Of a stretch of DNA of 64,000 nt, positions 1 to 64,000 are shown piece after piece. Each line of letters opens with the position of its first letter. Position 1 is the first letter of the stretch. A model generated the notes under the pieces. It searched no databases, was not told the DNA's origin, and saw nothing but the letters and a program-made list of their open reading frames with translations. Source of the stretch: an uncultured bacterium (GTDB lineage: Bacteria > Fermentibacterota > Fermentibacteria > Fermentibacterales > Fermentibacteraceae); contig CAZRWD010000001.1 of the NCBI GenBank assembly GCA_964603785.1, positions 485,638 through 549,637 of the forward strand. Direction: 5' to 3'. Made by a program: the position numbers and the translations under genes.

Positions 1-1424
1 GCCCGGAGCGCGGCGGTCTCCAGCCTCTCTATGGTCCTCCTGACCGGGGAGTCCTGCGGCAGCTCCATGAGGGCGAGCCCGGCGTTGCCGAGTATCCCCA
101 TGAGGAGGTTGTTGAAGTCGTGGGCGATCCCCCCCGCGAGCACGCCCAGGCTCTCCAGCTTCTGCGTATGCTGGATCTGCCTCTCCAGAAGGCGCCTCTC
201 CTCCTCGATCCTGCGCCTCTCGGAGGAGTTCCTCAGTATGGCGAGGATGCCGGTGACACCCTTCTCGGTGATCAGCGTCGCATTGAGCTCGAAGGGGATC
301 TCCCTGCCCTCCCTGTCCAGGAGTACGGTCTCGTAGATCTGCGGGAGGTCCTCCCCCCCCAGCCTCCTTATGTGCCAGTCGAGCAGCTTCTCCCTCTCGG
401 AGGGGGCGACGAAGTCGACGAACGACCTCCCGGCCGTCTCGGAGGGATCGAAGCCCAGGACCTGGTGTATGTAGCCGTTGCCGTACTGCAGCCTGCCGTC
501 GAAGACGAGTACGATGCCGTCGCTCGCCCTCTCCGCCAGGGTGCGATATCGCGTCTCGCTCTCCGAGAGGGACTCCTCGGATCTCCTCTTCTCGATGACC
601 AGGGCTGCCGATCCGGCCAGCGTGAGCAGGGCGTCCTTCTGCCTCTGCTCCATGGAGGCGCCGCTGGAGTAGCCCTGGACTGTCATGACGCCGACGATCC
701 TGTCCTCCACCGTGAGCGGGACTCCGAGCCACCACTTGGAGAGGACGCCTATCAGGTCGACCTTCCCCGAGCTTATGAGGCGCGTCATGTCGGCCTCCGT
801 GAGCAGGGTCGGGACTCCGCTCCGGAGCACGAGCTCCGTCATCCCCCTGCCGGGGTGCCTGGGCTCCGGCTGCCAGTCGTACCTGTCGACGTAGTAGGGA
901 AAGGAGATCAGGTCCGTATCGCTGTCATAGAGGGCGATGTAGAAGTTCTCCGCCTCCATGATCTCGGAGATGATCCCGTGTATGGCCCTGTAGAGCGAGT
1001 CGGTGTCGGGGGTCTTCAGTCCGGCCTCGATGATCCGGCGGGTCGCGTCGTGGAGCTGGATCGAGTACCTGCGCTCGGTGGTGTCGTGGGCGAAGAGGAG
1101 GTATCCGCCCGGTTCGGCGTCCTTCGGTGCCAGGCTCACCGCTCGCGTCAGCCTGAACCTGCCGTCCGGCCATGGTGTCTCCGTGCCTGTCGCGATGCCG
1201 CCCGGGGATGCGGCCGTGATCGATGCGATGTCGGGGGGGAGGTCGGCGCCCGTCCAGAGGTCGGCCCACCTCGCTCCGGGCTCGAGCCTGCCGCTCCTGA
1301 GGGCCCGTTCGGCTGCCGGGTTGGCCCAGAGCACGGAGAACCGCTCGTCCAGCCGGACGACGGCGTCCTCTATGCCCGCGAGTATCGCGTGCTGTTCGCT
1401 CCCGGGATCGATGACCGCGTCCAT
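1..1424 (-). CDS. Sensor histidine kinase, PAS-GAF-PAS-HisKA (partial; HATPase_c lies beyond the window edge)
   Basis: Reverse-strand translation from ATG at 1424 gives MDAVIDPGSEQHAILAG...; it ends at the window edge in an H-box ...LESLGVLAGGIAHDFNNLLMGILGNA. This frame is absent from the ORF track because it runs off the window. The plus-strand ORF 120..1511 is its antisense shadow. Confidence 0.85.
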   Translation of the reverse strand, partial: MDAVIDPGSEQHAILAGIEDAVVRLDERFSVLWANPAAERALRSGRLEPGARWADLWTGADLPPDIASITAASPGGIATGTETPWPDGRFRLTRAVSLAPKDAEPGGYLLFAHDTTERRYSIQLHDATRRIIEAGLKTPDTDSLYRAIHGIISEIMEAENFYIALYDSDTDLISFPYYVDRYDWQPEPRHPGRGMTELVLRSGVPTLLTEADMTRLISSGKVDLIGVLSKWWLGVPLTVEDRIVGVMTVQGYSSGASMEQRQKDALLTLAGSAALVIEKRRSEESLSESETRYRTLAERASDGIVLVFDGRLQYGNGYIHQVLGFDPSETAGRSFVDFVAPSEREKLLDWHIRRLGGEDLPQIYETVLLDREGREIPFELNATLITEKGVTGILAILRNSSERRRIEEERRLLERQIQHTQKLESLGVLAGGIAHDFNNLLMGILGNAGLALMELPQDSPVRRTIERLETAALR

Positions 1425-1533
1425 GGGGTCCGCCTGGAGTCGGGTTTGTACGGGTCGTGCCCCCGGCCCCGCCGGGGGAGCAAGCCTCCATCAATCGATC
1501 ACGCCGATTAAATGATGATTCCTGCGGTTGCTG

Positions 1534-1823
1534 TCATCCCTCGGAGGGATCGCCGGCGCCCGCGGCCACTATCATCACCGAGCGGCAGGGCAGCGTCCTG
1601 ATGGTCACCGTCTTCATCAGCCGGGAGAACGAGCCCTTCTCCAGTATCCATGTCGACCCGGGGCGAGGGAGTAGCGTGACGCCCGTCTCGTGCAGGACGA
1701 CTGCGGCCGCGGAACCCGAGGCGGCGAGACGGACCCTCGTGGGCATGCACAGGAGGGAGGGACCACCCGGGAGGCGCATGAGCCAGGGCGGGTGCAGGGA
1801 CCGGGCGGGGCGTCGTCCTTCCA
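1534..1823 (-). CDS. Hypothetical small protein (about 96 aa), possibly PilZ-like; weak
   Basis: In-frame ATG 48 bp downstream of the mutS stop: MEGRRPARSLHPP...VVLHETGVTLLPRPGSTWILEKG.... It has an RxxxR motif but no clear DxSxxG. It fills a 450-bp gap between mutS and the kinase. Composition is GC-driven, so it may be spurious. Confidence 0.2.
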
Positions 1824-1871
1824 TGGGCGGATGATAGCAGATGTCGCGGCGGATGTAAACACCAGTTTGCG

Positions 1872-4397
1872 TCAGCCCAGCATGGCCTTCAGGTCGTACA
1901 GGAGCTTCAGCGCCTGAACCGGGGCGAGGGAATCCGGGTCGACGGCCCTGAGGAGGTCCAGCAGGCCGTCCGGAGGGGCTTCGAAGGGGATCTCCATCTG
2001 CGGGTCGTCCGACGGGACCTCGGTGCTCCCCTCCCTCTCCAGCCTCGCCAGTATACGCGCCGCCTTCGACACGACCCTCACGGGCACGCCCGCCATGGCC
2101 GCCACGTGGAGCCCGTAGGACCGGTCGGCGGGTCCTTCGGCCAGCCTGTAGAGGAAGACGATGCGCCCCCTCGACTCCCTCACCTGCACGCTGGCGTTCG
2201 AGGCGCAGGGGAGCCTGGCCCCCAGCCTCGTCAGCTCGTGGTAGTGCGTCGCGAAGAGGACGAGGGGCCTGTGCCGCTCGTGGTCGTGCATGTGCTCTAT
2301 CATGGCCCATGCGAGGGCGAGGCCGTCGTATGTGCTCGTGCCCCTGCCGATCTCGTCGATCACGGCGAGGCTCGCCGGGGTCGAGGAGTTGAGGATCGAG
2401 GCCGCGTCCGCCATCTCGAGCAGGAATGTCGACTGGCCGCGCACGATCCTGTCGGCGGACCCGATCCTCGTGAAGAGCCTGTCCATCGGAGAGAACCTCA
2501 TGGACACCGCGGGTACGAAGGACCCCGCCTGGGCCATGACGAGCATCTGGGCGGCCTGCCTGAGGCAGGTGGACTTTCCGGCCATGTTGGGGCCCGTGAC
2601 AATGAGGATCCTCCGGTCGGCATCCAGCCTGACGGAGTTCGGGACGCACTCGCCCCGCGGCAGGATGACGTCGAGGACGGGATTGCGCCCCTCCTCGACG
2701 ACCAGGCACGGACCCTCCTCGATCGACGGCCTCACATACCCCTTCTCCGCCGCCATGGCGGCCATCCCGCAGAGCACGTCGATCGTCGACAGCACGGCCC
2801 CCGCGGCCCTTACACGCCTGGCCCCGGAGGCGACCCTGTACCGGAGGGCCTCGAAGATCTCCCTCTCCAGGGTTCCCACGCGCTCCTCCGCCCTGGAGAG
2901 CCTGGATTCGGCCTCGCGCAGCTCCGGGGTCGAGTACCGCTCCGCGTTCGACAGGGTCTGGCGCCTGGTGTAGGTGTCGGGGACCCTGTCGGAAGCGCTG
3001 GCGGGGACCTCGATGAAGTATCCGAACACGCGGTTGTAGCCTATGGAGAGCCTCGGTATCCCGGTCCTGAGCCGCTCCTCCGCCTCCATGGCGGCTATCC
3101 AGCTGCGATCCCCCCCTGCCGCGTCACGGAGGGAGTCCAGTTCCTCCGAGACGCCGCGGGCGACTGTCCTGCCGTCGCCGGGGCGCAGCGGCGGATCGGA
3201 GGCGAGGGTGGTCCGTATGTCCGCGCCGATGTCGTCCAGGGTGTCCATGACGGCCGCCTCGGCCAGCAGCGCGGAGCCGCACCCGGACAGGATCCCGGCC
3301 ATCGACGGAAGGAGCGCTGCGGTGGCTGCCACGGCAGCCAGGTCCCTCGGGTTGCTCTTCCCGGTCAGCAGCCTCCCCGACTGCCTCTCCAGGTCCGCGC
3401 ATCCGGCCATCAGCTCCGCGAGCCGTCCTGAGAGCCCGTTGCCGAGGATCTCCTCCACCGCATCGTGCCGCATCGAGGTGACCGCGGGGTTCCTCGGGGG
3501 AGCCAGCAGCCAGCTCCTGTAGAGCCTGGAGCCGCCCGGGGTGGTCGTGCGGTCGGTGGCGACCGCCAGGACCGCCTGACGGTCGGGACCGGCGGTATCG
3601 ACGAGGTCCAGGGCGAGGGCGCTCTTCCTGTCGATCACCAGGTGATCCTCGACGCTGTAGAGCCCCCCGAACTCGAGGGTGGAGGACATGCCCCTCTTCG
3701 TGTCCTCGATGTAGGAGAGCAGCGCTCCCAGGGCACCTGCGGCGACCGGGCGCCCCTCGAGCCCCAGGCCTTCGAGGGTGGACACTCCCAGGCGCCTGTG
3801 GATCGCCTGGACGGCGGCCTGCATCTCGAACCGCCAGGGCTCCAGCACGGTGGCCGCCATCCCCGGGGGAGCCTCGAAGTCCGATCCCTCCGGCAGGAGG
3901 ATCTCCCTCGGGCAGCGCCTGAGCATCTCCCCCGCCGCCGTGGGGAGATCGGCCTCGATCGCGTCGACGGTCCCCCCCGCAAGGTCGCAGAATGCCGCCG
4001 CCGCGGTCCCGCCCCTCTCCAGGAAGGACGCGAGGAGAGCCGTCTCGGTTGCCTCCAGGGCCTGGCCCGAGACGAGCGTCCCCGGGGTGATCACCTCGGT
4101 CACCTCCCTGCGGACGAGCTTCCTGGCCTTCGCGGGGTCCTCCGTCTGCTCGCAGATCGCCACCCTGCACCCGGCGGCTATCAGCCTGGGCAGGTAGCTG
4201 TCCAGGGCGTGGACGGGGAAGCCGGCCAGGGGTACGGGATTCCCGGTCTCCCTGTCGAGCTCCCTCGACGTGAGGGCGATTCCCAGGAGCTTCGAGACCC
4301 TTGCGGCATCGTCGAAGAAGGTCTCGAAGAAGTCGCCCATCTGGAAGAGGAGGACCGCCCCGGGGTGCCTCGCCTTCTGCGCCAGGTACTGCTCCAT
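1872..4397 (-). CDS. mutS: DNA mismatch repair protein MutS
   Basis: MEQYLAQKARHPGAVLLFQMGDFFETFFDDA (MutS domain I) and Walker A TGPNMAGKSTCLRQ, followed by DEIGRGTSTYDGLALAWA. The 1094-aa ORF in the track has a 253-aa implausible Arg/Pro-rich N-extension, so the start is placed at the Met preceding the MutS N-domain. Confidence 0.93.
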   Translation of the reverse strand: MEQYLAQKARHPGAVLLFQMGDFFETFFDDAARVSKLLGIALTSRELDRETGNPVPLAGFPVHALDSYLPRLIAAGCRVAICEQTEDPAKARKLVRREVTEVITPGTLVSGQALEATETALLASFLERGGTAAAAFCDLAGGTVDAIEADLPTAAGEMLRRCPREILLPEGSDFEAPPGMAATVLEPWRFEMQAAVQAIHRRLGVSTLEGLGLEGRPVAAGALGALLSYIEDTKRGMSSTLEFGGLYSVEDHLVIDRKSALALDLVDTAGPDRQAVLAVATDRTTTPGGSRLYRSWLLAPPRNPAVTSMRHDAVEEILGNGLSGRLAELMAGCADLERQSGRLLTGKSNPRDLAAVAATAALLPSMAGILSGCGSALLAEAAVMDTLDDIGADIRTTLASDPPLRPGDGRTVARGVSEELDSLRDAAGGDRSWIAAMEAEERLRTGIPRLSIGYNRVFGYFIEVPASASDRVPDTYTRRQTLSNAERYSTPELREAESRLSRAEERVGTLEREIFEALRYRVASGARRVRAAGAVLSTIDVLCGMAAMAAEKGYVRPSIEEGPCLVVEEGRNPVLDVILPRGECVPNSVRLDADRRILIVTGPNMAGKSTCLRQAAQMLVMAQAGSFVPAVSMRFSPMDRLFTRIGSADRIVRGQSTFLLEMADAASILNSSTPASLAVIDEIGRGTSTYDGLALAWAMIEHMHDHERHRPLVLFATHYHELTRLGARLPCASNASVQVRESRGRIVFLYRLAEGPADRSYGLHVAAMAGVPVRVVSKAARILARLEREGSTEVPSDDPQMEIPFEAPPDGLLDLLRAVDPDSLAPVQALKLLYDLKAMLG

Positions 4398-4408
4398 GAG
4401 GGGGGTCC

Positions 4409-5344
4409 TCAAGGCCGCCCCCCCAGGAGGGCGAGGGCCGCCCTGTGGATCTCCAGGGGCAGGAGGGCCCTCCTGCAGGCCTCGTCGCCCATCCTGCAGC
4501 TGTCCGCTCCGTGCCTGTGGCAGGGGCTGCAGGGGGCGGCCGGTCCGATCGAGCCCTGGAGATCGAAGAAGCCCAGAACAGGCGAGGTGGAGGTGAAGAC
4601 GACCAGCGTCGGGACTCCGAGCGCCCTGCCGGCGTGCGCCGGACCGGAGTCGGGGGAGACGAGCAGCGAGCATCTCTCGATCGAGCCGAGGAGGCCGTCC
4701 AGGCCCGATCCCGGATCGGAGCGGGTCACGCAGTCCCTCCTTGCCAGGGAGCGGACCGATTCCATGGCCGCCCGGTCCTCCGCTCCGCCCAGCAGCAGGA
4801 CCGAGGCTCCCTCGAGGTCTGCGAAGAGGCGGGCCAGCTCGGCCAGGAGATCCTCGGGAAGGGACTTCATGCGCCATCTCCCGCCGCAGACGAGTCCGAC
4901 GGTGAATTCGGAGGGTGGGGGGCATCGCCTCTCGAGGACCGGTGCGGGATGGCTCTCGGAGCCTGCGAGGCTCGAGAACTCGGAATGCCTCGACGGCATG
5001 GCGCCCTTCCCCTTCAGGGCCGCGGAGCGCCGTCTCCTGTCCGTCCTGAAGCGGTGGACGCGCCTGAGGCCCGTGCCGAGGAAGGTCGTGGCGTTTCCCT
5101 GGAAGTCGAAGATGTCCGCGGATCCGAACCGCCCCGAGATCCCCAGGAGGCTCCATGCGGCACCGGATCCCCGCAGTCCCAGAGGCCTCACGCCGTGTCC
5201 GAACCTCTCCACCACGGGCAGGCAGCCGGCGGCGGTGACGAATGTGACGCCGCCACGGGATGCGAGGTGAGCGGCTGCGGGCTGACAGAGGATGACGTCA
5301 CCCAGGGAGTGCAGCCTTATGGCCAGGAAGCGGCCGTCATCCAT
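4409..5344 (-). CDS. ADP-heptose:LPS heptosyltransferase (glycosyltransferase family 9)
   Basis: N-terminal LAIRLHSLGDVILCQPA and C-terminal GPAHAGRALGVPTLVVF motifs typical of WaaC/WaaF-type GT9. Its stop lies 12 bp upstream of the mutS start, and its start overlaps the upstream ABC gene stop. Confidence 0.8.
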   Translation of the reverse strand: MDDGRFLAIRLHSLGDVILCQPAAAHLASRGGVTFVTAAGCLPVVERFGHGVRPLGLRGSGAAWSLLGISGRFGSADIFDFQGNATTFLGTGLRRVHRFRTDRRRRSAALKGKGAMPSRHSEFSSLAGSESHPAPVLERRCPPPSEFTVGLVCGGRWRMKSLPEDLLAELARLFADLEGASVLLLGGAEDRAAMESVRSLARRDCVTRSDPGSGLDGLLGSIERCSLLVSPDSGPAHAGRALGVPTLVVFTSTSPVLGFFDLQGSIGPAAPCSPCHRHGADSCRMGDEACRRALLPLEIHRAALALLGGRP

Positions 5345-7205
5345 CTGAGAACTGCAGGTCGTACAGCCTGCGGTATCTTCCGCCCATCCGCATCAGCTCC
5401 GTGTGGGTGCCCGACTCGACGATACGCCCGGCCTCCAGGAAGACTATCCTGTCGGCATGCCTGATCGTGCTCAGCCTGTGGGCTATCACGAGTGCGGTCC
5501 TGCCCTGTATGAGCGTGTTGACGGCCTTCTGGACGAGCCTCTCCGATTCCGTGTCGAGGGAGGAGGTGGCCTCGTCCAGTACCAGGACGGCGGGGTCCTT
5601 GAGTATGGCCCGGGCGATCGCGAGCCTCTGCCTCTGGCCGCCCGAGAGGGTGACGCCCCGCTCGCCGATGACCGTCTCCATGCCGTCCGGCAGCTCGTCC
5701 ACGAAATCGAGGATGTTCGCGGCCTCCGCCGCGGCCCGCACCGACTCCAGGGGGATGTCCGCCCTGCCATAGGCTATGTTGTTGCGCACGGAATCGTTGA
5801 AGAGCACCGTCTCCTGCGTGACCACCCCGATCAGGTTCCTGAGGGACGATATGCGGATGTCCCTCAGGTCCACGCCGTCCATCGTCACCCTGCCGGCGGA
5901 GGGGTCTATGAACCTGGGAAGGAGGTCGGCGAGCGTGCTCTTCCCGGCCCCGCTGGGGCCCACAAGCGCCACGACCTCCCCCGCCCGTATCCCGAGGTCC
6001 ACGTCGTGGAGCACCTCCTCCCTGTCGTAGGAGAAGGATACGCCCTCGAACCGGATGCCTTCAGAGAGCCCGGAGACATCCACCGCCCCGGGCTTCTCGA
6101 CGATCCCGGAGCGCTCGTCGAGTATCCTGAAGACACGGTCCCCCGACGCCATGCCGGCCTGTATCCTTGAGTGCGCCTTGGCCAGGTCCTTCACCGGGTC
6201 CATCATGCTGAGGGCGGCGCCGAGGAAGACGAAGAACTGGCCCGTGGTCATCCCCCCTCCGGCGAGGACCGCCTTGCCTCCGTACCAGAAGATGATGCAG
6301 CTCACGACCGCCCCGATTATCTCGGTGAGAGGGCCTGCGAGCGCCTTGAGCCTCTGCAGGGCCGTCTCGTGCCTCGCGTGGCCCCTCAGATGACGCCTGA
6401 ACCTGCCCTGCTCGAAGCCCTCCATGGAGAAGGCCTTCACCACCCTGATGCCCAGCGTGCTCTCCTGGAGGACGGAGGCGAAGTCCGCCATCCTCTCCTG
6501 CGCCTTGTGGCTCTTCCGCCTGAGCCGCCTGCCCAGTGCCGATATGAGCAGGGCGCTCGGCGGGAGGACGACGAATGTGACCAGGGTGAGCCTCCACGAT
6601 GCTACCAGGGCTATCACGAGGTAGATGACGAGGAGGGACGCCTGCTTGGCCACGTTGACCATCGCCTCGCTTATCGCACCCTTCAGCCTGTCGACGTCGG
6701 CGGTCATCCTGCTCATCAGCTCGCCGGCCCTGCTCCGGGCGAAGTACTCGAGGTCCAGGCTCAGGATATGGGTGTAAAGCTTCATGCGAAGGCTGAATAG
6801 AACACCCTGCTCGACCCTGGCCAGGAAGAAGGTCTGCAGTACCGCCGCGACATTCTTGACGAGGATGAGGAGAACGACCAGCAGGAGCACCGCCGCGAGT
6901 GCCTGCTCCGGCCCCGCGAGCCTGAGGGACTCGCGAGCGCCCTCCACCGCCGCCGAGAAGGAGGAGGCGGCCGCGGAGGGGTCGAGTCCGGCGAGGCTTT
7001 CGAAGGCGCGCCCCAGGTGGGGAAGGGCCCTGCCGGCAAGGAGCGCGGGGAGGTCCTCCGCACCGTCCGCGACCGCAGGTCTTCCGAGGATGTCGTCGAA
7101 GATGGGCAGGATCATCCCTATGGAGGCGCCGCTGGAGACCGCGAAGACCACGGCGCAGGTCATCGCGGCCGCGATCGAGGCCCACCAGGGCTTCACGAAC
7201 TCCAT
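5337..7205 (-). CDS. ABC transporter, fused permease/ATPase, MsbA-like lipid A/lipid exporter
   Basis: Six-TM N-terminal domain plus NBD with Walker A GPSGAGKST, signature LSGGQRQRLAIARAIL and Walker B LVLDEATSSLD. Start chosen at MEFVKPWW; the track ORF extends 29 codons further upstream. Sits in an operon with the heptosyltransferase. Confidence 0.85.
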   Translation of the reverse strand: MEFVKPWWASIAAAMTCAVVFAVSSGASIGMILPIFDDILGRPAVADGAEDLPALLAGRALPHLGRAFESLAGLDPSAAASSFSAAVEGARESLRLAGPEQALAAVLLLVVLLILVKNVAAVLQTFFLARVEQGVLFSLRMKLYTHILSLDLEYFARSRAGELMSRMTADVDRLKGAISEAMVNVAKQASLLVIYLVIALVASWRLTLVTFVVLPPSALLISALGRRLRRKSHKAQERMADFASVLQESTLGIRVVKAFSMEGFEQGRFRRHLRGHARHETALQRLKALAGPLTEIIGAVVSCIIFWYGGKAVLAGGGMTTGQFFVFLGAALSMMDPVKDLAKAHSRIQAGMASGDRVFRILDERSGIVEKPGAVDVSGLSEGIRFEGVSFSYDREEVLHDVDLGIRAGEVVALVGPSGAGKSTLADLLPRFIDPSAGRVTMDGVDLRDIRISSLRNLIGVVTQETVLFNDSVRNNIAYGRADIPLESVRAAAEAANILDFVDELPDGMETVIGERGVTLSGGQRQRLAIARAILKDPAVLVLDEATSSLDTESERLVQKAVNTLIQGRTALVIAHRLSTIRHADRIVFLEAGRIVESGTHTELMRMGGRYRRLYDLQFSDG

Positions 7206-7393
7206 GAGCCTCGCGGCCGGGCCTCTCCGTCGCCTGTCGGTCTTCGGGGACAATGCCGGAATCCTCTCCCGCCGATGGAATCGACCGAACATATAGCGAT
7301 TCGACGGGCTGCGGACACCATGCCCGTGAGGATGCCCATGAATATTCCCTCAGATGTATTGACGAACCCCGCGGAGGTGGTTACCCTTGCGGC

Positions 7394-10300
7394 ATGCTCA
7401 CCACGCTTGCCGCTCTGGTCATCATGGCCCAGCCTCCGGCGATCACCGAGGTGATGGCCGATCCTCTGAATGAAGATGCGTGTGAATTCGTCGAGTTCCA
7501 CAACCCGGCCGGAGTGGCCGTCGATCTGGCGGGCTTCTCGCTCACCGACGGAGACGCTCTGGACTACATGCAGGCGTGGGACGAGGCGGTGCACGGCGAT
7601 TTCCCCGATCCCGACGCCGTAACCGGCACGACCCTCATTCCTCCGGGGGCGTATGCCGTCCTCTTCGAGACGGGCTATCTCTCCGCTCCGGCCTACGACA
7701 TCCCGCCGGGCACTGTCGTGCTGACGACCGGCGATGCCTCCATCTGCAACGGGCTGGCTGCCGCCAGCGATCCCCTGACACTGTTCGACGCCGCCGGCAC
7801 GGCCGACAGCAACGCGGTGTCCACCTACGGCACCCCCGTTCCATCGGATGCGTGGCAGGATCGCGACGACGACGGTCTCGACGCCATACCCTTCGATCCC
7901 GGAGACGGGCTCAGCGTGGAGAGGATCGCGGCCTCGTTCCCCGACACGGAGCAGGGGTGGGCCGCCGGGCCTCCGGGGGGCACGCCGGGTCTCCCGCCCA
8001 CCGGCGCGGGGGTGAATGTCGCATGCATCTCCCTCTCGGTCTCCGAAACCCAGCCTCCGCCGGGCGCTGCGGTCACCGCCACGGCGCTCTTCCTCTGCAA
8101 CGGGACCCTACCCTGCCCCGGCGGCGCCCTCACTCTCTTCATCGATTACGATGCCGACTCCACGGCCGGCCCGGGCGACCCGATACTCGCGCAGGCCGAC
8201 GCCGCCGGCCTGCTCCCGGGCCAGGCGGACACGCTCACCGCTACATTCTCCCTCGAGCAGGGCTGGTTCTGCCTCGCGGGCCTGGCGGCCTGCACCGGGG
8301 ACACCATCCCCGGGGACGACCACAGGACTGCATGCGTGGCACCGGGAGGCGGCACGCCGGCGATCGTCACCGAGGTCATGGCCGATCCGCTGTCGGAGGA
8401 CACCGACGAGTTCATCGAGATCCACTTCCCGGGCCCGGGCGCCTTCCCCCTGGCCGGGTCCCGCCTGACCGACGGAGACGCGCTCGACATCATATCCGCC
8501 TGGAGCGGGCCGTTCCCCGACGCCGACGCGGCCCCCTCCCGATGGCTCCCCGCAGGGCGCACGGCCGTGGTGCTCGACCCGGAGTACATCCTGGGCGCCA
8601 CGCCCTACGACCTGCCGGAGTCCACGATCGTCGCGACGGTATCCAACACCACCCTCGGGAACGGCCTGACCGCGGACGACCCGGTGACCCTCTACGGCCC
8701 CTTCGGAACCGGGATCGCCGACGTCCTCTCGACCTACGGCACCCCGACCGACTCCCCGGACCCGCTCCTGAGGGACGATGACGGGCTGGACGGCATCCCG
8801 TTCGATCCCGGAGACGGGCTCTCGGTAGAGCGCACATACCTGTTCGGACCGGACGCGGAGTACAACTGGGCAGCCTCGGTTCCGGGAGGCACCCCCGGGA
8901 GTGTTCCCCAGCCGTCAGACAGCCTCGATGCCTGCGCGCTGTGGATCAGCTTCGAGGAACAGGTGCGATTCGATGCGGACCATCTCATGCAGGCCTCGTG
9001 CGCAGTGATGAACTGCGGCGGAGTCCCGTCGCCCGGATTCGATGCGGTGCTGTTCCTCGACCTGGACGCAGACTCGGCCGCGGGGCCCTCGGAGATCGTG
9101 GCGACCCTCGCCGTGCCGCCGCTCGCTCCGGGAACGACCGACACCCTCCCGGCGCAGTTCACGGTGCAGGACGGCCCGTGGCTCGCCGGCTGCACGGTCA
9201 TGCTTCCCGGCGACGAGGATCCCTCCGACGACACAGTCCTCGGCTGGTTCACCGTCGGGGAGGCCGCCCTCCCCGTGCTGACCGAGATAGTCTGCAACCC
9301 CGGGGACGAGGACAGGGACGAGTTCGTCGAGATCTTCTTCCCCGGCCCGGGGGTGTTCGACGCTGCCGGCTGCCATCTCTCGGACGGCGATGCGGTGGAT
9401 GTCATAGTGCCATGGAGCCCCGGTCACGGGGAGATCTCGGATCCCGACGCGATACCCTCCTCCTTCCTGCCTGCGGGCTCGTGGGCCGTGATCCTCGACT
9501 CGGAGTACGCCTCCGGCCTCCAGCCATGGGATCTGGAACCGGGCACGCGGGTCCTGACGACCGGGAACACCACACTGGGCGACGGGCTCGCCGGCACGGA
9601 TCCGCTCGTCCTCTATACGGCGGGGGGGACGACCCTCGCCGACATCGCATCGACATACGGCACGCCCATGCTCGACGACGATCCCCTCCTCTGTGACGAC
9701 GACGGCCTCGACGGCATCCCGTTCAATCCCGGGGAGGGCCTCTCGGTGCACCGCATCGTCATCGCAGGACCCGACGGCGAGTGGAACTGGGCGGGGATCG
9801 ATCCCACCCCCGGGGGGCCTGCGGAGGGCGTGCAGCCGGGGATCAGCTTCGCCCCCGCCGGCATCCTCCTCGAACCGCCCATGGGAGAGGAGGGCTGGGC
9901 CGTCCAGGTCACCTCCCTGGTGGCCTCCCTCGGAACCGATCCGGCTGCGCCGGGCGACCTGCAGGTCCTGGTCTTCGCCGACGCGGACTATTCGGGCACG
10001 CCCTCCCCAGCCGAGATCGTGTTCTCGGGCCTGCCCGACCCCCCTGCCCCCGGCGACACCATCGCCGTCCAGGCGGCATGGGTGGCCATGGCGGTCCAGG
10101 TGCCCGTCATCGTGGTGTCGACATGCTCCGGGGACAGCATCTCCGCGGACGACACCCTCTCCGTGCTATGGAACCGGCATTACGACATCGTGATCAACGA
10201 GGTGATGTACCACCCGCAGCCGGGCGGGCCCGAGTGGCTCGAGCTCCTCAACGCATCCGACGACCCGCTCGACCTCGCCGGGCTGGTACTCTCCGACTCG

Positions 10301-10993
10301 AGGGAGTCGGTCACCGTCACGACGGCCGCGACCGTCCTGCCGCCCGGCGGCTATGCGGTGGTGACGTCCGACAGCTCGGACTTCTCGCAGGCCTGGCCGG
10401 AGGTTTCCTGCATCATCCTGCAGCCCCCCTCGTGGCCAGCGCTGAACGATCAGACGCAGCCCGGGCAGCAGTATGCCGACGACCTGAGGCTTGCCCTCCC
10501 GGACGGGCAGGTCGTAGACCGCGTCCCCTACGACGACGAATGGGGCGGCGGTACGGGCACGAGTCTGGAGAAGACCGGGCCCCTGCTCCACGGATGGCTC
10601 TCCGGGAGCTGGACATCCTGCTCCGCCGGCGGGACTCCCGGGATGCGGAACACCTCCTTCGATCCCGGTGGCGGCAGCGGGTTCCTCAGCTTCTGGCCCG
10701 ATCCCTTCTCGCCGGACGGTGACGGCGAGGACGACTTCCTGGACATTTCGGTGGACATGACCCCGCAGTCCGGAAGCGTGACCGTCATCGTCTACAACGT
10801 GCAGGGCAGGCCGGTGAGGACCCTTGCCGACTCGGCGCCCTGCACGGGGGTGCTCCACCTGCTCTGGGACGGCACGGCCGACGGCGGCGCGAGGCTGGCC
10901 GTGGGCCGGTACATCGTCTTCGCCCGGGCGCGCGGACAGTCCGGCGAGAGCAGGGAGGCCGCCGGGGTGGTCATCCTGGCACGCCCCCTCTGA
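7394..10993 (+). CDS. Large secreted surface protein: 5x lamin-tail-domain (LTD) alternating with CARDB/Ig-like modules, plus C-terminal FlgD-Ig/T9SS-type sorting domain
   Basis: Repeated I(T/N)EVMADPL..DE.EF(V/I)E..N....DLAG..L(T/S)DGD units at about aa 60, 370, 680 and 980 (the last reads INEVMYHPQPGGPEWLELLN). C-terminus VTVIVYNVQGRPVRTLAD...LLWDGTADGGARLAVGRYIVFARA. Short hydrophobic N-terminus MLTTLAALVIMAQPPA. Confidence 0.8.
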   Translation: MLTTLAALVIMAQPPAITEVMADPLNEDACEFVEFHNPAGVAVDLAGFSLTDGDALDYMQAWDEAVHGDFPDPDAVTGTTLIPPGAYAVLFETGYLSAPAYDIPPGTVVLTTGDASICNGLAAASDPLTLFDAAGTADSNAVSTYGTPVPSDAWQDRDDDGLDAIPFDPGDGLSVERIAASFPDTEQGWAAGPPGGTPGLPPTGAGVNVACISLSVSETQPPPGAAVTATALFLCNGTLPCPGGALTLFIDYDADSTAGPGDPILAQADAAGLLPGQADTLTATFSLEQGWFCLAGLAACTGDTIPGDDHRTACVAPGGGTPAIVTEVMADPLSEDTDEFIEIHFPGPGAFPLAGSRLTDGDALDIISAWSGPFPDADAAPSRWLPAGRTAVVLDPEYILGATPYDLPESTIVATVSNTTLGNGLTADDPVTLYGPFGTGIADVLSTYGTPTDSPDPLLRDDDGLDGIPFDPGDGLSVERTYLFGPDAEYNWAASVPGGTPGSVPQPSDSLDACALWISFEEQVRFDADHLMQASCAVMNCGGVPSPGFDAVLFLDLDADSAAGPSEIVATLAVPPLAPGTTDTLPAQFTVQDGPWLAGCTVMLPGDEDPSDDTVLGWFTVGEAALPVLTEIVCNPGDEDRDEFVEIFFPGPGVFDAAGCHLSDGDAVDVIVPWSPGHGEISDPDAIPSSFLPAGSWAVILDSEYASGLQPWDLEPGTRVLTTGNTTLGDGLAGTDPLVLYTAGGTTLADIASTYGTPMLDDDPLLCDDDGLDGIPFNPGEGLSVHRIVIAGPDGEWNWAGIDPTPGGPAEGVQPGISFAPAGILLEPPMGEEGWAVQVTSLVASLGTDPAAPGDLQVLVFADADYSGTPSPAEIVFSGLPDPPAPGDTIAVQAAWVAMAVQVPVIVVSTCSGDSISADDTLSVLWNRHYDIVINEVMYHPQPGGPEWLELLNASDDPLDLAGLVLSDSRESVTVTTAATVLPPGGYAVVTSDSSDFSQAWPEVSCIILQPPSWPALNDQTQPGQQYADDLRLALPDGQVVDRVPYDDEWGGGTGTSLEKTGPLLHGWLSGSWTSCSAGGTPGMRNTSFDPGGGSGFLSFWPDPFSPDGDGEDDFLDISVDMTPQSGSVTVIVYNVQGRPVRTLADSAPCTGVLHLLWDGTADGGARLAVGRYIVFARARGQSGESREAAGVVILARPL

Positions 10994-11117
10994 AGTGCGG
11001 GTCGACGGGCCCCTCCTCGAGGGCACGCCATGATGCGCAGCGCCCCCCTCCGGCCTTCCGCGCCGGAGGGGGGCGCGCTTCGTCCGCTGGTCCTCCGGGA
11101 GGTCCCGGAGATCCGTG

Positions 11118-12113
11118 CTACTCGGAGGGGGCTCCCCTGTAGAGCTCGCCCTTCTCGTGCCTCGCGCGAAGCTTCTCGAGCATGTCCCTCGACATCGCGT
11201 CCAGGTCCCAGGCCGGCGACCAGCCCCACTCCTCGCGGGCGGCGGTGTCGTCGACGCTCATGGGCCAGGAGTCGGCGATCCCCTGGCGGAAGTCGGGCTC
11301 GTAGGTGCAGGTGAACCCGGGGACGTGCCGGGCGATGTTCTCCGCGAGCTCCCCGGCGGTGAACGACATCGCGCCGACATTGAAGTCATTGTAATGCTTG
11401 AGCTTCGAGAAGTCGGCCTCGGCCAGGTCCATCGTGGCCTTGATGCAGTCCGGCATGTACATCATGGGCAGGGCGGTGTCGGCCCTCACGAAGCACTTGT
11501 AGCTGCCCTGCTCGACCGCCTTGTAGTAGATCTCGACGGCGAAGTCGGTGGTCCCCCCGCCGGGCAGCGTCTCCGCGGAGATGATCCCCGGGTAGCGCAG
11601 TCCGCGGGCATCCACTCCGAAGCGGCGTACGTAGTAGTCCGCCAGCAGCTCTCCGGCAACCTTGGTCACCCCGTACATCGTCCTGGGCTTGAGAACCGTC
11701 TCCTGGGGAGTCCGGTTCCGGGGGGTCTCGGGGCCGAAGGCGGCGATGGAGCTGGGGATGATGACCCTCGCCATCCCGTAGTCCCTGGCGCATTCCAGAA
11801 CGTTGATGGTGCCGTTCATGTTCACGTCCCAGCAGAGCTGGGGGTTCTTCTCGCCGACGGCGGAGAGGATTGCCGCCATGTGGAAGATCGTGTCGATCTC
11901 GTGCCTACGTATCACGACATCCAGACTGGCCCTCTTCGTGACGTCGATGAAGTAGAACGGCCCGCCCTCCATCAGTTCGCCGGTCGGCGCGGTCCTGCGC
12001 CCCGTGGCGACGACGTTCTCGGCTCCATACCTCTGCCTTAGGGCCGTCGTCAGCTCGCTGCCGATCTGGCCCACCGCGCCGGTCACGAGTATTCTCCTGA
12101 TGCTCTTGGCCAT
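11118..12113 (-). CDS. NAD-dependent epimerase/dehydratase family protein (GalE-like L-threonine 3-dehydrogenase type)
   Basis: RILVTGAVGQIGSELTTALRQRYGAENVVATG Rossmann N-terminus and active-site YGVTK. Resembles SDR-type TDH sequences from memory; specific substrate is uncertain. Confidence 0.8.
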   Translation of the reverse strand: MAKSIRRILVTGAVGQIGSELTTALRQRYGAENVVATGRRTAPTGELMEGGPFYFIDVTKRASLDVVIRRHEIDTIFHMAAILSAVGEKNPQLCWDVNMNGTINVLECARDYGMARVIIPSSIAAFGPETPRNRTPQETVLKPRTMYGVTKVAGELLADYYVRRFGVDARGLRYPGIISAETLPGGGTTDFAVEIYYKAVEQGSYKCFVRADTALPMMYMPDCIKATMDLAEADFSKLKHYNDFNVGAMSFTAGELAENIARHVPGFTCTYEPDFRQGIADSWPMSVDDTAAREEWGWSPAWDLDAMSRDMLEKLRARHEKGELYRGAPSE

Positions 12114-12137
12114 GGCTTCCTTCCGGATGTTGTGCCG

Positions 12138-13745
12138 CTACTGGGAACTGCTCCCGGAGCCCGGGATCGAAACGCGGTAAATCTCTGTGCCCACGGTCAG
12201 GTTGTCCAGGAGGGAGTCGCCCTCGACGACCTCGCCGAACGCGGTGTATCTGCAGTCGAGCCTGTGATGGCCGTCCAGCATGATGAAGAACTGGCTGCCG
12301 CCCGTCCCCGGACCTGCGTCGGCCATGCCCACCACTCCCCTGTCGAAGGGTTCCAGGCCGGGTTCCGCAGGCAGCTGGAATCCCGGGCCGCCGTACCCGT
12401 TCCCCTGCGGGCAGCCCGCCTGGGCCACGAAGCCCGGTATGACGCGGTGGAAGTAGAGCCCGTCGTAGTAGCCGCCCGCGGCGAGCCAGCAGAAGGCCCG
12501 GCAGGTGACCGGGGCGACATCCGCGTAGAGCCTCACCCTGATGTCGCCCTGGCTCGTCTGTATGAGGGCCTCCGTGCAGCCCGCGAATCCGTCGAGCCCC
12601 GCGGGCAGGTCCGGCACCACGGCCCCCTCGGGGATCTCGATCCCGAGGAAGGATGCCAGGGCCAGCCTGAGATCCCTGTCATCCCTGGTCGACAGCAGTC
12701 CGGCAGCTGTCTCCCGGGCACGAACGCTGTCCCCCGTGGAGGCCAGGTGTTCGATGTAGACGATCGGGACGAGCCAGTACGGATCCTGCAGCCACCGGAC
12801 CGTCATCTCCTCAGTGATCTCCGCGCCCGATCCGAGCCAGGCCTGCACGGCGGACAGCCTGCGTGAAGGGGAGGTGCTCGTCATGCCGGATCCGATCTCC
12901 CCCGACCGGCCCGCTCCCAGAAGCGACATGGCGCGGTCCCCCACCGGACCGTCGATCGCGGAGAGCCTCAGTAGGGCGTCCTCGGAGCCCGGGATGCCCT
13001 CGTCCCTCATCCTTGCCGCGGCCGCCAGCGCCACGTAGGGCACTTCGTCCCCGAGCATGGCAGGCAGGGCCGAGGGATCGACGCGAGCGGCCGATTCGTA
13101 TCGCACGGCCCAGCAGGCGTCCCCGGCAAGCCGGACTAGTTCCCCCGGGGTCAGTGTCCGCGCGGCGTAGATGCGCTCCAGCACAGTCAGGTCCTCCATC
13201 GCGGAGAGGGAGTCGACGACCGTGCCGGTCTCGGCCAGATAGCGCAGCGCGGCCGCCCTGAGGCCCGGGCGCATCCTCCCGAGGAGGCCCTCCACGGGCA
13301 GGCCGGTCCTGCCGAGCCTCCCGTAGACCTCGAGGACCAGGAGCACGGTGCTCTCTGGCAGCGATGAGAAGTTCTCCGAGACGAGGCTGTCGAGCAGCCC
13401 CGGGAGCACCGGCTGCTCTCCCCTCGAGACGAGGTGGAGGAGCCTCCGCAGGTACGGATCGATGGAGCCGGCGGCCCCGGCGAGAGAGATCAGCTCAGCT
13501 CCCGGATCGTCGGCGCCGAACTCGATGAGCCATGGATGAGGGCCCGCGGGCATGGGCTCCCCGGCGGCCCAGGCGGCCCATGCTGCGAGCCTGGCCCGGT
13601 CGCCGCCGGATTCGGTCATGGTCTGAAGCAGCTGCCCGATCCCGTGAGCGTCCGCTCCAGTACGGGCATATTCATATATGGCATCCAGATCCGAACCTCC
13701 CTGCAGCGTGGAGAGGCAGAGCGCCAGGACCGCCGCGCCCGTCAT
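12138..13745 (-). CDS. HEAT/ARM-like repeat protein with C-terminal cyclophilin-type peptidyl-prolyl cis-trans isomerase domain
   Basis: C-terminal ...YDGLYFHRVIPGFVAQAGCPQGNGYGGPGFQLPAE...GMADAGPGTGGSQFFIM cyclophilin motifs. N-terminus MTGAAVLALCLSTLQGG is signal-like. Confidence 0.8.
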   Translation of the reverse strand: MTGAAVLALCLSTLQGGSDLDAIYEYARTGADAHGIGQLLQTMTESGGDRARLAAWAAWAAGEPMPAGPHPWLIEFGADDPGAELISLAGAAGSIDPYLRRLLHLVSRGEQPVLPGLLDSLVSENFSSLPESTVLLVLEVYGRLGRTGLPVEGLLGRMRPGLRAAALRYLAETGTVVDSLSAMEDLTVLERIYAARTLTPGELVRLAGDACWAVRYESAARVDPSALPAMLGDEVPYVALAAAARMRDEGIPGSEDALLRLSAIDGPVGDRAMSLLGAGRSGEIGSGMTSTSPSRRLSAVQAWLGSGAEITEEMTVRWLQDPYWLVPIVYIEHLASTGDSVRARETAAGLLSTRDDRDLRLALASFLGIEIPEGAVVPDLPAGLDGFAGCTEALIQTSQGDIRVRLYADVAPVTCRAFCWLAAGGYYDGLYFHRVIPGFVAQAGCPQGNGYGGPGFQLPAEPGLEPFDRGVVGMADAGPGTGGSQFFIMLDGHHRLDCRYTAFGEVVEGDSLLDNLTVGTEIYRVSIPGSGSSSQ

Positions 13746-14044
13746 TCCCCCCCTCCGACCGGAGCCCCGGGGGCCTCCTCGTCATCCTCGAAGACGGGGG
13801 GGGATTCGAGGAACTGCCTCACGAGCCCCTCCGCCCTCGCGAGATCGCCCTCGCGGACTATAACGTAGCCCCAGGCCGGGTTGAACACCTGCGCGATGCC
13901 GTCGTACATGGGGATCTGCCTGCTCTGGATGGCCGAGTCCACACCCTCGGCCTTCAGCATTGCCTGGACGGCCATCGCCTCCATCTCGCTCGAGGCGGTG
14001 TGCGCCCTCACGAGGCTCTCCCCTGAAAGATCCGCCCTGTCCAT
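13742..14044 (-). CDS. Small DUF2007-like (putative signal-transducing) protein
   Basis: 100 aa, ...HTASSEMEAMAVQAMLKAEGVDSAIQS...YVIVREGDLARAEGLV, a beta-alpha-beta pattern resembling PF09413. ATGA overlap with the cyclophilin gene start. Confidence 0.5.
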   Translation of the reverse strand: MDRADLSGESLVRAHTASSEMEAMAVQAMLKAEGVDSAIQSRQIPMYDGIAQVFNPAWGYVIVREGDLARAEGLVRQFLESPPVFEDDEEAPGAPVGGGE

Positions 14045-14104
14045 GCCTGCCTCCCTGGTTCACCGGGACCGGGCGGTGCCCGGACCGCCCGGAGTTTGTA
14101 TCAT

Positions 14105-14187
14105 AGCATCGTAGGGGGTGCCCGTCGGGCTGAGATCATACCCGTCGAACCTGATCCGGGTAATGCCGGCGAAGGGAACCGATGAAC
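14105..14187 (+). promoter_or_regulatory. TPP (THI-box) riboswitch in the thiC leader
   Basis: agCATCGtaGGGGGTGCCCgtcgggCTGAGAtcatACCCgtcGAACCTGATCCGGGTAATGCCGGCGAAGGGAacCGATG matches the conserved TPP aptamer (GGGGUGCC, CUGAGA, ACCUGAUCYGGNUAAUGCCNGCGNAGGGA) with a CATCG/CGATG P1. Downstream, CCTCC (14204) can pair with the GGAGG SD preceding the thiC ATG at 14226. Confidence 0.9.
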
Positions 14188-14225
14188 CGGGGCATGGAGC
14201 GGGCCTCCCCGCCCCGGACGGAGGA

Positions 14226-15542
14226 TTCATGAAGGAGACCGTCATCGAGGCTGCCCGCAGGGGCGAGCCGCATCCCGCGGTCGGTACGATAGCTTCGGCC
14301 GAGGGCCGGAGCGTCCCCGACCTGCTCGCAGGCATCGCGTCGGGAACGGCCGTCGTCCTCGGAGCGGGCGGTGCCGGCAGGAAGGCGCCGTCCGGGGTGG
14401 GCGCCGGCCTGAGGGTCAAGGTCAATGCGAACATCGGGAGTTCGGCCGATCTCGAGTCGGTGGAGGGCGAGCTCGCGAAGATGCGCACCGCCGTGGCCCA
14501 TGGTGCCGACGCGGTGATGGACCTCTCCACGGGTCCGAGATGGCGCGAGATCCTGGGCCGGATCTCCGCGGAGAGCCCTGTCCCTCTCGGAACCGTCCCG
14601 CTCTACCAGGTCTTCGGCGGAGCCCTGGACGCGGGCGGCAGCGCCGGGGACGTCCGGGTGCATGACATGTTCGATGCCGTCGAGATGCACTGCAGGGCGG
14701 GCGTCGATTTCCTCACGCTCCACTGCGGGGTCACGAGGAGGGCCGTGTCCCTCCTTCGGAGCCAGGGCCGCAGGCTCGGCATAGTCTCCCGCGGAGGAGC
14801 CCTGATGGCGGAGTGGATGGAGCTCCACGGCTGCGAGAACCCTTTCTACGAGCGCTTCGGCGATCTCGTCGACATCCTCCACCGGTACGACGCGACCTTC
14901 TCGCTGGGTGACGGGCTGCGCCCCGGATGCCTCGCCGACGCCTCGGACAGGGCCCAGATCGAGGAGCTGCTGACCCTCGGGGAGCTCCAGCAGCGCGCTC
15001 TCGCCGCCGGGGTCCAGGTCATGATCGAAGGTCCGGGCCACGTGCCGATGGATCAGATCGAGCACAACGTCAGGATGCAGAAGAGCCTCTGCAGCGGAGC
15101 GCCCTTCTACGTGCTCGGCCCCATCGTGACGGACATCGCCCCCGGATACGACCACATCACTTCGGCCATCGGAGGGGCCATGGCGGCCTGGCACGGGGCC
15201 GACTTCCTGTGCTACGTGACTCCCGCCGAGCATCTGCGCCTCCCCGATCTGGAGGATGTGAGGGTCGGGACGGTCGCAGCCCGCATAGCGGCGCACGCGG
15301 CGGACATAGCCCGCGGAGCGCCGGGCGCCCGGAAGCCTGACGATGCCATGGCCGATGCGAGGGCGCGCTTCGACTGGGAGGCCCAGTTCGCTCTGGCCGT
15401 CGATCAGGCCAGAGCCTGCGAGGAGCGCAGGCGGGCCATGCCTCTGGACGAGGATGTCTGCTCGATGTGCGGCAAGCTCTGTGCCGTCAAGACAAGCAGG
15501 AGAGCCCTGGAGAGGGACCGGGAGCCGGGGGCGGGAAGCTAG
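14226..15542 (+). CDS. thiC: Phosphomethylpyrimidine synthase ThiC
   Basis: VNANIGSS, GPGHVPMDQIEHN, ...YVLGPIVTDIAPGYDHITSAIGGA and the C-terminal CSMCGKLCA Fe-S motif. Start chosen at MKETVIEAARRG after a GGAGG SD. Confidence 0.93.
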   Translation, partial: FMKETVIEAARRGEPHPAVGTIASAEGRSVPDLLAGIASGTAVVLGAGGAGRKAPSGVGAGLRVKVNANIGSSADLESVEGELAKMRTAVAHGADAVMDLSTGPRWREILGRISAESPVPLGTVPLYQVFGGALDAGGSAGDVRVHDMFDAVEMHCRAGVDFLTLHCGVTRRAVSLLRSQGRRLGIVSRGGALMAEWMELHGCENPFYERFGDLVDILHRYDATFSLGDGLRPGCLADASDRAQIEELLTLGELQQRALAAGVQVMIEGPGHVPMDQIEHNVRMQKSLCSGAPFYVLGPIVTDIAPGYDHITSAIGGAMAAWHGADFLCYVTPAEHLRLPDLEDVRVGTVAARIAAHAADIARGAPGARKPDDAMADARARFDWEAQFALAVDQARACEERRRAMPLDEDVCSMCGKLCAVKTSRRALERDREPGAGS

Positions 15543-18500
15543 CTGTCCTCCCTGAACACGCCGGTCCGGTAGAGCAGCGCCTGTGCGCGCGTCGCGGGAT
15601 CTCCCCCGGCCCTGACCCATGTCCCGTCCGCTCCGAGTCTCCAGCCCTTCGCCCGGTCTTCGAAGAACGCATCGAGCATCCTCCCGAGGCGCAGGACGTT
15701 CCGGGGCTCCTTCACGGGGAACAGCAGCTCCACGCGCCTGTCGAGGTTCCTGGTCATCCAGTCCGCGCTGGACAGGTAGATCTCCTCCGCGCCGCCGCCG
15801 CCGAAACGGACGATCCTCGCATGCTCGAGGAACCGGTCGACCACCGACACCACCTCGACGTTCTCCGACACTCCCGGCACTCCCGGCCTCAGGCAGCATA
15901 TCCCCCTGACGTTCAGCATCACCTTCACGCCCGCGGAGGATGCCCTGTACAGGGCGTCGATCATCTCGGGATCCTCCAGCGAGTTGAGCTTGGCTGTGAT
16001 GCGGCCGGGTCTGCCCGCGGAGACCATGGCGGCCTCGCGCTCCACGAGCTCGAGGATCCTGCCCTTCATCTCCAGGGGGGCTACGGAGGTGGACTCGAAG
16101 CCCACGGGATCGGACTGGCCGGTCAGGATGTTGAAGAACGAGGCCACATCGGTGCAGACCGTCTCGTCCGAGGTCATCAGCCCGATGTCCGAGTAGAGCA
16201 GTGCGGTCCTCTCGTTGTAGTTGCCCGTGGACAGGTGGGCCCTCCGCCGTATCGAGCCGCCCTCCCTGGAGACCACCAGCAGGGCCTTGGCATGGGTCTT
16301 GAGCCCCGCCACCCCGTAGATGACCTGGCATCCCGAATCCTCGAGCCTGCGGGCCCATCCGGCGTTTCGCTCCTCGTCGAAGCGGGCCTTCAGCTCGACC
16401 AGGACCGTGACGGCCTTCCCGTTCCGGGCGGCGCGCTCCAGCAGGGTGGTGACCGGCGAGTCCGTGCTGGTCCTGTAGAGGGTCTGCTTCACTGCGAGGA
16501 CGGATGGGTCCGAGGAGGCCCACTCGAGAAGCTCCAGGACGGGGTCGAACGACTCGTACGGATGGATGAGCAGGATCTCCCCCGAATCCATCGCCTCGGA
16601 GGGGGGTGTCCCCTTCGGCAGCCCCACGGGTCTCCGCGGGGGCCACGGCTCCTCCCGGAGCCCGGGAGGGGCGTCCGTCGAGACGAGCTCCATGAGGCCG
16701 CCGATGTCGACCATGCGGCTCTGGAGCCTGGGGATCCCCGGCCTCTCGACTCCAGCCGCCGCACATACGGCATCCGACATGGCGTGCGGCACCCCCTCGG
16801 ACATCTCCAGCCTCACGGGCTCCCTGTGACGTCTCGAGAGAACGGCCCTCTCGATCTCGATGAGCAGGTCGGTCACGTCATCGTCGTCCACCGACACGTC
16901 GGCGTCCCTCGTCACCCTGAACAGCGCGCTCGAGAGGGGTTCCCGGCCAGGTGCGGCAAGGGCGCGGAACTCGATTAAGAGGTCCTCCAGCATGGCCACA
17001 TCGCCCGGGGAGCCCGGTATGCGGACGAACCGGGGGGTCTGCGCCGGAAGGGGGATCACGAGCAGGGATGGGATGGACACTCCCGCCCCCGGCATCATGA
17101 AGGCCGCGTGCAGCCTCAGCCCCTGGAGCAGAGGCGCGGAGCCGCCGGCTCCGATCGTCATCGGGGTGAGCAGGGGCATTATCTCCTCTGCGAAGTGCCT
17201 TTCCAGCGCAGCCTTCTGCACCGGGGTCCAGCCCGCCCTCGAGACGACCCTCACCCCCCGTCCCGCCAGCTCTTCGAGCAGCTCGGCCGTTAGAGCGACC
17301 TGCCTCGCGGACATCTCTCCCGTCCTGCGCAGGATCTCTTCGAGAAGGACACCCGGGGCGAGGCCCGAGGCGTCGGTGGAGGTTATCCCCGCATCTACCC
17401 TCCTCATGAGCCCGGCGACGCGTATCATGAAGAACTCGTCCATGTTGCCCGCGCTGATGGCCAGGAACTTCAGCCTATCGAGAAGCGGGACCGCGGGATT
17501 CTCCGCCTCGGCCAGCACGCGCGAGTCGAAGTCGAGCCAGCTCAGCTCCCTGTTCAGGAGCATGTCCCGGTGAGGCCCGCCTGTGCCCTGTCCCCCGGGA
17601 AGCATCTCCAGGCTCGCCTGGCGGGTCAGGTGCTCGGCCCTCAGCTCGCGCGAGCGGTCCTCGGCCTCCGCCGGCGGCAGGACTGCGGAGGACGACGCGA
17701 ACCTCACCCTCATCCCGTAGATGTCCTCGAAGAGGTCTCCAACGGACGAGAGCGCCCTCTGCTCCAGCGACAGGTCGTCGCCCTCCCCGACAAGTACGTA
17801 GAGCGTGTCCCCCGTCCTCCGGAACCCGAGCTCCCTCGGGGCAGGCAGCTTCTGCCTGTCCAGGCAGTCCGCCACCCTGAGGAGCGCGGCCAGCCTGCTT
17901 ATGAGCATCCGCCTCTCACGGGAGAGCGCCATGAAGTCGAGATGGCTGGTCCGGGGAGCGCTCCGCCTGTGGTAGCGGGCTATGTGGGCGACGTTGAGCA
18001 GCTCCTCCCTGGAGAGCCCGAACACCTCGCTGTTGGAGATGAGGTAGAAGCTGTGCTTGTGGTGGGACCGGCTGTCGACGAACCGACCGCTCTCGTGCAG
18101 GAGGGCGGCGGCGTGGAGCTGGAGCCTCTCTCGCGGGCCGTACCCGTGCTCGGGGCGCATCTCTTCGAACAGGGCGAGCGCCGTCGCGGCTACATTCTCG
18201 GCATGTGCCAGGCTAGTGTGGTATCTGCCGGCGAGGAGCCTGGCGGCCTGGACCGTGCCCGTGGCCATCAGCGATGGGGCGCCTCCCCCCCCGGCCGAGG
18301 CCAGGTCCAGGAGCAGCCCGTCCCTCATGGTCACGTCGGAGACATGGACGGTCCTCAGCCTGAGCCTGGAGGCGACCGACTGGATCATCACCAGGGCCGG
18401 GACGAGGGTCTCCGCCTCGGAGAGCGAGAGACCGTACTTCTTCATCAGCGCCGGGAGCTCCAGGCCGCTGCATCCGGCGACCATCTCCCGCAGCTGGGAC

Positions 18501-19246
18501 AGGCCGACTGCGCTCAGGACGCCCTGCTTCGCGCCGCCCAGCCGCCTGGCGGCGAGGCGCGCATCGCCCCCGAGCGCGACGAGCATGAACGGCCGCGGAG
18601 GGAGATAGGGGGGATCGAAGGATGCCAGGCCCGTCCTGACCTGCCTGGAGAGGATGGCAGCCGCCTTCTCCGCCGGAAGGTCGGTGATGCCGAGGGACTG
18701 CGGCAGCCTCACCGATCCTATGTCCAGCGTCTTCGACCACTGCACCTGACCCCCGGCAAGGCAGGTTATGAGCGTCCCGCCGCCTCCGACCTCCATCACC
18801 AGGGCGCTCTTCAGGGATCCCCCGCCGGATCCGCCGACCTTCTCCAGCAGCGCCTGCACTATCAGCCGGCCCTCCTCGAGGGGGTCGATGAGCTCTATCT
18901 CTATGCCCGTGGTCATCATCACCCGGCTGAGGAGGGCGTCCGAGTTCGAGGCCTCCCTGACGGCGCTCGTGGCCACCGCGCGTATGGTCCCGACGCCGTA
19001 GGAGTCGAGCATGCGCCTGAAGTCCCTGAAGGCCGACACGGTGGCGGCTATGGACTCGACGGTCAGGTGCCCCAGCCTGAACGTGTCGTGACCGAGCCTG
19101 ACCGACTTGCTGACCCTCTCCAGGACCCTGACCCCCCCGTCTGCGGCGAACTCGGCGATCTCCATCCGGACGGAGTTCGAGCCGGCGTCTATAACGGCCG
19201 CCAGGCCGGCGGACGCCCCGGGCCTGCAGACCGGGCCGGCGGTCAC
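15539..19246 (-). CDS. Exopolyphosphatase (Ppx/GppA) - polyphosphate kinase 1 (PPK1) single-ORF fusion
   Basis: N-terminal AAVIDAGSNSVRMEIAE (Ppx/GppA actin-like fold) and an HD-type ...HSFYLISNSEVFG...VADCLDRQ region. The frame continues without a stop into LNRELSWLDFDSRVLAEAENPAVPLLDRLKFLAISAGNMDEFFMIRVAG (PPK1 N-domain) and the PPK1 C-domain motif HLSTGNYN. 1235 aa in total. Confidence 0.85.
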   Translation of the reverse strand: MTAGPVCRPGASAGLAAVIDAGSNSVRMEIAEFAADGGVRVLERVSKSVRLGHDTFRLGHLTVESIAATVSAFRDFRRMLDSYGVGTIRAVATSAVREASNSDALLSRVMMTTGIEIELIDPLEEGRLIVQALLEKVGGSGGGSLKSALVMEVGGGGTLITCLAGGQVQWSKTLDIGSVRLPQSLGITDLPAEKAAAILSRQVRTGLASFDPPYLPPRPFMLVALGGDARLAARRLGGAKQGVLSAVGLSQLREMVAGCSGLELPALMKKYGLSLSEAETLVPALVMIQSVASRLRLRTVHVSDVTMRDGLLLDLASAGGGGAPSLMATGTVQAARLLAGRYHTSLAHAENVAATALALFEEMRPEHGYGPRERLQLHAAALLHESGRFVDSRSHHKHSFYLISNSEVFGLSREELLNVAHIARYHRRSAPRTSHLDFMALSRERRMLISRLAALLRVADCLDRQKLPAPRELGFRRTGDTLYVLVGEGDDLSLEQRALSSVGDLFEDIYGMRVRFASSSAVLPPAEAEDRSRELRAEHLTRQASLEMLPGGQGTGGPHRDMLLNRELSWLDFDSRVLAEAENPAVPLLDRLKFLAISAGNMDEFFMIRVAGLMRRVDAGITSTDASGLAPGVLLEEILRRTGEMSARQVALTAELLEELAGRGVRVVSRAGWTPVQKAALERHFAEEIMPLLTPMTIGAGGSAPLLQGLRLHAAFMMPGAGVSIPSLLVIPLPAQTPRFVRIPGSPGDVAMLEDLLIEFRALAAPGREPLSSALFRVTRDADVSVDDDDVTDLLIEIERAVLSRRHREPVRLEMSEGVPHAMSDAVCAAAGVERPGIPRLQSRMVDIGGLMELVSTDAPPGLREEPWPPRRPVGLPKGTPPSEAMDSGEILLIHPYESFDPVLELLEWASSDPSVLAVKQTLYRTSTDSPVTTLLERAARNGKAVTVLVELKARFDEERNAGWARRLEDSGCQVIYGVAGLKTHAKALLVVSREGGSIRRRAHLSTGNYNERTALLYSDIGLMTSDETVCTDVASFFNILTGQSDPVGFESTSVAPLEMKGRILELVEREAAMVSAGRPGRITAKLNSLEDPEMIDALYRASSAGVKVMLNVRGICCLRPGVPGVSENVEVVSVVDRFLEHARIVRFGGGGAEEIYLSSADWMTRNLDRRVELLFPVKEPRNVLRLGRMLDAFFEDRAKGWRLGADGTWVRAGGDPATRAQALLYRTGVFREDS

Positions 19247-19893
19247 GCCCTACCCTCCGATCGTTCCATGACGATCTCCAGGCGTCTCTTGGAGGCCTTC
19301 TCCAGGAGATCCCCCTTCCTCAGCCCGTGGAACAGCTCCTCCGCGGCATCGCACGAGACCCGGCATTCCAGGGTGATCGAGCCGGGCCCGACGGTGCATC
19401 CCATCTCCCCGACCACCGAGCCATGGGTCCTGTCCAGGCCGTCGGCGACCCTGAGGATGCCCGCGAGCCAGTCGAGAACCTTCCGCGCAGCAGGATCGAG
19501 ATCGCGGTACACGGGGTCTTCGGGGGATGGAGGAGCCTTCCTGTGGTATCTCGCGAGAAGCGCGACCATCTCCCGGTCACGCTCCCCCAGACCGGTCCCG
19601 CCGGCCTCGAGGATCATCGCGGACGCCCTGGTGTGATGCCCCTTCCTGCCTCCGACGAGGCCGATGTCGTGGAGCATGGCGCCGCATTGGAGAAGCATCC
19701 TCTCCCTCGCCCCGAGCCCGTGTAGCCGGTTCAGGGCGTCGAACAGGCCCAGGGCGAGACGGCAGACCTGGCCGGTGTGCGCGTCGATGGCGCGGAGTGA
19801 ACCGGCGAGGTCCGCAACCCCCTGCGGGACTTCAGCCGCTCCCACCGGCGCCTCCGTCCGAAGCCTCTGCGGGGGCGAGCATCCCCGTGGCAT
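19243..19893 (-). CDS. Stand-alone HD-domain protein resembling the Ppx/GppA C-terminal HD domain (start uncertain)
   Basis: ...GQVCRLALGLFDAL....MLHDIG....LARYHRK....LAGILRVADGLDRTH. The ORF overlaps the CHAD gene 3' end by about 60 bp, so the true start is probably internal or non-ATG. Confidence 0.5.
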   Translation of the reverse strand: MPRGCSPPQRLRTEAPVGAAEVPQGVADLAGSLRAIDAHTGQVCRLALGLFDALNRLHGLGARERMLLQCGAMLHDIGLVGGRKGHHTRASAMILEAGGTGLGERDREMVALLARYHRKAPPSPEDPVYRDLDPAARKVLDWLAGILRVADGLDRTHGSVVGEMGCTVGPGSITLECRVSCDAAEELFHGLRKGDLLEKASKRRLEIVMERSEGRA

Positions 19894-20875
19894 GGTTCTC
19901 GATCGCGTCCAGGTCCTCCATCAGAGGATCGAGGAACCGGGCGCCGCCGGCCCTCCTCCAGGCCTTCGCGAGCCTCTTGAATGTCCTGACCCTCTCGATC
20001 CGCACGACCTCCCTGAGGTACTCGACCCCCGGCCTGATCGCCCTGAACGGCGCATCGGAGCCGAAGAACGCGGCCGAGAGCTTCTCCTCCCGCTTCTCGA
20101 AGGAGTCCAGGCGCGACATCCAGACGTCGCAGTCGTGAATGGTCCCGAGCATGGTCTGGACTGTTCTCAGGAAGGCGATCCTCTCGTCCAGCGGGAGGTC
20201 GGGTCGGCCGGCGAAGGACTCGAGGGAGTACCGCGCCTTCTTCACGAGGATCCTCGACCTGTGGTGAGCCTTCTCGTCCGACTCGTCGGCGAGGGCGGAA
20301 TCGAGGCCCGCGAGCGGGGCGGCTGCGGCCCTCATCGCGCGGGAGGCCAGGATCATGACGGCAGGAAGGGGATCCGCGGAGGGGTCGGCGGAGGCCGCCA
20401 GCCGCCGGGCCATCTTCCCGAGACCCGCCAGCGATTCGGACATCGCGAACATGGTGAGCGCCTTCCCGACCCGCCTGCGGCTCCTTTCCCGCTTCATGGA
20501 GATGCGCAGCGCTATCCTCCCGAGACCGGACAGGTGGGCCCTGGAGAGCCCCGCCCTGTCGAGGCGCTCGAGGTACTGCAGGGCGACATCGAGATCCCGC
20601 GCCCTGCCCAGTGAGCCCAGGAGCGTCTTCAACGCACTCCTCGCGTTGCTGACCGTCCGCGTCGGGAGTACGGGGGAGTATGCCGCGAGCAGGGCGTCGA
20701 GCCTCCGGGAGGCGACGCGCACCCTGTGCACGGCCTCCATGTCGGAGGGGTCGGCGAGGCCTTCGAGGTGCTCCGCGAGGATCGAGACCGATTGGAGGAC
20801 AGCGTCCGCCGCAGGTCCGACGGCCGCCGACAGGACCCTGCCGGACACCCTGGCCTTCTGCTCGGTCATCCACAC
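19832..20875 (-). CDS. CHAD domain protein (polyphosphate-granule-associated family)
   Basis: [26 protein letters not shown] and a repeated His/Arg-rich helical pattern ([22 protein letters not shown]) typical of CHAD. Confidence 0.7.
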
Positions 20876-20986
20876 CTCCCTCCGGGGCTATTCTTGATGG
20901 TTTCTGAACATTATGCTTTCATTAAGACCCAGGAAGAGGATACTGGCCCGCGAAGGAGGCCGCAACACCCCGGAGGGCGGATCAGG

Positions 20987-22138
20987 ATGCCCGGACCGTC
21001 GTCAGTCAGATGCATCGGAATCCTCACCGCCGGAGGAGACTGTCCCGGCCTGAATCCCGCCATCCGGGCCGTGGCGCGAACCGCGAGGTCGGAGTACGGG
21101 ATGAGGGTGGTCGGGATCCTGGACGGATTCAGGGGGCTCGTCGAGAACCGCACGGTGCAGCTCGAGGACGACATGGTCAGCGGCATCCTCACGCGGGGCG
21201 GGACGATACTCGGCACCAGCAGGGATCGACCGCACAGGATGCTAATGGGCGGCAAGACGATGGACATGACCGGAGTGGCCGTCGAGAACGCCCGCAGGCT
21301 GCAGATGGACTGCATCCTCTGCCTGGGGGGCGGGGGCACGCAGAAGAACGCCTTCCGGCTCCAGCGCGAGGGCGGGATCCCCGTGATGACCCTTCCCAAG
21401 ACAATAGACAACGATGTCGTCGAGACCGACATATCCTTCGGGCACGACACGGCCGTGGGAGTCGCCACGGAGGCCATCGACAGGCTCCACACGACCGCCA
21501 CGAGCCATCACCGCATCATCGTCTGCGAGACGATGGGCAACAAGACGGGATGGCTCGCGCTTCGCGCCGGCCTCGCCGGCGGGGCCGACGTGATCCTGAT
21601 CCCGGAGGTCCCCTACGACCTCGATTCGGTCGCACAGGCCATCATGGAGAGACAGCGGGGCGGGAAGCGCTTCTCGATAATCGCGGTGGCGGAGGGCGCC
21701 AGACCCGCCTCGCAGCCCTCCCCAGTCGAGGCCCAGCCGGCGGGGAACGGCATCGAAGACTCCCCCGAGACCGCTCCTGTGGTCAGCAGGCGCATCGGGA
21801 GCGGCGTGGTCGAGTATCACGAGGTGCAGGAGCCCGTTGCGAGCAGGGTTGCGAGGGAGCTCCAGGAGCTGACGGGCATCGACGCCCGTGTCACGACTCT
21901 CGGCCACGTTCAGAGGGGCGGGATTCCCAGCGCCTTCGACAGGGTGCTCTGCACCCAGCTCGGCACCGCTGCTGTGCGGCTGCTCTCGGACGGGACCAGC
22001 GGAGTCATGGTTGCGTACAGAGGCGGCGAATGCGTTCCCGTCCCCCTGGAGAAGGTGGCCGGCCCCACGAACACCGTGCCCCGCGACCATCCCCTCATCG
22101 AGAGCGCGAGGCTCCTGGGCACCTGCTTCGGCGACTGA
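20987..22138 (+). CDS. 6-phosphofructokinase (ATP- or PPi-dependent not resolved)
   Basis: [41 protein letters not shown] and [12 protein letters not shown] motifs. Start at ATG 20987 after a GGAGGG SD; the track ORF has an 87-codon implausible upstream extension. Confidence 0.9.
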
Positions 22139-22183
22139 CCGGGATCGGCGGCCTGAGAGGCTTGTCCTGCCGGCCCCCGGGGG

Positions 22184-23164
22184 TCACCAGCTCTCGAACG
22201 AGTCGATCTTGTCCAGGTAGACCCCGTCGAATCCCGCCGCCAGGATCCTGTCCAGATACGAGTCGGGCGAGCCGAAGATGATCCCCTGCCAGTCCGGATC
22301 CCAGTACTCCACCAGATAGTTGCCGGGCCAGTCGGGGTTCTCCGGGCCGAGCCATGAAGGGGGGCTCGAGGCCCAGCCGGGCTGCCAGTACCAGCGGTAG
22401 TCCTCGGCCTCCCCGATGCTCATGTAGCAAAGGACGAGCCTCTCCGCCCCCCCGGGTTTGGTCCGGAGCTGGGTGACCTGCGATGGCGTCAGCTGATCCC
22501 CACAGCAGAAGAGGTCCACCACGAACATGTCGTAGCCCGTGGCGGAAACCTCGTCGACGAAGTCGGCCGAGGTCCCGAAGGCCTGGTCGTTGATGATGTA
22601 CAGGAAGTTGTCGGCCGAGGACAGGCCGGGCACCGGGTCCGGGTCGGACTGCCAGGGCACGGCGGGGTACGGAGGGATGTCGTCGAGATCCCTGTGGTCG
22701 GCCGCGAACGACACGTATCCCCTCCCGTCGTTCCAGGCGTAGGAGCTGTCGATCTTCCACTCCGTCCAGCAGTAGTCCGTGACCATGACCTCGACCCCAT
22801 GCGATTCCGCCAGGTCGAGGAACGGCAGCATCCAGTCCACCTCGGACTGCGGGGTGGCGGCGTCGTCCGCGGTGTAGCCGAAGAAGAGGTCCTCCCTGCC
22901 CTGCCCGTCTATCGCCGCGACATAGGCCTGGGCCACAGCGCCGTCGGGCTCCAGGTCGAGGGTCAGCAGTTCCTGGCCGTTCTGTGGCACCACCAGGAAC
23001 CCGGGGACCTGCGCTTTCGCGTAGGCCGAGATATCCTGGACGAAGTCCCTCATGTACTGCGGGTAGGGCCCGGGATCGTCGTCCGGGCCGGTGCCTCCGC
23101 CTCCGCAGGCCAGCGCGAGGACGGCCGCCGCTGGAACCCACCTCTTCAGACCGGCCATCGGCAT
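22184..23164 (-). CDS. Glycoside hydrolase family 114-like lipoprotein (endo-alpha-1,4-polygalactosaminidase / PelA-hydrolase-like)
   Basis: Lipoprotein signal MPMAGLKRWVPAAAVLALACGG, then ...LVLCYMSIGEAEDYRWYWQ...GFDGVYLDKIDSFE, a TIM-barrel GH114 signature. Confidence 0.7.
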   Translation of the reverse strand: MPMAGLKRWVPAAAVLALACGGGGTGPDDDPGPYPQYMRDFVQDISAYAKAQVPGFLVVPQNGQELLTLDLEPDGAVAQAYVAAIDGQGREDLFFGYTADDAATPQSEVDWMLPFLDLAESHGVEVMVTDYCWTEWKIDSSYAWNDGRGYVSFAADHRDLDDIPPYPAVPWQSDPDPVPGLSSADNFLYIINDQAFGTSADFVDEVSATGYDMFVVDLFCCGDQLTPSQVTQLRTKPGGAERLVLCYMSIGEAEDYRWYWQPGWASSPPSWLGPENPDWPGNYLVEYWDPDWQGIIFGSPDSYLDRILAAGFDGVYLDKIDSFESW

Positions 23165-23286
23165 CCTCCATCCGGAACGGGGTGGCTGCGTCCGCCGGCC
23201 GGATCGTCGGGCGGGACTCCAGGCGCTTCTATCCGGCGGGCACCGGGAGCATGGGATCACCCGCGCGCTTCGTCCAGCAGCCCGGA

Positions 23287-25029
23287 TCAGCCGGCCCCCC
23301 GGACCTCCTCCTTCATCTCGAGCCTCCGGGCGATCTCCTCAGTCCAGAGCCTCGAGGAGGTCAGGAGGACGGTGGAGGACCTCCCGGGCGCGTCGACGAG
23401 CAGGATGCCGTGGAAATCACCGCTGCGATGGATCAGCCAGGCGGTGCTCGACTCGAGGTCGAAGAACAGGGTGTCCCCGATCACCCGTGCGGGTGGTATG
23501 GCGACGAGGCTGCATGGATCGAAGGGGTCGGAGAGGAGTACCCTCGCATCGGCATCCGCCCCGGCCAGCACGAGCGTGGAACGGCGCCCCAGAGCCCGGT
23601 CGACGGCCGTCCCGCTGCAGGGATCCAGCGCTAGCAGAGTGTCCGGAACCGTCTCGTACAGCAGCCCGGCCTCTATCTCCGACCGGATAGTCCTCCACCC
23701 TCCCCCGTCCGCCCTGGCCAGGGTGAACCGGTAGCAGTCCCCCGTAGAGACAACCGGCCATGCGGTCTCCCAGAAGGACCCGGCATCGTGCAGCCGTGAG
23801 CCGTCGCCGGAGCCCGCCGTCTCCAGCGCGGAGTCGAAGGCCCCGGGCCAGAGGGTCCCGTAGCCCGAGATCCCGTACTCAATGCCCTCCAGAAAGATCT
23901 GCTCGCCAGGGGCTCGGGCTGCAAGATCCCGCAGGGATCGTATCGTCGCGGACGTGTATGCTCCTGCCTGCGAGAGCCTCGAGACCTCGTCACGCGCGGA
24001 GAGCGCGCATCCGATGACGATGACCGCCGGCAGGACATGGGAGCGTATGCGGCGGGACCCCCTGGCCAGCAGGGCGATGACGACCGCAGCGAAGGGCAGG
24101 GCCGCATACGCGAAGTCGGACCTCGGAGGGAGGTTCGTGACGGTCGCCAGAGGAAGGACGAGGAGTCCGGCGATCCAGGCCCTCCTCCACCACGAGCCCC
24201 TGAGGAACACCAGCAGCGCTGCAGAGCCGAGGAGCACCACCCTGGCCGGGATCGAGTCGAGCCATGGCGAGAAGGGCATGACGGAGAGCGCCGCGAGGTT
24301 CCTCAGCATGAAGGGTCCGATGGTCGAGCTCTCGCCGTAGCTGAGGACCGGCCCGATCCAGGCCAGCCTCCAGAGGGAATACAGAAGCGTGGGTATCAGG
24401 AAGGCGCAGGTGCTCGCCGCGAATCTGCGGACCGGGCGGGCATCCCCCTCCGCAGACGCCGCCTGGAGGCCGAACAATGGTGCGGCGAGGAGCATCGTCT
24501 CCTTGAAGAGCAGGGATGCCAGGAAGGCCGTGCAGGCCCCTGCGAGAATCCATGTGCGCCTACGCCCGAGCCAGGCCCCGTGGAGGATCAGGGCCAGAAG
24601 CATCGGGGCGGTCGCGAGCATGGTGGTCCTGCCCGAGATCCTGCCCGCCGAGGGAACGACGGCCCAGGAGACGGCGAAGAGCAGCGTTCCCCAGAACACC
24701 GCGCCGTCCGGCATGCCGAGCCGCCTCAGCAGGATCGACACGAGGAGGATGTTGAGGAGGTGTATCGCCAGGTTTGTCAGATGCCACCCGGCGGGACGCG
24801 TCAGCCCCCAGACCGCGGAGTCGAATGCCCATGCCGCGACCGTCAGGGGTCGGAAGCCGCCGGCCTCGAACCCGGTGAAGGTCGAAGGCGAGAACTCGTG
24901 GTCGAGGTCGAGGAAGTCGTCGGCGAGGAAGCCGGAACCGACGCTCGGGAGCATGACGAGCACCATGGCAGAGATGATGCCTACTGCTGATGCGACCTTC
25001 ACCGTCATGCTCGCATGCACCTCCAGCAT
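23287..25029 (-). CDS. Polytopic membrane protein, GT-C-fold glycosyltransferase-like (ArnT/PMT-like) with C-terminal periplasmic domain
   Basis: About 11 predicted TM helices. The first loop, FLADDFLDLDHEF, resembles the GT39/GT83 acidic loop. Start taken at MLEVHASMTVKV; the track ORF has a Cys/Arg-rich 123-codon upstream extension. Confidence 0.55.
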   Translation of the reverse strand: MLEVHASMTVKVASAVGIISAMVLVMLPSVGSGFLADDFLDLDHEFSPSTFTGFEAGGFRPLTVAAWAFDSAVWGLTRPAGWHLTNLAIHLLNILLVSILLRRLGMPDGAVFWGTLLFAVSWAVVPSAGRISGRTTMLATAPMLLALILHGAWLGRRRTWILAGACTAFLASLLFKETMLLAAPLFGLQAASAEGDARPVRRFAASTCAFLIPTLLYSLWRLAWIGPVLSYGESSTIGPFMLRNLAALSVMPFSPWLDSIPARVVLLGSAALLVFLRGSWWRRAWIAGLLVLPLATVTNLPPRSDFAYAALPFAAVVIALLARGSRRIRSHVLPAVIVIGCALSARDEVSRLSQAGAYTSATIRSLRDLAARAPGEQIFLEGIEYGISGYGTLWPGAFDSALETAGSGDGSRLHDAGSFWETAWPVVSTGDCYRFTLARADGGGWRTIRSEIEAGLLYETVPDTLLALDPCSGTAVDRALGRRSTLVLAGADADARVLLSDPFDPCSLVAIPPARVIGDTLFFDLESSTAWLIHRSGDFHGILLVDAPGRSSTVLLTSSRLWTEEIARRLEMKEEVRGAG

Positions 25030-25082
25030 CGGCCGCAGCAAGGATTGTCGATACCTGCAGGATGCTCTTCCGCAGGATGGGT

Positions 25083-26561
25083 TTACTCTAAGTATCCTAT
25101 CAGTGAACCACGCAATCCGATGAATAAGTCGGGGCTCCCACTGCTCAGCACATTGACATGCAGCGTCTCTGAAGAGGTGAGTGATTCCATGGTACCGAAC
25201 CAACCGTTGCCCGAGAACCAGACATGTACATCCCTTTGTCTTCCGAGCTGGTCGGTGGCATATGCAGATGCGACCCTGTATACAGGTTGAGCAGCGATGA
25301 ATGGATCGCCACCCGACCCGATCTGGAACAGGTTCGTCGAACCGGTCATCTCGAGAGGCAGGAGAGGAGTGGTCACCGGTCTGTCGATGTCGCACCATTC
25401 GACACAGAAAGCCTCGGATGTGCCTAGGTCTTCACACTTCCGGGCTATCCAGCCATTGTTCCCCTCTGGAATCAGGTCGAACACCTGACTAGACCTGTTC
25501 CTCGGATCGGATACAGGAGAACCGAGAGCCCCGAGCTCCGACACGGCAACCCTCGCTGGATTCTGCCGCGAGACGGCCGAGCAGAATTCGATATCCGACA
25601 CGAATTCGACGTAGAACTCCTGCTCCAACAGGTCCGGATCCTGAAATGGCACCCTATCGGAAAGGACTGAAGCCTGGAGAGACATCGTTCCCTGATCCCA
25701 GGAAAGTCCCTGCAGGATGCTCGGTCGAGCAGACAGAGCGGCAGGAGGAGCATACTCGACCGCTATCCATGCCGTTCGCCACTTGCCTGCCTGAGTCACG
25801 GAATACCTTCCTGCCGCAGGATCACTCACGCACTCGGCAAGATACCCACGTCCACCAAGCAGAACATCAAGGTGGCCATCCTGGTTCACATCCCAGACTG
25901 ATGCTCTCATTGCCATCCGGGGTGGGATCTCATCGAGAACCACGTGAGTCGTGTCATCCGCGATCAGGCTCCATGCTCCGAAGGAGCCGGAGGTTCCGGT
26001 GATGATGATCGGCTTGTCGTCGGCCCGTATCACGAGGAGATCCGGGTATCTCGCCCCGTCCGGGTTTTCTTCGAAGCTGAAATCACCCCACTCCAGGTCG
26101 AGAACGTCCATGTGACCCTCGAGCAGGATGATAGGAGTCGTGCTGAGGCCGGTAGGGGAATTCAAGAAGCAGATCACAGGTCGATCCTCGTCGAGGAGAA
26201 CGCTCGAACCGACAACAAGATCCTGTTGACCATTCCCGTCGACATCCGCCCACTGGAGGCACTGGTAGCCGCCTGCAAGCTCGCAGTTCCACCCGTCCTT
26301 TACAAGAAAACCGAAGATGTTGCACGTCAGGACGAAGACACGACCTCCCGATGAAAGAGGATCTGCCGGATCATACGAGTAGGTGGCCACGGCAATCTCT
26401 ATCTTGTTGTCAGAGTCGTAATCGCAAGATGCGATATCTGTTACTATCCTCGCCGGAGAGCCTCCGACATTGTAGAGCCAGCCGGGAGCTGCTGCGCTGC
26501 TCGCAGCAGAAAGAAGTATGAGTGCGAGGACTGCTGTATTCATGCTTGTCATCATGCTCAC
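25083..26561 (-). CDS. Secreted FG-GAP/VCBS-repeat protein
   Basis: Signal peptide MSMMTSMNTAVLALILLSAASSAAAP. Repeated DxDGNGxxDLVVG and DVNQDGHLDVLLGG calcium-binding-like FG-GAP motifs. In a lower-GC region. Confidence 0.7.
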   Translation of the reverse strand: MSMMTSMNTAVLALILLSAASSAAAPGWLYNVGGSPARIVTDIASCDYDSDNKIEIAVATYSYDPADPLSSGGRVFVLTCNIFGFLVKDGWNCELAGGYQCLQWADVDGNGQQDLVVGSSVLLDEDRPVICFLNSPTGLSTTPIILLEGHMDVLDLEWGDFSFEENPDGARYPDLLVIRADDKPIIITGTSGSFGAWSLIADDTTHVVLDEIPPRMAMRASVWDVNQDGHLDVLLGGRGYLAECVSDPAAGRYSVTQAGKWRTAWIAVEYAPPAALSARPSILQGLSWDQGTMSLQASVLSDRVPFQDPDLLEQEFYVEFVSDIEFCSAVSRQNPARVAVSELGALGSPVSDPRNRSSQVFDLIPEGNNGWIARKCEDLGTSEAFCVEWCDIDRPVTTPLLPLEMTGSTNLFQIGSGGDPFIAAQPVYRVASAYATDQLGRQRDVHVWFSGNGWFGTMESLTSSETLHVNVLSSGSPDLFIGLRGSLIGYLE

Positions 26562-28399
26562 CTCACCACAGCGATCTTGTCAACCGCGATCACATCACCC
26601 TGTAGATTCTGCACACCTACAAGATATACCGAGCATGGAAGATGACCCAGACTGAACTGCTGTATCCACGAACCACTCGATGAGTGCACACCACCCGAGA
26701 CCACTGGAACGATCCTCCCTGCAATGTCGAAGACATACACTCGAGTATGGAGAGAGCTGGTTACAGTGAGGGTGCAGTCCGCCTTGTCGAAATCGATAAC
26801 GGCATCCACATGACCGGCGGGGATCGTGCATGTGGTTATCGTCTCGGAGACAAGCCCATATCTTACCCAGCCGTTCACTGGTAATGTGTATCGATTCTCT
26901 CCTGGAGAGGTGGTCAGGATGGGAGTACCATCCATCTCGTAGAAGTCCAGGCCGGCAACTCCCGGCGGGAGTTCGACTGGAACCTGATACACCCTGTCTG
27001 GGGGGAAGTCTCCCGCAACTTCGGTTCTGTGCGTACGGAATGCATAAACTAAATCATCGGGCTCTGCCTGGGGTGGGCAGAATACCCATATCCTGGCTGA
27101 GATGCCTGGAGCGACGGACACCTCATGTGGTGCGCAGTATAACTGCATACCTGACAGCAGACATGCTTGATATCTGTATGCAACGTCACCCAGGTATGAC
27201 TCGCCTGTGAAGTGCTGTGGCGACCACTCATAGACTCCCCAACCCTCCACCCACCAGGCACTCTCGCCTCCGAATGGCAGCAGCGGGGCAAGGATCCCTG
27301 TGCTGGGCGACTCGGCCAGAAGCAGGTTGGAGGTGATGAAATAGTTCGCACGCCAATCGGTGAAGAAGGAATCCTCGGGGAGGCTTCCGGGAGTGAAGCA
27401 TCCTTCCCATGTCGCCTTGTGATAGGACGGGCAGTACTCGAGCATGTACTGGGGCATGGTGGCCCATGATGGATCACCGGTGAATAGTCCGTCGAGAAAG
27501 CTTCCTGCGAGAGATGTAGGTCGGTCACGGTACATGAGGTCAGTTGGATCGATCACGAGCGGGTCGAACCACCATTCAGGTGTTGTCTCAGATTGCACTG
27601 GCATTTCCATGTCGTCGTAAGGATGCCAGTGGAATGCATCCGGAGGAGTACTCCACCTGAATGGAACAGACCCATCTAAGCTTGACTCCCCCGAGAACAT
27701 ATGCTGGAGAGCATGATGAGCATGATCTTCCCAGTCCTCCTCGCCCCGCTGCGAGAAGGGAGATAGGAATCCTCCCGAGACGATGGTACAGGCTGGATCC
27801 ACCAGTCGTATCCTGTCAGCAGCCTGCTGTGCGACCCTGAAGTAGGCGTTGTATCCGACATACACAGATTCTGAAGGTTCGTTGTATTCCCTGAAGCACA
27901 TGATCCCGATTCCGTCTGGTTCGTTCCATAGACCCCAGGTAGTGACTCCCCTGCCGTCATCCGATAACAGTCCGTTCGGTCGGTAGCGATGGACGATCGC
28001 CTCGAAATAGTCCGCGTAGTAACCCTCTCTGCTCGGCACAGGCCTGTTGTTATGCACACCGTATGGATAATCTTCCTTATTCCCGGTGAACCAGCCCACA
28101 GCCCAGTCCGGTGTATAGCCCTCCTCGGCGATGATCTCGCCATCATCTGGTAGGACGGAGAGCAAGGTATCGAGCCTTCTGTCGCTGTAAGCCCAGAGAT
28201 ACATCCCTTCTACGAGCTCGTTGGGGCTGATGTCATTCTTCGCAAAAAGGACGGTGATTCCGGGGCGGGTTCCGGGGAAGCTGGTGAAGTATTCCAGTTC
28301 CTCCTGGTTCAATCCAGGTGTGTTGATACCGAATCGCAGACCAGCGAAGGTCTGGCCCGCGATTGCTGCGAGGAGAAGAAGGTCGATCCGTCTGATCAT
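26558..28399 (-). CDS. Secreted glycoside-hydrolase-like TIM-barrel protein with Por/T9SS-type C-terminal sorting domain
   Basis: Signal peptide MIRRIDLLLLAAIAGQTFA. GLWNEPD (NEP acid/base-like motif of clan GH-A). C-terminus ...TRVYVFDIAGRIVPVVSGG.....YLVGVQNLQGDVIAVDKIAVVR. ATGA overlap with the upstream FG-GAP gene. Confidence 0.65.
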   Translation of the reverse strand: MIRRIDLLLLAAIAGQTFAGLRFGINTPGLNQEELEYFTSFPGTRPGITVLFAKNDISPNELVEGMYLWAYSDRRLDTLLSVLPDDGEIIAEEGYTPDWAVGWFTGNKEDYPYGVHNNRPVPSREGYYADYFEAIVHRYRPNGLLSDDGRGVTTWGLWNEPDGIGIMCFREYNEPSESVYVGYNAYFRVAQQAADRIRLVDPACTIVSGGFLSPFSQRGEEDWEDHAHHALQHMFSGESSLDGSVPFRWSTPPDAFHWHPYDDMEMPVQSETTPEWWFDPLVIDPTDLMYRDRPTSLAGSFLDGLFTGDPSWATMPQYMLEYCPSYHKATWEGCFTPGSLPEDSFFTDWRANYFITSNLLLAESPSTGILAPLLPFGGESAWWVEGWGVYEWSPQHFTGESYLGDVAYRYQACLLSGMQLYCAPHEVSVAPGISARIWVFCPPQAEPDDLVYAFRTHRTEVAGDFPPDRVYQVPVELPPGVAGLDFYEMDGTPILTTSPGENRYTLPVNGWVRYGLVSETITTCTIPAGHVDAVIDFDKADCTLTVTSSLHTRVYVFDIAGRIVPVVSGGVHSSSGSWIQQFSLGHLPCSVYLVGVQNLQGDVIAVDKIAVVR

Positions 28400-28506
28400 T
28401 CTATCCTCCTACCACTTCAAAGAGTATTTGTGGAATAGACCATTCGTCAGAGTCGGGGTCAATTACTCTTGTCGTGTGCCTTCCCCCTCTGTTGGCAAAC
28501 ACTTGA

Positions 28507-30045
28507 ATGCGGGATAGAATAGACGTGCGTTGTCTTTCCTATGGCTTCCCGGGAAACCTACAGCGGCGGATCGAACTGGTGAATCAGAAAGAGATTAACA
28601 GGCTGCTCTCAGCATCCATGATCCTCGCCCTGTGCATCTACTACATCCTCCTCCAGTCCAGGGCGCTGATGCTCCCATGCTACATGGACGTGGTCTACTC
28701 GTTCGGATCGGGCGTGAAGCTCTATCAGGAAGGCCACTTCTCCAATACGATGATGCTCTACGGGCTCCTCAACCCGTACGTCGTCGAAGGGCTTCTCCGC
28801 CTGGGGGCCGGAACCGGCAGTTTCATTCTGGCCAGGCATGCCCAGGGGTTCTGGCTGATCCTGGCGGCGCTGGGCATCGCGGGAAGCCTGAGAGCCCTCC
28901 TGAACGACCGGATCTCGCGCATCGCAGCCGCGCTGGCGGGGATGTCGATCCTGGTGTCTGTCCCAGCGTCGATCGAACTGCTCGACGTCAGGCCTGAGAA
29001 TCCGGCCATGGCGGGGATGGCCCTGCTCATGTGGGGAGTCCTCTCCAGGCGGGATTCCAAGCACCAATCGCTTCTTGTCGTTGCGGCCTCCGTATTGCTG
29101 ATCGGCGCCAGGCCTTCGAACGTTATCCTCATCGGCCCGGCGGTCGTTCTTGCGGCCTGCCGGGTTCTGGATCGAAAGAGCTATCGAGACAGCCTTTTAG
29201 CAAGGATGAGGACACCACTTCTCTGGGCGGGTGGCACCCTCCTCTTCTCCATCATTCTCTACCCCTCATACTTCATCCATTATAGCAGCCTCCTGGATCA
29301 GCTAAGGGAGTTCTACTGGCAGCGCTCCCCTCATTCCATCTCCATATCGCTCGCCGCCCTCAATGCTCTGCTGACCTCCGGGTACCTTCTCCTCGCCTTC
29401 CCCGGCCCAGTCCATGCCGCAGGCATCTCCGTCTTCGCGGCGCGGAGCATCAGAAGCGGGAAGCTTGACCGGAGGCTTTTCCCGCTCCTGGCAGGACTCC
29501 TCCCATTCCTACTCGCCTTCCTCTCGGACGAGAACTACCAGCCCCGCCACATGACCCCACTGATCCCGGTTCTGGTCACCATCTCGGTCCTGGGCTTCCA
29601 TCACCTCCTCCGGTCCGGCAGAGCACTCTTCACTTCGGCCATCATCATCCTCGGGGCTGTCTCCGTGACGGAGCACGCGGACCTCCTCGGGAGGAAGTTC
29701 GGTGGAGGCCTGCTCGATGTGCTCGATTACATAGCCTGGACTCGCATCGCCCCGGTTGGGGGGGAAGGCGAGTTCTTCGCGCCGAGGATGTACGAATCGA
29801 CGGCGGATGTCTGCTACCCCCTGGCTCCGTTCTGCCAAACGACCTCCGGCTCGGGCGGCTTCCTCGTCACCGACCGGGTCCGTCCGGAGAGGCTCGTCTT
29901 CTCGTCAGGCTCCGACACGGACTGGACTCGAGAGGTTAGGGCATTCGCGAATCCCGGCATGGGTTCGCTCATCATCCAGTTGAGGTCCCCCTGGACATGG
30001 AGGAGCTGGGGGCCGGTCAACCTCTACGATATCGGCGGAAGATGA
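28507..30045 (+). CDS. Polytopic integral membrane protein of unknown function (possible GT-C/O-antigen-polymerase-like)
   Basis: At least 10 hydrophobic helices and no recognisable catalytic motif. The start may alternatively be Met38 (28618, MILALCIYY). In the lower-GC island. Confidence 0.55.
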   Translation: MRDRIDVRCLSYGFPGNLQRRIELVNQKEINRLLSASMILALCIYYILLQSRALMLPCYMDVVYSFGSGVKLYQEGHFSNTMMLYGLLNPYVVEGLLRLGAGTGSFILARHAQGFWLILAALGIAGSLRALLNDRISRIAAALAGMSILVSVPASIELLDVRPENPAMAGMALLMWGVLSRRDSKHQSLLVVAASVLLIGARPSNVILIGPAVVLAACRVLDRKSYRDSLLARMRTPLLWAGGTLLFSIILYPSYFIHYSSLLDQLREFYWQRSPHSISISLAALNALLTSGYLLLAFPGPVHAAGISVFAARSIRSGKLDRRLFPLLAGLLPFLLAFLSDENYQPRHMTPLIPVLVTISVLGFHHLLRSGRALFTSAIIILGAVSVTEHADLLGRKFGGGLLDVLDYIAWTRIAPVGGEGEFFAPRMYESTADVCYPLAPFCQTTSGSGGFLVTDRVRPERLVFSSGSDTDWTREVRAFANPGMGSLIIQLRSPWTWRSWGPVNLYDIGGR

Positions 30046-30332
30046 GAGGGCTCGGCAGACAAGGACACAGGATCGAAAAAGCACTGCACACCATGCGATT
30101 CGTATAGAGCGAACCTACTATCTGGTGAAAGGTTCAGGGCTGCGATGTCATGAATCGACTGCGATCAACATCTGCATGCAAGGAAGCTCAGAAGCCAGGT
30201 GCCCACGGAAGCAGGGTCCTTCCTGAACGGATCCCGACGATCTGCCAGAGTCCAGCAGTCAGCAAAACCACCCAACCAGTGCCCTGGAACGGGAGTGCCC
30301 GGTCCGAGACAGCGATTAACAGGTCTGGCTCT

Positions 30333-32171
30333 TTATCTCAGCAGAACGAACGACACCCCGCCTTCAGGACACCTTTTGACATGGGCGAAGTACACTCCGT
30401 TCGGCGCGACAGAGCCATCCGCACATCTGCAATCCCACGAGATCGAGACGGGAGACTCCATCTCCCCGACATCGATCGTCGTCACGATCCTGCCCGAGAG
30501 GTCGACGATACTGACCTCGTCCGGGGGTGACCCGGATGAGAAGATCAGCCTGAAGGTGGCAGTATCCCTGACCGGATTACCCGAGAGGACTGAGATATCC
30601 GCATCAGGGCACGAGCCCCCGGGTGACTGCCGTGTAGTCTCCTCTATCCACTGAATCCAGTCGGCAGTGACATTCTCCAGCCGGACCCTGTAGGGGGGGA
30701 GTCCACAGTCCACCAGAGTTCCGGATCCTCCATACATTCCATACACACGTACGAACCTGGTCGAGACGGGGATCCTGATTGCGGAGATCACCGGTGACGG
30801 GAATTCTGCCCTCACCATATGTGTGTTCAAGCCGCTTCCCGGATCATGGAAGGTGTGCACCCAGGCTGCATTGTTGATGAGTCCCGGGAGGATCCTTGTC
30901 CTGGATGTGCAGTAGCTCCCTCTGAGCAGGTGTGCCATCCTCGCATAGGCATCGAAGAAGAGGTCTACATCCTCCTCCGAATCGTTCCACCAGTCCTCGA
31001 AGTTGTAGCCGGGATGCACCGGGCCGGTTACATCGTCGATGTCGGTGTCGAAATGGAGATAGGCGACCCTCCCCGAGACGGCCATGTCGGCGAGGGAGCT
31101 GAGCTGAAACGAGATGTGATGATCCATGCTCCAGAACGCTGACGAAATCTGCATCCACCATGGAGATGAGCCTGCCTCGAGCACTGCGAGCTGTGAGCAA
31201 TGCCCGTGCTGCTCGAGCATCGTTGCATACTCCACGCTTCTCTGTGCGAAGGACGCGTACTCGAAGTATTCGTAGTCCGGATCGGGAATCACCCAGACTC
31301 CCGAGTGCGGTCCGGGATTCATCGGGTCGTTGTACCCCGAGTATCCATGCCAGTCTATCGTCTGAGGAGCGCAGTTGTACGGATCGCAGGCCGTCTCCGG
31401 TGTGAACTCGGAGAGCACGGTGTTCATGTAAACTGGAAACTCGCCGACGTAGAGTCCGGTAACCCAGGGTTGACAGGGGTATCGGAGAGTCTCCCAGAAT
31501 GGTTGAGCCATGAAGCTCAGAGCCACGTCGGCCTCAGGGTTGTACTGCCTGACAGAATGTCTTATCTGCTTGTAGTAGTCAGCGAGAGCACCCTGCTCCT
31601 TCTGATCCGGCGGAAGGTGGTTTCCCATAAGGTCATTGGCACACCACCATAGATCAGATTCACCAAGGGGATTGAACCGCTCCACGCCCCAATCATCCGT
31701 CCATCCCAGGTAAGTCGGCAGGAGCCCTTCGGGGGAGTACCTCTCGGCGAGGAGACTGTAGAAATCCGAAAATAAATCCAGGTTCTCGTAGTCGCAGAAA
31801 CGGGAGAAGCCAGGTGGATTCTTACTTACCATCCATATACACCAGGTTGGTGCCTGATCAGGTCTTGCGGACAGGCAGAGTGAAATGTCACCAGATGGAT
31901 CCTCGGCCGATGCCTCATGGGCGTCCGAGACAATGCTGTCGAGGAGGGCCCAGTTGAAGACTCCTGGATAGAGCACATCCGTCTGTCCGATGCAGAGCTG
32001 TATCGAGGTGATGTCATGCGAGAGGCATCTCTGGAAGATGTCATAGTACTCACAGTCGAAGGAGCCTTCGAGATAGAAACCGAACTCCAGGGGAATCGGG
32101 GCGGGTGAATCGGCAGGCTGGCCCACGCTGACCGGATTGAGGGCATTGATCATCATCATGAGCAAGATCAT
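30333..32171 (-). CDS. Secreted glycosidase-like protein with Por/T9SS-type C-terminal sorting domain
   Basis: Signal MILLMMMINALNPVSVG. C-terminus DISVLSGNPVRDTATFRLIFSSGSPPDEVSIVDLSGRIVTTIDVGEM....SWDCRCADGSVAPNGVYFAHV is a textbook T9SS CTD pattern. Start chosen at 32171; the track ORF has a 108-codon upstream extension. Confidence 0.7.
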   Translation of the reverse strand: MILLMMMINALNPVSVGQPADSPAPIPLEFGFYLEGSFDCEYYDIFQRCLSHDITSIQLCIGQTDVLYPGVFNWALLDSIVSDAHEASAEDPSGDISLCLSARPDQAPTWCIWMVSKNPPGFSRFCDYENLDLFSDFYSLLAERYSPEGLLPTYLGWTDDWGVERFNPLGESDLWWCANDLMGNHLPPDQKEQGALADYYKQIRHSVRQYNPEADVALSFMAQPFWETLRYPCQPWVTGLYVGEFPVYMNTVLSEFTPETACDPYNCAPQTIDWHGYSGYNDPMNPGPHSGVWVIPDPDYEYFEYASFAQRSVEYATMLEQHGHCSQLAVLEAGSSPWWMQISSAFWSMDHHISFQLSSLADMAVSGRVAYLHFDTDIDDVTGPVHPGYNFEDWWNDSEEDVDLFFDAYARMAHLLRGSYCTSRTRILPGLINNAAWVHTFHDPGSGLNTHMVRAEFPSPVISAIRIPVSTRFVRVYGMYGGSGTLVDCGLPPYRVRLENVTADWIQWIEETTRQSPGGSCPDADISVLSGNPVRDTATFRLIFSSGSPPDEVSIVDLSGRIVTTIDVGEMESPVSISWDCRCADGSVAPNGVYFAHVKRCPEGGVSFVLLR

Positions 32172-32182
32172 CTCTGCTCCCG

Positions 32183-33661
32183 TCAGTTCTGCAGGAAGGA
32201 CCTGTCCTGGCCGTCGCAGGCGAAGATCAGGTCTGGCTTCCCGGTTCGAAGGACGTCGGCGGTGAGTATGCCCGAGGAATGGGTCGGATTCACGAGTGAA
32301 ATGAAGGCCACATCGCGGTCGAGATGGTATTCGTCCTGATCCAGAGGGGTTCCGTTCACCCTCACGTTCATGATGCCGTTGACAGGCCCATCGAGGAAGA
32401 ATGTCTGACAAGCCACGTCGATCTCGAGTGAGATCGGACTGGATGCCACCCCATCGCCATCGATGTCGCCGATCGCCAGGGCGGTCTTCGGACATGCATC
32501 CGTGCTCATCCAGGCAACCTCTGCGAAGGATCCGACGCCTTCCCAGTCCACCTCGGTGACAATCGCCCTGGTACTGGTCATGTAGTGCGTCATGCCGTCA
32601 GATCTGCGAACACCCCTCTGGGCAATGACGAGTTCACAGTCCCCGTCCCCGTCCAGGTCGGCCGCATCGATTCCGGCAGTCGCATTGAAGATGTCATCAT
32701 CAGGGCATGGGGGGACGAAAGCCAACGATCCCGTTGTCATTCCAGTCTGAGTGGAAAGACCGTAGCAGATTGAGGCGCCGTTGCATCCGACCCAGTCCGG
32801 ATGATCAAGCCCGTCCAGTTGCCTGATATGATATTCGTTGGCGAACAACGGCTTGTCATCGGTTGCCTCCGGCCAGGAGGGCTGGTCCGGGTTGATAGGC
32901 GGCATGATCCCGGGCAGGAATTCGTAGATGTATGCCTTCGAGATCGAGTATCCCTGCTCCTGTACCCATTTCCAGGAGCACAGCAGATGAACGGCTGCCG
33001 AGGACGTGGCGAACTGGGGGAATCGCCCTACGCAGAAACCTTCCTGCCAGTAGTATCTGAAGAGTTCTCGCGTATCCGTGGAAAGCCCCCTCGGGTCGCT
33101 CTCGTAGAAGCAGATCCTCGATCCCTGGTTTCCACTGAGGAGCTCGAGTCTCCCATCGCGGTCGAAGTCGATGAACTGCAGGTGGATGGTATCCCGGTGA
33201 TCTGCAGACACCCACGAGGGATTGCTCGAGAACGAACCGTTCCCGAGGTTCTCGAAGATCACGTTCTCACCGGAACCGGGCATGACGACAAGACAACCAG
33301 CAGCAATATCCAGATCTCCATCGTTATCATAGTCACCAGCAGAAAGACATCTGTATCCGGCAGTATAGGAAGAGGTCCAGTCTGGGGTTACGCCGAGGAT
33401 ACCGTTTTGATTGAAGTAGAGATATACGTGACCGACACCCGACTCTCCGTAGCTGCAGATAGCTGCATCTAGCCAGGAATCACCGTCAAAGTCAGCCAGT
33501 ATGACGTCCGTGCTCGTCTCGTCACAGGAAGAATACCATGCCGGTTCAGAAAAGGATACCGGATCATCTTCATGAAAGCCGATCATTGTGATCATGAGAA
33601 TACAGGATGTCATTCCTCCTCCTTTGAGTACCTGCAGTAAAACCAACATCATGTTTGGCAA
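32183..33661 (-). CDS. Secreted FG-GAP/VCBS-repeat protein (paralogous in architecture to 25083..26561)
   Basis: DFDGDSWLD, DYDNDGDLDIAAG, DFDRDGRLELLSG, DLDGDGDCELV and DIDGDGV repeats. Possible alternative start at 33613 (MTSCILMITMIGF). Confidence 0.7.
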   Translation of the reverse strand: MPNMMLVLLQVLKGGGMTSCILMITMIGFHEDDPVSFSEPAWYSSCDETSTDVILADFDGDSWLDAAICSYGESGVGHVYLYFNQNGILGVTPDWTSSYTAGYRCLSAGDYDNDGDLDIAAGCLVVMPGSGENVIFENLGNGSFSSNPSWVSADHRDTIHLQFIDFDRDGRLELLSGNQGSRICFYESDPRGLSTDTRELFRYYWQEGFCVGRFPQFATSSAAVHLLCSWKWVQEQGYSISKAYIYEFLPGIMPPINPDQPSWPEATDDKPLFANEYHIRQLDGLDHPDWVGCNGASICYGLSTQTGMTTGSLAFVPPCPDDDIFNATAGIDAADLDGDGDCELVIAQRGVRRSDGMTHYMTSTRAIVTEVDWEGVGSFAEVAWMSTDACPKTALAIGDIDGDGVASSPISLEIDVACQTFFLDGPVNGIMNVRVNGTPLDQDEYHLDRDVAFISLVNPTHSSGILTADVLRTGKPDLIFACDGQDRSFLQN

Positions 33662-33945
33662 GATTCTCTCACAAAGTGCATCTATGTAAATATTTGACTA
33701 TAGAATCTGCTCTAGCAAGATCCTGAAAGGGCATGATAATGGTAATGAATGGGATTATCTGGAACTGAATGCTACATGAACACTCCGAATACTCTCCCCC
33801 TTGATCAGAGGAGACCGATCTCGAAGTGAAGCATGGACTTGGAGGGACCTGCAGTCCATCTCCCATGCTGGGCTGAAGACGCGTTGATCAGGCGCAGGTT
33901 GTGTTCAGCATAGGGATAGATCTCCGGGTCGGGCCTCGGATGGCC

Positions 33946-35364
33946 TCAGTTCACTCCGGAGGCAGTCAGATCCGACATTTCCCCCTCACGCAGAGCCGGA
34001 TCCCGGACAAGGATCCTTACTATCTCCCCGGCGAGTATCCTGTTGCCCTCGGGATTCAGGTGACATCCGGACATGTCGGTGTACACGGGTGTGGTGACGC
34101 TGTCGAAGATCGTCGAGAAGTCATGGAAGCCCTCCGTGCTGTCGGCATGGGTGGACGCATGCTCGCGGGTCAGCAGAAGTAGCTCATTGCATGCGGGATC
34201 GGAGTTCTCCCCGACCGACGCCAGGCCTCTTATCCAGATCGAATCCTCATGGCTCGTCAGTGTCTTGCTCCCGCACCAGATGACGGGCTGCCAGATGAGG
34301 CAGCACTCGAATCCGTAGCACTCCCCGAGGGTCTCGGCGATATCCATGTTCTCGCGGTATAGCGTGAAGGTGCTCTCCGCGAGTCCTGGCACATCGATCC
34401 CGCGCATCTCAAGTGTGACCAGTTCGCCGAAATCCTGTCGGAGGAGTCCGCCGGTGCCGATGAGATGGATCGCCTGTCCGGTGCAGGTCCTCGCCAGCAC
34501 CTCCATCAGGAGGCGGGACTGGAGCCTGAGGATATCCCTGCCTTCCACCCTCTCGGACATCCGGGAGAAGTTCTGGTGCTCCCCCGGTCTGCCCGACTGA
34601 TACGAGCTCCAGAAATCGTTGAAGCCATTGCAGAATACGGCGACGTCAGGGATGTTGCCGTCCCGGATCTCGAACATGAGGCACAGCAGGTCCTGCGTCG
34701 ACACCCACGATATTTGACCGAAGTTGGTCACGGTTACCGCACGATCGAGCTCCTCTTCCAGAAGACCCTGCAGATAGGAGGCCACCGTGCAGGAATCGGG
34801 CACTCCCTCGCCCCATATCGATGAACCTCCGAAAACGAAGACCTTGAGCGCCCGGGGATCCGTGCTGGCTCCCGGAGTGGTCCTGAGACCACGCGAATCG
34901 GTTGTTTCGTCCCCGGAGAGGTAGGGATCGGCATGCCAGACGAGGAAGGATTCGTAATGCCCGAGCACCGAGGAGACCTCGTCCTCCAGCAGGCCGCCGG
35001 ACAGCTCCTTTCTGTGCCTGATCTGCAGCTCGTCGGGAGTCCAGAGTTTGATCACGATAAGGGACAGGATCTCAAGAGCCAGAAACAGCAGGAGAAGGTT
35101 CAGAAGGATCATGGATGCTTGTCTGTAAATCATCGTCGAACGCCTGCCGAGTGCCGCGGTGGCAAGCAGGATCAGTCCGGCGATGAGGATCAGCACCTGG
35201 TTCCGGCTGAAGCCCTCCCCGGCACTGAGACCCAGCCGGTCGGCCAGGAGGGTGGCGGCCACGAGCAGGAATCCGGCACCTGCCGACGCTATTTGCAGCA
35301 ACCTGACCGCGGGGTCGCTCAGACGTCCGGCAGGTCGTCCTTCAGGGAAGGCAGGTCCGCTCAC
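33946..35364 (-). CDS. Membrane-anchored SGNH/GDSL-family hydrolase-like protein
   Basis: Three N-terminal TM helices, then VFVFGGSSIWGEG (block I Ser) and C-terminal DMSGCHLNPEGNRILA (block V DxxH). Confidence 0.65.
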   Translation of the reverse strand: MSGPAFPEGRPAGRLSDPAVRLLQIASAGAGFLLVAATLLADRLGLSAGEGFSRNQVLILIAGLILLATAALGRRSTMIYRQASMILLNLLLLFLALEILSLIVIKLWTPDELQIRHRKELSGGLLEDEVSSVLGHYESFLVWHADPYLSGDETTDSRGLRTTPGASTDPRALKVFVFGGSSIWGEGVPDSCTVASYLQGLLEEELDRAVTVTNFGQISWVSTQDLLCLMFEIRDGNIPDVAVFCNGFNDFWSSYQSGRPGEHQNFSRMSERVEGRDILRLQSRLLMEVLARTCTGQAIHLIGTGGLLRQDFGELVTLEMRGIDVPGLAESTFTLYRENMDIAETLGECYGFECCLIWQPVIWCGSKTLTSHEDSIWIRGLASVGENSDPACNELLLLTREHASTHADSTEGFHDFSTIFDSVTTPVYTDMSGCHLNPEGNRILAGEIVRILVRDPALREGEMSDLTASGVN

Positions 35365-36647
35365 CCGCCGGCGACCTCGCGCGCGATTGTGCTGTTGCCC
35401 TCAGCGTTGAGGCTGGTGCCGTCGTGGTCGATGTACACGGTCTCTGCCGTGTCGTCGAAGACGCCTTCGAGGCTGGCGAAGCGTCCAGTGGCCGAGGAGG
35501 CCGAGTCGGCGATGGCGTACGAGGCGTCGATCAGGTCCATCAGGGCCTGGTCGAGCTCCACGCCTGCGTCGTGGAACAGGACCTCGCCGGCGGTGAGGAC
35601 CTTCGCGCCCCTCCAGACGCAGGGCTGCCAGTAGAAGCGTGCCTCGAAGCCGTAGAGCCTGCCGAGGTCCGAGGCCATGCGGGCGTTGCCCTCGAAGGCC
35701 GCCACGACCTCCCTCGCGAGCCTCTGCGTCGAGATGCCCAGCTCCTCGTAGGTCATGACGGGCTCCTGCTCCTCCTCGGGTGAGAAGAGCCCCGAAGCGA
35801 GCCGCCATGTGCTGGTGCTCCGCAGGACCGCGCCGCAGGGGTCGGCACCCGGCGAGGATCCCGGCGAGAACGGGGCTCCCATCGCCTGCAGATCCAGATG
35901 CGCGCCTGCACGACCGCTCTGCCAGGCAGCAACGACATCCTCCATCCCGCCCAGGAAGATGACTAGGTCGGGTCTGCCGCCGTCCCGCAGCCTCAGGAAC
36001 AAGTCGGTGACGGCCTGGGTCGAGACCCACCCCGGACGGGCCATGTTCATCACCCTGACGGGCCGCTGGACCCGCCCCGAGATCTCCTGCTGCAGGAAGC
36101 AGGGAATGGTCGCGGAGTCGCCGACCAGGGGGCCCAGGACGGTTCCGGAGCCGTACACGAGGACGGTGTAGGCCGTGGAGTCCTGCGACGCGCCCGGGAC
36201 CGCGCGGCATCCGGCCTCCATGGTCATGTACGGGAAGTCCGCCCAGGGGTCGATGGTCCAGGCCACGAACGGCTCGTATACCAGACCCTCCTGCAGACCG
36301 ACCACGATGGAGCCCGATGACCGTGAGGAGCCGCCGCTCACGAGCAGGCCCCTGCTGCCCAGGAGGCCGGCCGCCCCGAAGGAGAGGACCTCCACCGCGC
36401 AGGCCAGGATGACGAGGCTGATGACGATCAGGCCCAGGCCGCGGTAGAGCCCCGGGAAGTGCCTGCCGAGCATCGCGGCCGTCAGGAGGATGGCTGCCAG
36501 CGCTGCAGATATCGCCTGGAAACGCGCAAGCCCTTCCGAGGCTCCCATGCCCATTCCGTCAGCGAAAATCGCGCAGGCCGCCAGCCCGAGGCCCGAGACC
36601 AGGGCCAGGAGCCTCAGGACCGTGACTGTCCCGTCCTTCATCGTCAT
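35361..36647 (-). CDS. Membrane-anchored SGNH/GDSL-family hydrolase-like protein (tandem paralog)
   Basis: Start MTMKDGTVTV after GGGAGGG. LVYGSGTVLG block, WQPCVWRGAKVLTAGE and C-terminal YIDHDGTSLNAEGNSTIAREV; aligns with the downstream paralog. ATGA overlap. Confidence 0.65.
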   Translation of the reverse strand: MTMKDGTVTVLRLLALVSGLGLAACAIFADGMGMGASEGLARFQAISAALAAILLTAAMLGRHFPGLYRGLGLIVISLVILACAVEVLSFGAAGLLGSRGLLVSGGSSRSSGSIVVGLQEGLVYEPFVAWTIDPWADFPYMTMEAGCRAVPGASQDSTAYTVLVYGSGTVLGPLVGDSATIPCFLQQEISGRVQRPVRVMNMARPGWVSTQAVTDLFLRLRDGGRPDLVIFLGGMEDVVAAWQSGRAGAHLDLQAMGAPFSPGSSPGADPCGAVLRSTSTWRLASGLFSPEEEQEPVMTYEELGISTQRLAREVVAAFEGNARMASDLGRLYGFEARFYWQPCVWRGAKVLTAGEVLFHDAGVELDQALMDLIDASYAIADSASSATGRFASLEGVFDDTAETVYIDHDGTSLNAEGNSTIAREVAGG

Positions 36648-36776
36648 CCCTCCCGTGATGCGTCGGAGTTGAATATGCACACGCCCGGCGACCGGGGCAT
36701 GGGTCGCCCAGTCGTGCAGCGAGCCCCCGCGAAGCCCTTTGCTTATCTTCGGTGAACCAAACCTGCGGAGGCGGGC

Positions 36777-37652
36777 GTGCGCGAGCGAACCAAGGCTGTT
36801 GTCTTCCTTTCGGTTGGAACGGCCATGTGGGGGTCGACCTTCCTGGTCATCAAGACCCTGCTGGGGGCCATGTCCCCCGGCGTGCTGCTGTGCCTGCGGT
36901 TCGGAATCGCCTCCCTCGTGCTGCTCCCGTTCGCGCTGGCATCGAGGAGGCGGGCGTCGGCCACCTCCCGCCCCCGCCTGTCCGTTGTCCTGCGGCCCTC
37001 CCTTCTGATCGGTCTCTCCCTCCTGGGCGGCTACGGGTTCCAGACGGCCGGCCTGCAGTACACGGGACCGGGCAAGTCGGCATTCATCACCGCCCTGTAC
37101 GTAGCCTTCGCTCCGTTCGCCATCTGGCCGGTCATGGGCAGGCGGCCGAGAGCCCTGCACTTCGTATCCGTGGGGATAGCCCTCCTGGGCGTGTACCTGC
37201 TGTCCGACCCGTCCGGACCGCTCAACCGGGGCGACCTCTACACGGCGCTGAGCGCGCTCTTCTGGGCGCTGGAGATAGCCCTGATCGACAGGTTCCGGGT
37301 GGAGGGCCGCGAGATGGAGATAACCACCCTGATGCTCGCCGTGGTCGCCCTCGGTTCTGCGGCGCTGCTCCCCCTGCTCGGCGGCCCCGTGCTAGCGCCC
37401 GGCCTTCCGGTGGGACTGGCGCTTCTCTATCTGGCGGTTCCCGCCACGAGCATGCTGATGTTCTGGCAGCTCAGATGGCAGCCCTCCCTGGGCGGGGCCG
37501 TGTCCTCGCTCATCTACATCGGGGAGGCCGCCATAGCCTCCGCGGGCGGTGCGGTGTTCTTCGGGGAGAGGCTCGGGCTGGCCGGCTGGATCGGCTGCGG
37601 GCTGGTGGTGGCCTCCATCCTCATGGCCCTCGGTTCGGAGAAGGACGGGTGA
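36777..37652 (+). CDS. EamA/DMT-family transporter
   Basis: Ten TM segments and duplicated EamA halves (…FLVIKTLLGAMSPGVLLCLRF… / …ALFWALEIALIDRF…). Confidence 0.85.
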   Translation: MRERTKAVVFLSVGTAMWGSTFLVIKTLLGAMSPGVLLCLRFGIASLVLLPFALASRRRASATSRPRLSVVLRPSLLIGLSLLGGYGFQTAGLQYTGPGKSAFITALYVAFAPFAIWPVMGRRPRALHFVSVGIALLGVYLLSDPSGPLNRGDLYTALSALFWALEIALIDRFRVEGREMEITTLMLAVVALGSAALLPLLGGPVLAPGLPVGLALLYLAVPATSMLMFWQLRWQPSLGGAVSSLIYIGEAAIASAGGAVFFGERLGLAGWIGCGLVVASILMALGSEKDG

Positions 37653-38932
37653 AGAGGGCGGCCGGGCAGTACCGCGACGGTCTGAGGGCCTTCTCCCCCA
37701 ACGTGAGGCTGTTCATCCTCGGGGGCCTCTTCAACGGCCTGGGCATGTCGGTCTTCGGTCTGCTCTTCAACCTCTTCCTGAAGGAACAGGGCTTCACCGA
37801 GGGCGGGATAGGCAGGATCATCTCGGCCGGCGCCCTGGGGGCGACCATAGCGGCGGTGCCCGCGGCGCTGGTGCTCGAGCGCGTGAGGATAAAGAAGGTT
37901 CTGATCTGGTCGACCGTCCTCGCGGCCGTCTCGTACGCTCTCATGATACGCTTCCGCACGGCCTCCATCCTCATGCCGGCCAGCCTGGCCGCGACCATGT
38001 TCGTGACCTTCTACCGCATCTCGGCATCGCCCTTCCTGATGGCCCACGGCGACCCCTCGCGCAGGATCTACGCATTCAGCATGCACTCCGCGGTGGGGAT
38101 GCTTTCGAGCGTCCTGGGATTCTCGCTCGGAGGCTACCTGCCCGAGGTCCTGCAGAAGTGGGGCCTGGCCCCCGACACCACCACCGCACAGGAGGCATCG
38201 CTGTATTTCGCGATAGCGGCGAGCCTGGTCTCCATAGTGCCGTTCATGGGCATCCGCAGCCTCCCGCCGCAGGCCCGACACGGGGGCCGCACGTTCGTGC
38301 ACAGGCTGAGGGCCTACGACTGGCCGGTGATCTGGAGGCTGATGGTGCCCAAGATCCTCGTGGGCCTCGGCGCCGGGCTGGTCATCCCGTTCATGAACCT
38401 CTACTTCCGGGGGGAGTTCGGGCTGGCCTCCGGGGAGATCGGCCTCTACTTCTCGATAATGCAGGTTGGGCTCCTCTTCGGGATGCTGGCCGCACCGCTC
38501 GTCACCTCGATGTTCGGGATGGTCGGCAGCATCGTGCTCTCCGAGCTCGCCTCGATCCCGTTCATGCTCGTGCTGGCTCTCACGAGGAACCTGCCGCTCG
38601 CGGTCGTCGCCTTCGTGATGCGCGGCTCGCTCATGAACATGAACCTGCCCATCGCGGCCAACTTCGAGATGGAGCTCCTGCGCGAGGAGGACAGGCCCTT
38701 CACGAACGCCGTCTCCTCCGTGGCCTGGAACGGGGCCTGGACGGTCAGCACCGCGCTGGGCGGCTCGATCATCGAGAAGTTCTCGTTCGCGTGGTCGTTC
38801 TACATGACGATCGGTTTCTACCTGCTGTCGGCGGCGAGCTACTGGCTGCTCCTGGGGCGGGGAAGGTTCTCCGGGAGGGGATCCGGGCGATGCCCTATCC
38901 CGGGGTCCGGCGCTCCGACAGTATCGCCCTGA
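37649..38932 (+). CDS. MFS transporter
   Basis: GTG start overlapping the EamA stop (GTGA). Twelve TM segments, with the MFS motif-A-like GRIISAGALGATIAAVPAALVLERVRIKK between TM2 and TM3. Confidence 0.8.
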   Translation: MKRAAGQYRDGLRAFSPNVRLFILGGLFNGLGMSVFGLLFNLFLKEQGFTEGGIGRIISAGALGATIAAVPAALVLERVRIKKVLIWSTVLAAVSYALMIRFRTASILMPASLAATMFVTFYRISASPFLMAHGDPSRRIYAFSMHSAVGMLSSVLGFSLGGYLPEVLQKWGLAPDTTTAQEASLYFAIAASLVSIVPFMGIRSLPPQARHGGRTFVHRLRAYDWPVIWRLMVPKILVGLGAGLVIPFMNLYFRGEFGLASGEIGLYFSIMQVGLLFGMLAAPLVTSMFGMVGSIVLSELASIPFMLVLALTRNLPLAVVAFVMRGSLMNMNLPIAANFEMELLREEDRPFTNAVSSVAWNGAWTVSTALGGSIIEKFSFAWSFYMTIGFYLLSAASYWLLLGRGRFSGRGSGRCPIPGSGAPTVSP

Positions 38933-40076
38933 CAGTATCGCCGTCCATGACTCCCAGGTCGCAGAGGCACCCCCCCAGAGCCTCCACCACTGCCGGGTCG
39001 AACTCTGTCCCGGATCCCGCCGTCACGCAGCGATATGCGTCGGCATGAGTCATTGGCCTGCGGTAGTGCCGCTGCGAGGTCAGGGCCTCGAAGACGTCGG
39101 CCACGGCGATCACCCTTCCCCCGATCGATATCTCGGCGCCGGACAGGCCCCCGGGATATCCGCTCCCGTCGAGCCTCTCGTGGTGCTCGATGGCGAACCG
39201 GGGGACCGATCGCAGGTTCTCCTCGAACTCGATGGCGAAGAGAATCCTGCGGGTGTGGTCGACGTGCGACCTCATCACCCGGGTCTCCTCCTCGTCGAGC
39301 TGCTCGGGCTTGCGCAGGACCTGGTCGGGCACGCCGATCTTCCCGTAGTCGTGCAGCAGGGCCGCGTACTCGATCTCCCTCACCGTCTCGTCGGGCAGGC
39401 CCAGGTTCCTGGCGATCCCCGAGGAGTATCTCATCACGTTCATGCTGTGGCCCGCGGTCATCGGGTCCCTGGCCTCTATGGAGTCCGCGAGGGCGCGGAT
39501 GAGCGAGTCGAACATCCTGCTCCGCTGCTCGTAAAGCGCCACGTTCTCCAGCGTCACGGCGGCCTCCCCGGCAACCGCCTGCAGGAACTCGGCGTCCTCC
39601 CTGTCGAAGCCCCCCTCGAGCCGGTTGACGGCCTGGAACACGCCGATGGTGTAGCCGCGCGTATTGACTATCGGCACGGAGAGGATGCTCCTCGTGCTGA
39701 AGCCCGTCATCCTGTCGATCGACGGGTTGAACCTCGGGTCGAGCGAGACGTCGTTCACGATCTCGGTGCTCGAGTTCCTGAACGAGTATCCCGCGATGCC
39801 CTCGTCGATCCCGAACCAGATCTGCTCGGAGAGCCCCTCGGCTATGAAGGACCAGAGCTCGCGCCTCGAGTCGTCGTAAAGGAACACCGTGGAGCGCACC
39901 GCGCCGATGGCGGCACTCGTCTCGCTCGCAAGCAGGCCGATGAGCGACCGCAGGTCCTTCGCCTGTCCGATCGCCCTGAGGATGCGCAGGAGCGCCTGGA
40001 GCTTCCTGGTGTCCTCCAGTGCGACGGGAAGGCCCTCGATCCTCGCGGGCGGCGCGATCCTGCCGTGCTGCTCCAT
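38895..40076 (-). CDS. GAF domain - HD-GYP phosphodiesterase (c-di-GMP signalling)
   Basis: GAF region (…STVFLYDDSRRELWSF…), then HD (ALLHDYGKIGVPD) and the HHERLDGSGYP GYP motif. Start chosen at MEQHGRIAPP. Confidence 0.85.
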   Translation of the reverse strand: MEQHGRIAPPARIEGLPVALEDTRKLQALLRILRAIGQAKDLRSLIGLLASETSAAIGAVRSTVFLYDDSRRELWSFIAEGLSEQIWFGIDEGIAGYSFRNSSTEIVNDVSLDPRFNPSIDRMTGFSTRSILSVPIVNTRGYTIGVFQAVNRLEGGFDREDAEFLQAVAGEAAVTLENVALYEQRSRMFDSLIRALADSIEARDPMTAGHSMNVMRYSSGIARNLGLPDETVREIEYAALLHDYGKIGVPDQVLRKPEQLDEEETRVMRSHVDHTRRILFAIEFEENLRSVPRFAIEHHERLDGSGYPGGLSGAEISIGGRVIAVADVFEALTSQRHYRRPMTHADAYRCVTAGSGTEFDPAVVEALGGCLCDLGVMDGDTVRAILSERRTPG

Positions 40077-40080
40077 GAGC

Positions 40081-40722
40081 TCAGCCCTTCCCGCCGAGGG
40101 CGATCCGAACCATGTCCCGGACCAGACCCGAGGCGGCCCCGAGAAGGAAACCCGCGAACGCCCCGGCCGCGGCACCCCCGGGGCTGCGCAGGGCTATCCC
40201 CAGGATCGCAGCCGCGGACACGGCTCCCCAGAGGCCCCATCTCAGCCATGACCGGTGCGCTCCGGTCGAAGCCCTCCAGGACTTCAGGTCGACCTCCGTC
40301 GGCAGGTCCGGTCGCGACCTGCTGATCGCAAGCCCGATCTCCAGACCGGCCTTCCTGTTCTCGCCGTAGAAGGGCATCGGCCTGAAGAGGTAGTGCCTGG
40401 GGGGCTCGCCGGAGGGCTTCACCACGAGATGGGTCGTCACTCCCTCGGCGATCGCCGCCCCCAGGTTGAGCTTCGCCCATCCGGGCATGGACGAGTCCCC
40501 GGAGCCTGCCGAGATCCCTTCGAGGCGGGAGTATTCCAGGTGCTCGACCGACTTCGTGCGGAGGGCCAGTGTGATGGTCTCCAGGACCAGTCTGGTGGGC
40601 GTGGCTCCTGCGAGCACGTTCCGCATCCCGAGCACGCCCCAGCCCCAGGCGAGCAGATCCTCGGAACCGGCGACCGCCCGGAGCCGTCTCCCGACCGCCT
40701 CCCTGTCGAGCCTCTCCGCCAT
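40081..40722 (-). CDS. Hypothetical protein with C-terminal TM helices, co-operonic with the HD-GYP gene
   Basis: ORF MAERLDREAVGRR...; the C-terminus LWGAVSAAAILGIALRSPGGAAAGAFAGFLLGAASGLV is hydrophobic. Sits 5 bp upstream of the HD-GYP start. No known domain recognised. Confidence 0.4.
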   Translation of the reverse strand: MAERLDREAVGRRLRAVAGSEDLLAWGWGVLGMRNVLAGATPTRLVLETITLALRTKSVEHLEYSRLEGISAGSGDSSMPGWAKLNLGAAIAEGVTTHLVVKPSGEPPRHYLFRPMPFYGENRKAGLEIGLAISRSRPDLPTEVDLKSWRASTGAHRSWLRWGLWGAVSAAAILGIALRSPGGAAAGAFAGFLLGAASGLVRDMVRIALGGKG

Positions 40723-40841
40723 CCGCGAACCTCCTCCCACCGATTCTAGCGACTCGACGGCCGGGTGGAGAAGGGCGGGCGTTGACTTGCGTCCTCCGCC
40801 GGCAATAATGAGTGTTGCATCAACTCACCCGGAGGATGTGC

Positions 40842-42956
40842 ATGGCGGTTCTGTCGACGATACGCAGGCTTCCCTGGGCTCTCAGGATGCTGCTCCTGTC
40901 CCTCGCGACCGCGGCCGCCGTCTTCGGCGCCACCCGTCTCGACTTCATGCAGAAGCTCGAGAGCAGCACGCTCGACCTGAGGTTCCGCCTCCAGCCGACC
41001 GCAGCGGACGCGAGAGTGATCATAGTCGCGGTGGACGGCTCCTCCCTGGAGAGGATCTCCTGGGTCGGCTGGCCCTGGCCGAGACAGATGTACGCCGACT
41101 GCATCGGGCTCCTGCGGCGCTGGGGTGCCCGGGTGGTCGCATTCGACATCATCTATGCCGATCCCTCCCAGTACGGGGCGTTCGACGACTTCGCCCTCAG
41201 GGACAGCTCGGCCGCCTTCGGAGGGACGGTCTTCGCCCTCTCCCTCTCGAGGGGGGGCGGGGTGTCGTCCGACCCCGTTCCGACCCGTGCAGTCATCCCC
41301 CTTGCAGGCGACACGGGAGGGCTTGATTCGGCCTGGAGCTGCGAAGCCCCCCACGACTCGCTCCTGCCCGGGGCCGGGGCGTTCGGGAACGTGAGCGCTC
41401 CTCCCGACCCTGACGGCGTCTACAGACGCGTGGGCGTCTTCACCGACACTCCAGCCGGACCCGTGCCATCCCTCGCCATGTCCGCCGCCTGGCTCGCCGC
41501 CGGGAGGCCCGAATTGTCGCTGGAGCCCGACAGGCTCGTCTTCGGCGATGCCGAGATACCGCTGGACGGCGAGTACGGGATGATGCTCCGGTTCCGGGGG
41601 CCCACGGCCACATTCCGGTACGTGCCGGTAGCCGACCTCCTCGAAGCCGTCCAGGCGCGCTGGACCGGCGCACCCTCGCCCGTGGACTCCACAATCTTCC
41701 GCGATGCCATAGTGTTCTTCGGTTACACAGCCGCCGGCCTCTACGACCTCAAGCCCACCCCGTACTCCGGAGTGTGCCCCGGCGTCGAGGTGCATGCCAC
41801 GGCCGTCGACAACATCCTCTCGGGGACGGCTCTGCGCAGGCCCGGCCCGGTGGCGGTCCTCGCGGCCACCCTGCTGATGTCCATCCTGTGCGGCATGGTC
41901 TTCCTGCTGAGGAGGGCCGTGCTGGTGCAGGTGCTCCTCGGCACGGCCGTGCTGGCGGTCTTCGCGGTAGCCAGCTTCCTGCTCTTCTCGGCCGACATCT
42001 GGCTCGAGTCGGTCTCCCCCCTCTCGGCAGGCCTGCTCTCGCTCCTGGGGGGGAGCATCCTCTCCTACAGCCGTGCGAACCGGCAGAGGCGCGAGATACG
42101 CGCGGCCTTCTCGCAGTACCTCTCCCCTGCCGTCGTCGAGCAGCTCTCGAGACATCCCGAAAGGCTGCGCCTGGGAGGCGAGCAGAGGGAGATGACGGTC
42201 TACTTCTCCGATCTGGCCGGCTTCACGACATTCTCCGAGAAGCTAACCCCGGAGGAGCTGGTCCACCTCCTGAACCGCTACCTGACTCTCATGACGGACA
42301 CCGTCCTCTCCTTCGGCGGGACGCTGGACAAGTACATCGGCGACGCCATCGTCGCCTTCTGGAACGCGCCGCTCGAATGCGCCGACCATGCCGCCACGGC
42401 ATGCAGGACGGTCCTGGAGATGAGGATGTCGCTCGCCGGGCTCAACGCCCTGCTGGCGGCCGAGGGCCTTCCCGAGCTGAAGCCCAGGACGGGGCTGAAC
42501 ACCGGTCTGATGACCGTCGGCAACATGGGCTCCTCGCGGAGGTTCGACTACACGGTGATGGGCAGCTCCGTGAACCTCGCGTCGAGGCTCGAGGGCGTGA
42601 ACAAGTACTACGGGACCATGATCATGGCGTCGAAGGCCACCGTGGCTGCGGCGGGGCCGGGATTCGTCTTCCGCGAGCTGGACACCATCAGGGTGGTCGG
42701 CCAGGTGACTCCCGTGAACATATTCGAGCTCCTGGGGTACGAGGGCATGGTGGAGCAGCCCGTGCTCGGGAGGGCCGCCTCATACGCCGTGGCTCTGGCG
42801 GCCTACAGGGCCGGCGACTTCACCAGGGCTTCCGCCCTGTTCGCATCGCTGGCGGACGACCCGCCCTCCTCTGTCATGCGGAGGCGGTGCGAAGGCATGC
42901 AGGCCGAAGGCGCCCCCGGAGGATGGGATGGCGTCTGGGACATGACATCCAAGTAG
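40842..42956 (+). CDS. CHASE2 sensor domain - class III adenylate/guanylate cyclase
   Basis: N-terminal TM plus periplasmic CHASE2 (VIIVAVDGSSLERISWVGWPWPRQMYADCI), TM cluster, then cyclase MTVYFSDLAGFTTFSEKL...KYIGDAIVAFWNAP...GLNTGLMTVGNMGS. ATG at 40842 is 6 nt after GGAGG. Confidence 0.85.
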   Translation: MAVLSTIRRLPWALRMLLLSLATAAAVFGATRLDFMQKLESSTLDLRFRLQPTAADARVIIVAVDGSSLERISWVGWPWPRQMYADCIGLLRRWGARVVAFDIIYADPSQYGAFDDFALRDSSAAFGGTVFALSLSRGGGVSSDPVPTRAVIPLAGDTGGLDSAWSCEAPHDSLLPGAGAFGNVSAPPDPDGVYRRVGVFTDTPAGPVPSLAMSAAWLAAGRPELSLEPDRLVFGDAEIPLDGEYGMMLRFRGPTATFRYVPVADLLEAVQARWTGAPSPVDSTIFRDAIVFFGYTAAGLYDLKPTPYSGVCPGVEVHATAVDNILSGTALRRPGPVAVLAATLLMSILCGMVFLLRRAVLVQVLLGTAVLAVFAVASFLLFSADIWLESVSPLSAGLLSLLGGSILSYSRANRQRREIRAAFSQYLSPAVVEQLSRHPERLRLGGEQREMTVYFSDLAGFTTFSEKLTPEELVHLLNRYLTLMTDTVLSFGGTLDKYIGDAIVAFWNAPLECADHAATACRTVLEMRMSLAGLNALLAAEGLPELKPRTGLNTGLMTVGNMGSSRRFDYTVMGSSVNLASRLEGVNKYYGTMIMASKATVAAAGPGFVFRELDTIRVVGQVTPVNIFELLGYEGMVEQPVLGRAASYAVALAAYRAGDFTRASALFASLADDPPSSVMRRRCEGMQAEGAPGGWDGVWDMTSK

Positions 42957-42971
42957 CGAGAGGTTGGAGGC

Positions 42972-43478
42972 ATGACGATTCTGATGGTTCTGGCAGTGCT
43001 GGCGACCGATCCGATCATCGCCCCGGGCGACCAGGTGACGGTGAAGGTCCTCAGCCAGCACCTCTTCCCCTCCCCGGCATTCTATTCGCAGCCCGTAGCC
43101 GAGCTCGCCCTGGGCCAGGTGCTCACCGTCCTGGAGTCGGGAACCCAGTGGTTCAGGGTTTCGGCATCCAGCTCGCTCACCGGGTGGGTGCACTCGAGCG
43201 CGATCACCCCGGCCTCCGCGGGCAGCGGCTCGGTCGGCTCCGGATCGGGGGCGGTCTCCCAGGATGAGGTCACCCTCGCCGGAAGGGGCTTCAATTCCGA
43301 GATAGAGGCCGCATACTCCAGCGACAATCCCGGGCTCGACTTCGACAAGGTCGACGCCATCGAGGGCTTCGAGGTCTCCACGCAGCTGCTCGAGGCCTTC
43401 CTGGCAGCCGGGAGCCTGGTGGAGGGCCCGCTCGTGCAGGAGACCCCGGCTCCGTCCTCGGGAGGTTCCTCGAGATGA
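42972..43478 (+). CDS. Secreted bacterial SH3-like (SH3b) domain protein
   Basis: Signal-like MTILMVLAVLATDPIIAP. ...VKVLSQ....SPAFYSQPVAELALGQVLTVLESGTQWFRVS...GWVHSSAI fits an SH3b pattern. Confidence 0.45.
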   Translation: MTILMVLAVLATDPIIAPGDQVTVKVLSQHLFPSPAFYSQPVAELALGQVLTVLESGTQWFRVSASSSLTGWVHSSAITPASAGSGSVGSGSGAVSQDEVTLAGRGFNSEIEAAYSSDNPGLDFDKVDAIEGFEVSTQLLEAFLAAGSLVEGPLVQETPAPSSGGSSR

Positions 43479-44479
43479 TCACCACGCTCTGCATCCTCGG
43501 CGTCCTGGGCTTCGGGCTGGGCGACCTGACAGACATCGTCGAGAGCGACGACTTCCAGACAGCGGTCGATGTGGTGGACGCGTTCAGGACAGCCAACAGG
43601 GAGATCTCGGCCAGCGAGGAGTACTACCTGGGCCGGGCCGTCGCGGCCAACATACTCGAGAGCTACAGCCCGGTCGGCGGTTTCGACTTCAACACATACC
43701 TCAACTCGGTCGGCGGCTGGGTCGCCATGAACTCACCGGTCCCCTGCACCTATGGCGGATGGCACTTCCAGCTGCTCTCGTCCTCCGAGATCAACGCCAT
43801 GGCCTGCCCGGGCGGCACCATCCTCATCACGAGGGGTCTCCTCGACCAGGTGCGCGACGAGGACGAGCTGGCATGCGTCCTGGCGCACGAGATAGCGCAT
43901 GTCTGCCTTCGGCACGGCGTCGGTGCCGTGCAGCAGGCCCGCTGGACCGAGGCCTTCATGGTTGCGGGCATGGCGGGCGCCGAGAGGCTCGGCTCGGCCG
44001 ACGTGCAGGAGGCGGCGGACAGCTACGGCGACATCGCCGCCGACATAACCGAGGCCCTCGTCACGAAGGGCTACTCCAGGGAGGCCGAACGCGAGGCCGA
44101 CAGCCTCGCAGTGCTGATCGCCGCCTCCGCGGGGTACGACCCCCACGGGCTCGAGAGGGTTCTCGAGAGGATGGCGGCAGTGACCGCCCGCAGCGGTCCG
44201 GGCTTCTGGCAGACTCATCCATCCCCCGAGGACAGGATAGACGGTCTGGCCCTCGGCGGCTACGGACCCACCCCCGGATACGAGGCCAGGAAGACCCGGT
44301 TCATCGCGGCGCTGGCATCCGCCTCGGAACCTGCATCCTACGGACCCGGCACGCCCTCTTCCGGAACTGCGACGGGCGGCAGGGGCACGACTTCGTCGGG
44401 AGGCTCGTCGGGCGGCACCTCGGGAGGAAGGGGCGGTTCTTCCGGCTCGTCCGGCTCTTCCGGAGGAACCTCCAGGTAG
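43475..44479 (+). CDS. M48-family zinc metallopeptidase with Gly/Ser-rich C-terminal tail
   Basis: HEXXH as LAHEIAHVCLRH plus GYDPHGL. Ends ...GTATGGRGTTSSGGSSGGTSGGRGGSSGSSGSSGGTSR. ATGA overlap with the upstream SH3b gene. Confidence 0.8.
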   Translation: MITTLCILGVLGFGLGDLTDIVESDDFQTAVDVVDAFRTANREISASEEYYLGRAVAANILESYSPVGGFDFNTYLNSVGGWVAMNSPVPCTYGGWHFQLLSSSEINAMACPGGTILITRGLLDQVRDEDELACVLAHEIAHVCLRHGVGAVQQARWTEAFMVAGMAGAERLGSADVQEAADSYGDIAADITEALVTKGYSREAEREADSLAVLIAASAGYDPHGLERVLERMAAVTARSGPGFWQTHPSPEDRIDGLALGGYGPTPGYEARKTRFIAALASASEPASYGPGTPSSGTATGGRGTTSSGGSSGGTSGGRGGSSGSSGSSGGTSR

Positions 44480-44492
44480 CCCCTCCCCTCCC

Positions 44493-45318
44493 ATGAGGCA
44501 TCCCATCCTTGCAGGGCTGTTCCCGGCGTTGCTGATCAGCTCCTGCGGCGCATCCGGAACAGGCCCGGCCGCAGGAGCCGGGGTCCCGGACGCTTCCTCC
44601 CCCCCACCCCGCCGCATCGACGGTGGCCCGCTGGGTTCCGACGGTTCTGGACACGCTGCCCCACGACGCGGGTGCATTCACCCAGGGCCTGCTCATGTGG
44701 GGCGGGGACATCTATGAATCTACGGGAGGGTACGGGTCGTCCACCATCAGGCGCATGGATTACCCCGAAATGCTCTCCATCAGCATCATAGACCTTCCGG
44801 ACTCGATATTCGCCGAAGGCATCGCCGCCATGGGGGACACTCTTTACATGCTGACATGGAGGGAGGGCCTGGTCCTCCTCTACTCGCTGCCCGGGCTGGA
44901 GCCTCTGGGCGTGCTGGCGGCCGACGGCGAGGGATGGGGGCTCGCCTCCGACTCCTCCGTGCTCTTCTCCAGCGACGGATCGTCGGTCGTCACAGTCAGG
45001 GACCCGTCGACCTTCGCTCCGCTTCGGCGCTTCACGGTATCGATGAGCGGCATGCCAGTGGCGCTCCTGAACGAGCTGGAATACAGGGACGGCACCCTCT
45101 ATGCGAACCAGTGGGGCACGGACCTGGTCTTCGCATTCGATCCGTCGGACGGAAGGGTGCAGGGCATCGTCGATGCCTCGGGCCTTCTCGCCCCGGCCGA
45201 GAGGGGCCGGGCGGACGTCCTCAACGGCATCGCATTCGACCAGGAGGGCAGGATGCTGCTCACGGGCAAGTACTGGCCCGCGGTCTTCGCTGCGGAGGCT
45301 CCCCTTGATACCCTATGA
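44493..45318 (+). CDS. Glutaminyl-peptide cyclotransferase (bacterial/plant beta-propeller type), lipoprotein; apparent frameshift in a C7 run
   Basis: Frame 0: MRHPILAGLFPALLISSCGASG (lipobox) to 44717. Frame +1 from about 44600: ...PHDAGAFTQGLLMWGGDIYESTGGYGSSTIRR... (PF05096-like) to 45318. Removing one C from tcctcccccccacccc (about 44594-44609) joins the signal peptide to the catalytic domain. Confidence 0.6.
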
Positions 45319-45688
45319 CTCCCTGATAACCTTCTTCAGGACGCCCGACCTCGATCGCATCTCGTTCTTCTACGGAGAGGTCGTGGGTCTGGAGATGGTT
45401 CTGGACCAGGGAGGATGCAGGATCTTCAGGGCCGCGCGTTCGGCATATCTCGGGTTCTGCAGGTGCGACCGGCCCGAGCCTCCCGGCGACACCGTGGTCA
45501 CCCTGGTGACGGACGACGTGGACGGGGTCTCCAGACGGCTCTCCGAAGCGGGTGTCCCCTGCGAGAAGGAGCCCGGCGTGACCCCGCGCTACGCCATCTA
45601 CAACTCGTTCTTCATCGATCCGGACGGACGGAGGCTGGAGGTCCAGAGATTCCTGGACCCCGAATGGAGCAGGTCCGGACCGTCCTGA
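45305..45688 (+). CDS. VOC/glyoxalase-family protein (TTG start inferred)
   Basis: ...ITFFRTPDLDRISFFYGEVVGLEMVLDQGGCRIFR....YNSFFIDPDGRRLEVQRF is a beta-alpha-beta-beta-beta VOC pattern. Only alternative start codons are available; it overlaps the cyclase stop. Confidence 0.5.
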   Translation: MIPYDSLITFFRTPDLDRISFFYGEVVGLEMVLDQGGCRIFRAARSAYLGFCRCDRPEPPGDTVVTLVTDDVDGVSRRLSEAGVPCEKEPGVTPRYAIYNSFFIDPDGRRLEVQRFLDPEWSRSGPS

Positions 45689-45691
45689 GGA

Positions 45692-47086
45692 TCAGCGGGC
45701 CCTGATCCAGTCCGATATCATCCCGGTGAAGCCGGGCACGAATGCCCTCTCCAGATGGGCATACTCCTCGAACGATCCGTCGATGCCCTCCTGGAACAGG
45801 TGATTGGCACCCTGGATGACCACGACCTCGCTGCCCTCGACACCCGCCGTAGCAGCCCTCATCCTGGGCTCGTTGAGGGTCGTGCTCACCTGGGTGTCGA
45901 TCTCCCCGTAGAGGGCCAGGACCGGGCATTCCAGCGAAGCGGCCCGGGCGGCGGGGTCTTCGGTGAGGAAGTCGGCGAACCACGGGCTCTGCATGGTGGA
46001 CATGGTCTGGGAGACCGAGTTCTCGACGAACGCGTCGATGTCTCCCAGGGCGGCGAGCTGCTCCTGCGGCAGCTTCGCCAGTTCGTTCCTGGTCTGCTCC
46101 TCGAGTATCGCCCGCATGGCCTCCACGTCGCCCCCGGAGAGCACGGTGTCCATAAGGAGCCTCTGGAGGGCTACGAGGCTGTCCACCTCCTCCGGCGGGG
46201 TCCCGGACATGACCGCATAGATCTCCACCTGTCCGAGGAGTATGTCGTAGCCCGGAGCGGCCGGCCCCGCCATAGAGACGACGAAGTCGACCCCGCTACC
46301 CGCGCCTTCCAGAGCTGCAGCCCTGAGGGCGATGTTCGACCCCTCGCTGTGCCCCAGGAATCCTGTCCGGGAGCCGTCGACGCCGTCGGAGGACTCGAGT
46401 CGGGCGAGCAGTGCGAGCGCATCCCCGGCGAGCACCGAGTCCGTGACGCCCTCCAGTGCCCAGGGCTCGGCACCGAAACCCCTGTCGTCGCACCTGAGAG
46501 ACGCCACACCCTGCCTGGCCAGGGAGTCGGCGAGAACCGCGAAGACCTCGAATCCGAACACGTTCTCGTTCCTGTCCTGGATGCCGCTGCCAGTGAGCAT
46601 CACGACGCCGGGGAACGGTCCATCGCCCTCCGGGACGGTCAGGGTGCCCCTGTAGGTCCAGCCCTCCACGGCCACCTCGACCTCCTCGACCCTGTAGGGA
46701 AGGTCTCCGGTCATCGGGGCATGTGCCCTGGAGAGCTCGAAGGTGCCCGAAGCCATGCCCTGGGTGAAGGTCCCCGCGATGCCGTCCTCGCCTGCCGCAC
46801 CCGCGAAGGAGGCCGGGCCCAGGTTCGAGGGGAGGGTGAAGTAGATGCTGTCCCCCGCGAGCCTCAGATCGGTAAGCGGAAGCCCGAAGGCCCCCTGTAC
46901 CGGGATGTCGATCGTTGCCGACAGACCCTCTTCGTAGCGGGTGAACTCGACGGAGATCTCCAGCTCCATGCCCTGGACCAGCAGCGATCCGTCCCAGCGT
47001 CCGGTGATGTCGGGAGCGGCAGGAGCACCCCCGCAGGAGATCACGGTCAGAAATACCGCCGAGGCGATCCCGGTCCTGAGTGACAT
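45692..47086 (-). CDS. Alpha/beta-hydrolase fold lipoprotein
   Basis: Lipoprotein signal MSLRTGIASAVFLTVISCGG and nucleophile elbow GFLGHSEGSNIA. The start coordinate is approximate (plus or minus 1-2 nt). Confidence 0.7.
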   Translation of the reverse strand: MSLRTGIASAVFLTVISCGGAPAAPDITGRWDGSLLVQGMELEISVEFTRYEEGLSATIDIPVQGAFGLPLTDLRLAGDSIYFTLPSNLGPASFAGAAGEDGIAGTFTQGMASGTFELSRAHAPMTGDLPYRVEEVEVAVEGWTYRGTLTVPEGDGPFPGVVMLTGSGIQDRNENVFGFEVFAVLADSLARQGVASLRCDDRGFGAEPWALEGVTDSVLAGDALALLARLESSDGVDGSRTGFLGHSEGSNIALRAAALEGAGSGVDFVVSMAGPAAPGYDILLGQVEIYAVMSGTPPEEVDSLVALQRLLMDTVLSGGDVEAMRAILEEQTRNELAKLPQEQLAALGDIDAFVENSVSQTMSTMQSPWFADFLTEDPAARAASLECPVLALYGEIDTQVSTTLNEPRMRAATAGVEGSEVVVIQGANHLFQEGIDGSFEEYAHLERAFVPGFTGMISDWIRAR

Positions 47087-47229
47087 GACGACCTCCGTCC
47101 AGGTTGTTGTTCCCGAAGATATCCCGGAGGGTCGCCGCGGGGAAGGGAGGGACGCTCCCGCCGCCGGTGTGTATCTTGCCGGAGGGACAGTGCGATGCTG
47201 GTCATGCTTGGCTGGCGGAGGGAGATCGG

Positions 47230-56486: not shown

Positions 56487-57068
56487 TCACATGTGGAACT
56501 TCCGTATGACCTCGGTGCTCGCCAGGCGCAGGGTCTGCATCACGCCCCTGCCCTCCAGGGCGACGGCCTCGGTCGCTGGTACGCCCTCCAGGCCCAGCTC
56601 CTTCTCGATGCTGCCGAGGGGGAGGACCGGGGCCAGGTCCCTCTTGTTGTACTGGAGCACGATCGGGAACGACTCGACCGGCATCCTCAGTTCGGCCATG
56701 TTCTCGACCATCATGCGATAGCTCTGCAGGTTCATGTCCCTGTGGGTCTCCCTCGAGTCGGCCACGAACACGACCCCGTCCGCGCCCTCCAGTATCAGGC
56801 GCCTGCTGGCCTCGTAGTGGATCTGGCCGGGGATCGTGTAGAGGTGGAACTTGAGGGAGTAGCCCTCGACCTTTCCAAGCGAGACCGGATAGAAGTCGAA
56901 GAAGAGGGTCCTCTCCCTCTCGGTGTCGAGGATGATCATCTCACCGCGATACTTCTTCGCGAGCTGCGCGTGTATCCAGTGGAGATTGGTCGTCTTCCCG
57001 CTCATTCCCGGTCCGAAGTAGACCAGCTTGAAGACGATGTTCCTGTCCTCAGGGTTGATATGGGGCAT
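56487..57068 (-). CDS. mglA: MglA-family Ras-like small GTPase
   Basis: KLVYFGPGMSGKTTNL (P-loop), TLFFDF...LGKVEGY, HLYTIPGQ and LQYNKRD. Collinear with M. xanthus MglA as recalled from memory, not aligned. Confidence 0.88.
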   Translation of the reverse strand: MPHINPEDRNIVFKLVYFGPGMSGKTTNLHWIHAQLAKKYRGEMIILDTERERTLFFDFYPVSLGKVEGYSLKFHLYTIPGQIHYEASRRLILEGADGVVFVADSRETHRDMNLQSYRMMVENMAELRMPVESFPIVLQYNKRDLAPVLPLGSIEKELGLEGVPATEAVALEGRGVMQTLRLASTEVIRKFHM

Positions 57069-57558
57069 CGTCCTCTTCGTCCACCCTGAAGATCTGGTCG
57101 ACCAGGTTCAGGGCGTACTCCTTGAACCTCGGGAGCGAGATCCCGTCCTCGTCGCCGTCCCTCCGCTGGACCGGTGCGTCTAGGATCAGCGAGACCGCCT
57201 CGCCCGTCTTCTTCGCCTCTATGCGTACACGGCCTATCCTGGTGTAGTCCTCGAAGACCACGACCATCATCGCACGTCTGCCGACGAGAGAGATGTGGAT
57301 GTGGCGCTTGTCGCCCTGCTGCAGCAGGATCGAGAACTGGTTCTCGCCGATGATGGTCGCCACTTCCCGCGTCGCGGCGAACATGCCCGCCACGAGCGCG
57401 GCGAGCGCCGTGCTGTTGAGCGATGCCATCTCGCCGGCCTGGCTGAGACAGACGCCCTCCCTCGAGATGAGGAGGCAGATGAGGGAGCCCGTGCTGTGCA
57501 GAAGGTCTTCTAGGAGCTTGCGTATGCTGCTGCTCTGGCCCTGGTGCTCCATGTCCAC
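57049..57558 (-). CDS. mglB: MglB-like roadblock/LC7 protein (putative GAP of MglA)
   Basis: …AALVAGMFAATREVATIIGENQF......HIHISLVGRRAMMVVVFEDYTRIGRVRIEAKK matches the MglB core (…LIGENEF…VRLRIKKA…). A 20-bp overlap with mglA. Confidence 0.75.
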   Translation of the reverse strand: MDMEHQGQSSSIRKLLEDLLHSTGSLICLLISREGVCLSQAGEMASLNSTALAALVAGMFAATREVATIIGENQFSILLQQGDKRHIHISLVGRRAMMVVVFEDYTRIGRVRIEAKKTGEAVSLILDAPVQRRDGDEDGISLPRFKEYALNLVDQIFRVDEEDDAPYQP

Positions 57559-57635
57559 GGGTTTGCCTGTCTCCTTTCGTGCGCTCGGAAAGCCCTCACC
57601 CTGCGGCTGTCAGGTGGACAGACCCCGGCCGGCGG

Positions 57636-58049
57636 CTATTTCAGAGCGTTCTCGAGCTCCGGAGCCCTGCGCTTGACCTGGAGCCTGACGTTTCCGAGGT
57701 TCGCGTCCTTCGATGCCACCACGGCCAGCAGGGCGTCGGAGCCGAGCGCGGACATGACCACGATGCCCTTGTCGAACTCGAGCATGGCCTGGGCCATCTC
57801 GCCGACGCCGAGCTCGCGTCCCACGCTCTCCGCCGAACCCATGCCGGTGGAGACCATCGCGCCGATCGCATCAGTGTCGGCATTCCCCGTCGAAGCCGCA
57901 TCGATGACGAACCCGTCACGGCCCACACACACGGCGACTTCGATCCCCTGGACCTCCACGAGCTCCTTGAGTATCCCAGAGACACCGTTCACTTCAGCAA
58001 CCTCCAGTCTGTTGGACAGTGGCGGCAGATGAGAAGCCCGGTCCGGCAT
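57636..58049 (-). CDS. Second roadblock/LC7-domain protein (MglC-like paralog)
   Basis: …SGILKELVEVQGIEVAVCVGRDGFVIDAAS….LLAVVASKDANLGNVRLQVKRR. Start chosen at MPDRAS. Confidence 0.6.
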   Translation of the reverse strand: MPDRASHLPPLSNRLEVAEVNGVSGILKELVEVQGIEVAVCVGRDGFVIDAASTGNADTDAIGAMVSTGMGSAESVGRELGVGEMAQAMLEFDKGIVVMSALGSDALLAVVASKDANLGNVRLQVKRRAPELENALK

Positions 58050-58181
58050 GCGCACGGATCGGACCACCTCATGAACAAATAACACATAAACTCCATTCCA
58101 GTTCCCGAACAGGTTCCCGTGGCCCCCACGCTGCAGGGGGAACGGGATCCGCGGGGCTCCCCGGGATCCATCCCACCGGCA

Positions 58182-59001
58182 TCATTCGCGGTCGGCATCC
58201 GCACCCTGCCCCGGTTCGTCCTCCGCGACCTCGTACAGCACCCTGCACCTGTTGTGCGCGAGGAGCTCTGAGACCACCTCCTCCCCGCCCCCCCGGGCGG
58301 TCCGCCTCCAGATCCTGTTCTCCCGCATCATCGTCCCGTCGGGGTCCCGGAAGAACCTGTGGTCCGTCTCCTCGACGGTCACTTCGAAGCCGGGGTCACG
58401 GGGTGCCGATATCGAACCGGCAAGGACGGGGGGCTCGACGGATGCCCGTATGAGCAGGGGCATGTCGAGAGTGTTCCTCATCCTCATGTCCAGGTAGTTG
58501 TAGAAGACGCTCACCCCCATGCCGAAAGGAACGCGCCTGTTGCTGTCCGGGAAGAGGTCTACACCGTGCCTGTGGCGCTCGACTATCTCCATGCCGGCAT
58601 GCAGACCCATCCAGAGCAGCAGGTTGGCGAGCTGGCACAGCCCCCCTCCGACGGAGGCGATCATCCGCCCCTCCCGGAGTTCCAGACCGTCGACATACCC
58701 CAGGGATGGCACGGTCCTCCCGACGGTCCGGCAGAACGAGAACAGGCCTCCCGGCGGCACGACGAGCCGGTCGACCCTGGCCGCTGCCAGTTCCAGGTTC
58801 CTGATCTTCCCCAGCTGAAGGGAATCATCGGCTCCCGGGATGCTCCTCAGGAGCTGCGAGGAGTGCCTGACGACGACGAACGGATAGCTCTCAGCGTCCT
58901 CCGCCCTGCCCATCGCCGGTCTCTCGTCGAAGAGGTCCCGCGCATGCCGCAGAAGGCGCAGAATCGCAACCTTCGATCGGAAGGGGATGGCGAGGCTCAT
59001 C
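58182..59001 (-). CDS. VanW-family protein
   Basis: …IASVGGGLCQLANLLLWMGLHAGMEIVERHRH…FGMGVSVFYNYLD is a VanW core. Start at MSLAIPFRSK; the track ORF has a 222-codon Arg-rich upstream extension. Confidence 0.75.
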
Positions 59002-59053
59002 TCCCGATCGCTTCGCAAGGGGTGTGGTCGCCGCCCGGCGTGTCGATCCTTCC

Positions 59054-60142
59054 CTAGATGGTGTAGGAGAGGCCGAAGAGGAATTCGGTGGTCGAGTCGT
59101 CGACCCTGTCCGCATCCTCGAACGGCATGTAGTCGCCGTAGAGCTTGCGCGTGTGCCAGTGCATGGCAGCATCCAGCCTCACGGGTCCCATCCTGCGGGT
59201 CCCGCCCAGCGAGAATCCCATGCCCTCGCCGTTCTCGCCCGGCAGCTCGAGGAACGAGACGCTGGAGATGAGCACGGTCTTCGCATCTATGGGGTAGTTG
59301 ATGTGGATGCGCCCGGAGTAGTCGTTCCTGCCGAGGGGGGACGCGATCTGGCCCTCCAGCCCGACGGTGACGTTCTGCAGGTGGGGCGCTAGGATCTCCG
59401 CCCCGAAGGCGACCACCGGCTGCAGATGCTCCCCGCCGGCCGAGTAGCTGACGCCGAGGGTCGCGAGCCTGCTGCGCGAGATCGCGCCCACGTGCACGGC
59501 CGGCTCGGCGATGTCGTACTCCACGGCTGCCGAGGAGTCGACCACCGCGAGCCAGTTGTTCCACCTCTCGTAGTCGATCTCGACGAGTCCGAACCGGTAT
59601 CCCGCCGACACCCCGAGCGAGACCCATCCGGCGAGTGCGTAGGATGCTCCCGCAAGGGCCTCCCACTGAGCTCCGGAGGCGACGAGGGTCTCGACCGCCT
59701 CGATCTCCTCGGTGGTCTCGTTGTAGACCAGGCGGCCGCCCTCGTAGGAGGCGTCGGCCACCGCGGCCAGCCCGGCACCGATCGAGACGGACGGCGAGAG
59801 GCGGGAGGAAAGGGCGATGTTCCTCATGCCGAGGACCTGATCAGACTTGTAGTCTCGCTGGACCGAGTATCTGCGGACCTCCTTCCAGTAGAGCGAGCCG
59901 ATCGACCCGGCCACGCTCGTGCCGTCGACGAGGGAGAGCCCCGCAGGGTTCATGAAGAGGGCCAGGGCGTCCGAGGCGCTCGTCGAGACCGAGCCGCCCT
60001 GGGATGCGGACACAACACCGATCCCCGATAGTACCGCCCCTCCGTCCATCGCCTGCTTGTAGCCGTTGGCGCTGGAGGCGGACGGGAGGATCAGCAGAAT
60101 GAGAACGGCGGTGAAGACCGGGAATGCACGAGGTGACATCAT
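59054..60142 (-). CDS. Outer-membrane beta-barrel protein (putative porin/FadL-like)
   Basis: Signal peptide MMSPRAFPVFTAVLILLILPSASSANG. Alternating amphipathic beta-strand pattern ending …FLFGLSYTI. Confidence 0.6.
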   Translation of the reverse strand: MMSPRAFPVFTAVLILLILPSASSANGYKQAMDGGAVLSGIGVVSASQGGSVSTSASDALALFMNPAGLSLVDGTSVAGSIGSLYWKEVRRYSVQRDYKSDQVLGMRNIALSSRLSPSVSIGAGLAAVADASYEGGRLVYNETTEEIEAVETLVASGAQWEALAGASYALAGWVSLGVSAGYRFGLVEIDYERWNNWLAVVDSSAAVEYDIAEPAVHVGAISRSRLATLGVSYSAGGEHLQPVVAFGAEILAPHLQNVTVGLEGQIASPLGRNDYSGRIHINYPIDAKTVLISSVSFLELPGENGEGMGFSLGGTRRMGPVRLDAAMHWHTRKLYGDYMPFEDADRVDDSTTEFLFGLSYTI

Positions 60143-60278
60143 GTCTCCTTTCTGGTAGCAGAGCCTTATCTAACCAGCCGTGCACCTCCTCGGTAGTGCG
60201 CGCGGCGGGTGCCGCGTTCTTTACACGGGCCGGCCGCCGGAGGATATTGAACGGGGTAGTCGAAACAGAGGAGGGATC

Positions 60279-60677
60279 ATGGGCCCCAACAAGCTAGTCG
60301 CCCATTTCAAGGACGGCCACATCCTCAAGGGCCACTCCATCGACTTCGTGCCGGGCAAGGCATCCTTCCACCTCGCCTCCATGAGCAATCCCGACATCGT
60401 GGCCGAGATCCGGATCGAGGACCTGAAGGCGGTCTTCTTCGTGAAGGACTTCGTCGGCGACCCCTCCCGAAGGGAGCAGAAGGTCTTCGATCCGGCGGTG
60501 CGCTACATCGGCAAGAGGATGCTCATCAAGTTCCACGACGGCGAGTACTTCTCGGGCATCCGGCAGGCCTTCAACCCGGCGCACGGGGGGTTCTTCATCA
60601 CCCCGGCCGACCCGGACTCGAACACGCTGCGGGCGTTCGTGGTCCTTTCCGCCATCGAGTCGATGAAGGAGAGCTGA
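60279..60677 (+). CDS. Hypothetical 132-aa protein with internal tandem duplication
   Basis: ATG 4 nt after GGAGGG. Two related halves: KLVAHFKDGHILKGHSIDFVPGK… and RMLIKFHDGEYFSGIRQAFNPAHGGFFITP…. No family recognised. Confidence 0.55.
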   Translation: MGPNKLVAHFKDGHILKGHSIDFVPGKASFHLASMSNPDIVAEIRIEDLKAVFFVKDFVGDPSRREQKVFDPAVRYIGKRMLIKFHDGEYFSGIRQAFNPAHGGFFITPADPDSNTLRAFVVLSAIESMKES

Positions 60678-60679
60678 CC

Positions 60680-60795
60680 CCTTCGGGTTTGAAATCGTTG
60701 ACTTGCGATCTGTAATTACATATCCAGCATTAACTTCGAATCTGACTTCCCGGCGATACCTTCGGGTTTGAAATCGTTGACTTGCCCTCTGTAAA
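60680..60795 (+). repeat. Two copies of a 36-nt direct repeat, 79-nt period (CRISPR-like spacing, but only two units)
   Basis: ccttcgggtttgaaatcgttgacttgcgatctgtaa (60680) and ccttcgggtttgaaatcgttgacttgccctctgtaa (60759); 34 of 36 positions identical. Each contains a TTGACT -35-like hexamer. Lies in a roughly 340-bp lower-GC intergenic region upstream of 61020. Confidence 0.6.
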
Positions 60796-61019
60796 TCCCT
60801 GTATGGCAACCATCTGAAAACCACCTTGCAAGCAGTGCCAAGAACCTGCGGTGGTTCACTGCCGTCACCTCATCCACGTTTCCTGCGATCTGCCATCCTC
60901 CTGGACTGCAGGCCTGCGCTCATCCGCACCCCGAGATCTCAAACGGACTCCGTTGTCTCTGGACCCCCGGACTTACCCCGCTGATATTCGATCGAGACTC
61001 ATCCCGACTGGAGGTCGAA

Positions 61020-63338
61020 ATGATGCCGGTCATGATGCTGTCGATCCTCGCCCTGATGCCATCCGAGAAAGATCCTTCGGTTCGCGCGGATTCGATAGCG
61101 GAGGATCGGGACGTATGCGTATCCGTCTGCAATTTGGATAATTCATCATCTGGATCATGCGTTATTGCATTGGACGGACTCCACTGCCGCGGTGGACGCG
61201 CCGGCCAGACCTCGGTCCTGTTCGAGGGCGTCGAGACGTGCTCCCCGGTCGCTCTGACGCCTTCGATCCTCTTCCCGTCACTCACCGCGTTCCCGGGCAG
61301 GTACCACAGCAGTCCGAGCCTCCCCATACGCTGCGATCCTGCGCTGTCGGGAGCGTTCCTGGCAGATGAGGTGGACTACCGGGAAGGGCTCCTGTTCGAG
61401 ACCTCCGGCTGGTTCGGCGACATCTCCGAGAACGGCGACGAGCCCGTCTGGCACCCCAACATTCCTTCGCGCGAGAACCGGACGTTCATCGGGGACTGCA
61501 CAGGCGGGTCACTTCTTGCCGACGGGATCGAGCTCCCGGGATATCTCTCCCTCCTTCTCGCAGGTGAAACCATGACCGGCGGGAGTGACTACCGGGGAGG
61601 GCGGGAGCTGGCCACCTGGGACAACAACCGCCAGGATCGCGCCGCCATGCTGGGAGAACTTTCCTGGGAACCGTCTGACGACCTCGAACTCTCGCTCTCG
61701 GCTGACATCCACCACAGGGAGCGCGGCTGGAGCGACTGGCGGTGGAGCCGGTACACCACACCCTATATCGATTCCGACACGACATCCTCTACGTTCGGCG
61801 ACACGCTCGCATGGGGGGAGGACATCCGACGCGCCCTCCCCACCCGTTTCGACGACGGCAGCCTGATCTCGCTCGAGCTGGAGAGCGGGACCGGGCAGCT
61901 GTCAGGGCTCACCCTCGAAGCTGCATTGATCTCCTCGCACTGCTGGAACAGGATCGAGGAGGAAGGGGGAGGATACCTGGGGGACGGCTTCACGACAGAC
62001 GACTGGACTGGATACTCTCCCCCGGCCAGGGTAACGGATCCCGACGGCTTCTACCGGGAGGGTGTCTCCGACGCCCTCTGGTATGACCTGCGCTGCAGGA
62101 CGGCCACGACGGTCCTCGGCATGTTCAGCGAGGTCTCCTCCCACCATCTCGATGCAGGTCTCGCATTGTCGTACACACAGGCGAGGGAGACCTCCGTCAT
62201 GTGGGAGGATTCGACCGCCTCCTGCATCCTCCAGCACTGGAGCGCGTTCCCGAACACCATCTCGGGCTGGATTTCCGACGAGATCTTCCTTGCAGACGGC
62301 ACGAGGATCTCTGCCGGCGCCCGGATCGAGAGGTTCGACCCGAACATCGGCGAAACCTGGGCCGCCGGCGAGCCGGAGACGAAACTCGCGGTCGAGCCGG
62401 CCTTCCGGATCTCGCACGAGCTGGGTTCGAGCAGCGAGGTGAGGGCGGCCTGGAGGAACTCGGCCCGGGTCCCGAGCCTGCTCCTGCTGTATTACAACAC
62501 CAGAACATCGACTCCCGTCATATCCGAGCACACCTTGATCGGGAATCCCGACCTGGAGCTTGAGCGCTCGTCGGACTTCGAGATCGGCTGGAGATCCCTG
62601 CCGACCGACTGGCTCGTCCTGGATGCATGCGTCTATTACAGAGACATGTCCGATCTCGTCTCCTCGGTGCAGTACACCGATTCGCTGACCGGCCCGTGGA
62701 TCGGCTTCGAGAACGGCGGGAACGCAGTCTCGCGCGGCGTGGAGATCGTCGCATCGGCCAGCAGCGGCCGGGTGGACGCTTCGATCACCTATTCCCTGGG
62801 GAAGGTGACCGGCAACTGGTCGCGGCCCGAGGAGACGGCCCTCTACTGCTGGAACGGCGGTGATCCCGGCCTGGTCCCCGACGAAACCTGCCTCGACTGG
62901 GACAGGAGGCATTCCCTCGAGATGGGGCTAGGGCTTGACCTGCCCGTGGAAAGATACGGCCTGACGACCTTCAGGATCTCCTCGAGCACCACTCTGAGGT
63001 CGGGAATCCCGTACATGAACACCCAGCACGAGGGCTTCTTCTCGTACAACCTCGAAGGTGTCGGGCGCAACACCGACGAACACCGCTACCCATGGTCGAG
63101 GCAGACAGATCTCACGGTCGAGCAGGGTCTCGAGATCGGCTGGGTCGAGCTGACGGTGTTCTCGCGGATATTCAACCTGTTCGACGAGCGCAACATCGTC
63201 TGGATAGCGGATGTCGACTGGTTCACGGCCGAGGCCGACGACGACGGCGCACCACGGGATCCCACCGGCCCCTACGACAATCCCTTCGCCTACAGTGCTC
63301 AGCGGCACTTCCTGTTCGGGCTCGAGGCCGGGTTCTAG
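61020..63338 (+). CDS. TonB-dependent-receptor-like outer-membrane beta-barrel protein
   Basis: 772 aa. C-terminal …RHFLFGLEAGF (terminal Phe) and internal …NLFDERN…. Weak N-terminal plug region; signal MMPVMMLSILALMPS. Confidence 0.65.
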   Translation: MMPVMMLSILALMPSEKDPSVRADSIAEDRDVCVSVCNLDNSSSGSCVIALDGLHCRGGRAGQTSVLFEGVETCSPVALTPSILFPSLTAFPGRYHSSPSLPIRCDPALSGAFLADEVDYREGLLFETSGWFGDISENGDEPVWHPNIPSRENRTFIGDCTGGSLLADGIELPGYLSLLLAGETMTGGSDYRGGRELATWDNNRQDRAAMLGELSWEPSDDLELSLSADIHHRERGWSDWRWSRYTTPYIDSDTTSSTFGDTLAWGEDIRRALPTRFDDGSLISLELESGTGQLSGLTLEAALISSHCWNRIEEEGGGYLGDGFTTDDWTGYSPPARVTDPDGFYREGVSDALWYDLRCRTATTVLGMFSEVSSHHLDAGLALSYTQARETSVMWEDSTASCILQHWSAFPNTISGWISDEIFLADGTRISAGARIERFDPNIGETWAAGEPETKLAVEPAFRISHELGSSSEVRAAWRNSARVPSLLLLYYNTRTSTPVISEHTLIGNPDLELERSSDFEIGWRSLPTDWLVLDACVYYRDMSDLVSSVQYTDSLTGPWIGFENGGNAVSRGVEIVASASSGRVDASITYSLGKVTGNWSRPEETALYCWNGGDPGLVPDETCLDWDRRHSLEMGLGLDLPVERYGLTTFRISSSTTLRSGIPYMNTQHEGFFSYNLEGVGRNTDEHRYPWSRQTDLTVEQGLEIGWVELTVFSRIFNLFDERNIVWIADVDWFTAEADDDGAPRDPTGPYDNPFAYSAQRHFLFGLEAGF

Positions 63339-63349
63339 AGGAGGATCGT

Positions 63350-64000
63350 TCAGGGCAGCGCTTCGCGGACCGCCTCCAGGAGCAGGAGGATGTGGTCGGC
63401 CGGCTCCAGCTCGGCCATGGTCGGCCCGAGCTCGAAGAGCAGGAAGTCGGATCTCTCCCAGCTGGTGTTGAGTTCGCTCCTCCGTCTGAAGGTTATCCTT
63501 GCGACGACCATTCCGGCGAGCCTACCCTCCTGGGAGCGATCTCCGCCGGTGAAGACCGGACAGCCGCTGTATCCCCTCCGGGCCTCGCAGTCGAGATAGA
63601 CCGCCGTCGTCGAATCGGGCAGCGATGCGATGCTCCCGCCAAGCTCCACGGGGGGCACGAATCTGCAATCGAGCAGTTCGTCGGTTTCGTAGACGGCCAT
63701 CGTCACCGGCTGACCCTCCCTCAGAGCGGCCCTGGGGGCGATCAGGCCAGGATCGAGCGCGGGTATCCCGTCCTCGTCGGGCAGGTCCACGGTCAGTGCC
63801 TCGGCTTCGTCCATCAGCACCGCCGCAACGTCGATGGATTCGTCGTCGAGCAGGATGAGGGCGCCGGGCTCCAGGTCGATCCTGGCTTCGAGCGCGAGCT
63901 CCTCCTCATCCCCAGAACCTGCGGTCCTGCGAACGATCACGTACTCGAACCCCTCGACGGCGTGGCGTGACGTGACGGCGGCCAGGTGAGTCTCTCCGTT
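63350..64000 (-). CDS. Trypsin-like (S1/chymotrypsin-fold) peptidase-like protein, partial (N-terminus beyond window)
   Basis: GYSGCPVF resembles the GDSGGP catalytic-Ser motif, with an upstream Asp region DVAAVLMDE. The frame is open to the window end (…ETHLAAVTSRHAVEG…). Confidence 0.5.
   Translation of the reverse strand, partial: NGETHLAAVTSRHAVEGFEYVIVRRTAGSGDEEELALEARIDLEPGALILLDDESIDVAAVLMDEAEALTVDLPDEDGIPALDPGLIAPRAALREGQPVTMAVYETDELLDCRFVPPVELGGSIASLPDSTTAVYLDCEARRGYSGCPVFTGGDRSQEGRLAGMVVARITFRRRSELNTSWERSDFLLFELGPTMAELEPADHILLLLEAVREALP

Follow-up and report, generated by a model that had tools for sequence, protein, structure and literature searches.

The closest described counterparts of the locus analysed here are the O-antigen (rfb) and capsule loci of Enterobacteria, in which conserved flanks enclose a hypervariable centre of lower, heterogeneous GC content, allelic cassettes are exchanged by recombination without mobility genes, and gene trees are incongruent with those of the neighbours. 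In Salmonella, O-antigen clusters have a GC content of 28-45% against 51-52% for the genome and are segmentally heterogeneous (PMC3715488). Classical genomic islands offer a second comparison, with their atypical GC, codon usage and k-mers, sporadic presence in relatives and surface-related cargo. [quoted passage not shown] We find a low-GC block of about 10 kb that shares features with each of these in a 64-kb stretch of a Candidatus Fermentibacteria genome, hereafter the window. We lean towards the view that this block is an accessory cassette of a hypervariable envelope-glycan locus, gained by lateral exchange within the phylum. A low-GC accessory block is an ordinary kind of feature, and it is the gene content that is unusual.

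The block extends over 24.9-35.1 kb at 57% GC, compared with 66-68% in its flanks. Entropy segmentation of the window places the two strongest change points at ~24875 and ~35140, giving segments of GC 0.684, 0.570 (24876-35140) and 0.659 from left to right, and the nine 1-kb bins between 25 and 34 kb average 0.566 against 0.670 (sd 0.023) in the 54 bins outside (z from -2.2 to -6.8 for the block bins; Mann-Whitney p = 2e-6). The GC dip reported by an earlier sequence-only reading of this DNA is therefore real and far beyond chance, but its figure of about 50% was overstated; only the intergenic region upstream of module B is so low. The edges it had placed at ~25060 and 33950-35400 hold up well: on the left, composition changes within a 53-bp spacer between the start of the GT-C gene (25029) and the stop of FG-GAP-A (25083), and on the right GC recovers stepwise, first at 33.9 kb and then at 35.4 kb, with the change point at ~35140 falling within the 5' part of SGNH2. 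GC, GC3, codon usage and k-mers all deviate significantly, as that reading would predict, with MEM512 and SGNH2 intermediate at the codon level (Table 1). After GC normalisation, the tetranucleotide correlation between block and flanks is r = 0.894, compared with 0.958±0.010 (minimum 0.927) for size-matched native chunks, a deviation that is significant but modest. The block signature correlates at r 0.88-0.89 with the host clade and at 0.46-0.56 with other Fermentibacterota, and this closeness to the host clade implies that the block either has long been resident or came from a donor that is closely related.

Table 1. Features of the block and its immediate flanks, with window coordinates, composition and codon usage
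Feature	Coordinates	Strand	Description	GC	GC3	Codon distance B
GH114	22184..23260	-	GH114-family hydrolase; conserved part of locus; Pfam Glyco_hydro_114 E = 2e-16	native		
GT-C580	23287..25029	-	GT-C-fold membrane glycosyltransferase; recurrent neighbour of GH-A/FG-A pair	0.68 (native)	0.86	
FG-GAP-A (FG-A)	25083..26561	-	beta-propeller, secreted-looking, 492 aa; downstream gene of module A	0.56	0.62	0.53
GH-A	26558..28399	-	glycosidase-like, 613 aa; module A	0.55	0.61	0.55
MEM512	28507..30045	+	polytopic membrane protein, 512 aa; between modules, opposite strand	0.61	0.78	0.26
GH-B	30333..32171	-	second glycosidase-like, 612 aa from MILLMMM start; module B	0.57	0.70	0.40
FG-GAP-B (FG-B)	32183..33613	-	second beta-propeller, 476 aa; upstream gene of module B; alternative TTG start at 33661	0.56	0.67	0.44
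AT-rich intergenic region	33614..33945	none	332 bp; upstream of module B; GC minimum of window	0.42-0.49 (300-bp windows)		
SGNH2	33946..35364	-	membrane-anchored, SGNH/GDSL-like, 472 aa; right shoulder of low-GC segment	0.61	0.76	0.28
SGNH1	35361..36641	-	SGNH-like paralog; right conserved flank, then EamA, MFS	0.69 (native)	0.89	
Native genes (n = 28)					0.874±0.032 (min 0.817)	0.21±0.06 (max 0.31)

The gene content is as the sequence-only reading had described it: two FG-GAP proteins, two glycosidase-like proteins and one polytopic membrane protein. These fall into two modules, each combining a glycosidase-like gene with an FG-GAP propeller gene, with MEM512 between them and the SGNH paralog SGNH2, of intermediate GC, at the right edge. 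The AT-rich intergenic region is presumed to be the promoter region of module B; matches to consensus promoters and terminators within it are not above shuffled expectation. In GH-A, a signal peptide is followed by a (beta/alpha)8 barrel, then by a beta-sandwich and, at the C-terminus, by a second beta-sandwich of sorting type. No Pfam or NCBIfam family covers it, and no GH39 or other GH-family Pfam match was found; its remote matches, all weak, are GH5, GH42, GH53 and GH_cc proteins, and a search of 1.84 billion proteins yields just 10 representatives of its family. The motifs WxEPDG (E160), HWHPYD and LEYCP (E321) are invariant across this family, and in an AF2 model of moderate confidence (pLDDT 68, pTM 0.70) they lie just after strands beta4, beta6 and beta7, E160 after beta4 and E321 after beta7. 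GH-B is a distant paralog (hhalign against the GH-A family: probability 95.6%, E = 1.2e-8, 459 columns), judged by profile comparison, with a C-terminal domain of the FlgD_ig/Por_Secre_tail type and conserved N167..G170-E171, DWHxY and VLE(332). FG-GAP-A matches Pfam FG-GAP_3 (E = 7.7e-8) and FG-GAP (E = 2.3e-7), FG-GAP-B matches FG-GAP_3 more strongly (E = 1.8e-24) and, among PDB structures, the propeller of CRTAC1 (E = 8e-5), and the two share 26% identity over 161 aa. MEM512 has at least seven hydrophobic segments and ends in a soluble domain of ~120 aa; its first loop carries a conserved Asp motif (LPxYxD). We suspect a glycosyltransferase-like role for it. It has no Pfam family, and its match to the NCBIfam glycan hexose transferase WsfD is weak and below the cut-off (E = 0.018). 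Profile comparison links it neither with the family of GT-C580 nor with a GT87-like protein encoded nearby in the related locus L021. A full-length, GC-poor (0.56) homolog (25-28% identity, E = 1e-25) occupies the same locus in L015. SGNH2 matches Pfam Lipase_GDSL_2 weakly (E = 0.003) and shares 29-31% identity with SGNH1, the native-GC paralog beside it; its best relative, in L016 (49% identity), is GC-poor there too (0.57 against 0.64 for the host).

Signal peptides had been assigned to all four secreted proteins and T9SS-type CTDs to two. By eye, the former appear to be present in GH-A, GH-B and FG-GAP-A, whose N-terminus is hydrophobic and signal-peptide-like, and in their homologs too, but FG-GAP-B is ambiguous. 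For the latter, the C-terminus of GH-B passes Pfam FlgD_ig marginally (27.6 bits, cut-off 27) and stays below the cut-off for TIGR04183 (17.4 bits, cut-off 23); GH-A itself has no match, although its model shows a terminal beta-sandwich and Por_Secre_tail weakly matches 4 of the 10 members of its family. Like T9SS cargo, these proteins combine a signal-peptide-like N-terminus with a C-terminal beta-sandwich of ~80 aa, FlgD_ig/Por_Secre_tail matches and a conserved terminal strand of the K-V-V-x-[KR] type; unlike the cargo of Bacteroidota, their HMM scores are marginal or sub-threshold and their lineage lies outside that phylum. Other cargo-like proteins occur in the phylum, an LTD+FlgD_ig protein in the window and a Peptidase_C25+Por_Secre_tail protein in L028, and no T9SS machinery genes were seen in the window. 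The C-terminal domain suggests that the glycosidase-like proteins may be exported by T9SS.

The locus around the block is a variable one for envelope glycans: the native-GC gene for GT-C580 comes immediately downstream of module A and is followed by the GH114 gene, and the SGNH paralogs lie at the block's other end. All 25 of the 25 best PDB matches to the GT-C580 model (AF2, pLDDT 82.6) are GT-C enzymes (EmbB/C, PglB, AglB, ArnT, STT3, ALG12, Pmt4), and remote sequence matches are TPR+PMT_2 proteins. It resembles ArnT, PglB/STT3, PMT, EmbA-C and ALG enzymes in fold, in the acidic motif DDxLDLxH, invariant in its family, in the first extracytoplasmic loop, and in its C-terminal soluble domain, and differs from these named enzymes in having no Pfam family; its own family has ~19 close relatives, all Fermentibacterota-like. 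GH114 orthologs (64-74% identity) adjoin GT-C in L012, L015, L016 and the JGI contig, and the SGNH1-EamA-MFS adjacency is kept in L015 and L016. Unlike O-antigen and capsule loci, there are no Wzx/Wzy, ABC exporter, initiating, GT-A or GT-B transferase or nucleotide-sugar genes in or near the block, and Wzx/Wzy, GT-A/GT-B and initiating transferases are absent from the whole 64 kb; the variable units are instead exported glycosidase-like enzymes and FG-GAP propellers beside GT-C.

The block is not a conserved feature of related genomes, as the sequence-only reading had anticipated for an acquired island. L012 carries the window's flanks (MFS-EamA ... GT-C-GH114-epimerase-PPIase-ThiC-LTD) without it, the SGNH gene there overlapping the GT-C gene by 8 nt; EamA directly adjoins the GT-C gene in L014; L016 lacks the GH-A/FG-A pair that its syntenic partner L015 has; and L009 lacks the 3.6-kb pair present in L026, with both flanks 81% identical at the nucleotide level. 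Where the pair does occur, it is linked to GT-C in 8 of 8 loci (window, JGI contig, L010, L015, L021, L024, L026 and L028), with GH114 and SGNH genes linked to it as well in the high-GC clade, and its GC is 0.08-0.18 below the flanks in all 7 loci with DNA. FG-GAP-A orthologs (27-38% identity) follow GH-A orthologs in L010, L015, L021, L024, L026 and L028, and L021 also has adjoining orthologs of GH-B (36-38% identity) and FG-GAP-B (31%). Since relatives of the glycosidase-like proteins were found only in Fermentibacterota-resembling loci, and the pair recurs by GT-C and is AT-shifted, we read it as a cassette circulating in the phylum and not as a one-off import. The pair is at host GC in no sampled genome, so no donor is identified. 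We don't find a close relative of the window strain (outside it, GT-C identity reaches 51% at best), and the case for acquisition in the window itself rests on composition and on absence from fairly distant syntenic relatives, which may instead have lost the block.

It is also possible, though we think it unlikely, that the block is ancestral and vertically inherited, its modules being old partners of GT-C that were repeatedly lost in relatives, and its AT-richness being intrinsic and no trace of transfer, in that surface genes which evolve fast and are weakly expressed would come under weaker selection or undergo less GC-biased gene conversion. Such a history fits the adjacency to GT-C in many lineages, even in the most distant, L021, which has modules A and B next to each other as in the window. 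It also fits an AT shift seen everywhere in the pair, with GC roughly tracking the host (0.42 to 0.56 where the host is at 0.50 to 0.67), the resemblance of the window block to the host clade in tetranucleotides (r = 0.89) and the lack of mobility genes or repeats. Against it, the trees of the pair and of GT-C conflict at 94-100% bootstrap: the GH tree joins the window with the JGI contig (97%) and unites L015, L010, L026 and L028 (100%), the FG tree recovers the latter group (100%), and the GT-C tree instead places the window with L009, L010, L026 and L028 (94%) and the JGI contig with L015, L016 and L017 (100%). Between L026 and L028, a 2.4-kb tract inside the pair is 93-98% identical while surrounding genes are 73-86% identical, and at four-fold sites the pair has diverged by 0.12 and 0.27, its neighbours by 0.40-0.43 (Fisher p = 2e-9), the opposite of intrinsically fast evolution; this tract shows recent inter-species recombination inside the pair. 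L010, in turn, carries the pair and GT-C as a block in unrelated flanks, at ~80% nucleotide identity to L026. Fast-diverging native genes, PPIase (48-55% identity) and GT-C (42-51%), keep a GC3 of 0.86, and the LTD+FlgD_ig cargo gene of the window is at native GC, which shows that being secreted does not lower GC. Composition, synteny, tree conflict and the L026/L028 tract all support the horizontally acquired surface/glycan island that the sequence-only reading had proposed, and its observation of a low-GC island of secreted proteins is, as a whole, partly confirmed.

If lateral acquisition is accepted, the next question is what the enzymes act on. The glycosidase-like family is restricted to this phylum and belongs, as an unclassified member, to clan GH-A. 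Its best fold match is PslG/GH39, and its function is inferred. PslG matches the GH-A model (4zn2, 5bx9 and 9g17; E ~1e-12, best match E = 1e-12 and TM-score 0.64, range 0.61-0.64 on target), followed in order by other GH39, GH30, GH51, GH44 and GH5 structures; the two have in common a (beta/alpha)8 barrel with a beta-sandwich and a gene inside a glycan-biosynthesis locus, and GH-A shows the clan's catalytic pattern, N-E after beta4 and E after beta7. Structure-based identity is only ~13%, GH-A has an extra C-terminal sorting-type domain that PslG lacks, and the partner of GH-A is GT-C while that of PslG is the Wzx/Wzy-type Psl machinery. An island of the same origin might instead serve nutrient acquisition, its enzymes and propellers degrading environmental polysaccharides and its glycan-gene neighbours being incidental, a reading we hold to be quite unlikely. 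Fermentibacteria have been described as fermenting sugars while having no recognisable secreted glycoside hydrolases (PMC5030696), and an unannotated family as divergent as this one could close that gap; many xylanases, arabinofuranosidases and mannanases have folds of clan GH-A, and the T9SS-type C-terminal domains would imply export past the outer membrane. However, the block has no transporter, SusC/D-like pair, sugar kinase or regulator, the linkage to GT-C, and in the high-GC clade to GH114 and SGNH, holds in every pair-bearing locus, and PslG is an enzyme of an exopolysaccharide biosynthesis operon. The surface or glycan-processing role suggested earlier fits the PslG/GH39-like fold, the invariant glutamates and the GT-C, GH114 and SGNH neighbours.

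A chimeric metagenome-assembly join from another organism has a negligible chance of explaining the low-GC stretch, even though the lineage is known here only from metagenome-derived assemblies and MAG records and the left boundary is abrupt, within the 53-bp spacer, because 8 independent assemblies from other sequencing runs (ERR4539294, ERR14964780, SRR30104876-83) are 99.99-100% identical to the window, the longest three (L001-L003) span both junctions, and at least five further lineages have homologous pairs adjoining their GT-C orthologs.

Although the block resembles classical genomic islands in composition, it does not qualify as one: neither it nor the 64-kb window has integrase, transposase or conjugation genes, the 64 kb contain no tRNA, and no bounding direct or inverted repeats and no plasmid or phage matches were found for it. 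Unlike tRNA-associated, integrase-bearing islands, it has relatives within one phylum only. On our preferred reading, that of an accessory cassette exchanged within the phylum, we propose that cassettes move by homologous or illegitimate recombination with conserved neighbours as anchors, needing no dedicated mobility gene, and that their turnover would outpace amelioration, which could leave them AT-rich relative to their hosts, like O-antigen and capsule cassettes. The exported glycosidase-like enzymes probably cut or remodel a surface polysaccharide or exopolysaccharide that the adjacent GT-C helps to build, a role that might be likened to that of PslG in serving Psl, and the FG-GAP propellers are putative glycan-binding or scaffold partners. 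If this proves to be true, swapping of cassettes would alter the structure of the surface glycan.

The block, a low-GC segment at about 24.9-35.1 kb of the window, departs from its host in GC content, codon usage and tetranucleotide composition alike. GC outside the region is 0.670±0.023 (1-kb bins, n=54), while the nine 1-kb bins from 25 to 34 kb average 0.566 (z -2.2 to -6.8; Mann-Whitney p = 2e-6). Entropy-based segmentation of the window puts its two strongest change points at ~24875 and ~35140, giving segments of GC 0.684, 0.570 and 0.659 from left to right. The sequence-only reading had described an island of about 50% GC at 25060-33950; its coordinates hold, but the GC figure does not, as the block stands at 57% and values of 0.42-0.49 occur only in the 332-bp intergenic stretch upstream of FG-B. 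On the left the transition is sharp and falls inside the 53 bp that separate the start of GT-C580 (25029), the flanking 580-aa protein of native GC, from the stop of FG-A (25083), and the right edge is a two-step return of GC through an intermediate gene, SGNH2. GC-normalised tetranucleotide correlation between block and flanks is 0.894, against 0.958±0.010 (min 0.927) for size-matched native chunks, a significant but modest departure. The k-mer profile of the block correlates at 0.88-0.89 with the flanks of the window and of two relative loci on other contigs (L012, L015) and at 0.46-0.56 with DNA of a second, less GC-rich clade; this host-clade-like signature suggests either a related donor or long residence. 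An assembly chimera is ruled out by eight contigs, assembled independently from the other sequencing runs ERR4539294, ERR14964780 and SRR30104876-83, that are 99.99-100% identical, three of them running across both junctions. Elsewhere in the window GC dips again, less strongly (to 0.593), immediately upstream of the gene for a TonB-dependent receptor.

Features of the window, with third-position GC (GC3) and codon-usage distance (B) of the block genes and of 28 native genes outside the block
Feature	Position	Strand	GC3	B	Description
LTD protein	7253-10993	plus			1246 aa, native GC
Sugar epimerase	11118-12113				NAD-dependent
TPP riboswitch	14104-14194	plus			Rfam RF00059, 68.4 bits
Ppx/GppA-PPK1 ORF	15539-19246	minus			1235 aa
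HD/Ppx-GppA_III protein	19243-19893				beside the 1235-aa ORF
CHAD protein	19832-20875				follows the HD/Ppx-GppA_III gene
GH114-family gene	22184-23260				native GC
GT-C580	23287-25029				580-aa membrane protein, native GC
FG-A	25083-26561	minus	0.62	0.53	FG-GAP beta-propeller, PF13517 E = 7.7e-8
GH-A	26558-28399	minus	0.61	0.55	clan GH-A-type glycosidase-like
MEM512	28507-30045	plus	0.78	0.26	polytopic membrane protein
GH-B	30333-32171	minus	0.70	0.40	distant paralog of GH-A
FG-B	32183-33613	minus	0.67	0.44	FG-GAP beta-propeller, PF13517 E = 1.8e-24
Intergenic stretch	33614-33945				332 bp, lowest GC
SGNH2	33946-35364	minus	0.76	0.28	membrane-anchored SGNH/GDSL-like
SGNH1	35361-36641				native-GC neighbour of SGNH2; 29-31% identity between the two
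Ras/Arf-like GTPase and Roadblock/LC7 protein	56487-57558	minus			adjoining genes
Second GC dip	60001-61000
TonB-dependent receptor	61020-63338
28 native genes			0.874±0.032 (min 0.817)	0.21±0.06 (max 0.31)	reference set

Two modules make up much of the block, each joining a glycosidase-like gene to an FG-GAP gene: GH-A with FG-A (module A, hereafter the pair, a name we also use for its homologs) and GH-B with FG-B (module B). No glycoside hydrolase model in Pfam or NCBIfam matched GH-A, GH-B or any of the 10 members of the GH-A family, which are all that 1.84 billion representative proteins yielded to an exhaustive HMM search; the few remote, weak profile matches of the family bear GH5, GH42, GH53 or GH_cc domains, and a further homology search with its profile returned only two proteins, both already known. 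The AlphaFold (AF2) model of GH-A, of moderate confidence (pLDDT 68, pTM 0.70), shows eight alternating beta/alpha units over residues 22-415, a (beta/alpha)8 barrel, followed by two beta-sandwich domains. WxEPDG (E160), HWHPYD and LEYCP (E321) are invariant in the family alignment and sit just past strands beta4, beta6 and beta7 of the model. The invariant N159-E160-P161 follows strand 154-156 and the invariant E321 follows strand 317-319, and alignment and model together place in GH-A the clan GH-A catalytic pattern of a putative acid/base glutamate in N-E-P after beta4 and a putative nucleophile glutamate after beta7. The top Foldseek match of the model in the PDB is PslG (GH39; E = 1e-12, TM-score 0.64 on the target), and the next are GH39, GH30, GH51, GH44, GH86 and GH5 enzymes (E from 1e-12 to 1e-6 across PslG, GH39, GH30, GH51, GH44 and GH5). 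On these fold matches and the placement of the motifs, GH-A is a predicted, unclassified clan GH-A-type enzyme that lies outside existing families.

GH-B aligns with the GH-A family over its whole length (hhalign probability 95.6%, E = 1.2e-8); its acid/base motif is atypically spaced (N167..G170-E171) and is kept, together with E332, in its sole ortholog, at locus L021. Tandem duplication of one module does not account for the two, because GH-A and GH-B reveal their homology only in profile comparison (hhalign E = 1e-8, against a BLASTP E of 0.03), FG-A shares just 26% identity with FG-B, gene order is unlike between the modules and L021 already has both; judged from these comparisons, any duplication would be ancient. 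FG-A and FG-B each match PF13517 in three stretches, FG-GAP translations contain Ca-binding DxDxDG-type loops (DFDGDSWLD, DYDNDGDLD, DFDRDGRLE, DLDGDGDCE), and a PDB search matched FG-B to the propeller of CRTAC1. By eye, N-termini are hydrophobic in GH-A, GH-B, FG-A and their orthologs and ambiguous in FG-B. At the other end, GH-B scores 27.6 bits with FlgD_ig (cut-off 27) and 17.4 bits with TIGR04183 (cut-off 23); the C-terminus of GH-A matches neither the Por_Secre_tail (PF18962/TIGR04183) nor the FlgD_ig models, its structural model ends in a beta-sandwich, and 4 of the 10 family members give weak PF18962 matches, the best of them (E = 1.3e-4) still short of the gathering score. C-terminal sorting domains on the GH proteins are plausible but weakly supported, and the 64-kb window contains no T9SS machinery (PorK/L/M/N, Sov/SprA, PorV, PorU).

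GT-C580 is predicted to be a GT-C glycosyltransferase, combining a polytopic N-terminal GT-C fold with an invariant acidic motif, DDxLDLxH, in the first extracytoplasmic loop; the model has a pLDDT of 82.6 and all of its 25 best PDB matches are GT-C enzymes (EmbB/C, PglB, AglB, ArnT, STT3, ALG12, Pmt4). MEM512 has a weak match to WsfD (E = 0.018) and a conserved loop, LPxYxD, and a PDB sequence search with it gave only noise. Profile comparisons showed no similarity of MEM512 to GT-C580 or to the GT87-like protein at L021, and kinship with either is not supported. The SGNH/GDSL-like membrane-anchored paralogs form an expanding array at 29-40% mutual identity, with two in the window (33946-36641) and five in L012 (2086-10008 and 12818-14323); some members, namely SGNH2 and the L016 protein 49% identical to it, are GC-poor for their hosts.

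In taxon-named genome records, relatives of the GT-C gene come exclusively from Candidatus Fermentibacteria, Fermentibacteraceae or Aegiribacteria MAGs. A high-GC clade has housekeeping genes in common with the window at 62-89% identity and correlates with it in tetranucleotides at 0.91-0.95, and in this clade the stretch from EamA/MFS to ThiC is hypervariable. The block is not conserved there. L012 reads MFS-EamA-...-SGNHx3-GT-C-GH114-SGNH-epimerase-PPIase-ThiC-LTD, and at the site of the block its last SGNH gene and GT-C overlap by 8 nt; in L014, which also does without the block, EamA adjoins GT-C. L016 lacks the pair and has GH114 and SGNH on the minus strand followed by GT-C, and L015 shows this same arrangement with the pair added before GT-C and a MEM512 homolog between ThiC and GH114. 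On a 13.6-kb contig of JGI metagenome 3300075153 (hereafter JGI), which bears the nearest relative of GH-A (P0002, 43-45% identity), SGNHx3 is followed by GH, FG-GAP and GT-C, then by GH114 on the opposite strand and ThiC. The variable set between EamA/MFS and ThiC comprises SGNH paralogs, GH/FG-GAP pairs, MEM512-like genes and carbamoyltransferase genes; its composition and order differ among the window, L012, L014, L015 and L016, and its accessory members are GC-poor. No close relative that could date the event in the window is present in the databases.

Several other genes of the window deserve mention. A TPP riboswitch stands immediately 5' of ThiC, and the LTD protein carries two lamin-tail domains and a FlgD_ig-type C-terminal domain, with a 56%-identity ortholog in the same place in L012. 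In one ORF, a Ppx/GppA exopolyphosphatase bearing an HD domain (36-469) is fused to a full polyphosphate kinase 1 (564-1214), an unusual union of polyphosphate synthesis and breakdown within a single polypeptide; a second HD/Ppx-GppA_III protein and then a CHAD protein accompany this ORF. Further along, a small Ras/Arf-like GTPase adjoins a Roadblock/LC7 protein as an MglA/MglB-like polarity pair.

The second clade has a GC of ~0.59, and in its loci L026 and L028 the pair precedes GT-C. L009 carries both flanks of L026 at 81% nucleotide identity minus exactly the 3.6-kb pair (L009 9880-10043), its empty site showing no pair remnant and no repeat. A 5.2-kb block of GH, FG-GAP and GT-C is ~80% nucleotide-identical between L010 (6596-11793) and L026 (6600-11790), whose flanks are unrelated. 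L021 (GC ~0.50) is the most distant instance; there the two modules, A and B, adjoin each other, and beside them stand a relative of GT-C580 and a GT87-family protein that takes the position equivalent to MEM512. L028, a Fermentibacteria-like contig, also encodes a Peptidase_C25 (gingipain-family) protein with a Por_Secre_tail (10995-13013, minus strand), a classical T9SS-type cargo architecture.

Neighbour-joining trees (500 bootstrap replicates) of GH, FG-GAP and GT-C disagree. The GH tree groups the window with JGI (97%), and both the GH and FG-GAP trees group L015 with L010, L026 and L028 (100% in each); the GT-C tree instead groups the window with L009, L010, L026 and L028 (94%) and JGI with L015, L016 and L017 (100%). 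Support for the alternative groupings is 0%, and the conflict implies separate histories for the pair and its downstream neighbour, 50-90 bp away. Between L026 and L028, divergence at four-fold sites is 0.12 for FG-GAP and 0.27 for GH but reaches 0.40 for GT-C and 0.43 for the gene after it (Fisher p = 2e-9), and a sliding comparison finds a tract of ~2.4 kb at 93-98% identity in the pair, with 73-86% on both sides. The tract marks a mosaic that recombination has produced between relatives at species level. In the high-GC clade the GT-C gene, which has native GC, itself splits into two deep types (L012, L014 and the window versus L015, L016, L017 and JGI), and the type of the window joins the GC-0.59 clade at 97% bootstrap; given these two types, the neighbour gene may itself be open to allelic replacement.

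GC of the GH-A/FG-A pair and of its flanks at each locus with DNA
Locus	Pair GC	Flank GC
Window	0.557	0.671
L015	0.481	0.659
L010	0.455	0.588
L026	0.457	0.588
L028	0.451	0.612
L024	0.443	0.578
L021	0.421	0.498

The pair is AT-shifted at all seven loci for which DNA exists, by 8-18 GC points relative to its host; module B of L021 has a GC of 0.409, and no sampled genome carries the pair at host GC. Fast evolution could be thought to produce such AT-richness, but the low divergence of the pair between L026 and L028, where it is less diverged than its neighbours, argues against this, and the fast-diverging native genes PPIase and GT-C hold a GC3 of 0.86. Nor does status as secreted or T9SS cargo explain it, as a native cargo gene with LTD and FlgD_ig domains has a GC3 of 0.87. 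A one-off import from a low-GC donor fails to explain a shift seen in 7/7 loci.

The sequence-only reading of the block as a horizontally acquired surface/glycan-processing island is borne out with refinements. Three lines of evidence carry this inference for the window: its composition, the lack of a counterpart at the corresponding site of L012, L014 and L016, and the disagreement among the trees. With a classical genomic island the block shares atypical composition, same-site presence/absence and a phylogeny at odds with the neighbouring GT-C, but it differs in having no mobility genes, tRNA insertion site or bounding direct repeats. The 64 kb contain no tRNA or tmRNA and only short, chance-level bounding repeats; Pfam searches, which covered the block proteins and the window's larger ORFs, and NCBIfam searches of the block proteins revealed no integrase, transposase, conjugation or phage gene; and the block proteins had no PHROGs or PADLOC matches. 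A tblastn search with GH-A found nothing among 72,556 plasmids and 50,697 phages, and no relative turned up in IMG/VR contigs. On these searches we reject a mobile-element origin. Promoter and terminator scans gave matches no more frequent than shuffled expectation. O-antigen and capsule cassettes, whose GC likewise lies below that of the genome and is segmentally heterogeneous (PMC3715488), offer a comparison. Conserved flanks around a variable low-GC centre are found here too, although no Wzx/Wzy, ABC exporter, initiating transferase or cytoplasmic glycosyltransferase was detected in the window, only an NAD-dependent sugar epimerase. We propose that the block is a set of accessory cassettes within a variable envelope-glycan locus, which would be exchanged among Fermentibacterota by recombination with conserved neighbours serving as anchors, and whose turnover would outpace amelioration, as has long been known of O-antigen and capsule cassettes.

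What might these cassettes do? The clan GH-A-like enzyme, its FG-GAP partner and the GT-C transferase may act as a triad that remodels a self-made surface glycan or exopolysaccharide, a role suggested by the recurrence of the three together, by the adjacent GH114 and SGNH genes and by the likeness of the fold to PslG. The main functional rival is that the GH-like enzymes degrade environmental polysaccharides, which would fit a lineage of sugar fermenters; Fermentibacteria have been reported to lack recognisable secreted glycoside hydrolases (PMC5030696). Staying with remodelling of a self-made glycan, it is tempting to speculate further, on a proposal that we consider rather unlikely, that the GH-like/FG-GAP pair is a self-contained, phylum-wide swappable cassette founding a new clan GH-A family, recombined repeatedly 5' of the GT-C gene and AT-rich in every host, and that with GT-C it forms a three-part system of surface-glycan diversification (for example phage-receptor or antigen variation) in a phylum reported to be without secreted glycosidases.

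Accessory cassettes of low GC are already known from variable surface loci, and the general principle that compositionally atypical cassettes populate variable envelope loci is unchanged by our findings. What is new is the family-level content: a phylum-restricted, unannotated and predicted clan GH-A family with a fixed propeller partner, a GT-C neighbour and an AT shift wherever DNA exists. Enzyme, propeller and transferase are thereby defined as a conserved association of three genes, one that standard annotation has missed because three of the four protein families have no Pfam model. Lateral exchange with a visible recombination tract is now documented in Fermentibacterota, represented here only by metagenome contigs and MAG records, and the published claim that Fermentibacteria have no secreted glycoside hydrolases (PMC5030696) would be qualified. 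Lying 8-18 GC points under hosts of 50-67% GC, the pair offers a clean natural series for asking why accessory DNA stays AT-rich. These findings are relevant to the cell envelopes of candidate phyla, to CAZyme discovery and to the persistence of AT-rich accessory DNA.
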